Positions 1 through 57,518 of a DNA stretch of 57,518 nucleotides are shown here, one piece after another. The number at the start of each line of letters is the position of its first letter. Positions within the stretch are counted from its first letter, which is position 1. Source of the DNA: a virus (taxonomy: Duplodnaviria; Heunggongvirae; Uroviricota; Caudoviricetes); the IMG/VR virus record IMGVR_UViG_2861048470_000006, one strand, 5' to 3'. Made by a program: the position numbers and the translations under genes. The notes under the pieces are model-generated. The model did no database searches. It worked only from the letters and a program-made list of their open reading frames with translations, and was not told the origin of the DNA.

Positions 1-1284
1 TTACAGACTTCTGGAAGGTTGCACAGCTCTTACAACACGCGGTTGATCTTCCGCAGCGTCTTCCAGCGCACTTAAATCACGGTCTTTCACTTCTGGCATT
101 TTCAGCGCAGAGATTAAACCAATCACTGAATATGCCATGATCATAATGGCGATCGGATACCAGGATTCCGTCATGGTGCAGAAAATACCCGCCAGGATAG
201 GACCAAAACCGGAAGCGATAAGACCACCAATTTCTTTAGAAATGGCCATCCGGGTAAAGCGGTTTTTACAGCCGAACATTTCTGCCATGGTAATGTTTTC
301 CAGAGCAAATAATCCCAGCACCGCACAGTTATGAATCACAATCAGTGCAACCATAATGGTGCTCGGGGCATAGCTTTTATCTACAATGATAGAAAGCATT
401 GGCCATGCCAGCACAATCGCGGAGGTATTCATAATAATATACGGGATCCGGCGACCAATTTTATCGGATAACCAACCAAGGAACGGAATGGTCATAAAGC
501 CGAGAATCGAACTAATCATCAATGCATCTGTTGGAATTGCTTTGTTAAACAATAACGTCTGCACTAAATAGCCTGCAAGGAAAGTCTGAATTAACCCGGA
601 GTTACCCGCCTGACCAAAACGCAGCCCTGTTGCCAGCCAGAAGGATTTGCTCTGGAACATGCTACCAGCAGGTGCAGGTTTTGCTGTGGGTTGGTTGCTG
701 TCATTAACCTTCTCAAAGACCGGGCTTTCTTTCAGATTCATACGTAACCAGATAGCAAAGACCATCACGACAACGCTCGCCAGGAACGGTATACGCCATC
801 CCCACGCCAGCAGTTCCTCTTTACTGAGAATGAAGAACATAAAGGCCCAGATTGCCGTTGCGCTCAAGGTTCCGCAGTTAGTTCCCATAGCTACAAATGA
901 GGAGATAATTCCGCGCTTACCTTTTGGTGCATATTCCGCCAGCATCGTACCGGCACCGGAAATTTCCGCACCTGCACCCAACCCCTGAATAATACGCAGC
1001 GTCACCAGCAAGATGGGGGCAAAAACACCAATCTGTGCATAGGTCGGTAACACACCAATTAAGGTGGTACAGATCCCCATCATGGTGATGGTAATAAAGA
1101 GCACTTTTTTACGCCCTATTCTGTCGCCCATTTTGCCGAAAATAAATGCTCCGACAATACGCGCCACATAACCTGCACCGTAGGTTCCCATTGCCAAAAT
1201 TAACGCCATTGCCGTTGATGATTCAGGAAAAAATATTTCATGAAACACTAACGCTGCGCCGAGCGAATATAACTGGAAATCCAT
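1..1284 (-). CDS. ydfJ: MFS transporter of the metabolite:H+ symporter (MHS) family, YdfJ-like; reading frame starts inside the first TM helix, consistent with N-terminal truncation at the prophage junction
   Basis: 427-aa ORF in track; MHS-type loop motif GDRIGRKK; N-terminus MDFQLYSLGAAL aligns with the WFDFY segment that normally follows a ~25-aa N-tail in KgtP/ProP/ShiA; symbol rests on recollection that K-12 ydfJ abuts Qin. Confidence 0.65.
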   Translation of the reverse strand: MDFQLYSLGAALVFHEIFFPESSTAMALILAMGTYGAGYVARIVGAFIFGKMGDRIGRKKVLFITITMMGICTTLIGVLPTYAQIGVFAPILLVTLRIIQGLGAGAEISGAGTMLAEYAPKGKRGIISSFVAMGTNCGTLSATAIWAFMFFILSKEELLAWGWRIPFLASVVVMVFAIWLRMNLKESPVFEKVNDSNQPTAKPAPAGSMFQSKSFWLATGLRFGQAGNSGLIQTFLAGYLVQTLLFNKAIPTDALMISSILGFMTIPFLGWLSDKIGRRIPYIIMNTSAIVLAWPMLSIIVDKSYAPSTIMVALIVIHNCAVLGLFALENITMAEMFGCKNRFTRMAISKEIGGLIASGFGPILAGIFCTMTESWYPIAIMIMAYSVIGLISALKMPEVKDRDLSALEDAAEDQPRVVRAVQPSRSL

Positions 1285-1503
1285 AATTCATAGATATTTT
1301 TTACCATCCTATGGATTTTTGGGCGTTTTCTAAGTTTTTTCAGATGGTTGTATTTTTTCTAAAAACTCCTGATCTCGATTTTGCTGTTTGTCTGAGACCT
1401 TTTTATGTCCCATATATGCCCCAAGGTGCCCCATGTAAATCCAATTCAACTCAAAGCATCCCTGTTCAATATTTTTACAAGGGGCTTGCATATCAGTGTT
1501 TTT

Positions 1504-2070
1504 TTATTGCGTAACGTCAAACGCTCGGATTGAGCGTAAATCATCAAGATTATTCAGCTCTTCCTTCATCTCCCGCTGACGACGATAAATCTCGTCATTG
1601 CGATCGGCCTGTGCCCGTGCCATTACTGCCGCAAGTTCTTCCAGTTCCTGCATCGTCAGGAGGATTGGCGTATTCTCTCCATCTCCCCAAACAATTGTTT
1701 CTCTGCCAGCTCCTGATTTCGCCGCCATTACCACTGGTAAGAGGCGGGACAGCGAAACCGGACCAGCATTCCATTTGTGACCTTTCCATTCCAGCATGAA
1801 CGACATGGACTCCTGTTCCTGACGCCATACTTCGATCTCACACACTTTAGCCTCTTTTTCTGCGGCAATAAGTTCAGGCGTAACGGTAAACCGGGCTATT
1901 CCGCCCCACTTCCCGCTTTGCAGTTCCTGCCAGACCTGTTTACCCATTTCCGCAACATCATTCTCAACAGCGGTATAAGGTAGATGTACCTCCTGCCCCT
2001 CCAAAAGCACTTCACAATATACAGCACCATCCTCCAGAAACATGGCATTTCTTATATTTTTTATCTGCAT
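1504..2070 (-). CDS. tfa: tail fibre assembly protein (Tfa)
   Basis: 188-aa ORF directly downstream of stf; sequence typical of lambdoid Tfa chaperones. Confidence 0.85.
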   Translation of the reverse strand: MQIKNIRNAMFLEDGAVYCEVLLEGQEVHLPYTAVENDVAEMGKQVWQELQSGKWGGIARFTVTPELIAAEKEAKVCEIEVWRQEQESMSFMLEWKGHKWNAGPVSLSRLLPVVMAAKSGAGRETIVWGDGENTPILLTMQELEELAAVMARAQADRNDEIYRRQREMKEELNNLDDLRSIRAFDVTQ

Positions 2071-2076
2071 ACTCTG

Positions 2077-4041
2077 TCACCCGACCCGCACAAATAATCC
2101 TATATACGCTTCCTTTCCGTTGGTGGTATAAAGACCATCTCCCCCCAGAGACTGATACACTCCGGGAAATGCCGATGTATTCGTTCTGCCAATGACAAAC
2201 GTTGCCTCCCCTTTCATTGTGCCTGCTCCTGTCACGCCTCCCACTACTATTTCCACCGGCGCAAGTGCTTTTCCCGGGCATGGTTGTCCACGACTCAGGC
2301 GCATTAAAACTCCACCTTCCGCTACTCCCAAAAAAGCTGCCATAACCACACTGCCGATATCCGGTTTCGGCGAACTGATACTTCTTAAAAATTCATCCTT
2401 TGATAATTTGCTCTGAGCCTCATCCATTACCACTTTGACCGCTTTTGGGGTTGCCGCCAGTGACTCGGAAGTGCTGTTTGTCGCACTACTGAGTTGTACT
2501 ATCCCTTTCTGTGCTGTCGTTGCATTCTGTGCGGTGTATTTCCCGTTAGCCAGGTCATACGCGGCCTTAACTGCTTTTGGCGTTGCCGCCAGTGACTCGG
2601 AAGTACTGTTTGTCGCACTGCTGAGTTGTACTATCCCCTTTTTCGTCGTGCTCGCATCCTCAAGCGCCACGGCGTATGCAATATCCTCTGCCCGTTTTGC
2701 TGCTGTCTCGGCGCGCGTTGCTGCGGATTCTGCCGTACTCTTGCTCTGTGCTGCCGCCGTCGCACTACCAGCTGCCTCGGTCGCTTTCGTGGATGCCGTC
2801 GTGGCACTTCCCTTCGCTGCTGACGCCTGTTTAGTCGCCTCATCTTTTGAAGCAGACGCAGATGATGCCGATGACGCCGCCGAACTGGCGGACGATGCGG
2901 CAGCCGTTTTTGAGGATTCTGCGCTGGTTTCCGACGCTTTCGCGTTCGTTTCGGATGTCTTCGCTGCGGAAGCAGACCTCGCTGCTGCGCTGGCCTGTTC
3001 AGCGGCTTCGCCAGCCTTCGTTGTGGCTGTTGAAGCAGACGATGCGGCACTTTCTGCCGATTTTCCGGCGGCGGTGGCACTGGCTGAGGCCTGCCCGGCA
3101 CTTGTTGACGCGGCACTGGCAGACGACGCAGCCGCTGTTTTTGAGCCTGCCGCAGCTGAGGCGCTCTGTCCCGCTGCCGTCTCAGAAGACTTAGCGTTCG
3201 TCTCGGACGTTTTTGCCGCCTTCGCGGAATTTCCTGCCGCCGTTGCCGAGGAAGCGGCACTACTGGCGCTCGAGGATGCGTTCGTTTCTGATGATTTCGC
3301 TGCCTCTTTTGAGGCCGCCGCATCCCGGGCTGAGGTGGCAGCTTCTGAGGCTTTCGTAGTCGCGGTGGATGCAGAAGTGGCTGCTGATTGTTGTGACGCT
3401 GCGGCATTCGTTTCTGACGTTTTCGCCGCACCGGCACTGGTGGCCGCCGCGCTTTTTGAGGACTCTGCAGCGGCAGCACTTTTTGATGCCTCAGAGGCTT
3501 TTGCTGATGCCGTTCCCGCGCTGGAAAAAGCCTCCTGAGCCGACGTCGCGGCCTGTCCGGCTGACGTGCTGGCGGCACGAGCTGAGCCTGCAGCATCAGT
3601 CGCATGGGTTGCCGCCTCACGGGCTGATGTGCTGGCATCGCTGGCTGACTTCTTCGCGGCTGCCGTGTTCTGTGCCACCGCGGACGCGTTACGCGCCACC
3701 TCTTCCACCATCAGTTCAAAACGGCGCAGTGCCTCAGGACGGGCATCATCCTCCGTCATGGCACCGAGAAAATCATTCAGCGTACCGGGTCGGGAATCTT
3801 CATACACGGTGATGGTCCCGGCATGTGACGGCGGGAATCCCTCCACCAACAGAATAACGCTGTACTGCCCGTACTCAACGTCCATGCTGTAACGCCCGGC
3901 TTCATCCGGATTTTCTGAGGCCAGCGTGTTCACCACCACCGTGGTGCTGTTACGTTTTGCTTTCAGCTGGATTGTGCAGTTCTGTACCGGTTTTCCTGTG
4001 CCGTCTTTCAGTACACCTGAAATCTTTACTGCCATATTCAC
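2077..4041 (-). CDS. stf: side tail fibre protein (Stf); lambda-like N-terminus (MAVKISGVLKDG...), long Ala/Ser/Thr-rich low-complexity shaft; true start probably the ATG 2 codons in (4035)
   Basis: 654-aa ORF; N-terminal match to lambda Stf as recalled; position between lom and tfa. Confidence 0.85.
   Translation of the reverse strand: MNMAVKISGVLKDGTGKPVQNCTIQLKAKRNSTTVVVNTLASENPDEAGRYSMDVEYGQYSVILLVEGFPPSHAGTITVYEDSRPGTLNDFLGAMTEDDARPEALRRFELMVEEVARNASAVAQNTAAAKKSASDASTSAREAATHATDAAGSARAASTSAGQAATSAQEAFSSAGTASAKASEASKSAAAAESSKSAAATSAGAAKTSETNAAASQQSAATSASTATTKASEAATSARDAAASKEAAKSSETNASSSASSAASSATAAGNSAKAAKTSETNAKSSETAAGQSASAAAGSKTAAASSASAASTSAGQASASATAAGKSAESAASSASTATTKAGEAAEQASAAARSASAAKTSETNAKASETSAESSKTAAASSASSAASSASSASASKDEATKQASAAKGSATTASTKATEAAGSATAAAQSKSTAESAATRAETAAKRAEDIAYAVALEDASTTKKGIVQLSSATNSTSESLAATPKAVKAAYDLANGKYTAQNATTAQKGIVQLSSATNSTSESLAATPKAVKVVMDEAQSKLSKDEFLRSISSPKPDIGSVVMAAFLGVAEGGVLMRLSRGQPCPGKALAPVEIVVGGVTGAGTMKGEATFVIGRTNTSAFPGVYQSLGGDGLYTTNGKEAYIGLFVRVG
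2441..2640 (-). repeat. two ~70-bp near-identical direct repeats inside stf, encoding the duplicated peptide KGIVQLSSATNSTSESLAATPKAVK
   Basis: gcttttgg(g/c)gttgccgccagtgactcggaagt(g/a)ctgtttgtcgcact(a/g)ctgagttgtactatccc occurs twice about 120 bp apart; coordinates approximate. Confidence 0.6.
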
Positions 4042-4099
4042 CCCACAAAAAAGCCCTCCTGAACCGGCGGGCTGTCATAACACTGTGTTACCTGGCTAA

Positions 4100-4699
4100 T
4101 CAGAATTTATAACCGACACCCACAATGAAACCGTCAGTGCGCCAGTCACCACTGCCGGAGCCTTCATAAGCAATATCAATGGCCACGGATTCGGTCGGGT
4201 TAAACTGCACGCCAGCCCCCCACGCCAGAGACGTGTTGCTGTGGCGACCGTCATCACTTCCGGTCAGCACATCATGCGTTTTCCCCGTATTGTCGGTCAC
4301 CTGCAGATAATCCCCGGAGAAAGTCGACACACGGCTGTAAGCCACACCCGCCATCGCATACGCGCTGAACCATTCATTCACGCGCACAGACGGTCCCGCC
4401 ATCACGCTGAACCAGCGGTTACGCACGGAATCCTCATGCCAGCGGGTATCGCTGTAATGCGTTTTTTGCTCATCTTCAGCGTTGGCATAACTGAATGACG
4501 TAATCAGCCCCAGCGTGTCCGTAAACTCATAACGGTATTTCACGTTAATCCCGTTCAGATTATCGCTGCCGGGAGCGTTCGTACGGGCATGAAGATACCC
4601 TGCGCTCAGTGTGGCCTGCTGCTCAGACGCCCATGCAGGCGCACCGGATACGGCCAGACAGATGGCTGCGGACAAAATGGCTGCATAAACTTTACGCAT
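4100..4699 (-). CDS. lom: Lom/Ail-family outer membrane protein
   Basis: 199-aa ORF with signal peptide and beta-barrel C-terminus ending ...VGYKF; lambda gene order J-lom-stf. Confidence 0.9.
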   Translation of the reverse strand: MRKVYAAILSAAICLAVSGAPAWASEQQATLSAGYLHARTNAPGSDNLNGINVKYRYEFTDTLGLITSFSYANAEDEQKTHYSDTRWHEDSVRNRWFSVMAGPSVRVNEWFSAYAMAGVAYSRVSTFSGDYLQVTDNTGKTHDVLTGSDDGRHSNTSLAWGAGVQFNPTESVAIDIAYEGSGSGDWRTDGFIVGVGYKF

Positions 4700-4766
4700 A
4701 ATTACCTCTCGCTTTTCTGCAATAAAAAAGGCGCCATTTCTGGCGCCCGTATTGGGGTTATAAAAT

Positions 4767-7700
4767 TCAGCTGATACTGATGCCTGCGGTGGCTTTCTTC
4801 ATCACCACAACCAGCAAATCGCTGATACTTGCTGTGGGATACCAGTCATTTACCAACCATGCTGACACCGAAAACTCCAGTGTCATGTGACCGTGACCGG
4901 CAGGCATATCAATAACACCACTGTAAATCAGCGTATTATCCAGCGCGGTACGGTTATAAATTTCAGCACCGTTTTTCCGTACTATCAGACGGCATGAGGA
5001 GTAAATATCAGTATGCTCTTTCTCATGTTTAGCGCCGCTGAATGCCACCGCCGGAATAACAATCTGCCGGTCAAACGGCTGATCGTCATAAACCCTGACG
5101 GTAATGGTTCCTGATGGCCACCGCTCCGGTGCACGGGAGTCCCGGGGGAAAGCTTTGCCCACTGTTTTAACGAGATCGCCTTCAATCTGGTTCGCGGACA
5201 GTTTTCCCAGAACCCGACAGTTCTCGTTAATCGTGACGTTGTTGAGCGTCCCGGAGTTCGCATTCACGTTACCGCTGATATCGGCATTTTTCGCCGTCAG
5301 CCGCCCGTCCGGTGTCAGGGAAAATGCCGGAGGATTACCGCCGCTGGTAATGGTCGGAGCCGTCAGGCGTTTCAGGAACACGTCGTTCATGAATATCTGA
5401 TCGCCCTGACCAACAAACATTGGTCTTGTGTTGCCATTAGACGGATCAATAAACGCGATACGGTTAGCGGCAACCAGGAACTGGCTCAGCTTGCCTTCTT
5501 CCGTGTCCTCCATGCTGAGGCCAATACCCGCGACATAATGTTTGCCGTCTTTGGTCTGCTCAATTTTGACAGCCCACATGGCATTCCACTTATCGTTGGC
5601 GTCCTTCCACTCTTTCGAAAACTCCTCCAGTCTGCTGGCGTTATCCTCCGTCAGCTCGACTTTTTCCAGCAGCTCCTTGCCGAGATGGGATTCGGTTATC
5701 TTGCCTTTGAAAAAATCCAGGTAACCTTCCGCATCATCGCTCGCCCGACCGACGGCCTCCACGAATGCCGATTTGCCAACGGTGTTCACACTGCGGATAT
5801 AAAAGTAATAATCATGGCCCGGTTTGATATTGATACTGGCGGCTATCCAGTACAGCCCCGTGCCAAGGTAGCGGGCTGTGGTTTCAACCTGCCTGATATC
5901 GGTAATCCGCGTTTCCGAGAACCAGAACTCAAACTGCACCGTCGGGTCATATACAGCCAGTTTCGGGACCGCCGTTATCTGAAAATAGCCCGGTGTCAGC
6001 TCAATCCGCGACGGCGCTGCCGGTGCGGCAATCCGGAACGATACCGACGCCGGATCGCCCTGCTGCCCCCACGCATTTACTGCCCGGACTGTCAGCCTGT
6101 AGTTCCCCAGCGCCAGTTGTGTGAAGCGGTAAGTGGTTTCCGTCGTCCGGGCCGTGCTGACCAGCCGCTCACTGCCGTCATCCGCTGCCACGGTCAGGCG
6201 AAGCATAAAGCTCACCCCCTTCACCACCTTCGGCGTGTCCCAGCGCGCCAGCACCTGATATTCCCCGCTGTCTGCGGTGACTTCGGCAGTCAGGTGCTGC
6301 ACCGCGGGCGGCGTGACACCATTCACCGTGCCGCTCTGGTCGCCGTCAAAGTGCGCCCCGTTATCCACGATGGCTTCTTTTTCCGGTACATGCTGCACGG
6401 CGGTGATGGCATACGTGCCGTCGTCGTTCTCACGGATACTCACGCAGCGGAACAGGCGCTGGCGCAGCGTCGGCAGCTTCAGCCCCCACACGCTGTATTC
6501 AGCAACGCCGTCAGGAACACGGCTCACTTTCACCTTCACGCCGTCGGTGACGGACTGAACCTCCACGCTGACCGGATTACCACTTCCGTCAACCAGGCTT
6601 ATCAGCGTGGTACCGGAGGATGGCAGCGTGATTTCACGGTCGAGCGTCAGCGTCCGGGTCTGGCTGTTCACCGCCAGCACGCGACCACCGGTGCTGATAC
6701 CGGCATAGTCATCATCGCAGATTTCAATGACATCGCCCGGTACATGGCGAAGCCCTTCAGCACCCACGCTGAAATCCACGGTCTGCGTCTCCAGCAGTTC
6801 CGTTTTAATCAGCCACAGCCCGGCGCGGTGTGCCTGCCCCCGGCTGGTACAGCCAAAGGCATCCATCTTCGTGACGTTACGACCGTAACGGGCAATGGCC
6901 TGCGTATCTTCAACAAGCTCTGTCGCCGTCTCCCAGCCGTTATCCGGGTCAATCCAGTTCACCTCAACGGCATTATGGCGGTCTTTCAGGGCGCTGAAAC
7001 TGTAGCGGAACGGCGCGCCATCATCCGGCATCACCACATTACTGCGGTTATAGGCCCACACCTTATCCGACGGTCGGTCCTGCACGAACGTCAGCGTCTG
7101 CCCGTTCCATACCGGCATACAGCGCATCGCCGAGCAGAAATCACTGAGCACATCCCACGCTTTGCGCTGTGTGGTCAGGTACGCATTACAGGTGATGCGC
7201 GGCTCCGTGCCGCCAAAGCCGTCCGGCACTGACTGGTCGCAGTACTGGCCGATGACATACAGCGCCCATTTGTCCACATCCGCCGCACCAAGACGTTTCC
7301 CCATGCCGTAGCGTGGATGGGTCAGCATATCCCACAGACACCAGGCCATGTTATTGCTGTATGCTGGCTTAAACGTTCCGTCCCAGATACCGCTGTATTG
7401 CCGAGTCTGCGGGTTATAGTTCGACGGCACCTGCAGAATACGCCCGCGCAGATGATAATTACGGCTCACCTGCTGGCTGCCGAACTGCTCCGAATCCACC
7501 TGTACGCCGACCAGTGCCGTGTTCGGGTAGCACTGTTTCACATCGATGATTTCGGTGTATGACGACCAGAGCGTTTTGTTCTGCAGCTGGTCTGTGGTGC
7601 TGTCCGGCGTCATTCTGCGCATCCGGATATTAAACGGGCGCGGCGGCAGGTTATCCACCACCACCGAGGCCAGATACTGCGAGGTGGTTTTGCCCTTAAT

Positions 7701-8162
7701 GGTGATGTCTTTTTCCGTCACCCAGCCACCATTACGCTGTATCTGAACCAGCAGGCGAACTTCCGACGGATTCCGGTCCCCCTTTGAGGTGGTTTCCACC
7801 AGTGCCTGCACACCGAAGGTAAAGCGCAGACGGTCGATGTTTGCCGACGTGATGGTCCGGGTAATCGGCGTGTCGTATTTCACTTCCGTACCCAGTACCG
7901 TCTCGGAACCTGATGATTCAAATCCCTCCGGCGGTGTCTGTTCCTGCTCACCTGCCCGGAACACCACCGTGACACCAGAGATGTTAGTATTCCCCTCACT
8001 GTCCAGCACCGGTGTACTGTTCAGCAGCACGCTTTTTAATCCATCCACCGGACCTTCAACCGGCCCTTCGCTGATGGCATCGATCACACTCAGCAACTGC
8101 GTGGACTTCAGGTTGTCCTTTGCTTCGCGCGGGGTATGCCCCTTACTGCTGCCTTTACCCAT
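4767..8162 (-). CDS. J: tail tip / host specificity protein J
   Basis: 1131-aa ORF, N-terminus [22 protein letters not shown] as in lambda gpJ. Confidence 0.95.
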
Positions 8163-8222
8163 TCCTCACGCTCCATAAACGACAAAACCGCCCGGAGGCG
8201 GTTTCACATAAAACATTTTGCA

Positions 8223-8864
8223 TCAGCGACCAATCACCACAACCTGACCACCATCCCCTTCGTCTGCCGTGCTGATCTCCTGAGAAACCACACGTGACCC
8301 CACGCGCATTTCACCGTACAGAACAGGCAGAACATTGCCCTGGGCAACCATGTTATCCAGTGAGGAGAAATAGGTGTTCTGTTTGCCGTTATCCGTTGTC
8401 TGTGTACGGGGAGTTCTGGCTTTCGGTGCCAGCATCTGCGCCACACCACCGAGCACCATACTGGCACCGAGAGAAAACAGCAGATTACTCGCCATAATTC
8501 CTACCCCCGGCATCCATATAGCAACCGCCATAACAGCCGCCCCCAGCACAGCCTGAAACACACCGCCACTTTTGGCTCCTGCCAGACGCGGCACGATATG
8601 GATCACGGCACCATTTTCCAGCGGCTCATTAAGACGGGCAGACAATTCGGTTTCACCTGCATCACGCCCGGCAATGCGTACCTGATACCAGCCGTCGCTC
8701 AGCTTCTGACGAAACGCCGGGATCTGCATGGCCAGCGCCCGGATGGCTTCGGCCCCCGTTTTCACACGAAGGTCGATGCGGCGGCCAAATCGTTGCAAAT
8801 CCCCGTAAAGGCAGATGCGTGCCATTCCCGGTGACGCCAGAGGGAGTGTGTGCGTCGCTGCCAT
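8223..8864 (-). CDS. I: tail assembly protein I
   Basis: 213-aa ORF matching lambda gpI as recalled; overlaps 3' end of K. Confidence 0.9.
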   Translation of the reverse strand: MAATHTLPLASPGMARICLYGDLQRFGRRIDLRVKTGAEAIRALAMQIPAFRQKLSDGWYQVRIAGRDAGETELSARLNEPLENGAVIHIVPRLAGAKSGGVFQAVLGAAVMAVAIWMPGVGIMASNLLFSLGASMVLGGVAQMLAPKARTPRTQTTDNGKQNTYFSSLDNMVAQGNVLPVLYGEMRVGSRVVSQEISTADEGDGGQVVVIGR

Positions 8865-9505
8865 TTGTCGGTATACCTCTCTCGTTTACTCAGTTGTTCA
8901 GGAATATGGTGCAGCAGCTCACCGTCGCCGCAGTAAATGGCGGCATGATTCGGCACCGATGAACCAAAGCAGCACAGCAGCACATCGCCAGGCTGCGCCT
9001 CTGTCAGTGGGACACGGTAAAAACCAGTCGCCTCCATATTGTCAAGATAGAGATTCTGACCGTGACGCCACCAGTCATCCCCGCGATAAAAATCCGGCAT
9101 CTCAATCCCCGCCAGATGATAAGCATCCCGGAACAGTGTGTAACAGTCCGTCACACCGTGCTCAAAGCGCCGCCCGGTGAGATGCGGCACACAGCGGAAC
9201 TTATGAATCGTCCCCCGGCAGACCAGCCACCACGGCAAATCACTCTGCACCTGCAGCCGCCGGTCGGCCTCACTCAGCCAGGGCAGACCACCGGGGTGGC
9301 TGTGGACCAGCGCCACAATCTCACCCTGCATTTCTGCCTGCAGCCAGTCTTCCGGCGACATACGGAAATACGCCTCCGGCTCACCGGAGATATTCGCGCA
9401 GGGGAAATATCTTTCCCCCTCCGGCGTGCTTACCACGAAGCCGCACGACTCCGCTGGCGCACATCGCCGGGCGTGCGCCAGAATCGCTGATTCTGTCTGT
9501 GTCAT
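8762..9505 (-). CDS. K: tail assembly protein K (NlpC/P60 plus JAB/MPN domains)
   Basis: 247-aa ORF matching lambda gpK; HSHPGG JAMM-like motif. Confidence 0.9.
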   Translation of the reverse strand: MTQTESAILAHARRCAPAESCGFVVSTPEGERYFPCANISGEPEAYFRMSPEDWLQAEMQGEIVALVHSHPGGLPWLSEADRRLQVQSDLPWWLVCRGTIHKFRCVPHLTGRRFEHGVTDCYTLFRDAYHLAGIEMPDFYRGDDWWRHGQNLYLDNMEATGFYRVPLTEAQPGDVLLCCFGSSVPNHAAIYCGDGELLHHIPEQLSKRERYTDKWQRRTHSLWRHREWHASAFTGICNDLAAASTFV

Positions 9506-9510
9506 GGGAT

Positions 9511-10209
9511 TTACTGCGAAAGTTTGTTAATGGAAAGGAAGCCGCCAAAGTTGCCGACGTTATTGCGGAACTTACAACCGCTCAGGCATTTGCTGCATTT
9601 ATCCTTCGTGATATCGGACGTTGGCTGGTCATATTCATCCGCGACAGCCGGACCGCTATAACCGCACTCGTCACCGCGATAGGTCCAGGTGCAGGTGTTG
9701 GCCAGCATGATACGTCCCGGAAAAACAGCGCCATCCGTTTCCGTCGGCGTGGACAGTACAAAGGAGGCACTCACCGCGCTCAGTTCGCTGCACTGCTCAA
9801 TGCGCCAGCGGCTGATCACCTCCTGCTCCGGATCGGCATAACTGTTTCCGTTGACGAAGTTCACCGCATCCAGAAAACGGGCGTAAACCTTACGCCGGAC
9901 CACCGTTCCGCCGACCAGACTCTGCATATCTTCCGCCATCCCGGTGACCATACCGTACAGGTTAGAAACCGTCAGCGTGGGGCGCGTACTGGTGCCTTTG
10001 CCATTCAGTTCAAAACCGCTCCCCTGAATGGGATACGGCTGATACTGTCGCCCCTGCCAGGTGACCGGCTCACCTTTTTCGTTCTGCTCATTACAGAAAA
10101 AATAACGTTCTCCACCGACCTCTGTCAGGTCGATTTCCCAGAGCACCACGCTGGCCGACTGCTCCGCACGGGTGCATTCATTCAGTGTTTCCTGCCGGAT
10201 ATCCTGCAT
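9511..10209 (-). CDS. L: minor tail protein L
   Basis: 232-aa ORF matching lambda gpL; C-terminal Cys cluster. Confidence 0.9.
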   Translation of the reverse strand: MQDIRQETLNECTRAEQSASVVLWEIDLTEVGGERYFFCNEQNEKGEPVTWQGRQYQPYPIQGSGFELNGKGTSTRPTLTVSNLYGMVTGMAEDMQSLVGGTVVRRKVYARFLDAVNFVNGNSYADPEQEVISRWRIEQCSELSAVSASFVLSTPTETDGAVFPGRIMLANTCTWTYRGDECGYSGPAVADEYDQPTSDITKDKCSKCLSGCKFRNNVGNFGGFLSINKLSQ

Positions 10210-10538
10210 CAGTTCACCACCTGTTCAAACTCTGCGCTGAACTCAACACGCAGCATACTGACCCGCGACGACCATTTTGCGCAGGTCACCTTTATCTGCC
10301 GCCACTCATAAGGCGGCGTCCACAGAAAGGATTTCCAGCCCCCGTGCTCTTCCAGAAACGACTCCAGTACCGTGGCCTCCTCACGGGGGACAGAAAGCGT
10401 CACGCTGTACGTTTTCAGGTTGGCATTCAGCCCGGCAGGCGCTCGCTGGGAATAGCCATCACCAAAGCGCACCTTTCTTACAGAAGGGACCGAAGCCACA
10501 TCCATACCGGGTTTCACTTTCCAGCGGAAGGTCTTCAT
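10209..10538 (-). CDS. M: minor tail protein M
   Basis: 109-aa ORF matching lambda gpM; 1-nt overlap with L. Confidence 0.9.
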   Translation of the reverse strand: MKTFRWKVKPGMDVASVPSVRKVRFGDGYSQRAPAGLNANLKTYSVTLSVPREEATVLESFLEEHGGWKSFLWTPPYEWRQIKVTCAKWSSRVSMLRVEFSAEFEQVVN

Positions 10539-13114
10539 CGTCCACCTCCGGAGAACAGGCCACCATCACGCATCTGTGTCTGAATTTCATCACGGGCACC
10601 CTTGCGGGCCATGTCATACACCGCCTTCAGAGCAGCCGGACCTATCTGCCCGTTCGTGCCGTCGTTGTTAATCACCACATGGTTATTCTGCTCAAACGTC
10701 CCGGACGCCTGCGACCGGCTGTCTGCCATGCTGCCCGGTGTACCGACATAACCGCCGGTGGCATAGCCGCGCATCAGGCGGTACAGGTTGCCGACACCAA
10801 TCCGGCTGGTTGCCTCCTTCGTGAAGACAAATTCACCACGGTGAACAATCCCCGCTGGCTCATATTTGCCGCCGGTTCCCGTAAATCCCCCGGTCGCAAA
10901 ATGGAATTTCGCCGCAGCGGCCTGAATGGCTGTACCGCCTGACGCGGATGCTCCACCACTGGCAGCACCGCCAATGGCGCTGCCGATACTCCCGACAATC
11001 CCCACCATTGCCTGCTTAAGCAGAATTTCTGTCATCATGGACAGCACGGAACGGGTGAAGCTGCGCCAGTTCTGCTCACTGCCGGTCAGCATCGCCGCCA
11101 TATTCTGCGCAATACCATCAAAGGTCTGCGCGGCTGCACTTTTAACCTGCGACATACTGTCCGTGGCGCTCTCTTCCCACTCACTCCAGCCGGACTTCAG
11201 GCCTGCCATCCAGCTCCCGCGAAGCTGGTCTTCAGCCGCCCAGGTCTTTTTCTGCTCTGACATGACGTTATTCAGCGCCAGAGGATTATCGCCATACTGT
11301 TCCTTCAGGCGCTGTTCTGTGGCTTCCCGCGCTGCCTGCCGGTCAGTCAGCCCCCGGCTTTTCGCATCAATGGCGGCCCGTTTTGCCCGTTGCTGCTGTG
11401 CGAATTTATCCGCCTGCTGCGCCAGCGCGTTCAGGCGCTCCTGATACGTAACCTTGTCGCCAAGTGCAGCCAGCTGGCGTTTGTACTCCAGCGTCTCATC
11501 TTTATGCGCCAGCAGGGATTTCTCCTGTGCGGATAGCTGGCGACGTTGTGCCGCCTCCTCCAGTACCGCGAACTGATTTTCAGCCTTCCACAAATCCCGG
11601 CGCTGCTGGCTGATTTTCTCATTCGCTCCGGCATGCTTCTCCAGCGTCCGGAGTTCTGCCTGAAGCGTCAGCAGGGCAGCATGAGCACTGTCTTCCTGAC
11701 GATCGCCCGCAGACACTTTCACGCCGGACTGTTTCGGCTTTTTCAGCGTCGCTTCATAATCCTTTTTCGCCGCCGCCATCAGCGTGTTGTAATCTGCCTG
11801 CAGGATTCTCCCGTCTTTCAGTGCCTTGTTCAGTTCTTCCTGACGGGCGGTATATTTCTCCAGCGGCGTCTGCAGCCGTTCGTAAGCCTTCTGCGCCTCT
11901 TCGGTATATTTCAGCCGTGATGCCTCAGACTCGGCCCAGTCCTTTGCTGCCATCTCTCTGGCCTTTTCAAGATCGGCCTGCAACGTGGCGGCTGAAAGCC
12001 CAAGTTGCGCATTCGCTCTGTCCTCCCATGCTCCCCGGAGATTGGCAAGAAATGCTGAGGTTTTACCGCGCCGGTGGCTCCGGCTCTGATACCACTGCCA
12101 TTTTTTGTCCGCCTCATCAAAAGCCTTTTCTGCTTTCTCCAGCATTCCCTGGGCAGTGTCCGGGCGACCAATATCCAGCACCGAATCCCACATGGATTTG
12201 AATGCCCGTGCTGTCCTGTCTGCCCAGGTTTCCAGCGTGCCCATGTTCTCTTTCAGGCGGCGGGTCTGGTCATCAAACCCTTTCGTTGCGGCCTCGTTCG
12301 CCGCCTGCAATGCCCCGGCTTCATCGCCGGAACGCTGCAACTGAGCAACATACGCAATCTGCTCCGCCGTCACGTTATGGAACTGGCGTGCCATCGCCGT
12401 CAGCCCCGACGTCGGGTCAGTGGTCAGCTTCCCGAAGGCTTCAGCGACCTTGTCCACCTCCACGCCGGATGCAGAGGAGAAACGCGCCACACTCTGGCTG
12501 ATGGACGCAATCTGAGCCTCACCGCTTACCCCCGCCTTAACCAGTGCGCTGAGTGACTCGCTGGTCTGGTTAAACGTCAGCCCTGCCGCCTGCCCGGCTC
12601 TGGACAGGACCAGCATACGATCTGCCGTCAGCCCGGCCTGATTGCCGGAAAGGACCAGCGTTTTGTTGAAATCGGACAGGGTTGAGTTGCCCTGATACCA
12701 GGCATACGCCAGCGCACCGGTCGCCACCGCCAGCGAGGTGGCCCCCACCATCGGCAGGGTGATCGCACCGGCAAGCCCCCGGAACATGGGGATCATCCCG
12801 CCGAAGGAGTCCTTCACCTGACCCCCCTGTTGCAGCAGGATCAGCCACGGACTTTGCCCGCCTGCAAGCTGCGTGGCCACGTCAGTGAACTGCGCAGGCA
12901 GCATACGCATGGCGGCTTTATACTGCCCGACGGAAACTCCCGCTTTCTGTGCAGCCAGCGCCTGCCGGTTCATCGACTGTTCAACGACTGCCGCTGTTTT
13001 TTTCGCATCACTTTCCGTACCGGAAAAATGACGCCTGACTCTGGCCATCTGCTCGTCAAATCTGGCCGCATCCAGACTCAAATCAACGACCAGATCGCCT
13101 ACCGGTTCAGCCAT
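10535..13114 (-). CDS. H: tail tape measure protein H
   Basis: 859-aa ORF matching lambda gpH; position between T and M. Confidence 0.9.
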   Translation of the reverse strand: MAEPVGDLVVDLSLDAARFDEQMARVRRHFSGTESDAKKTAAVVEQSMNRQALAAQKAGVSVGQYKAAMRMLPAQFTDVATQLAGGQSPWLILLQQGGQVKDSFGGMIPMFRGLAGAITLPMVGATSLAVATGALAYAWYQGNSTLSDFNKTLVLSGNQAGLTADRMLVLSRAGQAAGLTFNQTSESLSALVKAGVSGEAQIASISQSVARFSSASGVEVDKVAEAFGKLTTDPTSGLTAMARQFHNVTAEQIAYVAQLQRSGDEAGALQAANEAATKGFDDQTRRLKENMGTLETWADRTARAFKSMWDSVLDIGRPDTAQGMLEKAEKAFDEADKKWQWYQSRSHRRGKTSAFLANLRGAWEDRANAQLGLSAATLQADLEKAREMAAKDWAESEASRLKYTEEAQKAYERLQTPLEKYTARQEELNKALKDGRILQADYNTLMAAAKKDYEATLKKPKQSGVKVSAGDRQEDSAHAALLTLQAELRTLEKHAGANEKISQQRRDLWKAENQFAVLEEAAQRRQLSAQEKSLLAHKDETLEYKRQLAALGDKVTYQERLNALAQQADKFAQQQRAKRAAIDAKSRGLTDRQAAREATEQRLKEQYGDNPLALNNVMSEQKKTWAAEDQLRGSWMAGLKSGWSEWEESATDSMSQVKSAAAQTFDGIAQNMAAMLTGSEQNWRSFTRSVLSMMTEILLKQAMVGIVGSIGSAIGGAASGGASASGGTAIQAAAAKFHFATGGFTGTGGKYEPAGIVHRGEFVFTKEATSRIGVGNLYRLMRGYATGGYVGTPGSMADSRSQASGTFEQNNHVVINNDGTNGQIGPAALKAVYDMARKGARDEIQTQMRDGGLFSGGGR

Positions 13115-13547
13115 ACCGGACTCCTCCTGCGATCCCTTCTGATACTGTCATCAGCATTACGTCATCCTCCGTCATGTCCGCCACATCCGGGGAAGTAGGG
13201 ATAACTTCATTCCCGTCCGGGCCAAAGCGGACACCTCCGGCAAGCCCTGCCGCTTTCTGCATCAGCACATCATCTTCAGGCTCTTCGTCAGCCTCACGCC
13301 GGTTCAGCAAACTGAAATCCAGCGGATGCATATCCGGATCGCTGAAAAACAGGCTGAGCACGGTGTACGTCAGCCCGGAAAAGTGCATATCCAGCAGAAC
13401 ATCATGAAAATAATGGGTACTGTAAAAGCGGTGCCAGTCGGCATACTCCGTGGATGACATCCCGGCAAGCATGGCACGCCAGTCGGGTCGCCCCATCTCA
13501 CGCGCCAGTTTCAGGGCAAAACTCAGCTCACCGTCGAACACTTTCCC
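13107..13547 (-). CDS. T: tail assembly chaperone T segment, expected to be expressed only as a G-T fusion after -1 frameshift
   Basis: -1 frame ORF overlapping the 3' end of G and beginning at the slippery heptamer; no independent ATG. Confidence 0.75.
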   Translation of the reverse strand, partial: GKVFDGELSFALKLAREMGRPDWRAMLAGMSSTEYADWHRFYSTHYFHDVLLDMHFSGLTYTVLSLFFSDPDMHPLDFSLLNRREADEEPEDDVLMQKAAGLAGGVRFGPDGNEVIPTSPDVADMTEDDVMLMTVSEGIAGGVRYG

Positions 13548-13945
13548 GCAGAAACAGGCTCTGCGGGCCCGGCGTCCTCTGTCTGTTCAGGGGCATTATT
13601 CACCACAAACTCATACATACCAGACAGCCGGTACACCACGTTTTCAGCATGAGAAATTGCCTCCGTGGGCCAGGTGGTAAGCACTTCCTGCTCAATCTGT
13701 TTAACGGCTTCATTCATGGACGGCATCTGCGTCTTCTGCGGATGGTTATGCCACAGGGACATCGCCACCAGAAACGCGCCGGTTCTGATGGCGTCTTCCA
13801 CAGTAAACTTCCGGTTGCTGTCTGACTCCGCCTGTTCTGCCTGCCGTTTCATCAGGGCGAGATGCTCAATACGCTGCAGGGCTGACAGTTCAGAAAGCGT
13901 GACGGTCACACCGTTATGTTCAAATGATTCGGTTTTCAGGAACAT
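13523..13945 (-). CDS. G: tail assembly chaperone G
   Basis: 140-aa ORF ending ...AGKCSTVS, lambda gpG-like; contains slippery site near 3' end. Confidence 0.9.
   Translation of the reverse strand: MFLKTESFEHNGVTVTLSELSALQRIEHLALMKRQAEQAESDSNRKFTVEDAIRTGAFLVAMSLWHNHPQKTQMPSMNEAVKQIEQEVLTTWPTEAISHAENVVYRLSGMYEFVVNNAPEQTEDAGPAEPVSAGKCSTVS
13541..13547 (-). other. programmed -1 ribosomal frameshift slippery heptamer G GGA AAG (G/T)
   Basis: plus-strand ctttccc at 13541-13547 is GGGAAAG on the coding strand, in the G frame as gcG GGA AAG, 6 codons before the G stop, as in lambda. Confidence 0.8.
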
Positions 13946-13960
13946 CGCTGACTCTCCGGA

Positions 13961-14701
13961 TTAACTGGCGGTGACGGTGATTTCTGCAACCGCAGCAAAC
14001 TCACCATTACCGGATACGACCGGAATGTTGACCTTACCTGCAGCAACGCCATTCACGGTGATGGTCATACCACTGACCGACACGGTGGCTTTTGTTTTAT
14101 CCGCTGACACCGCACGGAAGCTCTTGTCAGTTGCACCCTCCGGCTGGAATGCCACGGTCAGCGTGGTGCTCTGCCCTTTCACCACCGAGGAGCTGGCAGG
14201 CGTCACAGTCATACCGGTTGCCGCCGTCACCGTACTGCGATCTTCTGCCATTGACGGACGGCCCACATTGGTGACCTTCACCGTACGGGTGATCACTTCC
14301 TTCGCCGTCACCGCCTTACCGATACTGCTGACCCAGCCACGGAACACATCGACCGTGCCGTTCGGGAAGCGGATTTTATAGGCACGGGTATCGCCTTCAT
14401 TAAACCACGCCAGCAGCGCCTGCTGCCCCTGCTCTCCGGGCATCCACGCCAGCGTGAAGCTGGTATCTCCGGCAGATTTCTGCCCCTGCCCGGTCGCAGT
14501 CCAGTCTGCATCTTCATCATCGAGATAGCTGTCGTCATAGGACTCAGCGGTCAGTTCGCCGGGCGTCAGGTCTTTAACTTTTGCCAGACGCGACCAGTCA
14601 ACGTCTGAAAGCGGATTCGCATAAGGGTCACCGCTTCCCTTATAAACCCACAGGGTGGTCCCGGCACCTTTCACCGGCATTACAGGATTTGGTACAGGCA
14701 T
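13961..14701 (-). CDS. V: major tail protein V (with C-terminal Ig-like domain)
   Basis: 246-aa ORF matching lambda gpV; RBS GAGGACGCT ATG retained next to the IS end. Confidence 0.9.
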
Positions 14702-14769
14702 AGCGTCCTCACATTTGTAACCGGCTCATTTAAACCGTCTGGTCTGTTTCCTCCGGCTCTACAAAAATA

Positions 14770-15447
14770 ATGTCCATCATTTTTAATGGACACTATCGTA
14801 TGAAACACCGGACCTGGATCACTGAAGCTTTACGTCTTCACTTTGAAGAACATTTACCCCGGGTTGTGGCCGGGCGTCGCCTGGGTGTACCAAAATCAAC
14901 AGTTTGTAGTATGTTCGTGCGCTTTCGGAGAGCTGGCCTTTCGTGGCCTTTGCCCGCAGGCATGTCGGAGCAGGAACTTGATGCCTGCCTTTACGGACAA
15001 TTTTCCACGGTACCAGTCGTACGTCCTGAAAGCACCGTTATATCCGAAGCCCCCGTGGTAAAAAAACGTCCCCGGCGGCCCAACTTCCCTTATGAGTTTA
15101 AAATCGCCTTAGTGGAGCAGTCACTGCAGCCCGGAGCCTGTGTGGCGCAGATCGCCCGGGAAAACGGAATCAACGATAACCTGCTCTTCAACTGGCGCCA
15201 TCAATACCGGAAAGGTGGCCTGCTGCCTTCCGGAAAAAATATGCCGGCACTGCTTCCCGTGACGTTAACGCCGGAGCCGGATAATAAAATCCCGGCCCCC
15301 GCACAGGAACCAGAGCAGATAAATACACCGCCCGACAGTCTGTGTTGTGAGCTGGTTCTGCCGGCCGGAACTCTCAGGCTTAAAGGTAAACTGACGCCGG
15401 CGTTATTACAGACACTTATCCGCGAAATAAAAGGGAGCAGCCACTGA
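14770..15447 (+). CDS. IS66-family accessory protein OrfA with extra N-terminal HTH-like extension
   Basis: 225-aa ORF; C-terminal half (RPRRPNFPYEFK...NDNLLFNWRHQYRKG) aligns with OrfA of the second IS66-family copy at 43197. Confidence 0.75.
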   Translation: MSIIFNGHYRMKHRTWITEALRLHFEEHLPRVVAGRRLGVPKSTVCSMFVRFRRAGLSWPLPAGMSEQELDACLYGQFSTVPVVRPESTVISEAPVVKKRPRRPNFPYEFKIALVEQSLQPGACVAQIARENGINDNLLFNWRHQYRKGGLLPSGKNMPALLPVTLTPEPDNKIPAPAQEPEQINTPPDSLCCELVLPAGTLRLKGKLTPALLQTLIREIKGSSH

Positions 15448-15794
15448 TGATATCTCTCCCTGCAGGTTCGCGTATCTGGCTGGTTGCAGGTATCACCGAT
15501 ATGCGAAATGGCTTTAACGGCCTGGCATCAAAAGTTCAGAACGTCCTGAAGGATGACCCGTTCTCCGGACACCTGTTCATCTTCCGCGGACGCCGGGGTG
15601 ACCAGATAAAAGTGTTGTGGGCTGACAGTGACGGACTGTGCCTCTTCACCAAACGCCTGGAGCGGGGCCGCTTCGTCTGGCCAGTCACCCGTGACGGCAA
15701 GGTGCACCTTACTCCGGCTCAGTTATCCATGCTTCTTGAAGGTATCAACTGGAAGCACCCGAAACGAACGGAACGCGCTGGAATCCGCATATAA
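15447..15794 (+). CDS. IS66-family OrfB (TnpB-like)
   Basis: 115-aa ORF, ~75% identical by eye to the OrfB at 43595; conserved [16 protein letters not shown]. Confidence 0.85.
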   Translation: MISLPAGSRIWLVAGITDMRNGFNGLASKVQNVLKDDPFSGHLFIFRGRRGDQIKVLWADSDGLCLFTKRLERGRFVWPVTRDGKVHLTPAQLSMLLEGINWKHPKRTERAGIRI

Positions 15795-15813
15795 CCCGTT
15801 GTAAAGTGAGGAT

Positions 15814-17385
15814 ATGGACACCTCACTTGCTCATGAGAACGCCCGCCTGCGGGCACTGTTGCAGACGCAACAGGACACCATCCGCCAGATGGCTGAATAC
15901 AACCGCCTGCTCTCACAGCGGGTGGCGGCTTATGCTTCCGAAATCAACCGGCTGAAGGCGCTGGTTGCGAAACTGCAACGTATGCAGTTCGGTAAAAGCT
16001 CAGAAAAACTTCGTGCAAAAACCGAACGGCAGATACAGGAAGCACAGGAGCGAATCAGCGCACTTCAGGAAGAAATGGCGGAAACGCTGGGTGAGCAATA
16101 TGACCCGGTACTGCCATCCGCCCTGCGCCAGTCTTCAGCCCGTAAACCGTTACCGGCCTCACTTCCCCGTGAAACCCGGGTTATCCGGCCGGAAGAGGAA
16201 TGCTGTCCTGCCTGTGGTGGTGAACTCAGTTCTCTGGGATGTGATGTGTCAGAGCAACTGGAGCTTATCAGCAGCGCCTTTAAGGTTATCGAAACACAAC
16301 GTCCGAAACAGGCCTGTTGCCGGTGCGACCATATCGTGCAGGCACCAGTACCTTCAAAACCCATTGCACGCAGTTATGCCGGAGCGGGGCTTCTGGCCCA
16401 TGTTGTCACCGGGAAATATGCAGACCATCTGCCGTTATACCGCCAGTCAGAAATATACCGTCGTCAGGGAGTGGAGCTGAGCCGTGCCACACTGGGGCGC
16501 TGGACAGGTGCTGTTGCTGAACTGCTGGAGCCGCTGTATGACGTCCTGCGCCAGTATGTGCTGATGCCCGGTAAAGTCCATGCTGATGATATCCCCGTCC
16601 CGGTCCAGGAGCCGGGCAGCGGTAAAACCCGGACAGCCCGGCTGTGGGTCTACGTCCGTGATGACCGTAACGCCGGTTCACAGATGCCCCCGGCGGTCTG
16701 GTTCGCGTACAGTCCGGACCGGAAAGGTATCCATCCACAAAATCACCTGGCCGGTTACAGCGGTGTGCTTCAGGCCGATGCTTACGGTGGTTACCGGGCG
16801 TTATACGAATCCGGCAGAATAACGGAAGCCGCGTGTATGGCTCATGCCCGGAGAAAAATCCACGATGTGCATGCAAGAGCGCCCACCTACATCACCACGG
16901 AAGCCCTGCAGCGTATCGGTGAACTGTATGCCATCGAGGCAGAGGTCCGGGGCTGTTCAGCAGAACAGCGTCTGGCGGCAAGAAAAGCCAGAGCCGCGCC
17001 ACTGATGCAGTCACTGTATGACTGGATACAGCAACAGATGAAAACACTGTCGCGTCACTCAGATACGGCAAAAGCGTTCGCATACCTGCTGAAACAGTGG
17101 GATGCACTGAACGTGTACTGCAGTAATGGCTGGGTGGAAATCGACAACAACATCGCAGAGAACGCCTTACGGGGAGTGGCCGTAGGCCGGAAAAACTGGA
17201 TGTTCGCGGGTTCCGACAGCGGTGGTGAACATGCGGCGGTGTTGTACTCGCTGATCGGCACATGCCGTCTGAACAATGTGGAGCCAGAAAAGTGGCTGCG
17301 TTACGTCATTGAACATATCCAGGACTGGCCGGCAAACCGGGTACGCGATCTGTTGCCCTGGAAAGTTGATCTGAGCTCTCAGTAA
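15814..17385 (+). CDS. IS66-family transposase OrfC
   Basis: 523-aa ORF with N-terminal leucine zipper, CxxC...CxxC zinc-finger and DDE core, parallel to ORF at 43992. Confidence 0.9.
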
Positions 17386-17415
17386 ATATCAATACGGTTC
17401 TGACGAGTCGCTTAC

Positions 17416-17811
17416 TCACATTTCATAGGTAATGACATAAGTCAGATCGGCTGAACTCCACAGGCCCGCATCATCGTCGCGCCGGTAGTCATAGCCGCTG
17501 GCCACCATACTGGTGATCAAATCTGACAGTGCCGGGATATCACTCATCACCGGATAAATCCGGGACTCCATCCACGAATCCAGCTCTGAATCCGGCACCT
17601 GAGCAGGCAGGAAAACTTCGATATGCAGCTCCGCCTGCCATGTATCGCTGTCCAGCTCTTCGCCCGTGTATTCAGCGCCGGTGAGATAAACGGCAACTGC
17701 CGGAAAATCCGCCCCATCAAAAACAGCGGGGCGACCATCAAAAAACGTCGCCCCGGTGTCATGCTTCTCCAGTGCATCCAGTACGGCTGCACGGAGTTCA
17801 GTATGTTTCAT
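17416..17811 (-). CDS. U: tail terminator protein U
   Basis: 131-aa ORF matching lambda gpU; its stop codon lies within the right-hand target duplication. Confidence 0.9.
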   Translation of the reverse strand: MKHTELRAAVLDALEKHDTGATFFDGRPAVFDGADFPAVAVYLTGAEYTGEELDSDTWQAELHIEVFLPAQVPDSELDSWMESRIYPVMSDIPALSDLITSMVASGYDYRRDDDAGLWSSADLTYVITYEM

Positions 17812-18386
17812 CGCTTTATTACTATCCTCAGTTGATGCTGCAGCGCATAGCCCAGCTCTTTCGGAAGACGTTCACGCCGTATCCGTTCAATATTCTGTTT
17901 AAACGCCGTGGTAAGCGGCACCGCCATCGGGATTTTCACCACATCAATGGGGTAACGGTTTTTCCCGGCCACACGCTGCATGACATGCCACCGGCCATTT
18001 TTCAGTTGCTGAATAAACGCGCCGGGAATACGACGGTTTCCCACCACAAGCACGCTGCCGCCACCTTTCAGGGATGAACGCTGCCCCTTTTTACGACGCC
18101 TGCGGCGCGAAAGGACAACCCGCGCGTTACCCAGCTTGATTACGGGCAAATCCCCCCGGTTAACCCTGATTCTGGCCTGCGGATTTTTGACCGTGGCCCT
18201 TTTCAGCCTGGCCCTTTCCTTTACCAGTTTCCGGCGTACCTTTGTCTCACGGGCAACCTGTGCCACCGACTGCGATATCGCGGATGAAGCAACGCGGTTA
18301 ATGGCCATTGCGGCGGCACCGGGCACCGCCGTTCTGCTGATACGGCTGAGGTTTTCAACGGCCTGCTCAAGACCTTTTATGGCCAT
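17808..18386 (-). CDS. Z: tail completion protein Z
   Basis: 192-aa ORF starting MAIKGLEQAVENLSRIS, lambda gpZ-like. Confidence 0.9.
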   Translation of the reverse strand: MAIKGLEQAVENLSRISRTAVPGAAAMAINRVASSAISQSVAQVARETKVRRKLVKERARLKRATVKNPQARIRVNRGDLPVIKLGNARVVLSRRRRRKKGQRSSLKGGGSVLVVGNRRIPGAFIQQLKNGRWHVMQRVAGKNRYPIDVVKIPMAVPLTTAFKQNIERIRRERLPKELGYALQHQLRIVIKR

Positions 18387-18397
18387 ACATCCCCCTT

Positions 18398-18751
18398 TCA
18401 GCGGCGACGGTTAACGGCAGGCGGTACGCCCCGCCCAAGCCAGAGATGACAGCTTCCGCCATCATCCGGCGAAATCCGGTCTATCCAGAAGTTTTCCTCA
18501 CCGATGGTCAGCGTGTCGCCGCGCCGCAGCTGCCGCACATCATCAGTCCGGACAAACAGGGACGGGCTGGAGCCTTCAACGCGCACGCCCTGTCCGGCAT
18601 AGCTGATATTTTCAGGGTCATCAAAAACACCACGTATCACCGCACCTGACTGCTCACCGGATGTCATGGTGGCTGACGTTCCCATGTACCCGCGTATCGT
18701 TTCATCGGCGCGGGCAATGGCAGCATCGAACAGGTTATCGAAATCAGCCAC
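18398..18751 (-). CDS. FII: head-tail connector protein FII
   Basis: 117-aa ORF matching lambda gpFII. Confidence 0.9.
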   Translation of the reverse strand: MADFDNLFDAAIARADETIRGYMGTSATMTSGEQSGAVIRGVFDDPENISYAGQGVRVEGSSPSLFVRTDDVRQLRRGDTLTIGEENFWIDRISPDDGGSCHLWLGRGVPPAVNRRR

Positions 18752-18762
18752 AGCGCCTCCCG

Positions 18763-19149
18763 TTATTGCATTCTGGCCAGGCCGCGCTCTGTCATTTCGG
18801 CTGCCACACCGGCAGAGACACGAAACGCCGTTCCCGGCAGCACAAATGCCACAGGTTTATCCCGCGTGGCGTGAAGTGCATCGGTATGCAGCGTCACCAG
18901 TGCCACAACCGTGACCAGAGCAGCCGTATCAGTCACGGTATCCGGCTGCGCTGATACCACCTCATTTTCATGTCCGGTCAGCGCATTTTCCGGGCTGAGA
19001 GGGGTATCCTGATCGGCAGTGTCATCAAGCTCCTCTTCCAGCTCTGCCACACGGAGCGCCAGTTCTTCTTTCGTCCCCGTCAGGCTGACATCACGGTTCA
19101 GTTGCTCACCCAGCTCCTGAAGACGGGCAATCAGTTCATCTTTCGTCAT
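18763..19149 (-). CDS. FI: DNA packaging protein FI
   Basis: lambda gpFI-like; start placed at internal ATG (MTKDELIARL) preceded by GGAGGAG RBS rather than the upstream track start. Confidence 0.85.
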   Translation of the reverse strand: MTKDELIARLQELGEQLNRDVSLTGTKEELALRVAELEEELDDTADQDTPLSPENALTGHENEVVSAQPDTVTDTAALVTVVALVTLHTDALHATRDKPVAFVLPGTAFRVSAGVAAEMTERGLARMQ

Positions 19150-19190
19150 GAACTCCTCCACAGAGAGAAAATGGCCCCGAAGGGCCATGA

Positions 19191-20216
19191 TTACGCCAGT
19201 TGTACGGACACGAACGCATCAGGATCAGCCAGCAGCATCAGCGGTGCTGACTGAATCATGGTGAACTCACGCGCCGGATCGCCGGTGGTCACCCAGTTTT
19301 TCGGGTAGCGGGCAGAGGCGTTAATACCTTCGCGCTGTGCGTCCGCATCCTGAATGCAGCCATAGGTGCGCAGACCGCGTGCCTGAGTGTTCCCCAGCAC
19401 CATCGTGTTGTCCGGAAGGAAGTTCTTTTTGACGTCGTTTTCCACGTACTGTCCGGAATACACGACGATCGCCGTATCGCCATACATCCCCTTATAGGAC
19501 ACCGCTTCGCCCAGGTCTTTTACCGCTGTCTCCAGCTCGGAATTAGAGCCGCGACGGGTATCCAGCTTCTCCTTGACGGCTTTGAAGGAACGGAACAGCG
19601 CCCAGCCTTTCGGATCAAACACGATGATATTCACCACGCCGCTGGCGTTCAGCGCGTAGGCTTCGATATCGTCGGTCGGGTCATACGTGGACTTGTCACG
19701 CTTGCTCCACTCCGTGCCGCCGGACTGCGTGATGTTGTTGGCCGCACTGCGGCCCATATCCACCTCAACCGGATCGAAAGCTTCACCGGTCATGGTGTAT
19801 TTGCCCTTAAGCACGGCAGAAACTGCCTGCATCTCTTCGACCTGGGCAATGGCCAGCTCTTCGTCACGCATGTTCTGCATAATGATGCGACGGCGGCGGT
19901 AAGCCGGGTCCGCCAGATTCTGCGGATCTTCATCCGGCAGGCGACGCAGGGTCATCTGCGGATTCACCTCATGCTTCGGCTTGACATATCCCGGCGTAAA
20001 TTCAGAGGTGGAGCCGCCACGGGAGCGGATAACCTCACCGGAAACAATCGGCGAAACGTACAGCGCCATGTTTACCAGCCCCGGAATTTGTGAGAGATAG
20101 ACTTTCTCCGTGGTGAAGGGATAGCTCTCACGGAAAAAGAGACGCAGAAACAGCGGATCAAACTTAAATTTCTGCTCATTTGCCGCCAGCAGCTGGGCGG
20201 TTGTGTACATCGACAT
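19191..20216 (-). CDS. E: major capsid protein E
   Basis: lambda gpE-like; start placed at MSMYTTAQLLAANEQ. Confidence 0.9.
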   Translation of the reverse strand: MSMYTTAQLLAANEQKFKFDPLFLRLFFRESYPFTTEKVYLSQIPGLVNMALYVSPIVSGEVIRSRGGSTSEFTPGYVKPKHEVNPQMTLRRLPDEDPQNLADPAYRRRRIIMQNMRDEELAIAQVEEMQAVSAVLKGKYTMTGEAFDPVEVDMGRSAANNITQSGGTEWSKRDKSTYDPTDDIEAYALNASGVVNIIVFDPKGWALFRSFKAVKEKLDTRRGSNSELETAVKDLGEAVSYKGMYGDTAIVVYSGQYVENDVKKNFLPDNTMVLGNTQARGLRTYGCIQDADAQREGINASARYPKNWVTTGDPAREFTMIQSAPLMLLADPDAFVSVQLA

Positions 20217-20271
20217 AAAAAAATCCCGTAAAAAAAGCCGCACAGGCGGCCTTTAGTGATGAAGGGTAAGG

Positions 20272-20604
20272 TTAAACGATGCTGATTGCCGTTCCGGCAA
20301 ACGCGGTCCGTTTTTTCGTCTCGTCGCTGGCAGCCTCCGGCCAGAGCACATCCTCATAACGGAACGTGCCGGACTTGTAGAACGTCAGCGTGGTGCTGGT
20401 CTGGTCAGCAGCAACAGCAAGAATGCCAACGGCAGCACCGTCGGTGGTGCCATCCCACGCAACCAGCTTACGGGTGGAGGTGTCCAGCATCAGCGGGGTC
20501 ATTGCAGGCGCTTTCGCACTCAATCCGCCTGGCGCGGTTGCGGTATGAGCCGGGTCACTGTTGCCCAGCGGCTGGTAATGGGTAAAGGTTTCTTTGCTCG
20601 TCAT
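20272..20604 (-). CDS. D: head decoration protein D
   Basis: lambda gpD-like; start placed at [12 protein letters not shown]. Confidence 0.9.
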
Positions 20605-20613
20605 AAACATCCC

Positions 20614-21913
20614 TTACACTGGTGTGTTCAGCAAATCGTTAACGGCATCAGATGCCGGGTTACCTGCAGCCAGCGGTGCCGGTGCCCCCTGCATCAGACG
20701 ATCCAGCGCAGTGTCACTGCGCGCCTGTGCACTCTGTGGTGCTGCGGCCAGAATGCGGCGGGCCGTTTCCACGGTCATACCGGGGGTTTCTGCCAGCACG
20801 CGCGCCTGTTCTTCGCGTCCGTGAGCCTCCTCACAGTTGAGGATCCCCATAATGCGGCTGTTTTCTGCCGCAACCGCTGCAGTGATCTGCGCGTTCACGT
20901 CCGGCTGCGCCGCGCTGGCGTTTTCGCCCTCCGTCGCTGGCACCACGTCAGTAACGTCAGCCTGCGAAGCAGTGGCTGAAACAGTTGTTGATTGAGTCTC
21001 TTTGGTCATTCGCCCTCCTGAGAGACGGGATTTATGTGCATCCAGTGCATCACGCATGACGGTGATCGCATCGGTGCTGTTAACAAGTTCATCAGCCAGT
21101 CCGGCATCAATGGCCTCCTGACCGCTGTACACTGCAGCCTCGGTATCCAGCACAGCCTGCACAGACAGGCCGGTATATGCCGACACCTTCTGCGCAAACA
21201 TCTGGCGGGTTGCGTCCATCCGGGACTGCAGTGTCTCCCGGACGTCATCCGGAAGATGGCTGTAAGGATTGCCATCCACCTTATGGCTGCCGCTGTAAAT
21301 CAGCGTGATTTCCACGCCCTGTTTCTCCAGGGCAGCACCGTAATTACTGTGAGCCATCATGACGCCGATGGAGCCTGTCCGGGCGGTCTGCGTGACCAGA
21401 CGCCGGGAGGCGGCACTGGCAAGCAGCTGACCTGCACTGCAGTTCATGTCGTTGGCCAGCGCCCATACCGGTTTTATGTCACGCACACGGGCGATGATGT
21501 CAGCGCAGTCAAATGCCCCCGCCACCATTCCGCCTGGCGTGTCCATATCGAGCAGAATGCCGTCCACCATCGGGTCGCTGGCAGCCTGTTGCAGACGGGC
21601 GATAATGCCGTTGTAACCGGTCATCCCCGAGTACGGCTGCAGCGCCCGCGTCCGGCTGACCAGCGTGCCGGAAACCGACAGCACGGCGATGCCGTTCATG
21701 ACCTGATAACTGCGGGCCTGTCGTGGTCCGTCATCATCACCGGATAACGCCAGCGTCGCGAGTGTCTCCTGGGCAGTCAGGCTGTCACCGGACACCGCAT
21801 CCGTCAGGCGGCTGATCCCAAGCTGGCCTGCAAGCGCACAAAAGAAAACCCGCGCATAGGCGGGTTCAAGCATCAGCGGCTCATTAAAGGCCATACTGGC
21901 AATATGCGGGAGA

Positions 21914-21933
<20 letters not shown>
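20614..21933 (-). CDS. C: prohead protease / scaffold C (Nu3 nested in frame in 3' portion); apparent GTG start
   Basis: track ORF extends upstream, but lambda gpC alignment begins at VTAELRNLPHIAS (GTG at 21931-21933), 20 bp inside the end of B as in lambda. Confidence 0.8.
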
Positions 21934-25614
<3,681 letters not shown>

Positions 25615-25640
<26 letters not shown>

Positions 25641-26160
25641 TCAGCAACCCCGGTATCAGTTCATCCAGCGCGGCTGCTTTGTTCATGGCTTTGATGATAT
25701 CCCGTTTCAGGAAATCAACATGTCGGTTTTCCAGTTCCGGAAAACGCCGCTGCACCGACAGGGGGATCCCGTCGAGAATACTGGCAATTTCACCTGCGAT
25801 CCGCGACAACACGAAAGTACAGAATGCGGTTTCCACCACTTCAGCGGAGTCTCTGGCATTCTTCAGTTCCTGTGCGTCGGCCTGCGCACGCGTAAGTCGA
25901 TGGCGTTCGTACTCAATAGTCCCTGGCTGGAGATCTGCCTCGCTGGCCTGCCGCAGTTCTTCAACCTCCCGGCGCAGCTTTTCGTTCTCAATTTCAGCAT
26001 CCCTTTCGGCATACCATTTTATGACGGCGGCAGAGTCATAAAGCACCTCATTACCCTTGCCACCGCCTCGCAGAACGGGCATTCCCTGTTCCTGCCAGTT
26101 CTGAATGGTACGGATACTCGCGCCGAAAATGTCAGCCAGCTGCTTTTTGTTGACTTCCAT
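25615..26160 (-). CDS. Nu1: terminase small subunit Nu1
   Basis: 181-aa ORF starting MEVNKKQLADIFGASIRTIQNWQEQGMP. Confidence 0.95.
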
Positions 26161-26337
26161 TGTTCATTCCACGGACAAAAACAGAGAAAGGAAACGACAG
26201 AGGCCAAAAAGCCCGTTTTCAGCACCTGTCGTTTCCTTTCTTTTCAGGGGGTGTTTTAAATAAAAACATTAAGTTACGACGAAGAAGAACGGAAACGCCT
26301 TAAACCGGAAAATTTTCATAAATAGCGAAAACCCGAG

Positions 26338-26349
26338 AGGTCGCCGCCC
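26338..26349 (-). other. cos cohesive-end site (cosN 12-nt overhang GGGCGGCGACCT), uncut in the prophage
   Basis: reverse complement of 26320-26349 is GGGCGGCGACCTCTCGGGTTTTCGCTATTT, one mismatch to the lambda left end as recalled; 178 bp upstream of Nu1. Confidence 0.8.
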
Positions 26350-26548
26350 CGTAACCTGTCGGATCGCCGGAAAGGACCCGCAAAATGATAATAATTATCA
26401 TCTACATGTCACAACGTGCATCTACGCCATCAAACCACGTCAAATAATCAATTATGACGCAGGTATCGTATTAATTGATCTGCATCAACTTAACGTAAAA
26501 ACAACTTCAGACAATACAAATCAGCGACACTGAATACGGGGCAACCTC

Positions 26549-26743
26549 ATGTCAACGAAGAACAGAACCCGCAGAACAACAACCCGCAACATCCGCTTTC
26601 CTAACCAAATGATTGAACAAATTAACATCGCTCTTGAGCAAAAAGGGTCTGGGAATTTCTCAGCCTGGGTCATTGAAGCCTGCCGTCGGAGACTAACGTC
26701 AGAAAAGAGAGCATATACATCAATCCAAAGTGATGATGAATAA
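26549..26743 (+). CDS. small basic protein, YlcI-like (DUF3950) candidate
   Basis: 64-aa ORF in cos-proximal region, same position and size as ylcI in DLP12 as recalled; family assignment from memory. Confidence 0.4.
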   Translation: MSTKNRTRRTTTRNIRFPNQMIEQINIALEQKGSGNFSAWVIEACRRRLTSEKRAYTSIQSDDE

Positions 26744-27103
26744 ACATCCCGGTTTCTTCCACCATCGCACCGGAAAAGCGACTATGAGGGTAACCCTGCG
26801 TCTGTCAGCACAGTAAAACCCGGTGTGCATCGTTTTTGATTATTCCCGCACACTCACGCAGAAGGAATTCCCCGTCGGGCTACGGTCATGGTTAATGCGG
26901 GAATACGGCGACGATACAGCGCAGCTAAAAGGGTAATGGACAGATAGAGCGGTTTATTTCATTCCACAGGATTCTGAGTGCCCCCCCTCCTCCAATAGGC
27001 TGAGCATCCACCTATATAGTTTTAATTTTCATCAATCCATTTAACTATCGTTTAATTGTTGTCACATAGGATTCTGCCGTTTTTAACAATGCAGGATAAT
27101 AAG

Positions 27104-27397
27104 ATGAAAAAAATGTTGTTTTCTGCCGCTCTGGCAATGCTTATTACAGGATGTGCTCAACAGACGTTTACTGTTGGAAACAAACCGACAGCAGTAACAC
27201 CAAAGGAAACCATCACCCATCATTTCTTCGTTTCGGGAATTGGACAGGAGAAAACTGTTGATGCAGCCAAAATTTGTGGCGGCGCAGAAAATGTTGTTAA
27301 AACAGAAACCCAGCAAACATTCGTAAATGGATTTCTCGGTTTTATTACTTTAGGCATTTATACTCCGCTGGAAGCGCGTGTGTATTGCTCACAATAA
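27104..27397 (+). CDS. bor: Bor lipoprotein (serum-resistance, Iss-like)
   Basis: MKKMLFSAALAMLITGCAQQTFTV... lipobox LITGC; near-identity to lambda Bor; opposite strand to late genes as in lambda; start at ATG 27104 with AGGA RBS. Confidence 0.9.
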   Translation: MKKMLFSAALAMLITGCAQQTFTVGNKPTAVTPKETITHHFFVSGIGQEKTVDAAKICGGAENVVKTETQQTFVNGFLGFITLGIYTPLEARVYCSQ

Positions 27398-27568
27398 CTG
27401 CATGAGTTGCCCATCAAACGGGCAACTCTTTCTACTTTGTTCCTCCCCCCCGGAAACGGCGGAAGTAAGAAATTATGTCATCGAATGATCACAAACATAG
27501 AATTTCATGCTTTCCGGACGCAAGTGACCCCTTCATTTTTCAGCAAAATATTCTGCTCTTACAGGCGA

Positions 27569-27751
27569 TCAGTTCTGCATACACTGCCGAACACCGTCGA
27601 CAATTTCACAGACCTGAGAAGCCGTATCGAAAAGCTGGCGCGCTTTATCCAGGCTGACGCATCCCACCAAGAAAAAAGGCACCAGTATCGCTACCAGTGC
27701 CCATTTCGCCGCCGTTCGCGGCATTCTGTGTGTCCAGTGTTTTCGCGTCAT
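27569..27751 (-). CDS. small lipoprotein (signal peptide with lipobox LVGC), function unknown
   Basis: 60-aa ORF; N-terminal basic n-region, hydrophobic core, LVGC lipobox; start overlaps preceding small ORF (TGATATG). Confidence 0.5.
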   Translation of the reverse strand: MTRKHWTHRMPRTAAKWALVAILVPFFLVGCVSLDKARQLFDTASQVCEIVDGVRQCMQN

Positions 27752-27752
27752 A

Positions 27753-27866
27753 TCACCACCAACGCACAGCCCAAATCAGAACAGCGACCGCCACAAGGCG
27801 AATTGCAAAGGCCGCAGCCCTTGTCAAATCAAGGCTCGCGGGAGTTTCCACTTCAATACCTTTCAT
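27753..27866 (-). CDS. candidate 37-aa single-TM peptide (MKGIEVETPASLDLTRAAAFAIRLVAVAVLIWAVRWW)
   Basis: hand-translated sub-60-aa ORF immediately upstream of and overlapping the lipoprotein gene; no RBS check beyond a GAGG 9 nt upstream. Confidence 0.3.
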   Translation of the reverse strand: MKGIEVETPASLDLTRAAAFAIRLVAVAVLIWAVRWW

Positions 27867-27951
27867 AATGGACAACCTCAAAAAGAATCTTTTATACTTT
27901 CCCACGAGGATTTTCTCCGTACTCACTACTCACAATTTCCTCTTTGACGTG

Positions 27952-27992
27952 AAAACTAAAAACCCCGGACTGTTCCAGCAGCCGGGGTTTTT
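27952..27992. terminator. GC hairpin flanked by A-run and T-run (possible bidirectional intrinsic terminator) downstream of endolysin gene
   Basis: aaaaCCCCGG-13 nt-CCGGGGttttt; coordinates approximate. Confidence 0.4.
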
Positions 27993-28085
27993 GCTATCTG
28001 ATGCTGTACCCCTTACTTTCGCTCATCGTAACCCCAGAAAAGAGCCTGCGTGAGTTGAGGGTGTTCAGCACTTCAGCGTCAGTTT

Positions 28086-28652
28086 TTAAACTGCTACGCG
28101 CTCTTTCATCCAGCCGTAGACAAACGACTCGTTGGCCTCGCGTTTTTCTGCCAGCTCCAGATAGCGGTCGCCCTGCGTGCAATTCAGCGCCTTCAGCATC
28201 ACCAGTTCGCCGTCTTTGCCGCGTTTTTGCAGATAAGTCCGTAGTGCATTAATCGTGCGGGGGCCGATACGCCCGTCTGCGTCCATATCCGGGAACAATT
28301 TGCCTTGCAGGTTGAAAACGTTCAGCCAGCGTTGGAGCATTTTCGATGCTACGGACGGCCCCATATTCACACCGGTATCACACAACTCTGCAGCAATATC
28401 AGAGGATAATGCGGCCACCTGATCAAAGCGTGGTCCGAACCAGTAATCCGCCTCAAGGATTTCCAGTGCCTGTTCGCGTGTCAGGTCACGCATATCGCCC
28501 TGATATCCGTGAGCGCGGGCGACTTTTTCCGTAATACCCCATTTTGTCGGTCCGCCTTTATCATCCGGGTGATTGACGTAACCGCCCTCTTTTCCCAGAA
28601 CTTCGTCAAAAATTTCATCTTTCGACTTCATATCAGCGTCTTCGTAATACAA
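28086..28652 (-). CDS. endolysin, glycoside hydrolase family 108-type N-domain with C-terminal peptidoglycan-binding domain
   Basis: 188-aa ORF with EGGY motif (VLGKEGGYVNHPDDKGGPTKWGIT) characteristic of GH108/COG3926; follows holin. Confidence 0.7.
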   Translation of the reverse strand: MYYEDADMKSKDEIFDEVLGKEGGYVNHPDDKGGPTKWGITEKVARAHGYQGDMRDLTREQALEILEADYWFGPRFDQVAALSSDIAAELCDTGVNMGPSVASKMLQRWLNVFNLQGKLFPDMDADGRIGPRTINALRTYLQKRGKDGELVMLKALNCTQGDRYLELAEKREANESFVYGWMKERVAV

Positions 28653-28965
28653 AGATTTTTGAAACGTTCCCGCGTGCGCGAATAACCAACACGCAGAACA
28701 GCAGATTAAGCCCCACCGCCAGCCAGTTCGCCGCTAACGGGCGACCGCACAGATAACTGAGTGGTGCAAAGGCATAAAGCAGCATCAGCAGCCAGGCCAG
28801 CCATGACATCAACGGTTTATGTCTGGAATCACGACGACGATAAAAAAAGAGCGTCAGCACGATAACCGTGCATAACGCCACATTCAGCAATCCGGGAAGG
28901 TTACTTAACATTGCCGCCTCCTCCGCCCCGCAGACGGGAGAACAGACCGGACACCAGTGATGCAA
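28633..28965 (-). CDS. small multi-TM membrane protein between holin and endolysin (possible antiholin/lysis accessory)
   Basis: 110-aa track ORF, three hydrophobic segments; real start may be internal ATG at 28911. Confidence 0.4.
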   Translation of the reverse strand: MHHWCPVCSPVCGAEEAAMLSNLPGLLNVALCTVIVLTLFFYRRRDSRHKPLMSWLAWLLMLLYAFAPLSYLCGRPLAANWLAVGLNLLFCVLVIRARGNVSKIFVLRRR

Positions 28966-29293
28966 TATCCTGCTGGTGGATGAACGAGAGAATCTTCACC
29001 GACACCACTGACACCAGTACTGCACACAATGCGTCGACAGGTGCACCGTCAAACTCTGTATGCTTTACCAGCCAGGATGCCAGAACTTCTGCCCCCAGCA
29101 CACCAACAATGAACGACACCAGAAAATGTGCCGCCACACGCCAGGCTGAAAGCGCCTGCGGCATCGTTGCCACAAATAACGCCCCGGCAAAGGCACCAAA
29201 CACAATCCCGAAATCCGTTCCGGTAAACAGCCCGTACACCGTCGCCCCGCCGAGCGCTGCAGCCGTGCCGGAACCGGATAAGGGTTCAGACAT
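28901..29293 (-). CDS. putative holin (multi-TM small membrane protein)
   Basis: start set at MSEPLSG (ATG 29293) with AGGAG RBS 7 nt upstream; hydrophobic segments; first gene of lysis cassette after terminator. Confidence 0.55.
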   Translation of the reverse strand: MSEPLSGSGTAAALGGATVYGLFTGTDFGIVFGAFAGALFVATMPQALSAWRVAAHFLVSFIVGVLGAEVLASWLVKHTEFDGAPVDALCAVLVSVVSVKILSFIHQQDIASLVSGLFSRLRGGGGGNVK

Positions 29294-29308
29294 ACTTTTT
29301 CTCCTGTA

Positions 29309-29333
29309 AATAAAAAAGGGCCACCAGCGGCCC
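29309..29333 (-). terminator. intrinsic terminator-like hairpin immediately upstream of holin (tR'-like candidate)
   Basis: minus strand GGGCC-6 nt-GGCCC followed by UUUUUUAUU; coordinates approximate. Confidence 0.5.
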
Positions 29334-29650
29334 GTAAAAAAACACCCCGTGAAAGGCACCCGCAGATACCTTTTATGTGGTGTTATCTGATGTGATATGC
29401 GCCTGACGTGGCTCGGAGAAAATGAAATAAAGCTTATCTGAAATTAAGGTTAATCCGGGGGTTTAAACCATTTTTAAAGCTTAGTAATATCAAATCGTCT
29501 CCTGGAGGAGACTGATGCTTATTCTTCTTCACGGACTTTGTCCCGCGGCGTTAATCCGACAGCCGCGCTTTTTTTGCGCTCAGTTCATTATTGGCTTTCA
29601 TGGCCTTGCCACACGGGTAATATCAATGCCCGTGTATTCTTTTCTGAGTT

Positions 29651-29682
29651 CAGAATAAAAAAAACCGCCCGGAACGGCGGTT
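29651..29682 (-). terminator. intrinsic terminator (minus strand)
   Basis: AACCGCC-6 nt-GGCGGTT stem followed on minus strand by U8 run; coordinates approximate. Confidence 0.55.
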
Positions 29683-30040
29683 GAAAAATGCCAGAGATGA
29701 ATCATTTTTGTAGTAGAAAAACAGAGGTGTCGGGTGCCCCCCGAAGTATCCATCTCTCCATGAATACTGTGGTTTCCCGCTAAACAGTTACATAAACCAC
29801 CCTCGCACTGAGGAACACCTCTGTAGTGTTATTTACAACACCGGGATAGTGCATCATCGGCCCCTGTCAGGAAATGCTCAATTTCCACCGATAATGCACC
29901 ATTCCAGTGGTGTAAAAAACAGCACTGTGGCTATAACCGACCTCAAATCACAGCCAGAAAACAGAATGCCTTTTAAAAACAACCTGCTCCCACGCAATAA
30001 AAAATACGCCAGTGCAACGATACAATAAGGCTTGTTTCTC

Positions 30041-30115
<75 letters not shown>

Positions 30116-30118
30116 ATA

Positions 30119-30194
<76 letters not shown>

Positions 30195-30362
30195 ACAGGT
30201 TCCTCAAGAGAAATAAAAATGACCGCGCTTACATCCCCTTCGGAACCGGGTACCGATATTAATAATGCCAGCTCTCTTTTCAATGGAAAATCATATCAAG
30301 ATTTGTAAATATACGTATATATTTTTATTTTTTATGAAATAAAGAAATTATTAAATGCATAT

Positions 30363-31409
30363 TTAACGATTATTTTTTATTTCAGTTACAGTCTGATTAA
30401 ATCTCTCTTCTTCCAGTTCCACGCCAATTGCGCGACGTCCCAGTGAAAGTGCTGCTTTTATTGTTGAGCCAGACCCCATAAAAAAATCAGCGACCAAATC
30501 ACCGGGGCGACTGCTGGCAGTAATTATCTGACGCAACATATCTGCCGGTTTTTCACAGGGATGTTTGCCTGGATAATACTGCACAGGCTTGTGCGTCCAG
30601 ACATCCGTATACGGAACAGCAGCTGATACGGAAAAATAACGCCGCAGGGATTTATACTCCTCCTGCAGGCTGGCATATTGCCGGTTCAGTTCACTGTATG
30701 TGCTGACCAGCTGGTGGTGCGGCTTTTCCAGCTCCCCGCGCTGGTGTTTTTCTGCTGCAACACGCGCGAACAGCGCCTGAAGTTTTTTGTAATCAGCCTC
30801 GTTCGGCAACTGCCACTGACTGGCACCAAACCAGTGTGACGCCATGTTTTTCTTTCCGGTGGCTTCCGCTATCTGTTTTGATGTTATTCCCAGAGATTCT
30901 CGCGCATCACGAAAGTAAGAAATCAGCGGGGCCATGACGCACTGTTTAAGCTCGCGCCCCTTTGCCGCATAGCCGTCATTTTTGGGCTGGTATGGCCCCT
31001 GATAATGTTCAGCAAACAGAATGCGCTCTGTTGCCGGGAAATACGCCCGCAGGCTTTCCTTGTTGCATCCGTTCCAGCGTCCGGACGGCTTCGCCCAGAT
31101 AATGTGGTTCAGCACATTAAAGCGTTCACGCATCATGATTTCGATATCAGATGCCAGGCGATGCCCACAGAACAGGTAAAGGCTTCCGGCAGGTTTCAAC
31201 ACCCGCCAGAACTGGGCCAGACAGTGGTCCAGCCACTTAAGGTAATCTTCGTCCCCTTTCCACTGATTGTCCCAACCGTTGGGTTTCACCTTGAAGTAAG
31301 GCGGATCGGTAACAATCAGGTCAATGGAATCATCAGGCAGGGACTGAATAAAATGCAGGCAATCAGCGTTGATTAAATCAACACTGTTTATTTTTACAGT
31401 ATTTTTCAT
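30363..31409 (-). CDS. orphan DNA methyltransferase (N6-adenine/N4-cytosine class, DPPY motif)
   Basis: 348-aa ORF; motif IV DPPY near N-terminus (DLIVTDPPYF) and FxGxG SAM-binding motif near C-terminus (FFMGSGST), beta-class order; no adjacent restriction gene. Confidence 0.8.
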   Translation of the reverse strand: MKNTVKINSVDLINADCLHFIQSLPDDSIDLIVTDPPYFKVKPNGWDNQWKGDEDYLKWLDHCLAQFWRVLKPAGSLYLFCGHRLASDIEIMMRERFNVLNHIIWAKPSGRWNGCNKESLRAYFPATERILFAEHYQGPYQPKNDGYAAKGRELKQCVMAPLISYFRDARESLGITSKQIAEATGKKNMASHWFGASQWQLPNEADYKKLQALFARVAAEKHQRGELEKPHHQLVSTYSELNRQYASLQEEYKSLRRYFSVSAAVPYTDVWTHKPVQYYPGKHPCEKPADMLRQIITASSRPGDLVADFFMGSGSTIKAALSLGRRAIGVELEEERFNQTVTEIKNNR

Positions 31410-31558
31410 GGATCAGTAAGCGTAACTCTGGTAGGCTCACTCTGCTTTTGCGCTAAAGCAGTGGGCCGTGGTTCGCTTGTGACCAGTAAGCATGAGCGAA
31501 TGGCTGGCAGGTGCTACCAACACCCACCAGCCGCCCATTTTCACAAATTAAAAGCCCT

Positions 31559-31777
31559 TCATTGCTGAAGACGTCTGTAACAGCCGAACTGGTAATCTGC
31601 CAGCCCCGCCATAACCAACTGGGTCAGTATTAACTGACAGCGTTCGCGTGAAAGGTATGTGTTTTGTGCAATCTCCCCGACTGTTGCCGGTTCGATGCTT
31701 AATTCATTAAAAACAACTTTCGCCGTTTCTGTCATATCTTGCTGTTTTAGCATGTCTTTTTCCCTTCTGGTTAACAT
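31559..31777 (-). CDS. small hypothetical protein, possible winged-helix DNA-binding
   Basis: 72-aa ORF upstream of methyltransferase; no motif recognised with confidence. Confidence 0.35.
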   Translation of the reverse strand: MLTRREKDMLKQQDMTETAKVVFNELSIEPATVGEIAQNTYLSRERCQLILTQLVMAGLADYQFGCYRRLQQ

Positions 31778-31875
31778 GACATACCAATAACTCTTGTCTA
31801 AAAAGCCAGCAAGATAAAAAGTCAGTATTCACTACCACCAGCGTGTTTACCGTACTGCACCAAGTTTACAGGTAC

Positions 31876-31901
31876 AAAAAAACCCGCTCGACGGCGGGTT
31901 T
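31876..31901 (-). terminator. intrinsic terminator (minus strand) at the distal edge of the 427-aa gene moron
   Basis: AAACCCGC-6 nt-GCGGGTTT stem followed on minus strand by U7; coordinates approximate. Confidence 0.45.
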
Positions 31902-32009
31902 AAGCTGTGTGGCGAAGTAACCACTCTTAACAGATTACAAGAATTTTTGCGTACGCGTTAATTTTTTTGTATTTTTCTCATTACACAACATATAAACCCT
32001 ATGTAAAAA

Positions 32010-33293
32010 ATGACAGCAGAAATAGCCGTATTTAACAAGACCGCAGTAGCTTTAGCCGCAGATTCAGCTGTAACGATTTCTGGAGGCGGCAAACATAAAA
32101 TCTATAATGGCGCTGAAAAGCTTTTCGCTCTCACTAAACATCATCCTGTAGGTTTGATGGTATATGGAACTGGTGATCTCTGCACAGCTCCATGGGAGCT
32201 TATCATTAAGGCTTATAGAAAGGATTTAGGCTCTAAATGTTTTGACTCTTTGGAGGAATATGCTGAGGATTTCTTCAATTATCTACAGTCAGCTAAATCA
32301 ATCATCACACCAGGTATGCGTGAGGCTCATCTTTATCACTTCCTGAGCGAGATTGTATTCAGCATGCTTGTTGATGCTTTTTCTGAAGGTCTCGAACCAA
32401 CATATCTCGTTAACTTCGATAAGAATCAATTTGTTACAGACCTCACGAATTATTGCAACGATCTCCTTACAAAATTATCTGATATTAATTACTTTGATGG
32501 TTTTACTCCGGATGATGAACAAGCAGCCCAAACCTATGCTTCATCAATTACCCAACGCATCATTGCTCAAAAGTTTAGTGACTTTGATTCAATATCCATA
32601 ACTCCACAGTTGACAAAAGCAGTTAGTGATGTATTGGCAGCTATGATATGCAAGCAAAGTGATATTGGTTCCGTCTCTGGGATTGTGATTGCAGGTTATG
32701 GCGATAAAGACTATTACCCTAAAGTATTATCATATGAAGTTTGTGGCTTCTTTAATGATAAAATAAGGAAAACCACAGATGCTGACAAGTGCTGCATCAC
32801 TCCTAATTGCGGCGTGACTCCCTTTGCGCAAGAGGATGAAGTTTCTGCTTTCATGCAAGGAGCTAGTTCACATCTTATCCAAAATCTTCATGCTGAGTAT
32901 CAACGTTCTATCGGCGATTTACTTGATGGTATTGATTCAGTAATCACAGATTTGGTGCCCACTTCAGATATCGAAGGAGCCAAGGATGCTATAGTTGATG
33001 TAGTGCGCAGAACTGTTTCCGATTGCAAGGGGCGAATTGATAGCTTTGTCCGAGAAAACTATGTTGACAAAGTCGTAAATATGATCGAGTTTTTACCCAA
33101 GCAAGATTTAGCTTATATGGCTGAATCATTAGTAAATTTAACCGCTTTCAAGCGCAAGGTCTCCGATGATACTGAAACAGTGGGAGGCCCCATAGATGTT
33201 GCAATCATTTCTAAAGCTGATGGTTTTATCTGGGTTAAACGTAAGCACTATTTTGCAAAAGAACTGAACCATCACTACTTTTCACGGTCATAG
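32010..33293 (+). CDS. 427-aa protein with N-terminal HslV/proteasome-beta-like Ntn-hydrolase region (Thr2) and uncharacterised C-terminal half
   Basis: N-terminus MTAEIAVFNKTAVALAADSAVT aligns position-for-position with HslV [21 protein letters not shown] as recalled; GxGD-like segment GLMVYGTGDL; lower GC than flanks; opposite strand to phage late genes. Confidence 0.5.
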   Translation: MTAEIAVFNKTAVALAADSAVTISGGGKHKIYNGAEKLFALTKHHPVGLMVYGTGDLCTAPWELIIKAYRKDLGSKCFDSLEEYAEDFFNYLQSAKSIITPGMREAHLYHFLSEIVFSMLVDAFSEGLEPTYLVNFDKNQFVTDLTNYCNDLLTKLSDINYFDGFTPDDEQAAQTYASSITQRIIAQKFSDFDSISITPQLTKAVSDVLAAMICKQSDIGSVSGIVIAGYGDKDYYPKVLSYEVCGFFNDKIRKTTDADKCCITPNCGVTPFAQEDEVSAFMQGASSHLIQNLHAEYQRSIGDLLDGIDSVITDLVPTSDIEGAKDAIVDVVRRTVSDCKGRIDSFVRENYVDKVVNMIEFLPKQDLAYMAESLVNLTAFKRKVSDDTETVGGPIDVAIISKADGFIWVKRKHYFAKELNHHYFSRS

Positions 33294-33316
33294 CAACAAA
33301 TAGACAAGGGGAACAC

Positions 33317-33466
33317 ATGTCACTTAAGCAAGCCTATGAAAGAACTCAACCCAAAAGCATCAATGATTTCTTTCAGTTGAGTACTTCTGGAAAGAGTCGA
33401 CGTACTGTAACAAGCCAATCTAACTTCTTTACTAAATTGAACAAAACATTACCTGCACAATCCTAA
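33317..33466 (+). CDS. candidate 49-aa ORF co-oriented with the 427-aa gene
   Basis: hand-translated (MSLKQAYERTQPKSINDFFQLSTSGKSRRTVTSQSNFFTKLNKTLPAQS); AAGGGG RBS 6 nt upstream; 23 bp after 427-aa stop. Confidence 0.3.
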   Translation: MSLKQAYERTQPKSINDFFQLSTSGKSRRTVTSQSNFFTKLNKTLPAQS

Positions 33467-33472
33467 AATGCT

Positions 33473-33494
33473 AAAAGCCACTACGGTGGCTTTT
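33473..33494. terminator. bidirectional hairpin terminator between convergent Q gene and 427-aa cassette
   Basis: AAAAGCCAC-tacg-GTGGCTTTT with T-rich flanks on both strands. Confidence 0.5.
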
Positions 33495-33499
33495 AGCTT

Positions 33500-33862
33500 T
33501 TATTTACATGCAATAACGCTCGTAATACCCTCTACAAAACCAATTGCAGTTTGTAATTCCTTTCTAATCGTGCCATCTGAACACCTTCTCTTTTTGGCAA
33601 TAGTGCGTAATGAGATACCAATAACAAAGTGGGCTATGATGAGCTCATATTCCTCTGGTTTATACCTTCTCAACCGAGCCACACAACTGTCTATCATAAT
33701 GCCTTCGTCATCATCACACTGAATCCGTGACTTTTTACCATGAGGTAAAAGCCCCTTGAAGCCCGCTGCTATCGGTTGCCAATCGACACCACTATTTTCT
33801 GCTGCAGCCCATGCCCCCCAGCGGTCTAAAACCTCATACATATCACGCCCCATTACTATCAC
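33500..33862 (-). CDS. late antiterminator Q (phage-82/QuuD type)
   Basis: motifs LDRWGAWAA...IAAGFKGL...CSDG match QuuD-type Q as recalled; probable start at internal ATG (33853). Confidence 0.7.
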   Translation of the reverse strand: MIVMGRDMYEVLDRWGAWAAAENSGVDWQPIAAGFKGLLPHGKKSRIQCDDDEGIMIDSCVARLRRYKPEEYELIIAHFVIGISLRTIAKKRRCSDGTIRKELQTAIGFVEGITSVIACK

Positions 33863-34214
33863 CTCTAATTTCGCAAATCTTCACGCCCAGCCGACCACCA
33901 GGAACGAGCTTACCGCGCACAATATTGATTTCATCAAACTGCTCGTCGTCTATGAGAAGCCCCGCATGCGTCAGTGCATCCAGCGGTGCTTTCAGGATAT
34001 TGTCCAGGTCCCGACGGCGCTTATCCGGCGGCTCTGCAGTAATTTTTATTGCCAGCCTTCCGGACAGGTTTAATTTCAGCCGCTGCTGGCGGACAATAAG
34101 TGCCACATCCCGGCGATAACGCTCACCGGCTTTTGATACAAAATATGTGCTGCCACGACGACGCCAGTAGGTGTTCACCGTCGGCGGGTAAGGCAAAACA
34201 AACTCTATACGCAT
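33843..34214 (-). CDS. rusA: Holliday junction resolvase RusA
   Basis: 123-aa ORF with RusA motifs (PPTVNTYW, RRRDLDN). Confidence 0.85.
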   Translation of the reverse strand: MRIEFVLPYPPTVNTYWRRRGSTYFVSKAGERYRRDVALIVRQQRLKLNLSGRLAIKITAEPPDKRRRDLDNILKAPLDALTHAGLLIDDEQFDEINIVRGKLVPGGRLGVKICEIRGDSNGA

Positions 34215-34226
34215 CAGTAACCTCTT

Positions 34227-35273
34227 TTACCCGAGCACGCCGGTTGCAAAGGCGCGATCAAGAAAACGAAAAATTAAATCAATCTGGGAACCATGCTTTT
34301 CTTCGAACGCCAGCGGATCCGCATGAAGCTCGTTGTGATGCTCCCGACACAGCGGTAGCGTGAAAATATCGTGGGATTTTGTCCCTATTCCGCCCTGACC
34401 ATGACCAATCAGGTGATGGGGATCGTCGGCTGGCTTATCACAACACGCACACGGCTGTGTCTTTACCCAGCGCGTATATTTCTCATTTACCCAACGGCGA
34501 CGTTTAGGTCGCTTCATGAAAGATTCCGGAGACTCCGGATCAACAGCAATGCTGACCACCGTCTTTTCCTGTGGTGGATTTTGCTGGTGGGCGTGAGGCA
34601 GCGGCGCAAGATTTTTTGTGCGCTGCTTCAGTATGCTGGTGGCGGTCTGCTCTCCCGGTACGATGTCGCTTTCGCGGTACACCGAGCGAATTTTTTCCGC
34701 ACGTAACCCCAGAGAACGACGTAATACTACCTCCGGTAGTGCGTCCGCCACCTGATTGCAGACAGCCCACCAGGATAATTCAGCCAGCGATAATTCCCGC
34801 TCCTGTGTGCCATTCATTGCATGGCGCATGACATCAATCATCCATGCTGACAGGTTTTGGTGAGCAAGTTGCTCAAGTGATTCGGAGGACTGGTCACGCA
34901 ACTGGTTGTCACAGTGCCAGCACAACACCATCGCGCCAGCACCGTAACGATGTATGACGGTTTCGCTGTGATGGTAATCACCATGAGGCCACTGGCAGGA
35001 TTTAATATGGCGCAACAGCCAGTCAGACAATGCACCAGCACCACCAGCAGCACGAATCACCCGTGCGTTACTGAAAAACGGCAGCAATGTTTTGTCTTCC
35101 ACTAGCGGCTGGCGAACGGCAGGAACGACCCCGGACGGCAGATTACGCATGCTTTTCGGTTCCGGCTCCACCAGTACCCGGGTATTGTGGAATACCGGCA
35201 TGGATTCCCGGCCCGGCTTAACGATCACCAGCCCGAGTTCCGGTACCAGAACAGGTCGAAGTAATACCCGCAC
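34227..35273 (-). CDS. DUF968-family phage protein (YdfU-like) with C-terminal Cys/His HNH-like motif
   Basis: 348-aa ORF; CACCDKPADDPHHL...CREHHNELH; position after rusA as in Qin. Confidence 0.6.
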   Translation of the reverse strand: MRVLLRPVLVPELGLVIVKPGRESMPVFHNTRVLVEPEPKSMRNLPSGVVPAVRQPLVEDKTLLPFFSNARVIRAAGGAGALSDWLLRHIKSCQWPHGDYHHSETVIHRYGAGAMVLCWHCDNQLRDQSSESLEQLAHQNLSAWMIDVMRHAMNGTQERELSLAELSWWAVCNQVADALPEVVLRRSLGLRAEKIRSVYRESDIVPGEQTATSILKQRTKNLAPLPHAHQQNPPQEKTVVSIAVDPESPESFMKRPKRRRWVNEKYTRWVKTQPCACCDKPADDPHHLIGHGQGGIGTKSHDIFTLPLCREHHNELHADPLAFEEKHGSQIDLIFRFLDRAFATGVLG

Positions 35274-35274
35274 G

Positions 35275-35682
35275 TTACCTCCAGATGCGTTGCTGGAATG
35301 TGCGGGACGGACGCGGTGGGCGTTCGGAGTAAGGAAGCCTGACGGAGATTATCCAGTGACGATAATCGAGGCTGAGGGCTTTCTTAATCTCGTATCCGTG
35401 TCTGCGGTAGCACTGAATTAGCCACTCGGCCTGTTCTTCAGTGCATGGGGGATGCTGGAACCAGTCAGATTTGAAAGTGCGGGAACGCCGCCCGTGCCTG
35501 CTGGCAAAGACGGCAGAATCATCAGAATTGTGTAATTTGGTATCGTGCGCCATCGGTTGTCTCTGCTGGCGCAGCAGGTGCCAGTTGTTCAGGCTGGCGT
35601 GCGAATTGTAAACCAGAATGCTAGGAAAAAACAAAACCCGCCGAAGCGGGTTAAGTGCGGGTGCGTTGAGGATGCCTGACAC
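35275..35682 (-). CDS. hypothetical phage protein (position of rem in Qin)
   Basis: track ORF 135 aa; likely shorter from internal ATG; no motif recognised. Confidence 0.3.
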   Translation of the reverse strand: MSGILNAPALNPLRRVLFFPSILVYNSHASLNNWHLLRQQRQPMAHDTKLHNSDDSAVFASRHGRRSRTFKSDWFQHPPCTEEQAEWLIQCYRRHGYEIKKALSLDYRHWIISVRLPYSERPPRPSRTFQQRIWR

Positions 35683-35719
35683 ATCAGAGGTGGCGAGGGA
35701 TTCTCCCCCGCCTGGTCTC

Positions 35720-35875
35720 TTACTCCTCAGGTTCGTAAGCTGTGAAGACAGCGACCTCCGTCTGGCCGGTTCGGATTCGTACCTCGCAGAGGTCTTTCCT
35801 CGTTACCAGTGCCGTCACTATGACGGTTAAACAGATGACGATCAGGGCGATTAACATCGCCTTTTGCTGCTTCAT
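35720..35875 (-). CDS. hokD: Hok-family type I toxin
   Basis: 51-aa product MKQQKAMLIALIVICLTVIVTALVTRKDLCEVRIRTGQTEVAVFTAYEPEE matches Hok/RelF as recalled; track ORF extends upstream in frame. Confidence 0.9.
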   Translation of the reverse strand: MKQQKAMLIALIVICLTVIVTALVTRKDLCEVRIRTGQTEVAVFTAYEPEE

Positions 35876-36086
35876 AGCCTGCTTCTCCTTGCCTTTCGGC
35901 ACGTAAGAGGCTAACCTAGATTTGCCGTTCATAGATTGAGCCTCAGATTAATGTTAAGCGTCTTGCAGGACGCGTAATGTTAACTGGGGCTTTTCTCTAT
36001 CTGCCTTTGGTGTTCATGCCTGAGACAGATAGCCTCAAGCACCCGCAGCCATTCTACTTAACTCCCGTTACCTCGCCAATATAAAA

Positions 36087-36176
36087 TCAATCAGAAAGGC
36101 GATCCATAAGAACAACAGCAAGACAATAAATTGCCATTACAGCTGCAATAGCCAGCGCACATTTGAGAACCAGCAC
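36087..36176 (-). CDS. candidate 29-aa hydrophobic peptide (VLVLKCALAIAAVMAIYCLAVVLMDRLSD), GTG start
   Basis: hand-found; AGGAGG 5 nt upstream of GTG; different frame from the Cys-rich 72-aa track ORF. Confidence 0.3.
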   Translation of the reverse strand: MLVLKCALAIAAVMAIYCLAVVLMDRLSD

Positions 36177-36381
36177 GACAACCTCCTGTATTGGACGTAC
36201 ACCAGTCCTGATAAATATGAGGCTGTCTCATCATTGATGAGATACAACTATTGGGTATAGTTTCTGTGATTTTGTTCTGTAGAAATGGAACACAACAACC
36301 AGTCACCACCAGTACTTCTTTAAATACGCCAAGTCCGACGCAAGCTAACCTTCTAGTCCGCTTTGAGCGAGAAGCGGAAGT

Positions 36382-36648
36382 ATGAAACTTGTTCTCACCA
36401 CCGATGAAGCATTACAAACAATGCAGTTAGTTTATCAACGGGCAGGATCAGGGCGTACTCTCAAGCGGTTTAAGATTGATAACCTCAGGTACATTCATCT
36501 TGCCACGTTTCATATAGCGTATTTGCGACAGAGTTCATGTGAAGAAACACCGACTACGAGGATGATATTCATGTTGTATTGTTCGGGAAATCACTTCTTC
36601 ATATGGAACCCTCATCACACTTACAAAACCATTATTAACATAGCTTAA
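36382..36648 (+). CDS. hypothetical protein
   Basis: 88-aa track ORF, no recognisable motif. Confidence 0.25.
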   Translation: MKLVLTTDEALQTMQLVYQRAGSGRTLKRFKIDNLRYIHLATFHIAYLRQSSCEETPTTRMIFMLYCSGNHFFIWNPHHTYKTIINIA

Positions 36649-36888
36649 GTGTTAATCAAAATTGAGCCATTCACATTACATTAGGTAAGGTATCTTACTA
36701 AAAATATTGTAATGTTTTGTTTTTAAAGATAAAGATTTCAGGTTGAAAACCAAAAATTTTTAGTTAAAAATATTTATGGTGTATGTAAAAAATGATAAGG
36801 TAGTGATAAGACATAAGTTTGTAAAACACATGTTAAATTTCAATGCTGATGAAAAAGCTTAGCGTTAATCAAAACAGGAGCAAGAAGA

Positions 36889-37719
36889 TTGAAAGTTATT
36901 AGCTTAATCAATATGAAAGGTGGCGTTGGTAAGTCAACATTGGCTACCAATATTGCTAATCATCTTTCAGATAAACTTGGGCAAAAAATATTATTAATAG
37001 ATATCGACCCACAATTTAACGCAACGCAATGTGTAATGGATACAAGCAAATATGTTGCACATATGAAAAGCGGAGGCGATAGCATATGTGATATTTTTTA
37101 TAGTTCAAAAATTCGACTATCTACAATGACTGGTCCTTTAGTTAACACACCTAAAGAATTAGCCGATATAACACCAATTCAATTAAATGATAATTTTCAC
37201 ATTGTTCCCGGAAGCCTTGGGCTATATAAAATTGAAATGAAACCAGGAGAAGGGATAGAAAACAAGCTTAGACGCTTTCTTAAAATCCATGAAAATGACT
37301 ATGATTATGTCATAATTGATACCCCACCAACCCCATCAGTTTGGATGTCCAGCGCATTAATTGCATCTGATTATTACCTCATTCCAGCCAAACCCGATCC
37401 TCTTTCGATCACTGGTATCGATCTATTAGATAGCATTATAAATGAGAAGAGAGAAAATTTCGATCTTAAGATTGAATGTGCGGGCATAGTTTTTAATATG
37501 GTTGAAGGTAATAGTAATTTATATGAGGAAAGTCTTCGTTACTTCAATAATCAAAAACGTTGGCGTAATAAGATCTTTAAATCATATTTGAGCAAACGTA
37601 CTGAGTTGGCAAGAAATCAAACAAGAGGCTTATTTATTAACAATTTAACGGATGAGGATATGAAGTTTTCGCTGTCTAAAATTACTGACGAACTTCTCTC
37701 TAGAGTAGGTGACTTATGA
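36889..37719 (+). CDS. ParA/MinD/Soj-family P-loop ATPase
   Basis: 276-aa ORF, TTG start with AGGAG RBS; deviant Walker A KGGVGKST, DIDPQ and Walker B-like VIIDTPP motifs; very AT-rich. Confidence 0.8.
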   Translation: MKVISLINMKGGVGKSTLATNIANHLSDKLGQKILLIDIDPQFNATQCVMDTSKYVAHMKSGGDSICDIFYSSKIRLSTMTGPLVNTPKELADITPIQLNDNFHIVPGSLGLYKIEMKPGEGIENKLRRFLKIHENDYDYVIIDTPPTPSVWMSSALIASDYYLIPAKPDPLSITGIDLLDSIINEKRENFDLKIECAGIVFNMVEGNSNLYEESLRYFNNQKRWRNKIFKSYLSKRTELARNQTRGLFINNLTDEDMKFSLSKITDELLSRVGDL

Positions 37720-38222
37720 CTGACAAAAAAAATAACTCAAAAGAAATTAAGCAACTGTTAAACTTTTTAGAGGAGTTTTCCTTTATTTCAAAAAAATTAT
37801 CAAGAATCAACTTTATTGAATTACTTCAAGATAGTTATACTGATAATTTAGAAGTTAACGAAAGAAATTCAAAGTCCAAAAAAAATGATATTAAAGGTTT
37901 CCTTGTTGGGTATCTTCCGAGGATTTTATTAGACAAAGATCTCTTCCAAAAAAATAAAGATATAGATGATTTTGCACGCATGTTAGGTATCGAAATCAGC
38001 AGGCCTGAAAAAAGATCTAGAGAGGAAATGATCGGCATAATCGTGTGTGACGTTCACGAGAAAAACTCATCCGATTTAGGTAAGGCTTATAATATTATCA
38101 ATTCAATGTCAAATAACCCTCTAGTTTTGAGTAGAATAAAAGAGAGGAAGAACCTTTCTAGCGCTCAAAATGAGATATATGACTGGAATGAAGTTATAAA
38201 AGATATATTCAATAAGGACTAA
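37716..38222 (+). CDS. hypothetical protein, second gene of ParA-like operon
   Basis: 168-aa ORF overlapping ParA stop by 4 nt (ATGA); Lys/Asn-rich; no motif recognised. Confidence 0.5.
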   Translation: MTDKKNNSKEIKQLLNFLEEFSFISKKLSRINFIELLQDSYTDNLEVNERNSKSKKNDIKGFLVGYLPRILLDKDLFQKNKDIDDFARMLGIEISRPEKRSREEMIGIIVCDVHEKNSSDLGKAYNIINSMSNNPLVLSRIKERKNLSSAQNEIYDWNEVIKDIFNKD

Positions 38223-38224
38223 CA

Positions 38225-38920
38225 ATGTCGAGAGAAGTAAACAGCGATTTCACTGAGTTAGTTACTTATTTCTCTGAATATAAATTAAAAAATGTTTTCG
38301 AGAATATTAACTCAAGAGGGAAAATAAGCATGATACATAAGAGATATTATTCTTTTATGTGCCTTGTTTACTGTTTGTATCATTTCTCCAAGGAGAAAAT
38401 AGACGCCAACTCATTGGAGCGATTGCAAGAAGCTTCATCTGACCTTGGTACAGCTATGTTTATGGTTATAAATGGTGCATACAAACCAGCAAATCTAATG
38501 ATGCGAAGTTATATTGAAAATTCTTTAAAATCAATCGGTTGCTTACTAGATCCTTCAATACTTGAAGAAAAATCATTGTTTAAGGTAATTGAACAAACTG
38601 GGGAACATCCTGTCTTCAAAAAAAATCCTCTACTACATGAAACTTTAAAAGCTGAATACTCTTCGTTATGCAGTCACGTACATACAGCTACTGTAAAAGA
38701 AATGGCTCACATAAAAGCTTTAAATGTTTTTCCCGAAATAGACTTGGTTAAAATAGATAATATTTCGAAGGTGATTGATAAGGTGGTTAAGACTATGATA
38801 TCAACTATCATAAGAATTTTTCCTGATGTTTTCTTTTCCTTTGCACCTGAGTATCGAGAAAAAATCCTCCTTAGCTTAACCTCTGCACAACGAGCCTCAC
38901 TTCATTCCTTAAGTGATTAA
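38225..38920 (+). CDS. hypothetical protein, third gene of ParA-like operon
   Basis: 231-aa ORF 2 nt after previous stop; no motif recognised. Confidence 0.5.
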   Translation: MSREVNSDFTELVTYFSEYKLKNVFENINSRGKISMIHKRYYSFMCLVYCLYHFSKEKIDANSLERLQEASSDLGTAMFMVINGAYKPANLMMRSYIENSLKSIGCLLDPSILEEKSLFKVIEQTGEHPVFKKNPLLHETLKAEYSSLCSHVHTATVKEMAHIKALNVFPEIDLVKIDNISKVIDKVVKTMISTIIRIFPDVFFSFAPEYREKILLSLTSAQRASLHSLSD

Positions 38921-38933
38921 CTAACAAGTATGA

Positions 38934-38966
38934 CATAAAAACTATCCTATTGTGATAGTTTTTATG
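38934..38966 (+). terminator. 13-bp-stem hairpin directly after the three-gene operon (putative terminator)
   Basis: CATAAAAACTATC-ctattgt-GATAGTTTTTATG; coordinates anchored to stop at 38918-38920. Confidence 0.4.
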
Positions 38967-39116
38967 TTCATTAAGATGACTATATCAGGAATTATTGCCG
39001 AATTTTAATTTTCATATTGATTTTACTATCTCTCACCAACTCTTGTAAGTATCCTTCCGCCACAAGCGGACCATGTGCATTTAAATATCTGACCTAACGT
39101 GCCGTAACGCCGCAAT

Positions 39117-39140
39117 GTCCGCTTCTGGCACAAAGCAGAC
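39117..39140 (+). repeat. 24-bp imperfect direct repeat, copy A (GTCCGCTTCTGGCACAAAGCAGAC)
   Basis: 20/24 identity with copy B at 42790-42813; internal dyad symmetry GTCCGC...GCAGAC. Confidence 0.4.
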
Positions 39141-39202
39141 GCCCACTCTCACGCGAATGCTTTGCCCTTGACTTGCCAACAACCGTATCGCTTGCTCCGC
39201 AA

Positions 39203-40495
39203 CTATGGTTTTTTATTAGAATCTTCGCCACTAAATAAATTATAATAAATTGATTTTATTAGATATCTGTCAGAATCTATATGGTCAGCACGAGTAGCAT
39301 GCTCTAATGTTTCAAATGCTAGGGTTTGTGCGGCTTCAGCAAAAATTCCAGGCCAACCCTTACTCAGCATCGACAGTCCTTTAAGGATCCTTATCTGAAT
39401 TTCCCTCATACTGGCACCATCGCGCGCAACAGGTGAGAAAAAGTCTTCAAGTAGATCGTTATTCTGAAGTGGTGCAACATGTACAGAAGGATATTTCACT
39501 TCTATTTCATCAGATTTATTCTGCGCGTAAGCGGAAAGTATACGTACACCTCTGCCAATGACATCAATGGCGGTTCCAGGATCGTTCACTGCGGGGGAAA
39601 GGGCTCGGCAGGCTATTTCGGCCATGACGCTAAGACAAAATCGGGGGTCCTGAGCAAATGAACGTACATCCGAGACAATAATCGTCTCAAGTAAATCGGT
39701 GCTGATTGATGACTCCTGGCCCTGACTCAGGTACAAAACTGGCGTGGACGGATGTATGAAACTGCCCGGCTGCGCCACGAGGTATACATGACGGGGATCA
39801 TTGGTCAGCAGCTTGCTGAGTTTCACCATATCAACATATTCAACATAGCCAATCTTTTTCGGATAAACTGCAACCGTTCCTTTCGGCTGTTCATTGTTCT
39901 CAAGCCATGGATATCCGCCGAGACAGGGATTTCTTGCTCTCGCAATAAATGTTTCGATGGCCGCCTGTTCTACTTTTGCCGTTGTCTCACCAACCCTCCC
40001 CAGAGAGGTCAAATGCTGTATCCAGCGAAGCAATGTGATGAGGATTAAGGCAATGACAACCAGTGTTACAATGAATAAAATGACTCTCCCCCTTTCTCCA
40101 TAAGCTCCCATATTGAGGGCAATAATCCCTACCAGACTGAAGAGAAAAGAACCGATGAAGGTGGCCAGTACATTTTGTGTGGTGACGTCTTCAACAACTA
40201 AACGAGTAGCTCTGGGAGTCACATTAGTAGTGGCTGAACCGTAGGCTGTGACCATGATGCTCAGCGAAAATGTGGTCACTGCCAGCATACTCGATGCCAG
40301 TATGTTCAGAATGTTATCGACTGCTTCCGCACCAACCTTCACGGAAACCGACTCAGGTATCATTGATTTAAAAAGAATTGATAAAAGGGCCGTTATTATT
40401 GCGACAATTGCGAATAACGTTGCCCTGAACCATAGTTTTTTAAATGTCTGCTTCAGCATCCATTTCCAGCGTGAAATCATTCTGCATTCCCTCAT
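39203..40495 (-). CDS. DUF2254-like multi-TM membrane protein
   Basis: 430-aa ORF with N-terminal TM helices and large soluble C-terminal domain; family from recollection. Confidence 0.5.
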   Translation of the reverse strand: MRECRMISRWKWMLKQTFKKLWFRATLFAIVAIITALLSILFKSMIPESVSVKVGAEAVDNILNILASSMLAVTTFSLSIMVTAYGSATTNVTPRATRLVVEDVTTQNVLATFIGSFLFSLVGIIALNMGAYGERGRVILFIVTLVVIALILITLLRWIQHLTSLGRVGETTAKVEQAAIETFIARARNPCLGGYPWLENNEQPKGTVAVYPKKIGYVEYVDMVKLSKLLTNDPRHVYLVAQPGSFIHPSTPVLYLSQGQESSISTDLLETIIVSDVRSFAQDPRFCLSVMAEIACRALSPAVNDPGTAIDVIGRGVRILSAYAQNKSDEIEVKYPSVHVAPLQNNDLLEDFFSPVARDGASMREIQIRILKGLSMLSKGWPGIFAEAAQTLAFETLEHATRADHIDSDRYLIKSIYYNLFSGEDSNKKP

Positions 40496-40543
40496 ATTGC
40501 AGCCGGGATAAATAAATGCCGCCTCTGTGGCGGCATGTTGCTG

Positions 40544-42547
40544 TTAACGAACCAGATGCAGGAAGTGCAGGTGTTTTTCGTACTGGTCCAGTATGTCATT
40601 AATCAGCTGTTCCTGATTCCAGCCCATTACATCATAATTTTGGCCGCCCTCTTTGAGATAGACTTCAGCGCGATAATATCGATGTTGTTCACTCTGCTGC
40701 TCATCATTATCCAGCGCAGCGAGCGCGAAGGTCGGTGAGTTATACCCGCGAAGCCTCACTTCATATATATAATTCAGCTCGTTGCCCAAATCGACTTCAA
40801 GGCGAATACGATCCTCGGCGGCGTCACTGATGTGGCTTATCGTTCCCTGCTTGTTAAGTTCCTCCTGAACCAGCGTCATGGCGGGTTGGATAATGTCGTC
40901 CATAAAACGTTTCACAAGAGAGCGCTTCGGCAAATACGCGATATTGCGTAACCTTCTCTGCCAGGGAATTGGGTTACGTGCAGCCGTAGGAGCAATAGTC
41001 GCCATGCTAAGGCTTTCACGCTTGGTCAAATCCCGACGCAGGGCTTTTAACAGTCCGTATATGGATATTAATAAGATAACTGAGAAGGGCAATGCACTCG
41101 CTATCGTTACGGTTTGCAACGCACTCAGCCCCCCTGCGATCAGCAGGGCAATAGCAACAACGCCCATGAGCAATGCCCAGAAAATTCGCTGCCAGACGGG
41201 CGTGTTTGCCACCCCACCTGATGCCAGAGTATCCACAACCATTGCCCCCGAATCAGCAGACGTTACAAAGAAGACGATGACCATCGCCATTGCAATGAAT
41301 GACAGCACGGAAGAGAACGGGAAATGCTCCAGGAAATTAAACAGGGCAAGCGCAACATCCTGCTGAACGGTATTGGCGAGGTCAGTGGCGCCCTGGTTCA
41401 TGATGAGATAGATGGCGCTGTTTCCAAACACCGTCATCCACATGAGCGTAAAGCCGGCGGGAACAAACAACACGCCAGTCACGAACTCACGAATTGTCCT
41501 GCCGCGGGAAACGCGTGCAATGAACATACCTACAAACGGCGACCATGAAAGCCACCATCCCCAGTATAATAATGTCCAGCCCCCCAGCCAGTTGCTCGAC
41601 TTGGGTTCATACGCGTAAAGGTTGAACGTTTTACTCACCAGTTCCGACAGATAACCACCCGTATTTTCCACAAATGACTTCAGCAGAAGCACAGTGGGAC
41701 CCAGGCACAAGACCAGCGCCAGGAGCAACACCGCCAGGCCCAGATTAAGCTCAGACAGGATGCGTATTCCCTTGTCCAGGCCGGACACCACCGAAATCGT
41801 CGCTAACCCCGTGATGACCACGATCAAAATGACCTGTACCGTTTCATTGATGGGCACGCCGAAAAGATGGTTCAAACCGGCATTCACCTGCAATACACCG
41901 TAACCCAGCGATGTTGCAACGCCAAAGACAGTGCCTATCACGGCGAAGATATCAACCGCGTGGCCTATAGGCCCGTAAATGCGATCGCCGATAATGGGAT
42001 AGAGCGCAGAACGCAGCGTTAAAGGCAGACCGTGACGGTAACTGAAAAAGGCCAGAATCAGCGCCACGATGGCATAAATTGCCCATGCGTGCAGACCCCA
42101 GTGGAAGAACGTCAGGCGCATGGCTTCCTTCGCTGCCGCAACGGTCTCTGGAGTGCCGACAGGTGGCGAAAGATAATGCATCACAGGTTCGGCAACGCCA
42201 AAGAACATCAGGCCGATCCCCATCCCTGCCGAAAAAAGCATCGCGAACCAGGAGTGGTAGCTGAAATCAGGCTGCGCATGGTCTGGGCCCAGCTTTATAT
42301 CACCGTAACGTGAGAGTCCAAGGAACGTGACGCTCAGTAAAATCAGGGCCACAGCAAGTATGTAGAACCAGCTGGCATTCGTGAAGATTTGTTGCTGAAG
42401 TAGTTTAAAATTTTTGTCGGCGACATCCGGGAATACGGCGGCAAAGGCGACAAGAAGGAAAATTAGCAAAGCAGATGTAAAGAATACCGCTTTGTTAACC
42501 TGGCTTGTAGACTTCTTTGGGGTTGTATCATTTTCACTCATAATCAT
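40544..42547 (-). CDS. BCCT-family transporter (BetT/BetU-like choline/betaine transporter)
   Basis: 667-aa ORF; conserved BCCT segments (GDIKLGP, WTLLYWGWWLSWSPFVGMFIARVSRGRTIREF) parallel E. coli BetT as recalled. Confidence 0.85.
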   Translation of the reverse strand: MIMSENDTTPKKSTSQVNKAVFFTSALLIFLLVAFAAVFPDVADKNFKLLQQQIFTNASWFYILAVALILLSVTFLGLSRYGDIKLGPDHAQPDFSYHSWFAMLFSAGMGIGLMFFGVAEPVMHYLSPPVGTPETVAAAKEAMRLTFFHWGLHAWAIYAIVALILAFFSYRHGLPLTLRSALYPIIGDRIYGPIGHAVDIFAVIGTVFGVATSLGYGVLQVNAGLNHLFGVPINETVQVILIVVITGLATISVVSGLDKGIRILSELNLGLAVLLLALVLCLGPTVLLLKSFVENTGGYLSELVSKTFNLYAYEPKSSNWLGGWTLLYWGWWLSWSPFVGMFIARVSRGRTIREFVTGVLFVPAGFTLMWMTVFGNSAIYLIMNQGATDLANTVQQDVALALFNFLEHFPFSSVLSFIAMAMVIVFFVTSADSGAMVVDTLASGGVANTPVWQRIFWALLMGVVAIALLIAGGLSALQTVTIASALPFSVILLISIYGLLKALRRDLTKRESLSMATIAPTAARNPIPWQRRLRNIAYLPKRSLVKRFMDDIIQPAMTLVQEELNKQGTISHISDAAEDRIRLEVDLGNELNYIYEVRLRGYNSPTFALAALDNDEQQSEQHRYYRAEVYLKEGGQNYDVMGWNQEQLINDILDQYEKHLHFLHLVR

Positions 42548-42789
42548 TTATTCCATTAATTAAATCCGCACTGGATAGAAGGTACTACCTCTCACAGAGT
42601 AGCAAAGTTCAACTGGCTATGCGGGATTAATCGGAATGCATGGTGGAATGAGTGCCGATACAAATCATCCTATATTCTAAGGAGTTTTAAGTTACTCAGC
42701 CTGCCAATTACTGGGGCATTTAATTTGTATGATCTGTATCAAAGCTGGGATATAAGTTAAGTGAAGTATATTAGGCACGAATTACCAGC

Positions 42790-42813
42790 GTCTGCTCTTG
42801 GCACAAAGCGGAC
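42790..42813 (+). repeat. 24-bp imperfect direct repeat, copy B (GTCTGCTCTTGGCACAAAGCGGAC), abutting IS3
   Basis: see copy A; last 3 nt GAC are the IS3 target duplication. Confidence 0.4.
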
Positions 42814-42878
42814 TGATCTTACCCAGCAATAGTGGACACGCGGCTAAGTGAGTAAACTCTCAGTCAGAGGTGACTCAC

Positions 42879-43125
42879 ATGACAAAAACAGTATCAACCA
42901 GTAAAAAACCCCGTAAACAGCATTCGCCTGAATTTCGCAGTGAAGCCCTGAAGCTTGCTGAACGCATCGGTGTTACTGCCGCAGCCCGTGAACTCAGCCT
43001 GTATGAATCACAGCTCTACAACTGGCGCAGTAAACAGCAAAATCAGCAGACGTCTTCTGAACGTGAACTGGAGATGTCTACCGAGATTGCACGTCTCAAA
43101 CGCCAGCTGGCAGAACGGGATGAAG
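42879..43125 (+). pseudogene. insE: IS3 orfA (insE) 5' portion, interrupted by nested ISEc8-like element; remaining orfA codons resume at 45568
   Basis: MTKTVSTSKKPRKQHSPEFRSEALKLAERIGVTAAARELSLYESQLYNWRSKQQ... reads through to RDE then hits the IS end; continuation [17 protein letters not shown] found after the nested element. Confidence 0.85.
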
Positions 43126-43196
43126 GTAAGCGTACAGCCTGAACCGTCTGGTCAGAATCTGACAAATTAGACAAAGTGGTGTCCACCAAATAAGTA

Positions 43197-43598
43197 GTGG
43201 GAACCAAAGTGTCAGATATGCAGAAAAATGTGACTCCCGGCAGGCGAAAAGGCTGCCCTAATTATCCTCCCGAATTTAAACAGCAGCTCGTTGCTGCCTC
43301 CTGTGAACCCGGGATATCCATCTCAAAACTTGCTCTTGAAAATGGCATTAACGCCAATCTGTTGTTCAAATGGCGACAACAATGGCGCGAGGGAAAGCTG
43401 CTATTACCTTCTTCAGAGAGCCCCCAGCTACTTCCTGTGACTCTCGATGCAGCTGCCGAACAGCCAGAATCGCTCGCAGAGGACCCGGAAACCCTCAGTA
43501 TCAGCTGTGAGGTAACGTTCCGGCACGGGACGCTCCGCTTCAATGGCAATGTCAGCGAAAAGCTCCTGACTCTGCTGATACAGGAACTGAAGCGATGA
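43197..43598 (+). CDS. IS66-family OrfA
   Basis: 133-aa ORF. Confidence 0.85.
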   Translation: MGTKVSDMQKNVTPGRRKGCPNYPPEFKQQLVAASCEPGISISKLALENGINANLLFKWRQQWREGKLLLPSSESPQLLPVTLDAAAEQPESLAEDPETLSISCEVTFRHGTLRFNGNVSEKLLTLLIQELKR

Positions 43599-43942
43599 TC
43601 CCGTTACCTTCCGGGACCAAAATTTGGCTGGTTGCCGGTATCACCGATATGAGAAATGGCTTCAACGGCCTGGCTGCGAAAGTACAAACGGCGCTGAAAG
43701 ACGATCCCATGTCCGGCCATGTTTTCATTTTCCGGGGCCGCAGCGGCAGTCAGGTTAAACTGCTGTGGTCCACCGGTGACGGACTGTGCCTCCTGACCAA
43801 ACGGCTGGAGCGTGGGCGCTTCGCCTGGCCGTCAGCCCGTGATGGCAAAGTGTTCCTTACGCAGGCGCAGCTGGCGATGCTGCTGGAAGGTATCGACTGG
43901 CGACAGCCCAAGCGGTTGCTGACCTCCCTGACCATGCTGTAA
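43595..43942 (+). CDS. IS66-family OrfB (TnpB-like)
   Basis: 115-aa ORF, 4-nt overlap with orfA. Confidence 0.85.
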
Positions 43943-43991
43943 ATCTCTTTATCCTGGTTGTCACAGAATAAGCCCGGTAAAATACGGGCTT

Positions 43992-45530
43992 ATGAACGAC
44001 ATCTCTTCTGACGACATCTTCCTGCTGAAACAGCGCCTGGCCGAACAGGAAGCGCTGATCCACGCCCTGCAGGAAAAGCTGAGCAACCGGGAGCGCGAAA
44101 TAGACCATCTGCAGGCGCAGCTGGATAAACTCCGCCGGATGAACTTCGGCAGTCGTTCCGAAAAAGTCTCCCGCCGTATCGCACAAATGGAAGCCGATCT
44201 GAACCGGCTTCAGAAAGAGAGCGATACGCTGACTGGTAGGGTGTATGACCCGGCTGTACAGCGTCCGTTGCGTCAGACCCGCACCCGTAAGCCGTTCCCT
44301 GAATCACTACCCCGTGACGAAAAGCGACTGTTGCCTGCGGCGCCGTGCTGCCCGAACTGCGGCGGTTCACTGAGCTATCTGGGCGAGGATACCGCCGAAC
44401 AGCTGGAGTTGATGCGTAGTGCCTTCCGGGTTATCCGGACGGTACGGGAAAAACATGCCTGTACTCAGTGCGATGCCATCGTGCAGGCACCTGCACCTTC
44501 GCGGCCCATCGAGCGGGGTATCGCCGGACCGGGGCTGCTGGCCCGCGTGCTGACCTCGAAGTATGCAGAGCACACCCCGCTGTATCGCCAGTCAGAAATA
44601 TACGGCCGGCAAGGTGTGGAGCTGAGCCGTTCACTGCTGTCGGGCTGGGTGGATGCATGCTGCCGGCTGCTGTCTCCGCTGGAAGAGGCGCTTCATGGCT
44701 ATGTCATGACTGACGGCAAACTCCATGCCGATGATACCCCGGTCCAGGTACTGCTGCCGGGTAATAAGAAGACGAAGACCGGGCGGTTGTGGGCGTATGT
44801 TCGTGATGACCGCAATGCCGGGTCAGCGTTGGCACCTGCAGTGTGGTTCGCTTACAGCCCGGACAGAAAAGGCATCCATCCGCAGACTCATCTTGCCTGC
44901 TTCAGCGGTGTGCTGCAAGCGGATGCGTACGCCGGGTTCAACGAGCTGTATCGCAATGGTGGGATAACGGAAGCTGCCTGCTGGGCTCATGCCCGCCGAA
45001 AGATCCACGATGTGCACGTCCGCATCCCGTCAGCACTGACGGAAGAAGCCCTGGAGCAGATCGGTCAGTTGTACGCCATAGAGGCGGATATAAGGGGAAT
45101 GCCGGCAGAGCAGCGGCTTGCTGAACGTCAGCGAAAAACGAAACCGCTGTTGAAATCCCTGGAAAGCTGGTTGCGTGAAAAGATGAAAACCCTGTCGCGA
45201 CACTCAGAACTGGCGAAAGCGTTCGCATACGCCCTGAACCAGTGGCCGGCGCTGACGTACTATGCAGATGATGGCTGGGCTGAGGCGGACAATAACATCG
45301 CTGAAAATGCGTTGCGGATGGTCAGTCTGGGCCGCAAAAACTACCTGTTCTTCGGTTCGGATCATGGAGGAGAGCGGGGAGCGCTGCTGTACAGCCTGAT
45401 CGGGACGTGCAAACTGAACGGAGTGGAGCCAGAAAGCTACCTCCGCTATGTCCTTGACGTCATAGCCGACTGGTCGATAAACCGGGTCGGCGAACTGCTC
45501 CCCTGGCGCGTAGCACTGCCGACTGAATAA
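43992..45530 (+). CDS. IS66-family transposase OrfC
   Basis: 512-aa ORF. Confidence 0.9.
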
Positions 45531-45624
45531 CACATCCCCGTCAATACGGTTCTTGCTGCACGCTTACGGATGAAGAGCTGGCTATCCTCCAAAAGGCCGC
45601 GACATACTTCGCGAAGCGCCTGAA

Positions 45625-46491
45625 ATGAAGTATGTCTTTATTGAAAAACATCAGGCTGAGTTCAGCATCAAAGCAATGTGCCGCGTGCTCCGGGTGGCCC
45701 GCAGCGGCTGGTATACGTGGTGTCAGCGGCGGACAAGGATAAGCACGCGTCAGCAGTTCCGCCAACACTGCGACAGCGTTGTCCTCGCGGCTTTTACCCG
45801 GTCAAAACAGCGTTACGGTGCCCCACGCCTGACGGATGAACTGCGTGCTCAGGGTTACCCCTTTAACGTAAAAACCGTGGCGGCAAGCCTGCGCCGTCAG
45901 GGACTGAGGGCAAAGGCCTCCCGGAAGTTCAGCCCGGTCAGCTACCGCGCACACGGCCTGCCTGTGTCAGAAAATCTGTTGGAGCAGGATTTTTACGCCA
46001 GTGGCCCGAACCAGAAGTGGGCAGGAGACATCACGTACTTACGTACAGATGAAGGCTGGCTGTATCTGGCAGTGGTCATTGACCTGTGGTCACGTGCCGT
46101 TATTGGCTGGTCAATGTCGCCACGCATGACGGCGCAACTGGCCTGCGATGCCCTGCAGATGGCGCTGTGGCGGCGTAAGAGGCCCCGGAACGTTATCGTT
46201 CACACGGACCGTGGAGGCCAGTACTGTTCAGCAGATTATCAGGCGCAACTGAAGCGGCATAATCTGCGTGGAAGTATGAGCGCAAAAGGTTGCTGCTACG
46301 ATAATGCCTGCGTGGAAAGCTTCTTTCATTCGCTGAAAGTGGAATGTATCCATGGAGAACACTTTATCAGCCGGGAAATAATGCGGGCAACGGTGTTTAA
46401 TTATATCGAATGTGATTACAATCGGTGGCGGCGGCACAGTTGGTGTGGCGGCCTCAGTCCGGAACAATTTGAAAACAAGAACCTCGCTTAG
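45625..46491 (+). CDS. insF: IS3 transposase OrfB (DDE integrase-like catalytic domain)
   Basis: 288-aa ORF; normally expressed as OrfAB fusion by -1 frameshift. Confidence 0.9.
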
Positions 46492-46592
46492 GCCTGTGTC
46501 CATATTACGTGGGTAGGATCAGACAACCACGCTAGCTCTACCCTGTGCCACAAAATGTCAATTTGCATCTGAACTAATGCACTTTAATCTCG

Positions 46593-46763
46593 TCACTTCA
46601 ATAAATACCGAACATCCCCCTGATAAAACGACAATATGCGCTGCATAACTTCGCTCTTCCGGCACTCGCGACAGATTATGTTTAGGCGACTGTCGTAGCG
46701 ACGTATTTCTCCGTCAGGTAATGACCAGATAAGGTCCGGATCAACCACAACCGGTTTCTTCAG
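46593..46763 (-). pseudogene. 3' fragment of a ~140-aa phage replication-region gene split by IS100
   Basis: in-frame continuation (…KLKKPVVVDPDLIW…) of the 5' fragment once one copy of the duplication is removed. Confidence 0.7.
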
Positions 46764-46770
46764 TGTCAAT

Positions 46771-48974
<2,204 letters not shown>

Positions 48975-49014
48975 AAGCCCTCCTGAAAATTACCTCATGA
49001 CCAGAAATTAACAC

Positions 49015-50091
49015 TTACCCCCTGAAGCCCGGCGGAATTTCGTTATCCGGTTCAGAAATATGATTCACACAACGCTGGTTGTTCGTGCCGCTTACCGGGA
49101 GCAACCAGGGGTTCTCAAAATTCCGGTCCGGTCCAAAAAACGTCGTCGCTCGCTGAACAAATTCCGTTCCCGTTTTCCCGGTAGCCGCCAAGTATCTTGC
49201 GTAACGCCTCACGCCATCCAGCATGGCCTCTGGTGGCACCCCCTCGCGTAATCTGGCCTTCCAGGCACTGAAAGCGGATTTCTTCGGGTTTGCCCCAGCA
49301 CGCAACGGGTACTCCCGCCAGACCTGTTCGAACACATCCGGATAATCCACTCGTCCCACAGACTGCCCGGTGTTTTCCGGGACTACCCGATCGGCTTCCC
49401 GCTGAATGGCGGAATCGGCTTCAGGCTGCTGCAGTTGGTGTGATTGCTCCGCCCTTGCGGTCATCACCTGCTGCACAGCGCCCGAATCGGCTTTCAGCGC
49501 ATACGCTGAATCGGCTTCCGGTGTCGTGCCTGCTGGCTGACCAAGATTGACGGTCTGAACATCCCCTGCCTGGTTCGTGGCGTTTTTTACGCCATGGACC
49601 ATAGTGTTTTGATCTTCTTGATCTGTATCTTTATCTGTATCTTTATCTGTCGTGACTCGTCGTGACATGTGCGTGACATTTCGTGACGCGCCGTGACAAT
49701 TGCCATTTTGTTCCCGCTTTCTTTCCCTCTCTCGCTGCGCCCTCTTGCGCTCTGCAGGAGATTTTGCGGTTTGCGAAATATTGCCGTTGTCCTCTTTAAG
49801 CACCTGGCGTTTTTCCCATCCAGTGATTAAATCACCATCAAGTACCCGCCCCTGCATCGTCTGCAAAATTGAATCAATTACCTCTTCTGTCACGTCGAGC
49901 GCACTTGCCAAATCTTCTGTCGTGACATCAATGTGACCTCGCGTGACATTTCGTGACGCGCTCACCAGGAGGTGGATATACACTGCCATCACTGTTGCAA
50001 TTGGCTGCCCTGACACCCTGGCAATTGTTCGCCACTTAGGGTCATTTGGCATGTCATGCCATAATCTGAGCCAAGCGTTAGCCATACTCAC
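49015..50091 (-). CDS. phage replication initiator / replisome organiser with DnaT-like C-terminus; contains in-gene iterons
   Basis: 358-aa ORF; C-terminal VNHISEPDNEIPPGFRG resembles the DnaT C-terminus as recalled; CGTGAC iteron arrays inside. Confidence 0.65.
   Translation of the reverse strand: MSMANAWLRLWHDMPNDPKWRTIARVSGQPIATVMAVYIHLLVSASRNVTRGHIDVTTEDLASALDVTEEVIDSILQTMQGRVLDGDLITGWEKRQVLKEDNGNISQTAKSPAERKRAQRERERKREQNGNCHGASRNVTHMSRRVTTDKDTDKDTDQEDQNTMVHGVKNATNQAGDVQTVNLGQPAGTTPEADSAYALKADSGAVQQVMTARAEQSHQLQQPEADSAIQREADRVVPENTGQSVGRVDYPDVFEQVWREYPLRAGANPKKSAFSAWKARLREGVPPEAMLDGVRRYARYLAATGKTGTEFVQRATTFFGPDRNFENPWLLPVSGTNNQRCVNHISEPDNEIPPGFRG
49621..49697. repeat. iteron array: tandem ATCTGTATCTTT x2.5 followed by five CGTGAC repeats at ~10-11-bp spacing (candidate origin)
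   Basis: cgtgac at about 49651, 49661, 49672, 49682, 49692; coordinates +/-2. Confidence 0.6.
49887..49957. repeat. second iteron cluster: (C/T)GTGAC x4 direct plus one inverted copy
   Basis: gtcacg at ~49890 then cgtgac/tgtgac at ~49921, 49933, 49942, 49952. Confidence 0.5.
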
Positions 50092-50156
50092 CTCTTCTGA
50101 TACCGAATCTTTTTACTCACGAGTTGCCGGAAGCGATTCGATATGGCTATTGTCAG

Positions 50157-50582
50157 TCAATGTACTGCCACAGCATTTCCTGCCGGGCCACCACGGTTCA
50201 TCTGATTGAAACCGGCGATTGCCACTGCGACAAAATCATCAGCGTCTCTCACCAGTCGCTCCCGCGTCTCCACCAGCTCCCGAAAATAAGCTGAACTGTG
50301 GCTGCGCATTCTGGCCACCAGCAAAGGTGGCATTGCCTTTTCGATCGCTGGTAACAACGCCTGAATTTTTTCAACTGCATCAGGGGTGTCTTTCTCTACC
50401 CAGCGGAAAATTTTCTGGGTATTGCGAGCCAGGGCTTCCGGATGGCTGTCGTCATACAGTTCCGGGAACGTCATTCCCAGCTCGAAATACGCTTTGGTAA
50501 TTTTCGCAGCCGGTACTTTTTCGCCGTCCGGATGCGCCCAGGCATTCATCGCCATGCGGATGTGTTCATGCTTGATTTTCAT
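50157..50582 (-). CDS. hypothetical early-region protein (CII/YdaT-position)
   Basis: 141-aa ORF directly downstream of cro-like gene with 4-nt overlap; no motif recognised. Confidence 0.35.
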   Translation of the reverse strand: MKIKHEHIRMAMNAWAHPDGEKVPAAKITKAYFELGMTFPELYDDSHPEALARNTQKIFRWVEKDTPDAVEKIQALLPAIEKAMPPLLVARMRSHSSAYFRELVETRERLVRDADDFVAVAIAGFNQMNRGGPAGNAVAVH

Positions 50583-50794
50583 GAATCATTCTTTCCTTCG
50601 TTCGAGGTGCTATCCTGCTTCTTGTAAAGTTCTGGGTTGTATTTCAATTCACCGTTAGTAATTTCATCCAGTTCCATTGCGCGAAGTTTGGGAATAACTG
50701 CTTTCCACCGCACAACAGCCACATGTGAAATTCCAAGAGCCTCAGCTACTAGTCGCTTTTTTTTGAAATAGCGCAGAACATCATCTTTGAACAT
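50579..50794 (-). CDS. Cro-like HTH regulator
   Basis: 71-aa ORF divergent from cI-like gene; HTH segment LVAEALGISHVAVVRWK. Confidence 0.6.
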   Translation of the reverse strand: MFKDDVLRYFKKKRLVAEALGISHVAVVRWKAVIPKLRAMELDEITNGELKYNPELYKKQDSTSNEGKNDS

Positions 50795-50823
50795 AAAACT
50801 CTCCTGTTATTTCGAGCAGGATG

Positions 50824-50885
50824 GTAACAATAGTTACATAGCAATGTCAACCATAGCAACATCACTTGGTAGTAACATTGGTTAC
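50824..50885. promoter_or_regulatory. two operator-like 14-bp sites GTAAC-N4-GTTAC in the cro/cI divergent intergenic region
   Basis: GTAACaataGTTAC (50824-50837) and GTAACattgGTTAC (50872-50885), the latter abutting the cI ATG. Confidence 0.45.
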
Positions 50886-51560
50886 ATGAAAAACACTATC
50901 AGCGAACGTATTCGGAATCGTCGAAAAGACGTTGGATTAACCCAACAGCAGGTTGCGAAAGCAATCGGCATATCTCGTGTATCCGTAACAAAATGGGAAA
51001 ATGGCTCTTCAAAACCTGACGGTGAGAATTTGCATCTACTGTCAAAATTGCTTTCCAAATCTCCTGAATGGATTCTTTATGGAAAGGACGGTCACGATAA
51101 AACCGATGATCTGCGTCTGAATCAGTATCCTTACATTAGTGACAACATCGCCCGGTTGCCCGTTTTAACGTGGGAACAGGCTGGTTATTGGGATATGAGT
51201 TGTCCAGTAACCGAGATTCCTGGCATTAAGAATTGGGTTGATGTCATGACAAAAACCGCTGAAAACTCTTTTTTATTGCATGTTGAGGGAGATGCGATGA
51301 CAAACTCTAACGGCCTCCCAACCATCCCCGATGGATCTACCGTGCTGATCACACCATGCTCAAGTAACATTAGAGAACTGGTGGGAAAAATAATCTTAAT
51401 CCAATTGGAAGGAACGCCAAACGTAACACTAAAAAAAGTTGCGATTGACGGACCAAACATCTATCTGTTGTCACTGAATCCGCTTTACAAACCCATCGAA
51501 CTGAATGGTGGTTACACCATTAAAGGTAAAGTTTCACAAATACATCAATACTTAGACTGA
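50886..51560 (+). CDS. CI-like repressor (N-terminal XRE HTH, C-terminal S24 LexA-like peptidase)
   Basis: start at MKNTISERIRN... (ATG 50886); HTH LTQQQVAKAIGISRVSVTKWE; C-terminal S24-like region. Confidence 0.8.
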   Translation: MKNTISERIRNRRKDVGLTQQQVAKAIGISRVSVTKWENGSSKPDGENLHLLSKLLSKSPEWILYGKDGHDKTDDLRLNQYPYISDNIARLPVLTWEQAGYWDMSCPVTEIPGIKNWVDVMTKTAENSFLLHVEGDAMTNSNGLPTIPDGSTVLITPCSSNIRELVGKIILIQLEGTPNVTLKKVAIDGPNIYLLSLNPLYKPIELNGGYTIKGKVSQIHQYLD

Positions 51561-51832
51561 GTCAGAACCCGCATTCATTGCGGGTTTTTCACGCTCTCAA
51601 ATGTACCTTTTGCAACATCGTATTGACTCGAAAGGTAACTCTTGTTACCTTAACGGCATACCAACCCACCCCGCCCCACAGAATGCAGGGCAATACTTCG
51701 AGTTACCAGGCAGTGGTCAGGGGTTAAGTAGCCAGCCCGAGGCGTAAGAACATGACGGCAGGGTTCAACTTTAATAACTATGCAGCAGGTTTTTGTTCCG
51801 CTACCCCGGCGTTAAGGGGAAATGAGGTCAGC

Positions 51833-51988
51833 ATGGATACTATCGATCTTGGCAACAGCGAATCTCTGGTATGTGGCGTGTTCCCCAACCAGGACGGTAC
51901 GTTCACCGCGATGACGTATACCAAAAGCAAAACGTTTAAAACCGAAAATGGTGCCCGTCGCTGGCTGGAAAGAAACTCAGGTGAGTGA
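51833..51988 (+). CDS. small protein YdfA-like
   Basis: 51-aa ORF from internal ATG with GAGG RBS; first gene of the dicB operon by position. Confidence 0.5.
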   Translation: MDTIDLGNSESLVCGVFPNQDGTFTAMTYTKSKTFKTENGARRWLERNSGE

Positions 51989-51989
51989 T

Positions 51990-52118
51990 ATGGATTTCGA
52001 CACAATCATGGAAAAGGCTTACGAAGAATACTTCGAAGGTCTTGCCGAAGGCGAAGAAGTTCTCAGCTTCAGTGAGTTTAAACAGGCGCTTTCCAGTTCG
52101 GCAAAATCTAACGGCTGA
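51990..52118 (+). CDS. small acidic protein YdfB-like (42 aa)
   Basis: hand-translated MDFDTIMEKAYEEYFEGLAEGEEVLSFSEFKQALSSSAKSNG; starts 2 nt after previous stop. Confidence 0.4.
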   Translation: MDFDTIMEKAYEEYFEGLAEGEEVLSFSEFKQALSSSAKSNG

Positions 52119-52147
52119 TAAGCGAAACAGCACCGCGAGGAATCAGT

Positions 52148-52366
52148 ATGCAGAAACGAGAACCCGTCATCATCGCGCCAGACTATACCGATGATGAACT
52201 TTATGAGTGGATGCACCAGAAAATTAATGCAGCGCAGGATCTGAAATGGGCCAATGAAGCCAGGGCTAAGCAGGCTGAAAATCTGTCCGCTCTGGAGCAG
52301 GATATCACCAATCTGGAAAAAGCAGCGGCATTAAGCATTGCCAGAATGATTACATACCCGCGTTAA
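52148..52366 (+). CDS. small protein YdfC-like
   Basis: 72-aa track ORF. Confidence 0.5.
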   Translation: MQKREPVIIAPDYTDDELYEWMHQKINAAQDLKWANEARAKQAENLSALEQDITNLEKAAALSIARMITYPR

Positions 52367-52706
52367 TAGCTAACCAACGAAGCTAAGGTTGGTAATTAAG
52401 GAGTTCTCCACGGGTGAGGTGGAGTGCGTGCGCCGGACACGGGTGAGCATCCGGCACTGACAGTTTACTGAAAGGATATTTCCCTGAAAAGTCAGACCAT
52501 AACGCGAAAGCGCACGGCGAGGTAGCTGGTTCATAGATAGCCTGTTGTTAAATTTTCGTCGACCGTGCGCTTCCGGTTGTGGCAATCCGCGAAATGGCGC
52601 GGCGGTAAGTATGGCGGGGCTATTCCTTCCCCGTTGAGGACACCGGGTTGTCAGGTTGACCATACGCTTAAGTGACAACCCCGCTGCAACGCCCTCTGTT
52701 ATCAAT

Positions 52707-52759
52707 TTTCTGGTGACGTTTGGCGGTATCAGTTTTACTCCGTGACTGCTCTGCCGCCC
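52707..52759 (+). ncRNA. dicF: DicF small RNA (ftsZ-targeting sRNA)
   Basis: 53-nt TTTCTGGTGACGTTTGGCGGTATCAGTTTTACTCCGTGACTGCTCTGCCGCCC matches DicF as recalled, followed by TTTTT; immediately upstream of dicB. Confidence 0.8.
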
Positions 52760-52933
52760 TTTTTAAAGTGAATTTTGTGATGTGGTGAATGCGGCTGAGC
52801 GCACGCGGAACAGTTAAAACCAAAAACAGTGTTATGGGTGGATTCTCTGTATCCGGCGTTAATTGTTAACTGGTTAACGTCACCTGGAGGCACCAGGCAC
52901 CGCATCACAAAATTCATTGTTGAGGACGCGATA

Positions 52934-53122
52934 ATGGAAACGTTATTACCAAACGTTAATACGTCTGAAGGTTGTTTTGAAATTGGTGTCACTATCAGTA
53001 ACCCTGTATTTACTGAAGATGCCATTAACAAGAGAAAACACGAACGGGAGTTATTAAATAAAATATGCATTGTTTCAATGCTGGCCCGTTTACGCCTGAT
53101 GCAAAAAGGACGCTGGCAATGA
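52934..53122 (+). CDS. dicB: cell division inhibitor DicB
   Basis: 62-aa product METLLPNVNTSEGCFEIGVTISNPVFTEDAINKRK... near-identical to DicB as recalled. Confidence 0.9.
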   Translation: METLLPNVNTSEGCFEIGVTISNPVFTEDAINKRKHERELLNKICIVSMLARLRLMQKGRWQ

Positions 53123-53322
53123 ATACTGCTGTTGCCCTCACTCTGACTGTTTTTCTTAATACTGGCGAACCTGTTGATGTGGTTACTGGTATATATGGTT
53201 CAATGAAAGAATGTATGGCTGCCGCAGCAGAACAGAAAATTCCTGGTAACTGTTATCCGGTCGAGAAAGTTATTCGCATGGATAATAACGAAATCCCGGC
53301 AGGATTAAAAACAGCGCCGTAA
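53119..53322 (+). CDS. small membrane protein YdfD-like
   Basis: 67-aa ORF from internal ATG overlapping dicB stop (ATGA). Confidence 0.55.
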   Translation: MNTAVALTLTVFLNTGEPVDVVTGIYGSMKECMAAAAEQKIPGNCYPVEKVIRMDNNEIPAGLKTAP

Positions 53323-53401
53323 TTAATATCCAGTTTCATTTTTACATGCCAGCAATGGCAGGGATTTGTTCACCCTTAAATCTGTAATGAGGTAAAACAA
53401 A

Positions 53402-55882
53402 ATGAGTAAAGTCTTTATTTGCGCCGCCATTCCGGACGAACAGGCAATAAAGGAAGAAGGTGCAGTTGCTGTAGCCACTGCCATTGAAGCCGGTGACGAA
53501 CGCCGCGCCCGTGCCAAATTTACCTGGCAATTCCTGGAGCAATATCCGGCTGCTCAGGACTGCGCTTATAAATTTCTTGTCTGCGAGGATAAACCCGGCA
53601 TGCCCCGCCCTGCTATCGACTCCTGGGATACCGAATATATGCAGGAAAACCGCTGGAATGAGGAAGGCGCTTCCTTTGTCCCGGTCGAAGCAGAATCCGA
53701 TCCGATGAACGTCAATTTTGACAAGCTGTCCCTTGAAGTACAGAACGCGGTCCTGGTTAAGTTCGGTACATGTGAAAACATCACCGTTGATATGGTGATT
53801 AGTGCACAGGAATTGTTGCAGGAGGACATGGCAACATTCGACGGGCATATCGTTGAGGCATTGATGAAAATGCCTGAAGTTAACGTCATGTATTCAGAAC
53901 TAAAGCTGTTCGCCATCGGGTGGGTTAAACATAAATGTAAGCCGGGCGCAAAATGGCCTGAGATCCAGACAGAATTACGCACCTGGAAAAAACGTCGCGA
54001 AGCCGAACGCAAAGAAACCGGGAAATACACGTCTGTTGTTGATCTCGCCTACGCCAGAGTCAACCGGCAGAACACTGAAAACTCAACAGGAAAAATCCAC
54101 CCTGTCACTGCCGCCATTCGTCGCGAATACAAGCAGACATGGAAAACACTGGATGATGAACTGGCCTACGCTCTCTGGCCTGGTGATGTGGATGCCGGAA
54201 ACATTGACGGCAGCATCCATCGCTGGGCAAAAAATGAAGTTATCGACAACGACCGCGAAGACTGGAAGCGTATCTCGGCATCAATGCGCAAACAGCCTGA
54301 TGCCCTTCGCTACGACCGCCAGACTATTTTTGGCCTTGTCCGTGAACGTCCGATCGACATTCACAAAGACCCTGTGGCACTGAACAAATACATTACTGAA
54401 TACCTGACTACAAAGGGCGTGTTTGAAGATGAAGGAACAAATCAGAGCGCAACTGATACTCTCTCGTCGCCAGTACCAGAAACTGATGCAGTGGAAACGG
54501 CAATTCCGGACAACGAAAAAACCGAATGCAAAGTGGAAGTCGAACCATCTGTAGAGCGTGAGGGGCCGTTCTACTTCCTCTTCACCGACAAGGATGGCGA
54601 AAAATACGGTCGCGCAAACAAACTTTCTGGTCTGGATAAGGCACTGGCTGCCGGGGCTACTGAAATCACGAAAGAAGAATATTTCGCCCGCAAAAACGGT
54701 ACATACTCAGGTTCACAACAAAATACTGGTGCATCTGACACGACCGCACAACCAGGGCCGGTAAAAGTTACCGCTGACGAAGTAAACAAAATTATGCAGG
54801 CAGCCAATATCAGCCAGCCTGACGCCGATAAGTTGCTTGCTGCCTCTCGCGGAGAATTTGTTGCAGGGATTAGCGACCCGAATGATCCGAAATGGGTTAA
54901 GGGGATCCAGACCCGCGATTCTGTAAACCAGAACCAGCATGAATCGGAACGGAACTACCAAAAAGCGGAACAAAACAGCCCAAATGCGTTACAAAACGAG
55001 CCAGAAACGAAACAGCCTGAACCAGTGGCGCAACAGGAACCGGAAAAGATCTGCACCGCCTGCGGTCAGAGCGGTGGCGGCAACTGCCCTGAATGTGGTG
55101 CGGTGATGGGCGACGCAACATACCAGGAAACATTCGATGACAAGAACCAGGTTGAAGTTCAGGAAGACGATTCGGAGAAAATGGAAGGCGCTGAACATCC
55201 ACACAAGGAGAATGCTGGCAGCGCTCAGGACCACGCCAGCGATAGTGAAACTGGCGAGACGGCAGATTCCTTAATTTCGGTGAACGGTCATCACGTTATC
55301 ACATCCACCAGCAGAGTGTGGTACCACCTGATGATCGACCTTGAAACAATGGGAACCAACACCAATGCGCCCATCGTGGTTATTGGTGCGGTTTTCTTCG
55401 ACCCACAAACAGGGGAAATCGGGCCAGTATTTTATATCGTTATCAGTCTGACTGACGCAATGAATACAGGGGCTGTTCCTGACGGTGGAACCATCGAATG
55501 GTGGCTGAAGCAGTCCAGTGAAGCCAGAGCTGCCATTTTAACAGACCAGGTAAAACTGAAGGATGCCCTTTCGCAGTTTCGGGAGTTCATCAACGAATAC
55601 TCAGATGAAAAATTCGTTCAGGTATGGGGTAATGGTGCGACTTTCGATAACGCAATTTTGCGCACCTCATACGAACGTCTGGACATCCCCTGCCCGTGGC
55701 GCTACCACAACGATCGCGATGTACGCACAATCGTTGAGCTGGGAAAAACAATCGACTTTGATGCCAGAACCGTTATTCCATTCGAAGGCGTGCGCCACAA
55801 TGCACTGGATGACGCCCGTCACCAGGCAAAATACGTTACAGCTACGATACAAAAACTGATCCCGAGTCAGGCTGATTTTTAA
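53402..55882 (+). CDS. large phage exonuclease-domain protein (C-terminal DEDDh 3'-5' exonuclease fold; internal CxxC...CxxC zinc ribbon)
   Basis: 826-aa ORF; Exo motifs MIDLETMG, WGNGATFD, HNALDDARHQ; CTACGQSGGGNCPECG. Confidence 0.7.
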   Translation: MSKVFICAAIPDEQAIKEEGAVAVATAIEAGDERRARAKFTWQFLEQYPAAQDCAYKFLVCEDKPGMPRPAIDSWDTEYMQENRWNEEGASFVPVEAESDPMNVNFDKLSLEVQNAVLVKFGTCENITVDMVISAQELLQEDMATFDGHIVEALMKMPEVNVMYSELKLFAIGWVKHKCKPGAKWPEIQTELRTWKKRREAERKETGKYTSVVDLAYARVNRQNTENSTGKIHPVTAAIRREYKQTWKTLDDELAYALWPGDVDAGNIDGSIHRWAKNEVIDNDREDWKRISASMRKQPDALRYDRQTIFGLVRERPIDIHKDPVALNKYITEYLTTKGVFEDEGTNQSATDTLSSPVPETDAVETAIPDNEKTECKVEVEPSVEREGPFYFLFTDKDGEKYGRANKLSGLDKALAAGATEITKEEYFARKNGTYSGSQQNTGASDTTAQPGPVKVTADEVNKIMQAANISQPDADKLLAASRGEFVAGISDPNDPKWVKGIQTRDSVNQNQHESERNYQKAEQNSPNALQNEPETKQPEPVAQQEPEKICTACGQSGGGNCPECGAVMGDATYQETFDDKNQVEVQEDDSEKMEGAEHPHKENAGSAQDHASDSETGETADSLISVNGHHVITSTSRVWYHLMIDLETMGTNTNAPIVVIGAVFFDPQTGEIGPVFYIVISLTDAMNTGAVPDGGTIEWWLKQSSEARAAILTDQVKLKDALSQFREFINEYSDEKFVQVWGNGATFDNAILRTSYERLDIPCPWRYHNDRDVRTIVELGKTIDFDARTVIPFEGVRHNALDDARHQAKYVTATIQKLIPSQADF

Positions 55883-55951
55883 TGTTCAACCATCGCCGGT
55901 TGTGACTGGTATTCTGCAACCGGCGCTCATCTGAAGTAAGAGATAAAAGCG

Positions 55952-56203
55952 ATGAGCGAAGTAATCATGATTGTCTCTCCCGGTAAATGGGTATCCGAAG
56001 AACAGCTAATTGCGCTGAAAGGAATAAAAAAGGGAACACTAAAAAAAGCCAGGGAAAAATCGTTTATGGAAGGAAGGGAATATAAGCATGTAGCCCATGA
56101 CGGTATGCCATGGGATAACAGCCCATGCTTTTACAACCTGGAAGAAATTGATCGCTGGATTGAACGTCAGGCATCAGCAAGACCAAGACGTCATCTTACT
56201 TGA
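55952..56203 (+). CDS. excisionase-like protein
   Basis: 83-aa ORF immediately upstream of integrase; assignment by position and size. Confidence 0.5.
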   Translation: MSEVIMIVSPGKWVSEEQLIALKGIKKGTLKKAREKSFMEGREYKHVAHDGMPWDNSPCFYNLEEIDRWIERQASARPRRHLT

Positions 56204-56222
56204 CTAAAAACAATACTAACCA

Positions 56223-57518
56223 ATGAGAGAAGCTAAAATGAAATATCCGACAGGCGTGGAAAACCATGGAGGGAAATTACGTATCTGGTTTGTTTATAAA
56301 GGTGTAAGAGTCAGGGAAAATCTGGGGGTTCCTGACACGACAAAAAACAGGCGCATTGCAGGTGAGCTGCGCGCCTCTGTTTGTTATGCAATAAAAACCG
56401 GCGTTTTCGACTATGCAAAACAGTTTCCCTCCTCACACAATCTGGAAAAATTTGGTGAGGCCCGGCAAGATTTAACCATAAAGGAACTGGCTGAAAAATT
56501 TCTGGCACTGAAAGAAACGGAAGTCGCAAAAACGTCACTCAACACGTACCGTGCCGTCATCAAAAATATTCTGAGCATAATCGGTGAAAAAAATCTTGCC
56601 TCGTCGATTAATAAAGAAAAATTGCTGGCGGTACGTAAAGAGTTACTTACTGGATACCAGATCCCCAAAAGTAATTATATTGTTACGCAACCGGGGAGAT
56701 CGGCTGTCACCGTAAATAATTACATGACAAATCTTTACGCCGTGTTCCAGTTTGGTGTTGATAACGGTTACCTGGCAGATAATCCGTTTAAGGGGATCTC
56801 GCCATTAAAGGAATCAAGAACCATTCCTGATCCTCTTTCACGGGAGGAATTTATCCGTCTTATCGACGCCTGCAGAAATCAGCAGGCCAAAAATTTATGG
56901 TGTGTTTCTGTTTATACAGGCATTCGCCCTGGTGAACTGTGTGCGCTTGGGTGGGAGGACATAGATCTGAAAAATGGAACAATGATGATCAGGAGAAATT
57001 TAGCAAAAGATCGTTTTACGGTACCGAAAACACAGGCTGGTACCAATCGGGTAATTCACCTTATCAAGCCTGCAATCGACGCTCTCAGGAGTCAGATGAC
57101 ACTAACGAGGCTGAGCAAAGAACATATTATTGACGTTCACCTCAGAGAGTTCGGCAGAACAGAAAAACAAAAATGCACCTTTGTTTTTCAACCTGAAGTG
57201 TCAGCGAGAGTAAAAAATTATGGTGACCATTTTACCGTTGACTCAATAAGGCAGATGTGGGACGCAGCGATAAAGCGCGCTGGCCTCCGCCACCGCAAAT
57301 CATATCAGTCGAGACATACTTATGCCTGCTGGTCGCTGACAGCCGGTGCCAACCCGGCATTCATAGCAAACCAGATGGGACATGCAGATGCGCAAATGGT
57401 GTTTCAGGTATACGGGAAATGGATGTCTGAAAACAATAATGCACAGGTAGCCCTGCTAAATACACAGCTAAGCGAGTTTGCCCCAACCATGCCCCAAAAC
57501 GAGGTGGCGCAAAATTAA
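56223..57518 (+). CDS. int: tyrosine integrase
   Basis: 431-aa ORF with C-terminal catalytic residues (…RHTYAC…HADAQMVFQVYGKW); stop codon is the last triplet of the window. Confidence 0.9.
   Translation: MREAKMKYPTGVENHGGKLRIWFVYKGVRVRENLGVPDTTKNRRIAGELRASVCYAIKTGVFDYAKQFPSSHNLEKFGEARQDLTIKELAEKFLALKETEVAKTSLNTYRAVIKNILSIIGEKNLASSINKEKLLAVRKELLTGYQIPKSNYIVTQPGRSAVTVNNYMTNLYAVFQFGVDNGYLADNPFKGISPLKESRTIPDPLSREEFIRLIDACRNQQAKNLWCVSVYTGIRPGELCALGWEDIDLKNGTMMIRRNLAKDRFTVPKTQAGTNRVIHLIKPAIDALRSQMTLTRLSKEHIIDVHLREFGRTEKQKCTFVFQPEVSARVKNYGDHFTVDSIRQMWDAAIKRAGLRHRKSYQSRHTYACWSLTAGANPAFIANQMGHADAQMVFQVYGKWMSENNNAQVALLNTQLSEFAPTMPQNEVAQN

Follow-up and report, generated by a model that had tools for sequence, protein, structure and literature searches.

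Introduction

Qin (Kim) of Escherichia coli K-12 MG1655, annotated as 'cryptic prophage Qin' (1632277..1652745), is 20.5 kb long, has no head or tail genes and carries an integrase gene truncated by IS2. It lies at the 5′ end of ydfJ, and the loss of 28 codons and the promoter of this gene has been described (PMC6379469). Lists of prophages at the ydfJ site have been published (PMC2608844, PMC3032704), and for PPydfJ, an attP PCR product served to define experimentally an 18- or 19-bp att (PMC8112680, S7 Fig legend).

Here, we analyzed a stretch of 57,518 nucleotides (the window), which starts inside ydfJ and ends with an integrase gene. We conclude, with a probability of about 0.95, that a lambdoid temperate phage of ~56.3 kb integrated in ydfJ at the Qin site by tyrosine-integrase-mediated site-specific recombination.

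Results

The start of the window carries a shortened ydfJ and one arm of the phage attachment site, which has a counterpart at the integrase end:

1-1284, minus strand: ydfJ′, 427 aa, the C-terminal codons of the MHS-family MFS transporter YdfJ; the protein begins MDFQLYSLGAAL
1276-1286, unstranded: attachment core GAAATCCATAA, 11 bp, identical in attB, both prophage junctions and free-phage attP
1287-1433, unstranded: phage attP arm on the tail-fibre side, conserved among ydfJ prophages and contiguous with the int-side arm in mEp460 and PhiR42_1
1417-1433, plus strand: two TGCCCCA heptamers 10 bp apart, candidate arm-type integrase sites
57479-57496, within the end of int: second TGCCCCA pair (starts 57479 and 57490)

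In the prophage-free genomes of ST131 (NZ_CP103710) and UR21/11-869 (NZ_OU342919), intact ydfJ is 1368 nt long and encodes 455 aa. Sequence alignment with these alleles indicated that the copy in the window lacks exactly codons 1-28, in line with the 25-30 estimated in an earlier note on this DNA, and the upstream rspA-rspB context is missing beside it. The truncated protein still scores 453 bits with TIGR00883. NCBIfam profiles of MHS transporters begin to align at residues 5-23 of intact YdfJ, and the same profiles begin 6-25 profile positions later on the truncated form. Hydropathy of the intact protein is positive from about residue 14 to 46, which places Met29 in the middle of TM1, as had also been proposed. 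With 427 instead of 455 aa and the first half of TM1 (residues 1-28) absent, ydfJ′ does not encode a full-length 12-TM MHS transporter. The ATG at 1282-1284, previously suspected to be fortuitous, is the native codon 29 of ydfJ and not a chance phage-derived start; it lies within the attachment core, and a phage-derived TGA stands two codons upstream.

Alternatively, ydfJ might be untruncated, the 427-aa frame from MDFQLYS being natural and the prophage lying in the intergenic region upstream. The 427-aa CDS given for ydfJ (b1543) in both older and current K-12 annotation and the placement of a prophage 'between ydfJ and rspB' in the SE11 genome paper speak for this reading. However, among 5426 complete E. 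coli genomes, attB is undivided in 2012 and split in about 3226, and in the former the 455-aa ydfJ reads in frame through Met29, so that full-length homologues do not start at this Met but have 28 further codons. The profile alignments and the position of Met29 within TM1 argue against it as well, and PGAP labels the short form 'incomplete; missing N-terminus' in a genome identical over window positions 1-1600. The intact 455-aa alleles refute this reading, to which we give practically no weight. The 427-aa 'YdfJ' of K-12 and many annotations is the prophage-truncated allele of an ancestral gene of 455 aa, and ynfP of K-12 is the severed 5′ end of ydfJ.

A crude consensus scan of 1200-2200 found no promoter-like site for ydfJ′, and this absence of a phage-borne promoter is weak negative evidence. 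In the intact locus, no promoter- or terminator-like site was found between rspB and ydfJ, which is consistent with co-transcription but no proof of it. In a K-12 study, ydfJ was listed among the genes with altered expression upon DicC induction, so some transcription of ydfJ occurs. We infer that the expression and function of ydfJ are lost in the split allele.

Identity to intact ydfJ ends at 1286, and phage-only DNA begins at 1287. The prophage-host junction therefore lies at the 5′ end of the truncated frame, as the earlier note had claimed. The note had placed the core within 1285-1503, but it occupies 1276-1286, inside the coding sequence, and overlaps the start codon (CAT, that is, ATG of Met29, at 1282-1284). 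The core occurs only once in the window, counting both strands. It extends to an imperfect att, CTGGAAATCCATAA followed by TTCA (1273-1290), and the form CTGGAAATCCATAA(A)TTCA agrees with the published 18- or 19-bp att.

The int-side junction was read from relatives in which both window ends are 100% identical, such as ETEC strain 120899 (positions 1-1600 and 55000-57518). In these, the core recurs after the integrase stop (57518), at 38-48 nt past the window end, where the other junction had indeed been expected. The order in strain 120899 is the int stop, 37 nt, GAAATCCATAA, the ydfJ 5′ end and rspB. A second copy followed by a ydfJ 5′ stub and rspB is present both in strain 120899 (L005, 6557-6567) and in K-12 (L006, 24747). 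In MG1655, the core at the equivalent ydfJ position (L006, 4278) is the start of the annotated Qin feature, which ends just before the second copy and leaves ynfP as the N-terminal stub. Alignment of the window with uninterrupted ydfJ and comparison with the Qin boundaries, both suggested in the earlier note, thus located the core at the same site as that of Qin, and exact boundaries can now be given for this prophage.

The homology of the attP arm extends to 1424 with K-12/Qin-type prophages and to 1432 with the O157 type. In the free phages mEp460_ev081 and PhiR42_1, the reconstructed attP (...CTCTTGAAATCCATAATTCACAGG...) is found in one uninterrupted piece, collinear with the int-side arm, the core and window positions 1287-1424, and the core starts 38 nt downstream of int. 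A 'DinI family' remnant at 1344-1433 was considered as a gene fragment and rejected, as only its last ~6 codons (MPQGAP) match the start of the O157-type DinI-like gene; we treated the stretch as part of the conserved arm. In O157-type prophages, the DinI-like gene starts at the equivalent of ~1416.

TGCCCCA was rejected as an over-represented motif, with 9 copies found across the window and 10 expected. Four of the nine nevertheless fall in two pairs (1417/1427 and 57479/57490; 10-11 bp apart), one on each arm, and only this paired placement suggests that they are candidate arm-type Int sites.

The recombination, early-left and immunity genes lie at the other end of the window:

50579-51560: immunity region, with a cro-like gene (50579-50794, minus strand) and a cI-like HTH and S24 peptidase repressor gene (50844-51560, plus strand)
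51833-55882, plus strand: early-left operon (ydfA, ydfB, ydfC, DicF sRNA, dicB, ydfD-like gene, exonuclease), common to Qin
52708-52759, plus strand: DicF sRNA (Rfam)
53402-55882, plus strand: exonuclease of the early-left operon
55952-56203, plus strand: excisionase (DUF1233, Pfam), adjoining int
56223-57518, plus strand: tyrosine integrase, 431 aa, with Arm-DNA-bind_2 (84 bits) and Phage_integrase (66.9 bits) domains (Pfam)

The integrase is 97% identical to that of PhiR42_1 at the amino acid level. Over window positions 56359-57518, its gene is 93% identical in nucleotides to the K-12 intQ pseudogene, and in tblastn the whole pseudogene translation (386 residues) is matched at 83%. Judged from its genes, the recombination module appears to fit the lambda-type tyrosine-integrase class, with arm-binding and catalytic domains, an adjacent xis and an attP that is contiguous in the free phages.

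Integration most likely took the following course. The attB lies in ydfJ codons 27-31, the site also used by K-12 Qin and 'PPydfJ' prophages, and strand exchange took place inside the 11-bp identity. The gene is thereby split: this side retains codons 29-455, without the first half-helix and detached from rspA-rspB upstream, and the integrase side, past the window end, carries, as read from the relatives, a 35-codon stub of 31 ydfJ and 4 phage codons, the counterpart of K-12 ynfP. In the source genome, the int-side junction would read TTTATTAATTATCAAATAGTTACTACTCATGGCTCTT-GAAATCCATAA-ATTCAAGCGCAGTGCC..., followed by rspB. As the phage does not rebuild the 5′ end of the gene, ydfJ would be inactivated as a normal 12-TM transporter. 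Among sampled matches, the same phage arm adjoins ydfJ′ in ~58%.

Between these ends lie the following features:

1504-2070, minus strand: DUF4376 protein, in the position of a tail-fibre assembly gene
2077-4041, minus strand: side tail fibre, with a prophage tail-fibre N-terminal domain and fibre repeats
14701 down to 4100, minus strand: lambda-type tail genes V, G, T, H, M, L, K, I, J and lom in transcription order (PGAP)
14718-17415, plus strand: IS66-family (ISCro1-like) element in the U-V intergenic gap
26160 down to 17416, minus strand: lambda-type head and packaging genes Nu1, A, W, B, C, D, E, FI, FII, Z and U in transcription order, all full length
33500-33862, minus strand: Q antiterminator, then RusA
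34227-35273, minus strand: DUF968, 85% aa identity to Qin YdfU
35723-35875, minus strand: hok, 100% to HokD
35870-36044, minus strand: sok RNA (Rfam)

PGAP annotation of a near-identical prophage, together with Pfam (GpA, Phage_cap_E), gives a collinear Nu1-to-J lambda-type set in which the IS66 element separates U from V; the element is flanked by an 8-bp target duplication, TCACATTT, at 14710-14717 and 17416-17423. The head segment (8.7 kb) has 98% nucleotide identity over 100% of its length to PhiR68_2, mEp332, 2H10 and lambda variants. The tail module is 95-96% identical to isolated lambdoid phages, with 85-86% of the 13.4-kb tail-side query covered. The full lambda-like head and tail complement described earlier is thus confirmed; the same annotation, with Pfam and Rfam, also upholds the gene order first read as tfa, stf ... 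Q, DUF968, hok ... cro/cI, ydfABC-dicF-dicB, exonuclease, int. Four IS copies and cargo genes amounting to about 6 kb are also present in the prophage.

This gene content could indicate a fully functional prophage that is inducible, excises, makes infectious particles and restores ydfJ on excision. In favour of this, full-length genes are present for Int, Xis, the cI-like S24 repressor, Cro and Q, and the same holds for the whole head set and the tail set from V to J. Isolated phages carry morphogenesis modules with 95-98% identity to those of the window, and the prophage has an intact terminase large subunit, which strain 120899 lacks. However, the IS66 element interrupts the late operon, and a cluster of IS3, IS66 and IS21 elements with transporter and ParA cargo occupies the early-right region in place of the usual continuation of the replication and nin genes. 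A break at 48717/48718 divides the DUF977 gene, no helicase-loader gene appears in the annotation, and in strain 120899, where the sequence is nearly the same (99.99%), PGAP flags the side tail fibre as incomplete at its C-terminus. A fully functional state is therefore unlikely. Because of the element between U and V, the IS and cargo cluster and the truncation-flagged tail fibre, the prophage is probably no longer fully functional.

Qin uses the same attB in ydfJ, with the same 11-bp core and junction position, and its attP arm is homologous to window positions 1287-1424. The two prophages share six collinear blocks of ~6.4 kb in total, including ydfA-ydfB-ydfC-dicF-dicB-ydfD-ydfE (92% nucleotide identity, over window positions 51795-54168, up to the IS2E that truncates K-12 ydfE), ydfU/DUF968 (84%), hokD (98.5%) and nohA (97%). 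Fifteen of the 38 Qin proteins are matched in the window, in the same order, and the remaining 23 have no tblastn match there, among them pinQ/tfaQ/stfQ, the lysis cassette, the csp genes, Q (ydfT), relBE and flxA. Homology with Qin is therefore not collinear over the whole length: the two have the site and the integration module in common, but not the entire genome. The prophage also differs from Qin in its lambda-type morphogenesis genes, its intact int and xis and its IS and cargo content.

The earlier note likened the prophage to a complete version of Qin. The site, int, early-left operon, DUF968-hok and nohA bear this out; the tail-fibre, lysis, Q and immunity modules do not. In its literal form, this view would make the two a single lineage, full length here and reduced in K-12 by deletions only. 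The common att site and core, the 93% identical int, the 92% identical early-left operon and the conserved order of DUF968-hok and nohA would agree with it. However, the unmatched Qin proteins and DicA/DicC, only 39-54% identical to the cI-like/cro-like pair of the window and thus distantly related, make it very improbable. Qin carries modules that this prophage never had, so deletion alone cannot derive one from the other, as is typical of lambdoid mosaicism. We regard the prophage as a mosaic relative of Qin, with the integration and early-left modules in common, and not as an undecayed Qin.

Discussion

Earlier publications already cover the integration site, the loss of the 28 codons and the att sequence, and most E. 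coli genomes are occupied at this site. Our finding is therefore correct but ordinary, with little significance beyond correct annotation. Since int and xis are intact and the core permits scarless excision, the prophage could act as a reversible switch ('active lysogeny') on a putative rspA-rspB-ydfJ-ydfI operon; otherwise, ydfJ′ initiated at Met29 might be expressed by phage read-through and retain some transport. We consider either possibility very improbable. If the switch operated, excision would restore the 455-aa YdfJ and its co-transcription with rspAB, and either possibility could help to account for the persistence of the split allele in ~60% of E. coli genomes.

Our comparison links the integration module of cryptic Qin to isolated phages that still carry it (mEp460, PhiR42_1). 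In the free phages mEp460_ev081 (LR597641), PhiR42_1 (PV340562), HannyBb and Tritos, the xis-int region is 93.5-93.6% identical in nucleotides to that of the window, and a contiguous attP with the same core is collinear with both prophage arms. The head module of PhiR42_1 is 97.9% identical to that of the window. These phages have genome records of 45-49 kb without the IS elements or cargo genes of the window, and their attP arm is the K-12/Qin variant, ~85% identical to window positions 1287-1424. For the integration site of mEp460, the literature held prophage-prediction mentions only.

In strain 120899 and the closest relatives, the same interval measures ~55,069 bp compared with 57,518 here (~2.45 kb shorter). 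In strain 120899, the ISCro1 copy lies in the terminase gene instead of the U-V gap, and the IS3/IS21 block is inverted. The V/IS66 junction of the window was absent at 100% identity from all complete E. coli genomes searched.

PPydfJ of STEC (O157:H7 and O26:H11 strain 11368) and PP_SE11-3 of the commensal strain SE11 are likewise lambda-like prophages at the ydfJ locus, and the end of the SE11 prophage matches the int region of the window at 95.4% (PMC2608844). STEC PPydfJ carries T3SS effector loci and a DinI-like gene at the arm, often within tandem prophage clusters; in contrast, the prophage of the window, from an ETEC lineage, has none of these effectors within the annotation examined.

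Similar to bacteriophage lambda, the prophage encodes a tyrosine recombinase with an N-terminal arm-binding domain, has xis directly upstream of int and attP beside int, and possesses lambda-type head and tail genes; in both, recombination at a short core leaves direct repeats at the prophage ends. The arm-type sites of this prophage are only putative. In contrast to lambda, which integrates between gal and bio, this prophage uses a different core sequence, a target inside a coding gene and a different member of the integrase family.

Attachment site and host/phage boundary

Aligned with intact alleles of ydfJ, which encodes an MHS-family MFS transporter, the window is identical to position 1286 and unrelated from 1287. 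The uninterrupted host site (attB) reads ...AACTGGAAATCCATAAATTCAAGCGCAG..., the window junction reads ...AACTGGAAATCCATAATTCATAGATATT..., and the integrase-side junction of strain 120899, an ETEC relative with both ends 100% identical to the window, reads ...GGCTCTTGAAATCCATAAATTCAAGCGCAG.... The three share the 11-bp core GAAATCCATAA, which occupies 1276-1286 and occurs once in the window, both strands counted. The core therefore overlaps the 5′ end of the ydfJ ORF, not lying within 1285-1503 as the earlier note had expected. If one mismatch and a 1-nt indel are allowed, the similar stretch lengthens to CT(G/T)GAAATCCATAA(A)TTCA, with the phage version 18 nt long and the host version 19 nt. 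This fits the "18- or 19-bp att sequence" named for PPydfJ, the prophages at ydfJ in STEC, in the S7 Fig legend of PMC8112680.

A 431-aa integrase (56223..57518) closes the window with its stop codon. Seven ETEC genomes match window 1-1600 as well as window 55000-57518 at 100% identity. Past the integrase stop, strain 120899 has 37 nt of phage DNA and the second core copy (6557-6567 of its locus L005), and then an 84-nt ydfJ 5′ end, a 57-nt intergenic region and rspB. The resulting stub reads MTIEKHERSTKDLVKAAVSGWLGTALEFMDFKSHE* and corresponds to the K-12 gene ynfP (MTIEK...MDFKSHAC*). In K-12 MG1655, ynfP (24729-24839 of region L006), annotated as 36 aa, is the severed ydfJ 5′ end, with 31 native ydfJ codons and 5 phage-derived codons. 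With the integrase-side junction taken from relatives, the prophage in the window's version measures ~56.28 kb, one core copy counted. The interval equal to the window is ~55,069 bp in relatives with identical ends, and the V/IS66 junction of the window has no 100% match among complete E. coli genomes.

The free phages mEp460_ev081, HannyBb, Tritos and PhiR42_1 match the xis-int segment at 93.5-93.6% identity, and the integrase matches that of PhiR42_1 at 416 of 431 residues (97%). Downstream of int, mEp460_ev081 and PhiR42_1 read ...CATGACTCTTGAAATCCATAATTCACAGGTGTTTTTTCCCATCC..., an attP collinear with the integrase-side arm, core and ydfJ-side arm of K-12 Qin and the window. Therefore, each prophage end is one half of a single attP, and host DNA truly gives way to phage DNA at 1286/1287. 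Each arm carries a pair of TGCCCCA heptamers:

1417-1433, tail-fibre side, 131-147 nt from the core
57479-57496, integrase side, ~60-78 nt from the core

Both pairs are tandem, in the same orientation with 10-11 bp spacing, and sit close to where conservation of the attP arms ends. The mEp460 and PhiR42_1 attP has three of the four heptamers unchanged and CTCCCCA in place of the fourth; the heptamer shows no overall enrichment in the window. We infer that these pairs are candidate arm-type integrase sites.

Effect of the insertion on ydfJ

In the prophage-free genomes ST131 NZ_CP103710 and UR21/11-869 NZ_OU342919, ydfJ is 1368 nt long, encodes 455 aa and lies directly next to rspB-rspA-ynfA. 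The minus-strand ORF of the window (1..1284) encodes 427 aa with the N-terminus MDFQLYSLGAAL, so that exactly 28 codons, MTIEKHERSTKDLVKAAVSGWLGTALEF, are missing at the N-terminus, within the predicted range of 25-30. The identical sequence in strain 120899 is labelled "incomplete; missing N-terminus" by PGAP. Intact YdfJ has positive hydropathy between residues ~14 and ~46, placing Met29 in mid-TM1, as the earlier note had proposed for the ORF start. Alignments with MHS-family profiles (TIGR00883, ShiA, ProP) begin at residues 5-23 of intact YdfJ; with the truncated protein they begin 6-25 profile positions further on. The ATG (CAT at 1282-1284), previously suspected to be fortuitous, is native ydfJ codon 29 and lies within the core. 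Two codons upstream on the minus strand, the phage supplies a TGA (...CTA TGA ATT ATG GAT...), and direct reading of the window found no Shine-Dalgarno-like sequence at the normal distance before Met29.

The insertion within ydfJ at a short core is site-specific, and an intact arm-binding tyrosine integrase and an excisionase adjoin the junction. Insertion would take away half of TM1 from YdfJ and would part ydfJ-ydfI from rspA-rspB, their co-directional cluster partners. No promoter-like or terminator-like site was found in the 57-nt rspB-ydfJ gap, nor a consensus promoter in the phage arm.

Gene content and state of the prophage

Genes were called from the PGAP annotation of the strain 120899 prophage (99.98% identical) together with Pfam. 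The lambda-type set is complete (Nu1-A-W-B-C-D-E-FI-FII-Z-U-V-G-T-H-M-L-K-I-J-lom-stf) and is accompanied by Q, RusA, DUF968, hok, a cI-like HTH/S24 repressor, cro, a YdaT-like protein, an exonuclease, xis and int. Isolated lambdoid phages match the head module (17416-26160) at 98% identity along its whole length and the tail module at 95-96%. The insertions and non-phage cargo are as follows:

14718-17415, IS66-family (ISCro1-like) element with 8-bp target duplication TCACATTT (span 14710-17423)
36889-38920, cargo: ParA-family protein and two hypothetical proteins
39203-40495, cargo: DUF2254 protein
40544-42547, cargo: BCCT-family transporter
42704-48717, IS cluster: IS3, nested IS66-like and IS21/IS100
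43126-45567, second IS66-like element, interrupting the IS3 copy, duplication GGATGAAG
46763-48717, IS21/IS100 copy

The ISCro1-like element occupies a 14-nt gap between tail genes U and V, whereas in strain 120899 the same IS lies within the terminase large-subunit gene, a site (window 24335-24342) that is intact here. Compared with strain 120899, the entire IS3+IS21 block has the opposite orientation, and a DUF977 gene is cut by its end at 48717/48718; short overlaps at the breakpoints suggest an IS-mediated inversion. The cargo (36889-42547) lies between the hok/DUF968 region and the replication region. Because of the IS66 element at U/V, the IS3/IS66/IS21 cluster, the cargo genes and a side tail fibre flagged by PGAP as C-terminally incomplete, we consider it improbable that the prophage is fully functional. 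The last ~110 codons of this fibre (2077-2410) and the DUF4376 gene (1504-2070) are unmatched in the best-matching isolated phages and, instead of a truncation, could represent a different receptor-binding tip/chaperone pair.

Between the Q region and the lysis genes, two tRNA genes (Thr and Gly as annotated in strain 120899) adjoin a DNA methyltransferase gene, together covering 30044-30194 and 30363-31409, and a plus-strand 427-aa hypothetical ORF (32010-33293) lies between Q and the methylase. The prophage of strain 120899 carries a YlcI/YnfO-family gene and a gene for the Bor-like lipoprotein Iss (increased serum survival; 935-1228 of its locus L007, ~window 26900-27200) between the lysis cassette and Nu1.

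Site occupancy and comparison with known prophages

By megablast, the window 1-1600 region is present in 5366 of 5426 complete E. coli genomes. Among hits sampled evenly down the ranking, matches end at four positions:

1600, same prophage end
1432, O157-type, with a DinI-like gene
1424, K-12/BL21 type, about half of sampled rows
1290, ~37% of sampled rows, including NZ_CP103710 and NZ_OU342919, prophage-free here

In these sampled classes, the phage arms at occupied sites belong to a single family. An 81-nt probe spanning intact attB has full coverage in 2012 of the 5426 genomes and a split match in ~3226. Earlier work identified ydfJ as the site of Qin in K-12, B, W and Crooks (PMC3032704); SE11 carries a 46.8-kb lambda-like prophage there (PMC2608844), prophage sizes of 11-97 kb are reported for the site in 189 strains (PMC6379469), and PPydfJ prophages and clusters with an experimentally derived attP are described in STEC (PMC8112680). 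Therefore, the finding is correct and precisely locatable but already known, and its value is annotational.

In NC_000913.3, the "cryptic prophage Qin" feature (1632277..1652745) includes the left core copy from its first base and stops just before the right copy, so its att site is identical to that of the window. Six collinear DNA blocks are common to the window and the K-12 region.

Blocks common to the window and the K-12 region (window coordinates, nucleotide identity)
1-1424, truncated ydfJ and 138 nt of phage arm, 97%
25632-26711, nohA/Nu1 region, 97%
34227-35570, ydfU/DUF968, 84%
35627-35889, hokD, 98.5%
51795-54168, ydfA to ydfE, 92%
56359-57518, intQ, 93%

By tblastn, 15 of 38 Qin products match the window with order preserved throughout, DicA and DicC at only 39-54% identity; ynfT, ydfK, pinQ, tfaQ, stfQ, ydfO, gnsB, the csp genes, the Qin lysis genes, ydfT (Q), rem, relBE, ydfV, flxA and ydfW have no match there. 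Rfam detects DicF (76.7 bits) and sok (110 bits). The earlier note likened the prophage to a complete version of Qin; the gene order is upheld. Nevertheless, the prophage is best described as a mosaic relative that has the integration and early-left modules in common with Qin, and not as Qin in undecayed form.

Follow-up and report, generated by a model that had tools for sequence, protein, structure and literature searches.

ISCro1 at the U-V tail gene junction of a lambda-like prophage from ETEC-lineage Escherichia coli

The window, i.e. the whole stretch of 57,518 nucleotides analysed here, carries a lambda-like prophage integrated in ydfJ of an ETEC-lineage E. coli. The prophage runs from a ydfJ fragment to the integrase gene and spans about 56.3 kb, of which four IS elements make up about 8.4 kb. 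The following features are relevant (TSD, target-site duplication):

13961-14701, minus strand: gene V, lambda-type major tail tube protein, 246 aa, intact, native 7-nt leader kept
14709-14716, no strand: left TSD copy TCACATTT, which reads AAATGTGA on the phage strand and supplies part of the V Shine-Dalgarno sequence
14717-17415, plus strand: ISCro1, IS66 family, complete, 2,699 bp, in antisense orientation relative to the phage late operon
14717-14742, plus strand: left terminal inverted repeat GTAACCGGCTCATTTAAACCGTCTGG
14766-14797, minus strand: 14-bp hairpin followed by a U run, just inside the left IS end, predicted to be terminator-like toward V
14770-15447, plus strand: tnpA, long form of 225 aa, PF01527 (HTH_Tnp_1) at residues 102-159
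15447-15794, plus strand: tnpB, IS66 Orf2 accessory protein, 115 aa (PF05717, E 4.7e-40; NF033819)
15814-17385, plus strand: tnpC, IS66 DDE transposase, 523 aa (PF03050, E 2.5e-103; PF13007, PF13005, PF13817)
17390-17415, plus strand: right terminal inverted repeat, ending in GAGTCGCTTAC
17416-17423, no strand: right TSD copy TCACATTT, identical to the last 8 nt of U, TGA stop included
17416-17811, minus strand: gene U, lambda-type tail terminator, 131 aa, intact
33500-33862, minus strand: late-gene antiterminator Q, intact (PF06530, E 1.3e-43; annotation of strain 120899)
43126-45567, plus strand: second IS66-family element of 2,442 bp, with tnpA (133 aa), tnpB (115 aa) and tnpC (512 aa)

The original prediction of an IS66-family element of 2,699 bp agrees with the domain profiles and with the boundaries at 14717-17415. 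The 5' end of the element is GTAACCGGCTC and its 3' end GAGTCGCTTAC; the inverted repeats start with 5'-GTAA and are imperfect (GTAACCGGCTC... versus GTAAGCGACTC...), the left one matching the reverse complement of the right end at 18 of the first 26 positions. All three genes are intact, and the tnpA stop overlaps the tnpB start in a TGATG (15445-15449). TnpA scores 294 bits against the 190 positions of NF038385 (IS66_access_TnpA) over residues 13-206 and extends N-terminally of HTH_Tnp_1 by about 83-98 aa. TnpC keeps the leucine-zipper, zinc-finger, DDE and C-terminal domains, with 283 of the 284 profile positions of PF03050 covered and 478 bits for NF033517 (cutoff 180). Judged by these TnpC domains, the presence of tnpA and tnpB, the GTAA inverted repeats and the 8-bp TSD, the element is a member of the IS66 family.

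At an identity of at least 99%, the element matches 1,780 E. coli records, in which it is annotated as 'IS66-like element ISCro1 family transposase'. In over a thousand E. coli genomes, copies annotated by NCBI as ISCro1 family are 99.9-100% identical to it at the nucleotide level, those of many genomes differing by 0-1 base. The copies fetched for comparison differ by 0-4 SNPs, and 8-bp duplications flank 25 out of 25 other copies fetched. Published data for ISCro1 (PMC12115866) list 2,699 bp and TSDs of 8 bp; its name goes back to Citrobacter rodentium ICC168, which has 24 copies of it and no IS that is more expanded (PMC3072379). By NCBI annotation and published usage, the element in the window is the known ISCro1, from which it shows no substantial difference in length, TSD or tnpA-tnpB-tnpC order.

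Alignment of both flanks confirmed that the octamers at 14709-14716 and 17416-17423, proposed earlier to be a duplication, are identical copies. On the plus strand, TCACATTT occurs just twice in the whole 57.5-kb window; two specified positions would share an 8-mer by chance with a probability of 1.5e-5. Only the terminal C of the IS allows the repeat to be read as 9 bp (CTCACATTT), and it is correctly read as the canonical 8-bp duplication. In lambda (J02459) and ETEC strain 120899 the junction reads ...TATGAAATGTGAGGACGCTATGCC... with one AAATGTGA only, whereas the window has one copy on each side, at U and at V. As the octamer is present once in lambda and in the six sister ETEC genomes whose flanks are 100% identical, it represents a true target duplication and not a repeat native to uninterrupted prophages. 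Duplications of this kind normally result from the staggered cutting of the target.

The U/V flanks are 97.7% identical to lambda J02459 8348-9538 at the nucleotide level, and the gene order Z-U-V-G-T-H, taken from the annotation of strain 120899, is that of lambda. The stop-spacer-start sequence TGAGGACGCTATG of the lambda U-V junction (U, J02459 8552-8947; V, 8955-9695) is the same as in the window. However, the junction is uninterrupted in lambda and in all 174 matching phage records, but interrupted here. The duplicated octamer corresponds to the last 8 bases of U, so that the upstream copy closes U and the downstream copy restores the sequence preceding V. With both copies placed in this way, the U and V ORFs and the V ribosome-binding site (Shine-Dalgarno GAGG at 14707-14710) survive. 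The original prediction that the U stop as well as the V Shine-Dalgarno sequence and start are preserved thus holds, both proteins (131 and 246 aa) being full-length.

The U-V junction was found to be contiguous in 3,692 of 5,426 E. coli genomes, six of which, all ETEC, are 100% identical to the flanks of the window over 1,200 bp. The prophage of strain 120899 differs from the window by 1 mismatch in 14,716 bp, 0 in 6,928 bp and 4 in 18,375 bp, i.e. by about 5 SNPs over about 35 kb of non-IS sequence (about 24 over about 50 kb if the diverged immunity end is included). In this strain the U/V site is empty and ISCro1 resides in the terminase gene A instead. According to these comparisons, the U/V insertion is recent and later than the split from near-identical sister strains. 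A move within the lineage from terminase A to U/V is not favoured, since the terminase A target site GTTCATCG is single and unoccupied in the window, and since the private SNP of the 120899 copy (185 A>T) is missing from the window copy. Intact ORFs, intact ends and lineage-specific insertions in sister lineages suggest that ISCro1 is putatively transposition-active in this ETEC lineage. The lineage-specific positions, U/V in the window and terminase A in strains like 120899, are well suited to typing strains on a fine scale. The locus is very probably explained by a recent, simple transposition of ISCro1 into the U-V junction of a lambda-like prophage.

At least four further E. coli genomes have ISCro1 at the exact U/V site, with identical TSD and orientation, in different prophage backgrounds, among them the MS1657 prophage, which is otherwise annotated as intact. 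This could be taken to mean that the insertion is old and was inherited or imported together with the tail module, for example as a passenger of a transmissible phage. We consider this highly improbable and reject inheritance with the tail module: the site is empty in the sister ETEC prophages with 100% identical flanks, and the other carriers diverge from the window and from one another in their left flanks, 14-40 bp or less from the IS; their IS copies differ from that of the window at only 1-2 of 2,699 bases. Moreover, the window copy has C at position 615, as do the copies of the ETEC lineage, whereas most others, including all of these carriers, have T (615 C>T). ISCro1 at U/V was not found in any of 50,697 phage records. 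The exact site of the window has been struck by ISCro1 independently at least four times, with eight events within 37 bp. These repeated hits in other E. coli are the only mildly unusual point of the insertion.

Further recurrent ISCro1 sites, in both orientations, are located at -21, at +415 and at GATCAAAC in gene E. Altogether, 48 genomes carry ISCro1 within about 2.4 kb of U/V. Our search joins pieces on the same strand only and was run with the IS in both orientations; it yielded 29 genomes with sense and 19 with antisense insertions, so that the apparent orientation bias of the first five insertions in lambda-like late regions, all antisense, turned out to be a query artefact. The target consensus derived from 35 left junctions is weak, with C at -10 in 24 of the 35 and a duplicated octamer that is roughly G-R-T-N-A-W-T-C. 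We rejected this consensus as the cause of a hot spot, because TCACATTT fits it poorly. A scan of genome contigs gave mainly draft contig ends of one Escherichia genome, with left flanks only. Literature searches revealed nothing specific on IS66 target preferences. We only tentatively propose that ISCro1 has a true insertion hot spot at the lambda-type U/V junction and, more generally, strong site preferences beyond the weak consensus; on balance we lean slightly away from this view. Since insertions at this site break no ORF and Q should read through, some of the IS-bearing prophages might still make phage and ferry ISCro1 between hosts. Target choice by IS66-family transposases is poorly understood; for its study, the recurrent same-site insertions are a natural data set, with a target defined to 40 bp.

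Coordinates and strands are in line with the earlier statement that the antisense IS separates the late promoter from V through tfa. Late transcription, which must cross the IS, begins downstream of Q, here a short protein of 120 aa and of the PF06530 type. On induction, Q-modified RNA polymerase would have to traverse 2.7 kb of antisense IS. One may ask whether this untranslated insert acts as a polar block, leaving V through tfa strongly under-expressed, so that induction would give rise to tail-less heads. We regard such a block as unlikely, although several features of the insert would speak for it. The longest ORF within the IS in the direction of late transcription has 161 codons, which would leave the RNA exposed to Rho. 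The hairpin and U run on the late-transcript strand, located 45-80 nt before V and overlapping the annotated tnpA start on the plus strand, are part of a region (14745-14815) with a predicted folding energy of -27.1 kcal/mol (z = -6.0). The original prediction had also considered that tail expression may depend on an outward IS promoter; we rejected an outward-facing promoter at the IS end, as no sigma-70-like candidate was found across 13900-17900, and thus there is none to compensate for a block. In addition, ISCro1 in the afa promoter region, a non-antiterminated context, decreased downstream afaA transcription by 2.5 log2 (PMC8764528).

On the other hand, the hairpin is AU-rich with three G-C pairs only and did not meet the criteria of the terminator scan. 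The V ribosome-binding site is unchanged, and its occlusion by IS-derived RNA structure was rejected, because no meaningful change in accessibility is predicted (probability of the Shine-Dalgarno sequence being unpaired 0.22 with and 0.26 without the IS). Q is intact, and polarity is reportedly suppressed by lambda Q (Forbes and Herskowitz, 1982). Q-loaded polymerase complexes are able to bypass intrinsic as well as Rho-dependent terminators (PMC4914094). By analogy to the Q proteins of lambda and phage 82, tail-gene transcription would be reduced modestly at most, and the earlier view that tail expression is probably attenuated is likely to be overstated. Some polarity is possible in view of the hairpin with its U run and of the afa result. 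The U-IS-V junction would offer a clean natural test of the extent to which Q antitermination overcomes the polarity of a 2.7-kb untranslated insert.

The capacity of the lambda head is about 51 kb. With about 56.3 kb the prophage exceeds this limit; assuming a lambda-like capacity on the basis of its lambda-like head genes, it is most likely decaying and cannot be packaged, and the insertion would then have no adaptive role. In such an oversized prophage with four IS elements, tail production would matter little for phage yield. Cargo genes, such as the iss homologue and the BCCT transporter gene, are still intact. This, and the fact that two sister lineages suffered independent ISCro1 hits in morphogenesis functions (U/V here, terminase A in 120899), might be seen as a sign of selected domestication, in which the insertion benefits the host by crippling virion production while lom, iss/bor-like genes or other cargo are expressed. 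There is very little to recommend this idea: two hits do not exceed what is expected of an abundant IS that often lands in lambda-like structural regions (the above 48 genomes), and a phage would hardly be crippled effectively by an insertion that breaks no ORF. Prophages and other mobile elements are preferred places of IS accumulation (PMC3072379, citing the O157 case). IS-mediated decay is known from lambdoid prophages of pathogenic E. coli, for example with IS629 in EHEC O157; several IS elements within one prophage leave it defective or oversized. The IS family is a different one in the window, and the insertion sits in the 7-nt intercistronic spacer between U and V, which is why no ORF is broken. 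Recent transposition into U/V most likely adds another step to the decay of this lambdoid prophage through a known IS, an ordinary event of little importance.

The second IS66-family element, of the ISEc8/ISEc22 type, is nested in an IS3 copy, flanked by an 8-bp duplication (GGATGAAG at 43118-43125 and 45568-45575), and missing from this site in the sister strains. It shares with ISCro1 the three-gene layout, the GTAAGCG.../...CGCTTAC ends and the 8-bp duplication. Identity between the two elements amounts to 60% for TnpC, 76% for TnpB and 44% for TnpA (over the shared part), in good agreement with the earlier estimate of about 75% for orfB. The extension of about 90 aa noted for orfA corresponds to about 83 extra N-terminal residues, as residue 99 of the ISCro1 protein aligns with residue 16 of its counterpart; the long TnpA form of ISCro1 belongs to a recognised subfamily (NF038385), whereas the ISEc8/ISEc22-type copy encodes a shorter TnpA.

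The element between the tail genes (14717-17415) is 2,699 bp long, with first bases GTAACCGGCTC, last bases GAGTCGCTTAC and an imperfect inverted repeat at its ends (18 of the first 26 positions match). Judged by their profile matches, its three plus-strand ORFs represent an IS66-family trio, and the ORFs on either side were assigned to lambda U and V:

14770-15447, plus strand, TnpA, 225 aa (HTH_Tnp_1; NF038385, 294 bits)
15447-15794, plus strand, TnpB, 115 aa (PF05717, E 4.7e-40)
15814-17385, plus strand, TnpC, 523 aa (full-length DDE_Tnp_IS66, E 2.5e-103; also IS66-family zinc-finger, leucine-zipper and C-terminal modules)
ending at 17416, minus strand, U, 131 aa
starting at 14701, minus strand, V, 246 aa

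We identify the element as ISCro1, an already known IS that behaves here as expected. At ≥99% identity it matches 1,780 E. coli records, annotated as 'IS66-like element ISCro1 family transposase', and 25 other fetched copies differ from that of the window by 1-4 bases. In a published case, an ISCro1 insertion likewise measures 2,699 bp and is flanked by an 8-bp duplication (PMC12115866).

The original prediction had noted differences from the second IS66-family copy of the window (2,442 bp), correctly so: TnpB is 76% and TnpC 60% identical; TnpA shares 44% across the common C-terminal part and is ~83 residues longer at the N-terminus in ISCro1. As the matching profile NF038385 indicates, TnpA proteins of this long form make up a recognised subfamily and are no anomaly. 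Within TnpA residues 1-98 (14770-15060), which hold this extension, no Pfam domain was detected at E≤0.001; its '...GLSWPLPAGMSEQELDACLYG' segment may be similar to the N-terminal part of IS21-family IstA proteins. The annotated tnpA ATG (14770) lies within the palindrome of an antisense hairpin (14766-14800), directly followed by a second in-frame ATG at 14800 (MKHRTW...). Since the palindrome covers the first ATG and the NCBIfam profile aligns only from residue 13, the second ATG may be the true start, with the hairpin as a possible regulator of tnpA translation.

The octamer TCACATTT occurs at 14709-14716 and 17416-17423, with no further plus-strand copy in the window; the direct repeat appears as 9 bp solely because the final base of the element is C. 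Over J02459 8348-9538 the flanks share 97.7% identity with lambda, whose U and V occupy 8552-8947 and 8955-9695. Lambda reads ...TATGAAATGTGAGGACGCTATGCC... with AAATGTGA once, whereas in the window one copy closes U and a second precedes V, and the V Shine-Dalgarno (GAGG) and spacer are kept thanks to the duplication. Of 5,426 complete E. coli genomes searched, 3,692 contain as one contiguous stretch the empty site rebuilt from the window with 600 bp per side, and six of them, all ETEC, match it at 100% identity (120899, 103605, 204446, 504237, ETEC-2265 and TW10722). Because lambda has a single copy and related genomes a contiguous empty site, the octamer is a target duplication and not native sequence. 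The proposed 8-bp duplication is thereby borne out, the flanking 8-mers being identical on re-inspection, and the structural reading of element length, ends and neighbouring ORFs was right.

The prophage resides in ydfJ; a fragment of this gene and the stop codon of the integrase mark the limits of the window. Compared with the prophage of the sister ETEC strain 120899, the window differs at one position over 14,716 bp, at none over 6,928 bp and at four over 18,375 bp. In 120899 the U/V site is unoccupied, and ISCro1 lies within its terminase gene A with duplication GTTCATCG (locus L003, 26892-31524); the same prophage in all six of these ETEC genomes has ISCro1 inside terminase A and none at U/V. 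Gene A of the window (23715-25640, 641 aa) is intact and contains GTTCATCG once. A SNP private to the terminase A copy (185 A>T) is absent from the window copy; both copies share 615C, which is T in most others. Near-identical prophages, the empty U/V site in 120899 and a separate terminase A copy show that two lineages gained separate ISCro1 insertions in one prophage after their divergence; the U/V insertion of the window is recent and local.

In 19 genomes with antisense and 29 with sense orientation, ISCro1 lies no more than ~2.4 kb from a lambda-type U/V junction. We mapped 18 of these copies, including that of the window, with position 0 as the window insertion point, positive values toward U/Z and negative values toward V.

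ISCro1 insertion sites near U/V and elsewhere in lambda-like late regions
position 0, same site, duplication and orientation: GXU-23-25-310, OZ040555, MS1657/VTB96929v and the window
position -8, adjoining octamer TATCGTCC: one event
21 bp into V (-21), octamer TTTGGTAC, V codons 2-5: three events, both orientations
positions +34, +55, -68, -89, +119, +742, +1054: single events each
position +415: two events, opposite orientations
Z 3' end, duplication GTTGATGC: loci L053 and L060, recurrent in unrelated genomes
gene E, duplication GATCAAAC: three events (loci L054, L055, L056), both orientations
D/E spacer, duplication AAAAAAGC: locus L002, beside a hairpin

Eight independent events fall into 37 bp (14680-14716; loci L001, L007, L008, L048, L044, L045, L046 and L047), far over uniform expectation. 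At position 0 we counted, window included, four distinct left-flank haplotypes within 40 bp, and the copies in the other genomes have 1-2 base differences in the IS, all with 615 C>T. Flank haplotypes vary among nearly identical IS copies; at least four independent events have hit the exact window site. Recurrence at late-region sites other than U/V also involves unrelated genomes and both orientations. Selection for intact ORFs does not account for the cluster, since the -21 insertions destroy the start of V. In a logo from 35 left junctions the consensus is weak (C at -10 in 24/35; octamer roughly G-R-T-N-A-W-T-C), and it was rejected as the cause of U/V recurrence, TCACATTT being a poor fit. 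Together this suggests strongly preferred sites beyond what the weak consensus explains; the recurrence of sites is the one mildly new point.

None of 50,697 phage records had ISCro1 at U/V, so that circulation of IS-bearing phages as virions is unsupported. Only two records matched ISCro1 at all: LC645450.1 ('Escherichia phage PPwrbA_EC3734', locus L050, 63 kb), probably a deposited prophage, with a full copy and duplication CTAAAATC, and GER2 with a partial match (97.7%).

The insertion places a further 2.7 kb of antisense IS between the late promoter and V-tfa, as originally described. Attenuated V-tfa expression was predicted from this, which is plausible and probably overstated. In favour of some polarity, the longest ORF inside the IS on the late-transcript strand has just 161 codons, and a very stable hairpin with a U run behind it spans 14766-14797 (71-nt segment, -27.1 kcal/mol, z = -6.0). 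In ST131, ISCro1 cut downstream afaA transcription by 2.5 log2 (PMC8764528). Against strong polarity, the hairpin is AU-rich and below the criteria of the terminator scan, which found 4 terminator-like sites in the whole scanned region against 3.6 expected by chance, and predicted accessibility of the V Shine-Dalgarno is 0.22 with and 0.26 without the IS. The Q gene of the prophage is intact (PF06530, E 1.3e-43), and lambda Q was reported by Forbes and Herskowitz in 1982 to suppress polarity. An outward IS promoter, suggested as an alternative source of tail transcripts, lacks support, since a scan of 13900-17900 found no sigma-70-like promoter (2.1 expected by chance). On these predictions a modest drop in tail-gene expression is possible and strong attenuation unlikely.

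For phage production this effect matters little. The prophage spans ~56.3 kb, of which four IS elements make up ~8.4 kb:

ISCro1
43126-45567, IS66-family element of 2,442 bp within an IS3 copy, duplication GGATGAAG, a window-specific insertion
the IS3 copy hosting it
IS100

Without them, ~48 kb remain, a lambda-sized genome. Lambda packages ~78-105% of 48.5 kb; as 56 kb exceeds this range, the lambda-like head proteins encoded here are not expected to package such a genome efficiently. In 120899, the annotation gives the side tail fibre gene as truncated. Given IS load, excess size and this truncation, the U/V insertion is one step of ordinary IS-driven prophage decay.

The IS cluster (42704-48717) is rearranged relative to 120899, with IS100 inverted on the opposite side of IS3. 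Adjoining it, the nin/replication region carries non-phage cargo common to the sister strains (36889-42547: one gene each for a ParA-family protein, a DUF2254 protein and a BCCT-family transporter, plus two hypothetical genes). A 427-aa ORF without Pfam match (32010-33293, plus strand), 'hypothetical' in 120899, is placed between Q and the lysis genes, and late transcription would cross it in antisense. Two tRNA genes, tRNA-Gly(TCC) and tRNA-Thr(TGT), are located at 30041-30194 (minus strand) between a methyltransferase gene and the lysis genes.

Follow-up and report, generated by a model that had tools for sequence, protein, structure and literature searches.

Outer-membrane disruption in known lysis systems

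The current model requires that spanins form a physical bridge between the inner and outer membranes and bring about their fusion. The lysis cassette studied here lies in a 57.5-kb window (the whole stretch of DNA that was analysed) and recalls the cassettes encoding lambda Rz/Rz1-type spanins: its last gene, located after the endolysin gene, encodes a protein whose signal is that of an outer-membrane lipoprotein and whose periplasmic cysteines are conserved. However, no type II inner-membrane subunit is found and the mature lipoprotein is only 30 aa long and predicted to be helical rather than proline-rich. The unimolecular spanin gp11 of T1 also corresponds to a single gene in the spanin slot and carries an N-terminal lipoprotein signal, but the protein described here lacks any hydrophobic segment beyond Cys31 and falls far short of the length needed to span the periplasm. 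The colicin lysis (or bacteriocin release) lipoproteins and entericidin B, whose mature forms measure only about 25-35 aa, permeabilise the envelope. Ours differs from the colicin lysis lipoproteins by its context, a phage late operon and not a colicin operon, and no Pfam family was matched by any of 18 members of its family, the colicin lysis and entericidin models giving nothing at E <= 10.

The disruptin gp28 of phage phiKT is a single small cationic peptide, predicted to be helical, without signal sequence or lipid (Holt et al., bioRxiv 10.1101/515445). The mature lipoprotein would likewise be a single small helical peptide standing in for a spanin, but it has a charge of -1 and a Sec/lipoprotein signal, whereas a disruptin is cationic and unexported. 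Furthermore, a homologue from phage phiP27 is already catalogued in SpaninDB as the shortest "o-spanin" (record 20706-20861, 51 aa, mature 30 aa, 83% predicted helix), with a 64-aa i-spanin starting at TTG (record 20348-20542) as its partner (Kongari et al. 2018, PMC6139136). The shortest complex accepted in that survey, 62 residues, rests on this doubtful i-spanin, and 91 of the 677 phages surveyed are spanin-less (PMC6139136).

Organization of the lysis cassette

The region corresponds to the late lysis cassette of an ETEC prophage (E. coli) that is lambda-like and probably defective. Its elements succeed each other on the minus strand in the order Phage_holin_8, Phage_holin_3_7, GH108 endolysin, hairpin, small membrane peptide and 60-aa lipoprotein. 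The first gene (28901..29293), proposed as a holin gene in the preliminary description, encodes a 130-aa holin-family protein with several membrane segments (PF16931, E 3e-22; phrog_198 holin, E 3e-43) and shares 11 nt with the next one. The latter had been delimited as a three-TM protein gene at 28633-28965. Its three membrane segments stand, and it belongs to a holin family (PF05449, E 2.9e-21; phrog_217, E 2e-37, matching positions 1-91 of 92), but its start does not stand: ATG 28911, which gives a 92-aa protein (28633..28911), provides an end-to-end fit with PF05449 and TTG 28965 does not. A contig search using this holin returned one locus, which was uninformative.

The endolysin gene, first given as 28086-28652, had to be shortened in the same way, its best start being ATG 28631 and not TTG 28652. 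The resulting 181-aa protein (28086..28631, minus strand) does carry the EGGY motif and combines GH108 (PF05838, E 1.7e-26) and PG_binding_3 (PF09374, E 1.2e-25) domains; RefSeq labels it as a GH108 protein. It is predicted to be soluble, with neither a signal sequence nor a SAR segment. All three genes pass the Pfam gathering cut-offs, with bit scores of 79.5 vs 26.4 for Phage_holin_8, 75.7 vs 25.4 for Phage_holin_3_7 and 93.0 vs 21.2 for the GH108 endolysin. An Rfam scan of the region returned two tRNAs and nothing else. Outside the cassette, a Bor/Iss lipoprotein gene (27104..27397, plus strand; PF06291, E 3.7e-30; 'Iss' in RefSeq), cited here as context only, stands in the same relative place as bor, 3' of Rz/Rz1, in lambda.

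The preliminary description had pointed out that the cassette lacks a canonical Rz/Rz1 pair, with the lipoprotein in spanin position, and had advised looking for an Rz1-like ORF in alternative frames. Both points are borne out: among every ORF and start codon of the six frames, a lipobox scan of the entire window retained only Bor and the 60-aa protein as credible, tblastn with Rz/Rz1 found no homologue, and no Rz/Rz1 was detected anywhere in the window. A scan for hidden Rz/Rz1 in 85 loci and in the window's lysis region was also negative. Besides the small membrane peptide, the coding strand of the region carries no i-spanin candidate, and the compact cassettes examined yielded none within 5 kb, an i-spanin being defined as an N-in/C-out protein whose membrane segment is N-terminal and which has a periplasmic domain. 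Considering the criteria of Kongari et al. 2018 (PMC6139136) for two-component spanins, the locus has the o-spanin signal (a lipobox cysteine and no inner-membrane retention signal) and the location in the lysis cassette beside the endolysin, but neither an i-spanin subunit nor a combined length sufficient to bridge the periplasm. The cassette type is Phage_holin_8, Phage_holin_3_7, soluble endolysin and small lipoprotein, without Rz/Rz1.

A portable module made of a hairpin and a membrane peptide

Between the endolysin and the lipoprotein genes, the minus strand carries an intrinsic-terminator-type hairpin followed by a U-run (27945..27998). Already recognised at about 27952-27992, this hairpin has a stem extending over 27951-27998 (dG -24.7 kcal/mol, z -5.0), and none of 200 shuffles folds equally well. 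It is followed by a gene (27753..27905, minus strand) encoding a small membrane peptide, whose length is 50 aa if translation starts at GTG 27905 and 37 aa if it starts at ATG 27866. The preliminary description retained a 37-aa ORF with a single membrane segment; one hydrophobic segment is indeed present but the peptide is more likely to be 50 aa long, since this form fits phrog_4493 end to end (E 1e-23, positions 1-54 of 56, against E 7e-16 for the 37-aa form). Moreover, this ORF and that of the lipoprotein had been thought to overlap in the sequence TGATATG. They do not, one base (27752) being located between the TGA and the ATG.

From this arrangement, it had been proposed that the peptide and the lipoprotein constitute a minimal two-component spanin. 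The two genes are adjacent, in spanin position and separated by a 1-nt spacer, both are under purifying selection (pN/pS 0.09-0.12 for the peptide), and the exact pair is found in 131 of 5426 E. coli genomes. However, the only hydrophobic segment of the peptide (residues 31-47 of 50) is C-terminal and its N-terminus is basic (charge +5); the peptide therefore has no periplasmic domain. Furthermore, it is located directly 5' of a canonical Rz in at least 672 of these genomes, against only 131 for the lipoprotein. It has this position in phage GER2 too, where the same hairpin element stands 5' of the peptide and Rz; in GER2 as in these genomes, the TGATATG junction is identical. Conversely, the peptide is missing in 34 of 80 non-redundant lipoprotein cassettes, in which the lipoprotein is immediately 3' of the endolysin, and in two cassettes of the phiP27 type, and unrelated peptides (phrog_1115/phrog_4906) take its place in 24 others. 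Topology and distribution rule out the peptide as an i-spanin, and a dedicated spanin made of this pair is very improbable. Rather, we show that the hairpin, as its 5' boundary, and the 50-aa peptide constitute a separate portable module that is commoner 5' of canonical Rz.

The peptide can be compared with Lcc6 of the Shewanella phage LambdaSo, which is required for lysis at the holin level (bioRxiv 10.1101/2024.01.23.576932). Both are small, single-pass, family-less and encoded within lysis cassettes, a likeness that is by description only; a lysis role for the 50-aa peptide is speculation.

The lipoprotein, its distribution and its putative role

The last gene of the cassette (27569..27751, minus strand; phrog_7528, E 6e-39) encodes the predicted 60-aa prolipoprotein with an LVGC lipobox (Cys31) that the preliminary description reported. 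Its 60-aa start is upheld and the 51-aa call of PGAP is wrong, because homologues do not conserve Met10 and purifying selection also acts on codons 1-9 (pN/pS 0.19). With a pN/pS of 0.22 for all 60 codons (60 unique alleles) and an ORF that is intact at 147 of 158 loci, we show that this gene is real and under selection. The lipobox L-V-G-C31 and three cysteines are invariant across homologues, position +2 is occupied by Val or Ala and position +3 by Ser, Thr or Asn. The mature protein, 30 aa long and predicted to be helical, includes the conserved Cys48 and Cys57. AlphaFold models the lipoprotein as one long helix, with low confidence (pLDDT 67).

Pfam, PHROGs, NCBIfam, PADLOC and PDB sequences gave no match beyond the small family of the lipoprotein itself; phrog_7528, with no assigned function, was the only PHROG retrieved, and the lipoprotein has no sequence similarity to the PHROG 'Rz-like spanin' families (no match at E <= 1). 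A profile search against 1.8 billion representatives yielded only 23 clusters at E <= 0.001; those relatives that were examined are small lipoproteins with a few fusions or truncated forms, none of them linking to a known family. In an hhalign comparison with Braun's lipoprotein Lpp, the probability was 46% and the alignment was limited to the signal peptide, the lipobox and 11 residues of the mature protein. When IMG/VR was scanned again with a diverged homologue, largely the same contigs came back. In the literature on the lipoprotein, phiP27 lysis or orphan o-spanins, only the SpaninDB listing was found.

In E. coli, about 6% of the complete genomes encode the lipoprotein, as do, among isolated phages, the Stx2e phage phiP27, phiSTEC1575-Stx2k and vB_Apl-pPE4. 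It is intact in 79 of the 80 non-redundant cassettes and, in all 79, follows the two holin genes and the endolysin gene; we therefore show that this cassette type invariably has it as its fourth gene. We also show that it is translationally coupled to whichever gene precedes it. The two genes are often separated by 17 nt, as in the compact cassette L009, or share 4 nt, as in Yersinia, and the gap is 6 nt in a metagenomic relative that is about 55% identical; none of these three cassettes has a membrane partner. Moreover, it was recombined into one slot, following holins that differ widely and endolysins of two unrelated types, as shown by its association with both M15 and GH108 endolysins and by the comparison between the window and Yersinia, where the lipoproteins are about 75% identical and the adjacent holins only 24-29%. 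Genuine spanins fill that same slot in sister cassettes: overlapped i/o-spanins in HK639, mEp390, vB_YpM_41 and a Klebsiella phage, and embedded Rz/Rz1 in F1055 and ENT39118. No Rz/Rz1 was found beside the lipoprotein in the phiP27 and Stx2k loci examined. The sole lineage that has both (GER2 and 43 genomes including O104:H4) carries the lipoprotein as a pseudogene with in-frame stops.

These data make the lipoprotein a candidate outer-membrane lysis factor that would act without a periplasm-spanning partner. This is the reading that we tentatively prefer, at somewhat less than even chances, on the basis of sequence comparisons; the place of a gene within a cassette counts as circumstantial evidence. 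The protein would be exported, lipidated at Cys31 and sorted to the outer membrane, as suggested by the residues at +2 (Val/Ala) and +3 (Ser/Thr) and the lack of Asp. It would expose on the periplasmic face a 29-residue amphipathic helical tail bearing cysteines. After the cell wall has been cleared by the endolysin, the lipoprotein would destabilise the outer membrane without a dedicated inner-membrane partner spanning the periplasm, in a manner nearer to a membrane-active lipopeptide, such as the colicin-release lipoproteins, entericidin B or the phiKT disruptin, than to membrane fusion of the Rz/Rz1 type. Small membrane peptides precede it in 57% of the cassettes and might provide a loosely specified membrane partner.

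The main alternative, which we consider unlikely but deserving attention, is that the lipoprotein is a late envelope factor unrelated to lysis, e.g. a receptor-masking protein that protects released virions, a superinfection exclusion protein or a host-fitness factor; these phages would then have no gene for outer-membrane disruption. Spanin-less phages do exist, according to the survey cited above. The slot behind the endolysin is a known cargo site, occupied by toxin genes in the LT-II prophages Rac-SA53 and SerU-LTIIb, and it adjoins Bor/Iss here. In addition, the mature peptide does not look like a cationic membrane-lytic peptide: besides its negative net charge, its amphipathicity is moderate (helical moment 0.32-0.45, with 8% of shuffles reaching the observed value), and its periplasmic part of 29-30 residues (about 4.4 nm if helical and 10 nm if fully extended) is too short to reach the inner membrane. 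However, in compact cassettes, the lipoprotein gene has no promoter or terminator of its own and either shares 4 nt with the end of the endolysin gene or begins 6-17 nt behind it. Its association is with the lysis cassette rather than with tail or receptor-binding genes, whether the structural genes are of the siphovirus or the myovirus type, and it decayed in the only lineage that also has Rz/Rz1. Furthermore, it matches neither Cor (phrog_1119), Bor (phrog_260, PF06291) nor any PADLOC defence family. The envelope or exclusion factor put forward in the preliminary description is therefore weakened as an explanation.

Still less probable is a reading in which the lipoprotein acts as a true o-spanin with an inner-membrane partner that is neither adjacent nor fixed. 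This partner could be either holin-family protein, a protein of the host or the small membrane peptide that happens to precede it. The lipoprotein does have the o-spanin features of SpaninDB, its conserved cysteines recall Rz1, whose dimers are disulfide-linked, and the two holin families to which it is linked are always the same. In 45 of the 79 intact cassettes, one or two small membrane peptides are located just 5' of it, but no upstream peptide is conserved across cassettes, 34 of 80 have none, and the peptide found here has no periplasmic domain. Moreover, the same holin families are paired with ordinary i/o-spanins in HK639-like phages, and, with a tail of 30 aa, the periplasm can be bridged only if nearly all of the length comes from the partner.

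If a conserved 30-aa lipoprotein fills the spanin slot without a bridging partner, either the outer membrane is disrupted by another route or this step is dispensed with. The LT-II prophages have near-identical holins and endolysin and carry toxin genes in the slot, with no outer-membrane factor, which suggests that the outer-membrane step may be dispensable. To return to the lysis factor that we favour, a stronger version, to which we give roughly one chance in three as judged from sequence, holds that a lipid-anchored helical peptide of 30 residues in the outer membrane would alone be sufficient for this step, defining a third class of outer-membrane lysis proteins beside spanins and disruptins, whose members would not span the periplasm. 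Such a membrane-active lipopeptide, if real, would be of interest for lysis engineering and as an outer-membrane permeabiliser. The phages concerned include toxin-carrying Stx2e, Stx2k and ETEC prophages.

Finally, these comparisons bear on the phiP27 entry of SpaninDB. The phiP27 o-spanin belongs to the same family as the lipoprotein of the window (95% identical) and its cassette likewise consists of two holins followed by an endolysin; the ORF of its 64-aa partner is not in the window. This partner has no PHROG family, is antisense to a conserved 90-aa gene (phrog_36812, E 5e-20) and shrinks to 36 aa in a diverged relative in which the antisense gene stays intact. For these reasons, the phiP27 i-spanin is probably spurious and the system reduced to a lone lipoprotein. 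Hence, the "shortest two-component spanin" of the database probably has no i-spanin, and the catalogued phiP27 o-spanin itself begins at the unconserved Met10.

The lysis cassette and its surroundings

The window contains a lambda-like prophage with gpJ, a lambda-type tape measure and the gpA terminase, and several human ETEC strains have chromosomal DNA with 100% identity to the lysis region examined (27400-29400). An ORF list combined with scans against protein families revealed, on the minus strand, a Phage_holin_8 gene (28901-29293) and a gene encoding a soluble endolysin with GH108 and PG_binding_3 domains (28086-28631), separated by a Phage_holin_3_7 gene (28633-28911) that overlaps the first holin gene by 11 nt. 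These are followed by a strong terminator-type hairpin (27951-27998; dG -24.7 kcal/mol, z -5.0), a small membrane peptide gene (probable GTG start at 27905, end at 27753) and, one base further, a 60-aa ORF with an LVGC lipobox (27569-27751). Both small genes are labelled "hypothetical" in RefSeq. Bor/Iss (27104-27397) is encoded on the plus strand, opposite to the cassette. All elements of the layout given in the preliminary description are present on this strand; its start codons and the supposed overlap of the small ORFs needed small corrections. Its proposal that the cassette lacks Rz/Rz1 was borne out: no homologue of either was found in the window, and a six-frame lipobox scan of the whole window using all start codons gave no credible lipoprotein besides Bor and the 60-aa protein.

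The TGATATG stop-spacer-start junction of the peptide and lipoprotein genes also joins the three-TM holin and endolysin genes (28631-28637, minus strand). Just upstream of the cassette, the minus strand carries tRNA-Thr(TGT) and tRNA-Gly(TCC) genes (30041-30194) and a DNA methyltransferase gene (30363-31409), an arrangement also found in phiP27 and LT-II phages. Further upstream, a 427-aa ORF lies on the opposite strand (32010-33293, plus), hypothetical in RefSeq and matching no Pfam family at E <= 1e-5. Two IS66-family elements are inserted on the plus strand (14770-17385 and 43197-45530). The first one splits the block of virion structural genes, which makes a defective prophage probable; the large terminase is flagged as incomplete by RefSeq in an identical strain. 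A BCCT-family (betaine/choline) transporter gene (40544-42547, minus strand) points to host chromosome beyond about 40 kb, and the early region of the prophage appears to be short or missing.

A conserved lipoprotein gene in a fixed position

The lipoprotein gene is real and conserved. Its product belongs to phrog_7528 (E 6e-39) and forms about 140 protein clusters, found only in Enterobacteriaceae (E. coli, Salmonella, Yersinia, Cronobacter and Citrobacter); of 5426 complete E. coli genomes, 336 carry the gene. Of 158 loci, 147 retain an intact ORF, and the gene is under purifying selection (pN/pS 0.22 for 60 unique alleles), to a similar degree in codons 1-9, the signal peptide and the mature region. 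The lipobox is invariant in the family, as are Cys31, Cys48 and Cys57. Met10, the start retained by PGAP and by SpaninDB (the spanin catalogue of Kongari et al. 2018), is not conserved and therefore the 60-aa form is the real lipoprotein. The mature protein has 30 residues, a computed net charge of -1, hydrophobic residues in a heptad-like pattern and moderate amphipathicity as a helix, and AlphaFold models a helix with low confidence. When 1.8 billion representatives were searched with a profile, no more than 23 clusters passed E <= 0.001, and the majority of the clusters inspected are small lipoproteins with the same cysteine spacing; Pfam, NCBIfam, PADLOC and PDB gave no match.

Residues 1-16 (27704-27751, minus strand) form an unusually long and basic n-region (M-x-R-K-H-W-T-H-R-x-P-R) that is near-invariant across the family; its pN/pS of 0.19 reflects a constraint equal to that on the mature part, which is odd for a signal peptide. 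The mature lipoprotein (27569-27660, minus strand) was also compared with Braun's lipoprotein Lpp, revealing a weak in-register similarity (hhalign probability 46%) that extends from the signal peptide through the lipobox to mature residue 11 and may reflect nothing more than shared lipoprotein and heptad character. The Actinobacillus phage vB_Apl-pPE4 (PP818812.1, 18166-20331), whose recorded host is Actinobacillus pleuropneumoniae, has a lysis cassette 88% identical in DNA and a lipoprotein 93% identical to those of this E. coli prophage; either this is an unexpectedly close cross-family match or the host label is questionable.

We gathered 165 loci carrying the gene from IMG/VR, GenBank phages and other assemblies; 80 cassettes with complete upstream sequence were left once redundancy was removed. 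In 34 of them, the lipoprotein gene directly follows the endolysin gene (32 M15 endopeptidases, 2 GH108) with no gene between. It is preceded by two unrelated small membrane peptides (phrog_1115 and phrog_4906) in 24, by the same peptide as in the window in 19, by a phiP27-type insertion in two and, in GER2, by Rz/Rz1, the lipoprotein gene then being a pseudogene. Every intact copy (79/79) comes after Phage_holin_8, Phage_holin_3_7 and endolysin genes. The gene is also closely coupled to the endolysin gene: the gap is 17 nt in compact cassettes and 6 nt for a metagenomic relative about 55% identical, and the two genes overlap by 4 nt at the endolysin stop in Yersinia enterocolitica. In none of these three contexts is a membrane partner encoded on either side, and no other Rz1-type lipoprotein occurs in the flanking sequence analysed (at most 5 kb on either side) for 85 loci with an intact copy, 80 of them from IMG/VR. 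The lipoproteins of the window and Yersinia are about 75% identical, whereas the neighbouring holins share only 24-29%, and the gene occurs in both siphovirus and myovirus genomes. These data indicate that it moves with the cassette architecture and is not tied to one holin lineage, endolysin type or tail type.

The small membrane peptide and the phiP27 catalogue entry

Read from GTG 27905, the peptide matches phrog_4493 end to end (E 1e-23). Its N-terminus is basic and its only predicted membrane segment lies at the C-terminus and ends in RWW; it therefore has no periplasmic domain. The gene is conserved (pN/pS about 0.1). GER2 has this hairpin and peptide immediately ahead of a canonical Rz, with the same TGATATG junction. 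At least 672 of 5426 E. coli genomes, O157:H7 among them, have this peptide-to-Rz junction, versus 131 with the peptide-to-lipoprotein junction. Hence, the dedicated peptide-lipoprotein pair envisaged in the preliminary description, although the two genes are adjacent in the window, is very improbable: the peptide is a separate module, neither an i-spanin nor a dedicated partner. By analogy with Lcc6 in LambdaSo, it could be a holin-level accessory. The hairpin and this 50-aa tail-anchored peptide (27753-27998, minus strand; 3030-3290 in the GER2 locus) constitute a conserved module, annotated only as "hypothetical" where it separates endolysin from Rz.

Kongari et al. 2018 (PMC6139136) described in phiP27 a "separated" two-component spanin, the shortest of their survey with 62 periplasmic residues. 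By its listed coordinates, the o-spanin belongs to the lipoprotein family and is read from Met10. The listed i-spanin is a 64-aa ORF with a TTG start (2899-3093 in the phiP27 locus taken from NC_003356). The window lacks this ORF and PHROG has no family for it; it is antisense to a conserved 90-aa gene (2837-3109 in the same locus) assigned to phrog_36812 (E 5e-20) and is reduced to 36 aa in a diverged relative that keeps the antisense gene intact. The i-spanin call is therefore probably spurious. GenBank CDS L32 of phiP27, which overlaps the lipoprotein gene, is annotated in the wrong frame. We found no experimental study of the lipoprotein in the literature. Its candidate o-spanin status being already in a database, the finding is not categorically new; what is new is that the lipoprotein stands alone, that it is a widespread and mobile fourth cassette gene and that its published partner is doubtful.

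Alternation with spanins and proposed role

The slot directly after the endolysin gene is a spanin slot, in which the lipoprotein alternates with canonical spanins. With the same two-holin architecture, HK639, mEp390, Yersinia vB_YpM_41 and a Klebsiella phage carry there overlapped spanins (i-spanin of 91-93 aa with an N-terminal membrane segment, lipoprotein precursor of 69-75 aa), and Salmonella F1055 and Cronobacter ENT39118 carry embedded Rz/Rz1. The lipoprotein could itself be an o-spanin whose partner varies or is not adjacent, which we consider improbable. LT-II prophages carry enterotoxin genes in this slot. The lipoprotein might also be a late envelope factor without any role in lysis; this is rather unlikely, less so than a distant or variable partner. 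Given that the cassettes share no conserved partner able to span the periplasm and that the tail would reach at most about 4-10 nm, we tentatively favour an action confined to the outer membrane rather than membrane fusion. The lipoprotein would be exported by Sec, lipidated at Cys31 and sorted by Lol to the outer membrane, which it may help to breach after wall removal. The evidence for this lone action is entirely positional and comparative; it is directly testable and, if confirmed, would come as a real surprise in the lysis field.

In two LT-II loci, SerU-LTIIb (1076-2225) and Rac-SA53 (3916-5056), type II heat-labile enterotoxin genes lie right behind the GH108 endolysin gene, with no outer-membrane lysis gene seen at the slot.

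Rz/Rz1 and the lipoprotein gene occur together in only one lineage, represented by GER2 and by 43 E. coli genomes, O104:H4 among them, in which the lipoprotein gene has in-frame stops (two in the pseudogene at 4441-4680 of the GER2 locus, downstream of Rz/Rz1). All copies are at least 99% alike and therefore represent one evolutionary event. A duplicated TGGTGATATGA junction precedes the pseudogene, which suggests that Rz/Rz1 entered by recombination through the 3' end of the peptide gene.

Follow-up and report, generated by a model that had tools for sequence, protein, structure and literature searches.

Enzymes of the M.EcoGII family are marketed reagents and are used for chromatin footprinting and RNA engineering. 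M.EcoGII and M.EcoGI, from E. coli O104:H4 C227-11, methylate adenine N6 non-specifically (Murray et al. 2018, PMC5778455). In lysogens, the family is silent and leaves no methylation motif, and constitutive expression of M.EcoGII harms the cell (PMC5778455). In an RNA assay, M.EcoGII, Anc291, and SUPREM showed no site preference (PMC11551740), and homologues 92–93% similar to M.EcoGI/GII were listed as 'nonspecific', with no motif in lysogens (PMC6602927). An anti-restriction role of M.EcoGII has been put forward in the source papers as a proposal only (PMC5778455, PMC11551740), and a search of the literature yielded no data on the induction of EcoGII-type enzymes in lambdoid phages or on their use against restriction.

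The com-mom module of phage Mu has a comparable layout. A small protein gene lies directly 5' of a toxic late enzyme of broad adenine-modifying activity that counters restriction, and the control point is a structured RNA before the start codon of the enzyme; com also occurs with non-specific adenine methyltransferases in Mu-like prophages (PMC6483171, PMC3299994). The phage-borne adenine methyltransferases Hin1523, Hia5, and Nme1821 (M.HaeV type) likewise have a small regulator gene on the 5' side and are silent in the prophage (Drozdz et al. 2012).

We analysed a stretch of 57,518 nucleotides (the window; virus record IMGVR_UViG_2861048470_000006), whose element is an IS-disrupted lambdoid prophage of an ETEC chromosome. 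The features of the locus are as follows.

33500–33853, minus strand: antiterminator Q (Pfam Phage_antitermQ, E 1.3e-43; RefSeq)
31932–31961, minus strand: candidate late promoter pR', TTAACG-18 nt-TAATCT (inferred from homology)
31880–31901, minus strand: intrinsic tR'-like late-operon terminator, AAACCCGCCGTCGAGCGGGTTT then TTTTGT (terminator scan)
31779–31813, minus strand: conserved block CTTGCTG-N13-CAGAGTTAYnTGTRTGT, 5' of the small ORF (upstream alignment)
31559–31753, minus strand: gene for a small winged-helix protein, 64 aa (RefSeq call; PHROG 331; predicted fold)
31410–31545, minus strand: conserved structured leader (5' UTR) of the methyltransferase gene, ~135 nt (conservation and covariation)
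30363–31409, minus strand: methyltransferase gene, 348 aa, predicted M.EcoGII-family beta-class N6-adenine DNA methyltransferase (ORF list and Pfam)
30119–30194, minus strand: tRNA-Thr(UGU) (ARAGORN; Rfam tRNA)
30041–30115, minus strand: tRNA-Gly(UCC) (ARAGORN; Rfam tRNA)

The 348-aa protein is, as judged from its sequence, a beta-class DNA methyltransferase of the M.EcoGII family. DPPY (motif IV) is read at residues 35–38 (nt 31296–31307), and the SAM-binding motif I, FxGxG, at residues 309–314 (FFMGSG, nt 30468–30485). The order is that of the beta class, with DPPY at the N-terminal side, a long linker/TRD, and FxGxG at the C-terminal side. Pfam N6_N4_Mtase (PF01555) covers residues 29–340 with an E value of 5.2e-45 and 154 bits (cut-off 26.7), a score far beyond chance. 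An earlier note on this DNA had read the same reading frame, motifs, linker, and class, and the coordinates and the Pfam match agree with it. PADLOC assigned the protein to MTase_II (E 2.5e-151), with matches to generic MTase_II models only. RsrI, MboIIA, CcrM, and other solved beta-class enzymes match only residues ~9–112 and ~281–340; this alignment in two blocks marks the middle segment of ~170 residues as the long linker/TRD, in which LGITSKQIAEATGKKNMASHWF looks like an Xre-like HTH segment. An N-terminal extension of the protein into the leader was ruled out by an in-frame TGA located 6 nt 5' of the ATG.

Along its whole length, the methyltransferase shares 83% of its residues with M.EcoGII (348 vs 349 aa). 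Identity to the reconstructed ancestors Anc291 and Anc289 is 89% and 87.5%, and to SUPREM it is 74%; like the value for M.EcoGII, these figures depend on reference sequences that were machine-read from a supplement, with a few misreadings, and are therefore probably slightly below the true identities. The enzyme of phage 1720a-02, which has been named as a close relative of M.EcoGII (PMC5778455), is 84% identical to the window enzyme and 93% identical to M.EcoGII. The window enzyme and M.EcoGII are also alike in motif order and in being prophage-borne orphans. They differ in 17% of their residues, and the activity of the window allele is predicted from its sequence. The enzyme itself thus appears ordinary, one more allele of a known family. 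Since M.EcoGII, Anc291, and SUPREM, to which it is 74–89% identical, showed no site preference, the window methyltransferase lies inside an experimentally bracketed sequence space, and its most likely activity is N6 methylation of adenines whatever the surrounding sequence. The residues differing from M.EcoGII, some of which are in the linker/TRD, could in principle restore some specificity. The earlier note had proposed to predict the specificity from REBASE and to count a cognate restriction gene as refutation if one lay elsewhere in the genome. With 83% identity to M.EcoGII, whose family has no recognition sequence, neither the prediction nor the cognate-gene test applies.

In the lambdoid paradigm, Q lets RNA polymerase pass a terminator into the late genes. 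The gene order on the minus strand of the window is Q, terminator, small ORF, methyltransferase, two tRNAs, holins, and lysozyme, and the same order is found in SfV, phiP27, mEp460, and Stx2 phages. Both tRNAs lie immediately 3' of the methyltransferase gene in the same transcription direction and score 69.8 (Thr) and 65.6 bits (Gly) with the Rfam tRNA model. Nearly all related loci have a terminator in the place of the hairpin at 31880–31901, and in phage 1720a-02 a homologous hairpin lies directly 3' of Q. A gene of 1.3 kb on the opposite strand is located between Q and the candidate pR'. A block running from TAACGCGTACGCAAAAA to GTAATCTGnTAAGAG, beside the stop codon of Q, is common to phage 1720a-02 and four loci (L016, L022, L033, and L034) whose Q proteins are 80–85% identical to that of the window. 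The consensus scan did not find the candidate pR' at 31932–31961. A homology of the short late transcript to StxS was considered, but the published StxS comes with another type of Q and has a leader of 258 nt. That the module lies behind a Q-dependent terminator was not included in the earlier note.

We consider it probable that the locus carries an M.EcoGII-type cargo methyltransferase of the late operon, which is silent in the lysogen and hypermethylates the progeny DNA against restriction. In the lysogen, transcription from the late promoter would halt at the terminator at 31880–31901, and the toxic methyltransferase would stay silent; the position of the gene is consistent with such silence. 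After induction, Q-modified RNA polymerase would pass the terminator into the module, and the methyltransferase would be produced late, when the cell is already committed to lysis. The progeny phage DNA would then be hypermethylated and would resist many m6A-blocked restriction enzymes of the next host. An anti-restriction use, as suggested in the earlier note, would be the best-supported role of the enzyme. This proposal starts from family membership, gene order, linkage, conservation, and covariation, from which we infer that the allele lacks specificity, that its expression depends on Q, that it counters restriction, and that the leader is regulatory. The block at 31779–31813 is kept from Escherichia to Proteus and Plesiomonas and might serve as a promoter that is weak or needs an activator, or as part of a 5' UTR. 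If it is an independent promoter, the case for strict Q-dependence of the methyltransferase is weakened. The sigma-70 consensus scan gave no promoter in this block and none in the leader.

The 64-aa winged-helix gene, a weak terminator, the ~135-nt leader, and the methyltransferase gene form a fixed travelling unit. The small ORF is found 5' of the methyltransferase gene, at a fixed spacing, in 32 of 33 genome loci and 77 of 78 viral loci; it is dispensable for the linkage in about 4–7% of loci, and the leader stays with the methyltransferase gene in seven loci without the small ORF. Phage 1720a-02, which served as a proxy for the O104:H4 locus of M.EcoGII itself, has the same small ORF and leader 5' of its methyltransferase gene. 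The module is present in about half of the complete E. coli genomes (2605 of 5426).

The condition of the host prophage raises the question of whether the module still has a use there. IS66 is inserted in the tail region (14717–17415) and IS100/IS3 in the early region, and in a near-identical copy in ETEC-2265, tail genes are frameshifted and a tail fibre gene is truncated; therefore, the module may rarely or never be expressed in the ETEC strain. The exact allele of the methyltransferase occurs in only about nine complete genomes. These observations would fit a functionless relic of a decaying prophage that is intact only for lack of time. However, the ORF, the catalytic motifs, the leader, and the small ORF are all intact in the window and score like those of intact phages (for the leader, with the covariance model), and the methyltransferase and small-ORF genes are under strong purifying selection across the family. 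We regard a relic as somewhat doubtful. Such a reading concerns the present use of the element, not its nature, and is compatible with a late-operon cargo methyltransferase.

The small ORF upstream of the methyltransferase gene was given as 72 aa in the earlier note. A frame of this length exists (31559–31777, minus strand), but the true start is most likely the ATG at 31753, which gives 64 aa. The RefSeq annotation (31559–31753), the modal length of the homologues (63–64 aa), an AAGGG Shine-Dalgarno-like site 8–9 nt 5' of this ATG, and a 2-nt indel 5' of it in phage 1720a-02, which breaks the frame of the longer version, all point to this start. Within Enterobacteriaceae, where estimable, dN/dS is 0.04–0.12 (pS 0.5–0.8), indicating a real gene. 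The protein matches PHROG 331, which has no assigned function (E 5e-35), and Cys39 and Cys58 are invariant in the homologue alignment. In the AF2 model (pLDDT 90), three helices and a beta-hairpin wing form a winged helix. The model gave TM scores of 0.7–0.83 against winged-helix domains of MarR/OhrR, IclR, and SelB; a Foldseek search returned generic winged-helix domains with a best E value of 2e-3 and none below 1e-3. In Pfam (E<=0.01), only the sub-threshold matches DprA_WH (17.2 bits, cut-off 22.9) and TrmB (16.4 bits, cut-off 25.6) were found, and PADLOC had no match. When 1.84 billion representatives were searched with a profile, only 86 clusters were obtained, all of them small proteins except for three long repetitive ones that are probably spurious. 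A weak hairpin with a U-tract at 31545–31570 encloses the stop codon of the small ORF.

The small winged-helix protein may have a regulatory role. Type II systems with C-proteins also have a gene for a small DNA-binding protein just 5' of the methyltransferase gene, and the earlier note had considered the small ORF a potential controller protein. However, C-proteins are Xre-type helix-turn-helix proteins that act at C-boxes and time a nuclease, whereas the small ORF has no Xre/HTH_3 match in Pfam, its predicted fold is a winged helix, and the locus has no nuclease; a C-protein was therefore ruled out. A zinc finger of the Mu Com type was also ruled out, because Com has four cysteines and the window protein has two invariant cysteines and a winged-helix model. 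The two modules differ further in that Mom is not a methyltransferase and that com and mom overlap, while the window small ORF and methyltransferase gene, the latter coding for a predicted methyltransferase, are ~150 nt apart. Hin1523, Hia5, and Nme1821 have little or no specificity, like the activity predicted for the window enzyme; however, they are proteins of ~280 aa that were aligned with the Dam and DpnII M1 methyltransferases, not with the beta class (Drozdz et al. 2012), and the Mu-like phages that carry them are transposable and have a true Com homologue, unlike the window prophage.

The spacer between the small ORF and the methyltransferase gene, which was absent from the earlier note, is the most conserved part of the locus. 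The leader is the new part of the locus: it is folded, conserved, and not previously described, and the papers on M.EcoGII that were consulted (among them PMC5778455 and PMC11551740) mention neither the structured leader nor the upstream winged-helix gene. It is 134–153 nt long in 32 loci and, within Enterobacteriaceae, 78–89% identical to that of the window, compared with 70–78% and 71–82% for the flanking genes; it is thus more conserved than either of them. When TGTG at 31545 is counted as position 1, its helices are P3 (31521–31532 with 31502–31513), P2b (31495–31500 with 31472–31477), and P4/P5 (31455–31467 with 31434–31448). Alternative helices are P2 (31533–31538 with 31492–31497) and P1 (31541–31545 with 31478–31482). 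P2 and P2b compete for one segment and are mutually exclusive pairings. The 3' end is an invariant CUGAUCyAUG, without AGGAGG. The helices are 87% paired, compared with 29–45% when the partner is slid, and 13 pairs are changed on both sides. None of 500 shuffles reached the observed values, a control that overstates the significance because the related leader sequences are not independent. A covariance model found exactly one copy per locus, with 103–169 bits. In Rfam 15, nothing matched 31401–31545 at E<=1 when 10 kb were searched, and a search of 611 nt gave no match to the leader at E<=10; the sub-threshold matches (Trp_leader, isrK, and P9) are confined to the terminator upstream. A leader peptide from an ORF at the invariant AAAUGGGCGG (MGGWWVL in most Enterobacteriaceae) was rejected, since its length and sequence vary: it is 7 aa long in most loci and 33 aa long in the window, its sequence is unrelated in Proteus, and loop indels shift the frame.

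The spacer at 31410–31545 might instead act as DNA, as a boundary of recombination modules, a protein-binding site, or a promoter. It contains long invariant stretches and lies at a junction between exchangeable genes, and in four loci recombination breakpoints fall inside it, with the methyltransferase gene deleted. However, two-sided changes keep the pairing (CG, AU, and UA at one P2b pair, and GC to AU at the bases of the P3 and P4 helices), and in a Proteus locus (L025) the entire P3 hairpin differs in sequence yet pairs. The spacer is also 78–89% identical where the flanking synonymous sites are near saturation (pS 0.5–0.9), and the consensus scan shows no sigma-70-like site in it. A DNA-level element is therefore unlikely.

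Since the leader is kept with the methyltransferase gene even without the small ORF, it is probably cis-regulatory, and since it retains full covariance-model scores in those loci, the winged-helix protein is not required in cis. The leader most probably limits or times the translation of the methyltransferase, and the factor acting on it may be the winged-helix protein or the methyltransferase itself. It has invariant junctions and covarying stems, and the exclusive pairings of P2 and P2b would be as expected of a switch. We tentatively suggest that the leader might represent an undescribed class of structured cis-regulatory RNA, which gates translation of the toxic methyltransferase alone or with the 64-aa protein or the enzyme, and that it might be a lambdoid counterpart of the com-mom circuit of Mu. 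The regulatory link is known in com-mom, whereas in the window module it is only a hypothesis.

Dam and CcrM are N6-adenine methyltransferases without a nuclease partner, and CcrM is a beta-class enzyme and a detectable structural relative of the window protein. By analogy with this orphan, the window enzyme could be a sequence-specific epigenetic regulator of the host that is expressed in the lysogen, possibly from its own promoter in the block 5' of the small ORF. However, Dam and CcrM are chromosomal, recognize GATC and GANTC, and are expressed in normal growth. The window enzyme is 83–89% identical to enzymes without site preference, its family leaves no methylation motif in lysogens, its gene lies behind an intrinsic terminator in a late operon, and cells are harmed when M.EcoGII is expressed constitutively. 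A host regulator is thus very improbable.

No endonuclease was annotated or detected beside the methyltransferase gene or elsewhere in the prophage with Pfam, RefSeq, or PADLOC. The earlier description as an orphan methyltransferase of a lambdoid prophage with no adjacent endonuclease therefore holds, and the linked endonuclease gene of a Type II restriction-modification system is absent from the locus. The sole adjacent gene without an assigned function encodes 427 aa on the opposite strand, ~230 bp from the small ORF. Its product adopts the proteasome-beta (Ntn) fold, and its N-terminal Met-Thr is invariant. As is common for defence genes, the gene occurs as a lone cargo, in phages and satellites from several phyla. 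That the methyltransferase supplies the modification function of a split system for restriction or defence, with this gene or one elsewhere in the genome as effector, is scarcely credible and largely refuted by the linkage counts, since the 427-aa gene adjoins the methyltransferase gene in only 1 of 34 and 2 of 80 loci, occurs without such a methyltransferase in Streptococcus satellites and in Stenotrophomonas and Porphyromonas phages, has a fold that is not that of a nuclease and no PADLOC match, and a methyltransferase without a recognition sequence cannot label DNA as self for a nuclease that is sequence-specific.

In annotation, 'no restriction partner' should be read as normal for the M.EcoGII family and not as an anomaly. 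The methyltransferase gene is always accompanied by a highly conserved folded leader, and in nearly all loci by the gene of a dedicated winged-helix protein. If the leader and this protein control expression, they would explain the silence of the M.EcoGII family in methylomes. They would then constitute a tractable post-transcriptional switch in E. coli prophages, which could also aid the laboratory expression of such enzymes. If the leader is an RNA switch, it is present in the prophages of about half of the complete E. coli genomes.

Both ORFs described in an earlier note, a methyltransferase gene and a small ORF upstream of it, are present on the minus strand (30363-31409 and 31559-31777). 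The genes and signals of this region are as follows.

30363-31409, minus strand: 348-aa methyltransferase ORF, from the ORF search
31410-31545, minus strand: leader, the structured spacer between the small ORF and the methyltransferase gene
31559-31753, minus strand: small ORF with its most likely start, 64 aa
31880-31901, minus strand: intrinsic terminator, between Q and the small ORF
about 31932-31961, minus strand: candidate late promoter, inferred from a block common to related loci
32010-33293, strand opposite to Q and the small ORF-leader-methyltransferase module: 427-aa gene, between Q and the terminator
33500-33853, minus strand: Q, after DUF968 and RusA

The motifs named in the note can be read off the sequence: DPPY near the N-terminus at residues 35-38 (nt 31296-31307) and, for FxGxG near the C-terminus, FFMGSG at residues 309-314 (nt 30468-30485). 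Pfam N6_N4_Mtase matches residues 29-340 (E 5.2e-45). The long linker was also confirmed: alignments with beta-class enzymes of known structure (RsrI, MboIIA, CcrM, and others) cover only the N- and C-terminal parts of the protein and leave approximately 170 central residues unmatched. Full-length identity to M.EcoGII is 83%; the M.EcoGII sequence was taken from the machine-read supplement of PMC11551740 and has a few reading errors. The window protein shares 84% identity with the methyltransferase of the related phage 1720a-02, which is 93% identical to M.EcoGII and was named its close relative by Murray et al. (PMC5778455). The 348-aa protein is almost certainly an M.EcoGII-family methyltransferase.

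M.EcoGII methylates adenines irrespective of the surrounding sequence; the enzyme is encoded by a prophage, unexpressed in the lysogen, and harmful to the cell if constitutively expressed (PMC5778455). The identity of the window protein to Anc291, a reconstructed ancestral methyltransferase, is 89%, above that to M.EcoGII, and its identity to the deeper ancestor SUPREM is 74%. Both ancestors are active on DNA and RNA, and a nanopore RNA assay gave no discernible motif for Anc291, SUPREM, or M.EcoGII (PMC11551740). A study of STEC methylomes lists homologues with 92-93% similarity to M.EcoGI/GII as 'nonspecific', and these contributed no motif in lysogens (PMC6602927). Because the window allele falls within a region of sequence space in which the tested enzymes lack specificity, it is predicted with good confidence to have none.

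The note had seen no endonuclease gene adjacent to the methyltransferase, and none is annotated or detectable anywhere in the prophage. The test proposed there, a search for a cognate restriction gene elsewhere in the genome, is inapplicable because enzymes of the M.EcoGII family have no recognition sequence. Of the neighbouring genes, the 427-aa ORF is the only one without an assigned function, and it has no match in Pfam, NCBIfam, or PADLOC. It adjoins the methyltransferase at only one genome locus (of 34) and two viral loci (of 80), and it is also found alone in phages of Providencia, Stenotrophomonas, and Porphyromonas and in Streptococcus satellite phages.

The small ORF, reported as 72 aa, is a real coding sequence, and its start is most likely ATG 31753, which gives 64 aa. 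This start is used in the RefSeq annotation and is preceded at a suitable distance by an AAGGG site. The homologues are mostly 63-64 aa long, and a 2-nt indel just upstream of this position in phage 1720a-02 disrupts the longer frame. Comparison with orthologues of other genera showed synonymous sites near saturation (pS 0.5-0.8) and few non-synonymous differences; within Enterobacteriaceae, dN/dS is 0.04-0.12 where estimable.

The 64-aa protein belongs to PHROG 331, which has no known function. Its predicted structure (pLDDT 90) consists of three helices and a beta-hairpin wing, and its Foldseek neighbours are generic winged-helix domains only (E ~2e-3), namely, the N-terminal domains of O-methyltransferases, MarR/OhrR, IclR, and the RNA-binding winged helix of SelB. 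The suggestion that it is a controller protein was not upheld for the Xre type: the model is a winged helix, and the only Pfam matches, to DprA_WH and TrmB, score below threshold. A Com-like zinc finger was ruled out because only two cysteines are invariant. The family is narrow: 1.84 billion representatives yielded 86 clusters, which are small proteins with the exception of three long repetitive ones, probably spurious, and none of the 86 shows fusion to a recognisable nuclease or methyltransferase. When loci were found by the small protein, the methyltransferase gene lay downstream in 32 of the 33 informative genome loci, which range from Escherichia to Proteus, Providencia, and Plesiomonas. 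When they were found by the enzyme, the small ORF lay upstream in 77 of 78 viral contigs, and the single exception (L095) has the ORF in divergent form.

The small ORF and the methyltransferase gene are separated by a spacer of nearly constant length (134-153 nt, mostly 148-151 nt). Within Enterobacteriaceae this spacer is 78-89% identical to that of the window, compared with 70-78% for the small ORF and 71-82% for the methyltransferase gene; the synonymous sites of both flanking genes are near saturation, yet the spacer is more conserved than either. A pattern scan for the leader core in viral contigs gave 121 matches. Both genes are present at 96 of them, the leader and methyltransferase without the small ORF at seven, and the small ORF with only the first hairpin, the methyltransferase being deleted, at four; three are chance matches in unrelated GC-rich DNA, and 11 are too near a contig end for both genes to be scored. 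From these counts, the leader belongs to the methyltransferase gene. Its 5' start is UGUGRAAAUGGGCGG, always preceded by a terminator-like hairpin and U-tract. Among the seven loci lacking the small ORF, a gene for a membrane protein of ~225 aa lies upstream in four, and in L193 the late terminator leads straight into the leader. In L134, L176, L205, and L220, another gene takes the place of the winged-helix gene, and a terminator separates it from the intact leader and methyltransferase; therefore, the slot before the leader is exchangeable. The complete replacement genes (L134, L205, and L220) each code for a protein of ~225 aa that has a membrane helix at its N-terminus.

The leader structure was examined in 34 representatives with <95% identity and in 50 distinct sequences realigned with a covariance model. 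The three hairpins (P3, P2b, and P4/P5) are 86-87% paired, in contrast to 29-46% when the partners are slid by 1-3 columns. Pairs changed on both sides number 10-13, and the observed values are reached in 0 of 500 shuffles, a control that overstates significance because the sequences share ancestry and the realigned set was made to fit the model. One P2b pair is found as CG, AU, UA, and UG, and the group formed by Proteus and Providencia has AU instead of GC at the basal pairs of P3 and P4. In Proteus sp. FME41 (L025, 6202-6349), the P3 sequence is wholly different (GACAGUGAGGAUG...CAUCCCCGCUGUC); the hairpin still forms, and the invariant segments flanking it are retained. RNAalifold, as a separate line of analysis, favours an alternative helix, P2 (AUGGGC with GCUCAU), which is pairable in essentially all sequences and varies by wobble changes only. 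P2 and P2b are mutually exclusive because they share the GCU segment. The minimum-energy fold is the P1/P2/P3 form, and the P2b form is less stable by 4.2 kcal/mol on average. Such a pattern would be expected from a conformational switch but does not prove that there is one.

With the covariance model, each locus gives a single hit (103-169 bits), in every case on the strand of the gene, and the hit in the window is at 31401-31545; Rfam gave no match to the leader even at E<=10. AGGAGG is lacking at the methyltransferase start. The invariant CUGAUCyAUG there holds an in-frame UGA and the segment UGAUC, which we take to be complementary to the GGAUCA preceding the anti-Shine-Dalgarno sequence at the 3' end of 16S rRNA, and UGAUC may thus be a ribosome contact. 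We see an even chance that the leader works as a structured RNA in the control of methyltransferase expression. That the winged-helix protein works via the leader is a tentative and rather unlikely idea.

The minus-strand order is DUF968, RusA, Q, the intrinsic terminator, the small ORF, the methyltransferase, tRNA-Thr, and tRNA-Gly, followed by further terminators, two holins, and a GH108 lysozyme. The putative late promoter was placed at ~31932-31961 because the stretch of phage 1720a-02 homologous to 31778-31976 comes directly after the Q stop codon, and because loci with a Q 80-85% identical have the block TAACGCGTACGCAAAAA..GTAATCTGnTAAGAG before the terminator, as in the window. A consensus promoter scan reported no site there. 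Expression is likely to be late and Q-dependent. A candidate short late transcript (31874-31950, minus strand) would run ~50 nt from promoter to terminator; its Rfam matches are all sub-threshold (Trp_leader, E 0.24; P9, E 1.1; isrK, E 1.9), and it differs from StxS RNA of Stx phages, a promoter-to-terminator transcript of 258 nt. Between the late terminator and the small ORF, the block CTTGCTG-N13-CAGAGTTAYnTGTRTGT (31779-31813, minus strand) is kept from Escherichia to Proteus and Plesiomonas, whichever Q type lies upstream. It was not reported as a sigma-70-like site by the consensus scan; a promoter that needs an activator and an element of the 5' UTR are two possible readings.

The window comes from an E. 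coli chromosome, and its positions 29900-33900 are 100% identical to several human ETEC isolates, including ETEC-2265. It holds a lambdoid prophage from a truncated ydfJ on the left to an integrase at the right end, which is probably defective. An IS66-family copy lies in the tail-gene region (14717-17415); in ETEC-2265, near-identical in other respects, this element disrupts the gene for the terminase large subunit instead. The early region is taken up by IS100 and IS3, and this part (42704-48717) is also rearranged relative to ETEC-2265; thus, IS positions differ between closely related strains. In the near-identical reference, the tail assembly genes are frameshifted and the tail fibre gene is truncated. 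Just upstream of the DUF968-RusA-Q block, the prophage carries the hokD toxin gene with a full-length sok antisense RNA (RF01794, 110 bits; 35720-36044, minus strand). Between this locus and the IS elements is a cargo block (36889-42541). It encodes a ParA-family ATPase, whose gene forms an apparent operon with two unknown genes, as well as a DUF2254 protein and a BCCT-family transporter; no gene in it has a convincing PADLOC match. Between the tRNA-Gly and holin genes, ~680 bp (29360-30040, minus strand) contain no credible ORF and several terminator-like hairpins, such as 29663-29682. This is the slot of Stx or LT-II toxin genes in related phages, and phage SerU-LTIIb matches the methyltransferase-tRNA stretch at 91%. 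In the near-identical reference, iss (increased serum survival lipoprotein, a bor homologue; 27104-27397, plus strand) is annotated downstream of the lysis genes.

Of 5426 complete E. coli genomes, 2605 contain 30363-31777 at a coverage of >=80%, and a single genome may have as many as eight copies. Identity is 80-90% for most copies, and about nine records have exactly this allele. Annotated copies of the module are present in SfV, phiP27, mEp460, and many Stx2 phages. The methyltransferase belongs to a known and very common family, of which it is a new and uncharacterised allele; the observation itself is ordinary. The papers on M.EcoGII that we consulted do not mention the upstream gene or the leader, and our search found no work on the regulation or in vivo role of an M.EcoGII-type enzyme. 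Therefore, the conserved leader and its dedicated winged-helix companion seem to be undescribed, and the leader seems to be the one new thing here.

The closest working analogy is com-mom of phage Mu, in which a small protein binds a hairpin before the start codon of a toxic, broad adenine-modifying enzyme (PMC6483171). In Mu-like prophages of Haemophilus and Neisseria, non-specific adenine methyltransferases stand in place of mom, and com and a predicted Com site are kept (PMC3299994). However, the likeness is functional only, since the 64-aa protein fails the defining features of Com. In the lysogen, the late promoter would be active and its transcript would end at the terminator, following the lambdoid paradigm shown for Stx phages (PMC7547250). 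Upon induction, Q would render RNA polymerase terminator-resistant, and the small ORF, methyltransferase, tRNAs, and lysis genes would then be transcribed. The leader would limit or time translation of the cell-toxic enzyme, possibly through the winged-helix protein or the enzyme itself. Most adenines of the replicating phage DNA would be methylated before packaging, and such DNA would withstand many m6A-blocked restriction enzymes in the next host; on balance, we favour an anti-restriction role for the enzyme.

Follow-up and report, generated by a model that had tools for sequence, protein, structure and literature searches.

What is a proteasome-like enzyme doing in the accessory region of an Escherichia coli prophage, and is the small open reading frame (ORF) next to it a partner or a bystander? 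The window analyzed here, a stretch of 57,518 nucleotides, includes a defective lambda-like E. coli prophage that carries the two genes as a self-contained unit, both oriented antisense between the antiterminator gene Q and the late region.

A two-gene cassette next to Q

The cassette and the backbone elements on either side of it are listed below in window coordinates.

31880-31901, minus strand: backbone hairpin, T-run on the late strand; putative late-operon terminator tR' (terminator scan)
31921-31976, minus strand: putative late promoter pR' with the Q-binding palindrome GCGTACGC (31949-31956); backbone, outside the cassette
31977-32009, plus strand: cassette-specific leader (alignment with phage 1720a-02 and Stx2a_1447, and sequence reading)
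32010-33293, plus strand: enzyme gene, 427 aa; proteasome-fold enzyme with an N-terminal threonine
33306-33312, plus strand: Shine-Dalgarno-like AAGGGGA, 4 nt 5' of the microprotein ATG (direct sequence reading)
33317-33466, plus strand: microprotein gene, 49 aa; basic, mostly disordered, conserved partner of the enzyme
33470-33497, plus strand: the cassette's intrinsic terminator, with TTTTATTT after a 12-bp stem (terminator scan and folding)
33500-33862, minus strand: antiterminator Q (PF06530, E = 1.3e-43; PGAP annotation), convergent with the cassette

Both ORFs described in an earlier sequence-only reading are present. The enzyme ATG has no preceding Shine-Dalgarno sequence, while the microprotein ORF, which starts 23 bp after the enzyme stop codon and has its own ribosome-binding site, is a real gene. 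A consensus scan for promoters of the cassette found none. The leader contains TATAAA at 31991-31996, a possible -10 element, and the cassette promoter presumably lies within this leader. At the other end, the hairpin at 33470-33497 scores as a plus-strand terminator with a T-tract and is thus the cassette's own terminator. It abuts the stop codon of Q and folds with -22.4 kcal/mol (z = -7.4) on the plus strand and -20.6 kcal/mol on the minus strand, where it has only a weak U-tract and may also be weakly active. Scanned against Rfam, the cassette with its junctions gave a single chance match, to SNORD20, below threshold.

The sequence-only reading took the cassette to be insulated by two hairpin terminators on the late strand, at the position where Stx phages carry stx. 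Both hairpins exist, but the insulation does not hold. The right hairpin terminates the cassette itself, and the left one, at 31880-31901, was rejected as an insulator because the same backbone sequence occurs in phages that lack the cassette. It is common to Ayreon (where it is annotated "terminator"), PhiR40_1, cdtI, 1720a-02, and Stx2a_1447, and is probably tR' of the late operon. The stx position is correct only approximately: the cassette lies between the stop codon of Q and a conserved element plus terminator, which lie immediately next to Q in phage 1720a-02. In that cassette-free phage, the element at 31921-31976 directly adjoins the stop codon of Q, and homology to the phage fades between ~31960 and ~31977. 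We also sought the right-hand insertion boundary in cassette-free genomes with the same Q allele, where it was not definable because the 3' half of this allele occurs only alongside the cassette.

The 31921-31976 element reads on the minus strand as a putative pR', with a -35 of TTAACG (31961-31956), a -10 of TGTAAT (31939-31934), and a pause-like AAGAGT (31928-31923). It is kept in 10 prophages whose enzymes are 45-100% identical, and its palindrome variant tracks the Q allele, consistent with a late promoter bearing a Q-binding palindrome. If the element is read correctly, the cassette sits upstream of the late promoter and terminator, outside the late transcript.

The cassette has a GC content of 36-42%, compared with 48-56% in its flanks. 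Module variants that are 45-100% identical, with two microprotein classes, adjoin one Q family, and the same slot is filled by unrelated cargo in other phages. Discrete insertion, a dedicated terminator, atypical composition, and variable slot occupancy are the marks of a moron, or accessory cassette. The locus is best explained as an accessory module of two genes, AT-rich and acquired horizontally, which supports the earlier description of a self-contained cassette transcribed against the late genes.

Fold and active site of the enzyme

The enzyme opens with MTAEIAVFNKTAVALAADSAVT. An in-frame TAA two codons upstream of the start means that Thr must directly follow the initiator Met, as the sequence-only reading had noted, and a start codon lies directly 5' of this Thr in 111/111 homologues. 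The Thr is therefore predicted to be residue 1 after Met removal, with no propeptide.

The HslV/proteasome-beta-like register of the N terminus proved to be real and far beyond chance, based on 111 homologues and a HMMER alignment to the Thermoplasma acidophilum beta subunit. The alignment runs in register, placing D18 at Glu17, K37-L-F at K33-L-F, and GGPIDVA at GGMIDVA. Conservation of catalytic residues had been proposed earlier as a check: T2, D18, S19, and K37 (the Lys33 equivalent) are invariant in 111/111 homologues. G48, the equivalent of the oxyanion-hole residue Gly47, is Gly in 102, Ala in 8, and Ser in 1. By sequence alignment only, the position of the Ser129 loop (Gly-Ser-Gly) is taken by an invariant A273-Q274, and E389 (102/111) precedes a GG motif where Asp166 sits.

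The structure search found the Ntn-hydrolase fold, with a Foldseek probability of 1.0 to proteasome beta, and the best BFVD match is a phage "proteasome beta." Sequence profiles were far less telling. Pfam and NCBIfam scans matched neither protein, and for the enzyme Pfam, including the proteasome model PF00227, gave nothing at E <= 1. A PHROGs scan of both proteins returned only phrog_5990, "unknown function." Searched against the PDB, both whole and after splicing out the insertions, the enzyme profile matched 1pma_B best, at a marginal E of 0.095-1. Since these matches are marginal, homology rests on fold and motif register; sequence alone cannot prove it.

The sequence-only reading saw an Ntn domain fused to some 230 C-terminal residues of no recognizable family. 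Only the N-terminal ~60 residues are recognizable by eye and conservation is poor in the middle of the protein, which would suit an HslV-like domain joined to something unrelated. This architecture is refuted by the alignment to the T. acidophilum beta subunit and by core elements distributed over the whole length, and we regard it as scarcely credible. Core strands lie at 4-53, 223-271, and 395-412 and helix H4 at 364-385, so the C-terminal residues complete the proteasome fold, an alpha-beta-beta-alpha sandwich whose strands and helices follow the order seen in proteasome subunits. The rest is accounted for by two helical insertions, at ~101-214 and ~287-360. The whole enzyme is thus a single proteasome fold, its two helix pairs grown into large helical insertions, with no separate C-terminal domain, and it is a member of the MEROPS T1/proteasome superfamily.

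A conserved microprotein partner on mobile elements

We surveyed the neighborhoods of enzyme homologues for co-occurrence with a small ORF, as had been suggested for the 49-aa ORF. A small ORF of 34-90 aa lies 3' of the enzyme gene in 105/109 de-replicated loci, from E. coli to methanogens, compared with a rate of 37-43% at control positions; a detectable small ORF is absent from 3-4 of the 109. Its start falls between -29 and +34 bp relative to the enzyme end, with frequent overlaps. Among 15,961 small ORFs searched, all 7 significant matches of the HMM for the microprotein's class lie at this junction, and across four class HMMs the junction takes 39/39, 12/12, 7/7, and 6/6 matches, counts that include alternative-frame or longer-start ORF calls. 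One of the 7 matches carries the flag "elsewhere," an artifact of the ORF catalogue, which extends that ORF from an upstream start. We looked for a third conserved gene in 110 loci and found none; the largest neighbor family occurs in 10/110. The enzyme and microprotein genes are therefore a two-gene unit, co-inherited across bacteria and archaea.

The microprotein has a pN of 0.13 against a pS of 0.78 (pN/pS ~0.17) among relatives whose enzymes are 86% identical, and by this measure it is under purifying selection. AlphaFold2 predicts a helix at residues 3-10 of the 49-aa protein and disorder in the remainder, and a short N-terminal helical motif is conserved. Profile-profile comparison of the microprotein classes gave no significant homology (hhalign P = 0.07-0.8), so treating them as a single partner family relies on position, size, and the short shared motif. 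The gene is almost never annotated automatically; among 5.8 billion database proteins it is represented by just 5 clusters.

Three further ideas about the microprotein were considered and dropped. Apparent natural fusions to the enzyme among longer homologues were rejected, as the extensions are mis-called upstream starts. A role as a RiPP precursor was rejected because modification and export genes are not conserved nearby, and a C-terminal docking motif of the HbYX type was rejected because C termini are inconsistent across the microprotein classes.

The enzyme family comprises 6,005 clusters at 50% identity, with a patchy, pan-prokaryotic distribution that includes archaea. Homologues, both close and distant, come from marine, soil, and groundwater bacteria as well as from methanogenic and ANME archaea, and the cassette itself is found in 9/5,426 complete E. 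coli genomes. Family members occupy accessory slots of prophages, beside Q or CI, and also lie in satellites and in islands with integrase and restriction-modification genes. Those in viral contigs are flanked by Q, CI/S24 repressors, CII, and lysis genes, and a qualitative listing for genomes includes type I, IIG, and IV restriction-modification systems, Fic/SoFic, Zeta toxin, integrases, and transposases.

As the sequence-only reading had concluded, no described defense system matches the cassette. PADLOC-DB 2.0.0 held zero families at E <= 1 for either protein, in line with the Pfam and NCBIfam searches. Literature searches on proteasome-like defense or prophage systems, citing papers, and WP_000123148 yielded no functional study or phenotype for the family.

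Proposed function and comparison with known systems

The best explanation of the whole is a conflict or defense module that is expressed in the lysogen and whose threonine enzyme either is gated by the microprotein or processes it. We give this reading a probability of about one half. The cassette is inserted antisense between Q and an element read as late promoter plus terminator. The consensus scan found no promoter, so expression in the lysogen is inferred from the orientation and the cassette's own terminator. The enzyme is predicted to be catalytically competent, with its nucleophile exposed from synthesis (Thr1, no propeptide). This exposure, together with the lack of a conserved ATPase or other partner, points to the microprotein as the enzyme's cognate ligand, and we infer that the two proteins interact. 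The microprotein would most likely be a labile inhibitor or gate, similar to an antitoxin, or else the first substrate. Once phage infection or stress removed or cleaved it, the freed threonine protease would attack cellular or phage proteins, and the pair would act as an exclusion or abortive-infection type module in the lysogen. The fold, the catalytic residues, the two-gene unit, and the setting on mobile elements and in accessory slots are established; a protease-based role in defense or addiction is proposed. Recurrence of the pair on mobile elements in both bacteria and archaea, with no function yet ascribed to it, makes it a good candidate for a new conflict or defense system. More tentatively, and with the odds somewhat against it, the pair could be the founding example of an unrecognized pan-prokaryotic two-gene immune or conflict system, in which a proteasome-fold protease is gated by, or directed at, a co-evolving microprotein.

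Two alternatives keep the microprotein at the center, and we consider each unlikely. A pure addiction module, stabilizing the mobile element through a proteolytic toxin and an unstable microprotein antitoxin and having no anti-phage role, would fit the compact, often overlapping operon, its small, basic, disordered second product, carriage on mobile elements, and neighbors that resemble toxin-antitoxin genes (Zeta toxin, Fic, YdaT). Against it, the microprotein lacks the DNA-binding domain typical of type II antitoxins, the 3-4 loci without a detectable small ORF retain the enzyme, and the prophage slots occupied are those typical of exclusion genes. Toxin-antitoxin and defense functions are not mutually exclusive. 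Equally unlikely is a sequence-specific peptidase or ligase resembling connectase, for which the microprotein would be a dedicated substrate recognized by a conserved motif around an invariant Pro, then cleaved or moved onto a target as a tag or matured peptide. That motif is only weakly conserved across the classes, neither Gly-Gly nor any other known tag terminus is found, and no ligase, target, or transporter gene is conserved nearby; the connectase signatures (loss of H1/H2, insertion at S3/S4) are absent as well.

The remaining two explanations set the microprotein aside, and both are improbable. The fold and intact active-site residues would suit a protease of housekeeping or stress-related proteostasis, comparable to HslV, BPH, or Anbu, whose place in a prophage is accidental, and Fuchs, Alva and Lupas 2021 (PMC8665760) allow that some proteasome homologues may function without dedicated partners. 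Such a protease is hard to reconcile with presence in so few E. coli genomes, patchiness across phyla, foreign base composition, placement in prophages, satellites, and islands, and no AAA+ neighbor. A role for ETEC in lysogenic conversion or virulence, with the host or host-cell proteins as target, is suggested by the human origin of 8/9 carrier E. coli genomes, at least two of them named ETEC (ETEC-2265, TW10722), by the toxins such as Stx classically carried between Q and the lysis genes, and by the other, uncharacterized cargo of phage cdtI in the same slot. However, there is no signal peptide or secretion gene, and homologues are found in the environmental bacteria and archaea listed above.

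Enzymes of the proteasome family stand at the center of regulated proteolysis. The 20S proteasome, HslV, and connectase aside, most prokaryotic homologue families in the 2021 catalogue lack any known function, partner, or context, and the cassette's family looks like the largest of these orphans. New here are the conserved microprotein and the travel of both genes as a unit in prophage slots, satellites, and restriction-modification islands, which together give the family its first testable functional hypothesis, in a tractable E. coli model. If the pair is a defense or addiction system, it would bring a new effector class, a threonine protease, and a new regulatory logic, a microprotein gating a propeptide-less enzyme. 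If it founds an immune or conflict system, the mechanism would have no counterpart among described systems and would add a new biological role for the proteasome fold.

Among described systems, the cassette resembles accessory exclusion genes in regulatory-region slots of prophages, such as lambda rexAB next to cI, and two-gene toxin-antitoxin or abortive-infection pairs. It has its own terminator, is variable cargo in a fixed slot beside CI or Q, is transcribed against or independently of the lytic operons, and forms a compact two-gene operon with a small second gene. However, no catalogued system has a sequence or profile relation to it (PADLOC negative), and among the defense and toxin-antitoxin systems in the literature searched, none is known to use a proteasome-type Thr hydrolase as effector.

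Within the proteasome superfamily, the 20S beta subunit and Anbu are ~200 aa long, whereas the enzyme reaches 427 aa because of ~245 aa of helical insertions. Other differences are the lack of an alpha subunit and of a PF00227 match, and the invariant Ala-Gln that aligns with the Ser129 loop. The insertions fall at ring and double-ring contact sites, making a classical barrel doubtful, an argument made in PMC8665760. HslV (ClpQ) of HslUV is likewise a bacterial Thr1 protease of this superfamily with Thr directly after Met, but is a ~175-aa subunit without insertions and has an adjacent or co-occurring AAA+ partner, HslU. Connectase (MJ0548 family) uses a short motif to act on a single specific partner, so the proteasome fold can serve as a dedicated peptidase or ligase and not a bulk protease. 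It has lost H1/H2 and gained a two-helix S3/S4 lid, whereas in the enzyme H1/H2 are present and expanded, with no insertion between strands 21-24 and 29-32.

The closest relatives are the PMI-type homologues. The sequence-only reading implied that the protein had no described relative, but homologues with this insertion pattern (PMI-3 and PMI-4) are catalogued in PMC8665760, which gives neither a function nor a partner gene for them and found their gene context uninformative. The enzyme shares their proteasome-like core, Thr1, Asp17, Lys33, lack of a propeptide, and broad, patchy spread in bacteria, Euryarchaeota, and phages. Like PMI-4, represented by HDY66466.1, it has a long insertion after H1/H2 and another between H3 and H4. 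It thus has the PMI architecture and is probably PMI-4, an assignment made by architecture, family size, and taxonomic spread. The family described here is far larger than the catalogue indicates (6,005 clusters at 50% identity, against 501 nr90 sequences listed there), and it differs further in its conserved microprotein and its recurrent placement in mobile elements and accessory slots.

Fold and active site of the enzyme

The cassette comprises two plus-strand open reading frames, convergent with the antiterminator gene Q. Both are just as a sequence-only reading had described them, down to the 23-bp gap.

Features of the cassette and Q
32010-33293, plus strand: enzyme ORF, 427 aa (ORF call)
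33306-33312, plus strand: Shine-Dalgarno sequence AAGGGGA of the microprotein ORF
33317-33466, plus strand: microprotein ORF, 49 aa, 23 bp past the enzyme stop
33500-33862, minus strand: Q (PF06530, E 1e-43)

An in-frame TAA two codons 5' of the ATG at 32010 fixes the enzyme start there and makes Thr residue 2. The cassette has a GC content of 36-42%, versus 48-56% in its flanks. In the 100% identical RefSeq record, from E. coli strain 602354 isolated from human stool, the enzyme ORF is annotated as "hypothetical protein" and the microprotein ORF is uncalled. Of 5,426 complete E. coli genomes, only 9 carry the full cassette, and it was absent from 50,697 phage records.

The enzyme matched no Pfam, NCBIfam, or PADLOC model, and its only PHROGs match was phrog_5990 ("unknown function"). 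AlphaFold2, with 34 homologues as input, produced a confident model (pLDDT 83.5, pTM 0.78), for which Foldseek recovered the Ntn-type proteasome fold (T. acidophilum beta, probability 1.0). The model runs through strands (residues 4-53), helices (62-214), strands (223-271), helices (275-385), and strands (395-412), which is the proteasome topology with both helix pairs much enlarged. Thus, the C-terminal 230 aa, previously set apart as belonging to no family, are not a domain of their own; they include the rest of the fold along with one insertion.

At the sequence level, the enzyme resembles the proteasome only marginally (E about 0.1-1), yet the register is correct: D18 aligns to Glu17, GGPIDVAiISKxDGF to GGMIDVAVITRKDGY, and NGAEKLF to NGKKLF, so that K37 corresponds to Lys33. 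The 111 de-replicated homologues, drawn from many bacterial phyla and several archaeal lineages, all have T2, D18, S19, and K37; position 48 is Gly in 102 of them, and the start codon always immediately precedes Thr. Column identity is 80-84% at the two ends and lowest, at 24-37%, in the insertions. The active site is intact, proteasome-type, and propeptide-less. The core of the sequence-only reading, that an accessory cassette of a phage encodes a proteasome-type Ntn hydrolase, was correct, based on the predicted fold, the Foldseek match, and the motif register, while its domain architecture and its terminator assignment need correcting.

The microprotein partner

Genomes and viral contigs supplied 160 loci, and exact-protein look-ups gave 8 more; de-replication at 80% identity left 109 usable. 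In this neighbourhood survey, a small ORF (30-90 aa, same strand, starting -30 to +40 bp from the enzyme stop) co-occurred with the enzyme gene in 105 of the 109 loci, frequently overlapping the stop, versus 37-43% for the same test at control positions. At this frequency, the small partner gene appears to be obligate. It was not detected within +40 bp of the stop in two Vibrio loci (L018 and L019) and one from Planctomycetaceae (L067), where the partner may be shorter, more distant, or absent; these could be informative natural "orphans." The neighbours include no conserved ATPase or other partner besides the microprotein, and no third conserved gene, the largest neighbour family being Q (10 of 110 loci).

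An HMM of 16 small ORFs from distant lineages was run on the complete set of 15,961 ORFs (25-100 aa) from the loci and gave 39 significant matches, every one at the enzyme junction, counting 2 that were labelled "elsewhere" only through the longest-ORF rule choosing another frame. Matches to three additional classes were likewise at the junction: 12/12 for the gamma-proteobacterial class (LELREWQKxFNPSK...FSW), 6/6 for the MSLQQVVxNAYK class, and 7/7 for the window class (MxLKQ[AS][YF]xRxQPKSxxDFF...NFFTxL; 1 flagged solely for a longer upstream start). Homology between classes was not significant (hhalign P 0.07-0.8), and what they have in common is limited to their position and size, a basic, hydrophilic make-up, and the loosely kept motif aromatic-xxx-hydrophobic-x-Pro-[KSE].

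Between the window and relatives whose enzyme is 86% identical, the microprotein has a pN of 0.13 versus a pS of 0.78, and its dN is about 2.5 times that of the enzyme. On sequence grounds, we take the ORF to be a real gene. A database of 5.8 billion proteins has it as a called gene in only five clusters, in one of which the locus tag adjoins that of the enzyme. In the AlphaFold2 prediction, residues 3-10, which cover the conserved motif, form a single short helix, and the rest is disordered.

Many gamma-proteobacterial microproteins (e.g., L014, L125, L129, L131-L133, and L136) have a hydrophobic or aromatic C-terminal tail (FSW, FCW, FNW, FTW, FSL, or FTI), recalling the C-terminal docking tails of proteasome/HslV activators. 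In the window class, NFFTKL is internal, with about 10 residues beyond it.

The insertion slot and mobile-element context

Both hairpins beside the cassette had been read as insulating it.

Features of the slot
33470-33497, T-tract on plus strand: right hairpin (-22.4 kcal/mol, z -7.4)
31921-31976, minus strand: conserved backbone element, ~55 bp (alignment of prophages)
31880-31901, T-run on minus strand: left hairpin, backbone sequence
cdtI (L004) 2733-4121, PhiR40_1 (L003) 2725-3171, and Stx2a_1447 (L174) 1682-3148, plus strand: other cargo in the slot

The left hairpin and about 75 bp further are backbone, common to phages with other cargo or none, and the right one, a strong stem, is the cassette's own plus-strand terminator. 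The ~55-bp element is kept in all module-bearing lambdoid prophages, with TTTTGCGTACGCGT invariant, and in the cassette-free 1720a-02 the backbone element directly adjoins the Q stop codon. The palindrome variant tracks the Q allele, not the cargo: GCGTACGC with the window-type Q and GCGGACCGC with the cdtI and 1720a-02 types, two versions of Q that share 73% identity with one another and 50-55% with the window Q. Because the backbone is conserved, abuts Q in 1720a-02, and has a palindrome that follows the Q allele, we read 31961-31921 (minus strand), on the lambda paradigm, as a putative late promoter pR' whose -35 (TTAACG) and -10 (TGTAAT) would enclose a Q-binding element; a pause-like AAGAGT and the putative tR' terminator hairpin come next. 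The element and left hairpin together look like a Q-binding element, pR', qut, and tR'. This reading would place the cassette between Q and its promoter, outside the late transcript, and the left hairpin would not insulate it.

In cdtI, PhiR40_1, and Stx2a_1447, the slot holds unrelated plus-strand cargo, each with its own hairpin beside Q; bounded by Q and the conserved terminator, the slot is a hotspot for cargo that runs antisense to the late genes. Module variants in lambdoid prophages range from 100% down to 45% identity, with two microprotein classes, and all are convergent to one Q family (78-100% identical). The 3' half of the window Q allele (33500-33800) has megablast matches only in the nine cassette-bearing genomes, whereas the 5' part and rusA match thousands, which places a mosaic junction inside Q. 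The cassette may travel together with its Q segment.

The pair is carried by mobile elements and occupies the kind of slot that is typical for accessory genes expressed in lysogens. In viral contigs, the dominant flanks are Q (8-9), HTH and S24 CI-type repressors (7-10), CII, holins, and lysozymes. In Alteromonas, the pair stands at the end of a small island that also has an integrase and a P4-alpha-like primase, and in Vibrio it has an integrase on one side and a type I restriction-modification system on the other. Within two genes on each side in ~40 diverse genomes are restriction-modification genes (N6_Mtase, Eco57I, ResIII, type I, IIG, and IV), Fic/SoFic, Zeta toxin, integrases, transposases, and CI repressors.

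Elsewhere in the prophage, we observed the following.

Other prophage features
31559-31777, minus strand: 72-aa ORF (PGAP: 64 aa), phrog_331, function unknown
30363-31409, minus strand: N6/N4 DNA methylase, late leader region
30041-30194, minus strand: tRNA-Gly(TCC) and tRNA-Thr(TGT), late leader region
~27104-27397, plus strand: iss/bor-type serum-survival lipoprotein gene, past the lysis genes

The 72-aa ORF is the first gene past the putative tR', is conserved alongside the methylase across many lambdoid phages, and has weak winged-helix similarity (DprA_WH, TrmB, MarR; E 0.005-0.03). Beyond hokD, at ~35720-45500 (L001 15921-25701), the annotated genes are ParA with two hypothetical genes, DUF2254, a BCCT transporter, and IS66, with phage replication and immunity genes not among them; the early side of the prophage seems to be truncated, which would make it cryptic.

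Proposed role and relation to known proteasome homologues

We put our confidence in the enzyme fold and in the two-gene unit at about 0.9. Removal of Met would expose Thr1, so control would be needed from elsewhere, and the co-translated microprotein would be the obvious candidate, as inhibitor, gate, or first substrate. It would be the substrate if the enzyme were a connectase-like specific peptidase or ligase, and the two genes might also form a pure toxin-antitoxin module; other explanations would make the enzyme a housekeeping protease or a virulence factor. Set beside these, the most likely role would be in conflict between elements, through phage exclusion, abortive infection, or addiction, although we hold a defence or conflict function of the pair tentatively, at slightly under even odds.

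Fuchs, Alva, and Lupas described 22 new proteasome homologue families. In PMI-3 and PMI-4, one long insertion follows H1/H2 and another separates H3 from H4; PMI-4, the largest, spans most bacterial phyla, Euryarchaeota, and phages. They state that neither genomic context nor co-occurrence pattern suggested a function (PMC8665760). We found no later functional work in the literature. Our enzyme family is very large, comprising 6,005 clusters at 50% identity (E <= 1e-3; 3,343 at E <= 1e-30), and uniform in length (417-457 aa). It fits the published description in architecture and distribution, and it was probably among the families catalogued there, with no function assigned. What appears to be previously undescribed is the universal link to the microprotein and the setting on mobile elements, which makes the cassette a well-founded candidate for a two-gene conflict system of a new kind.
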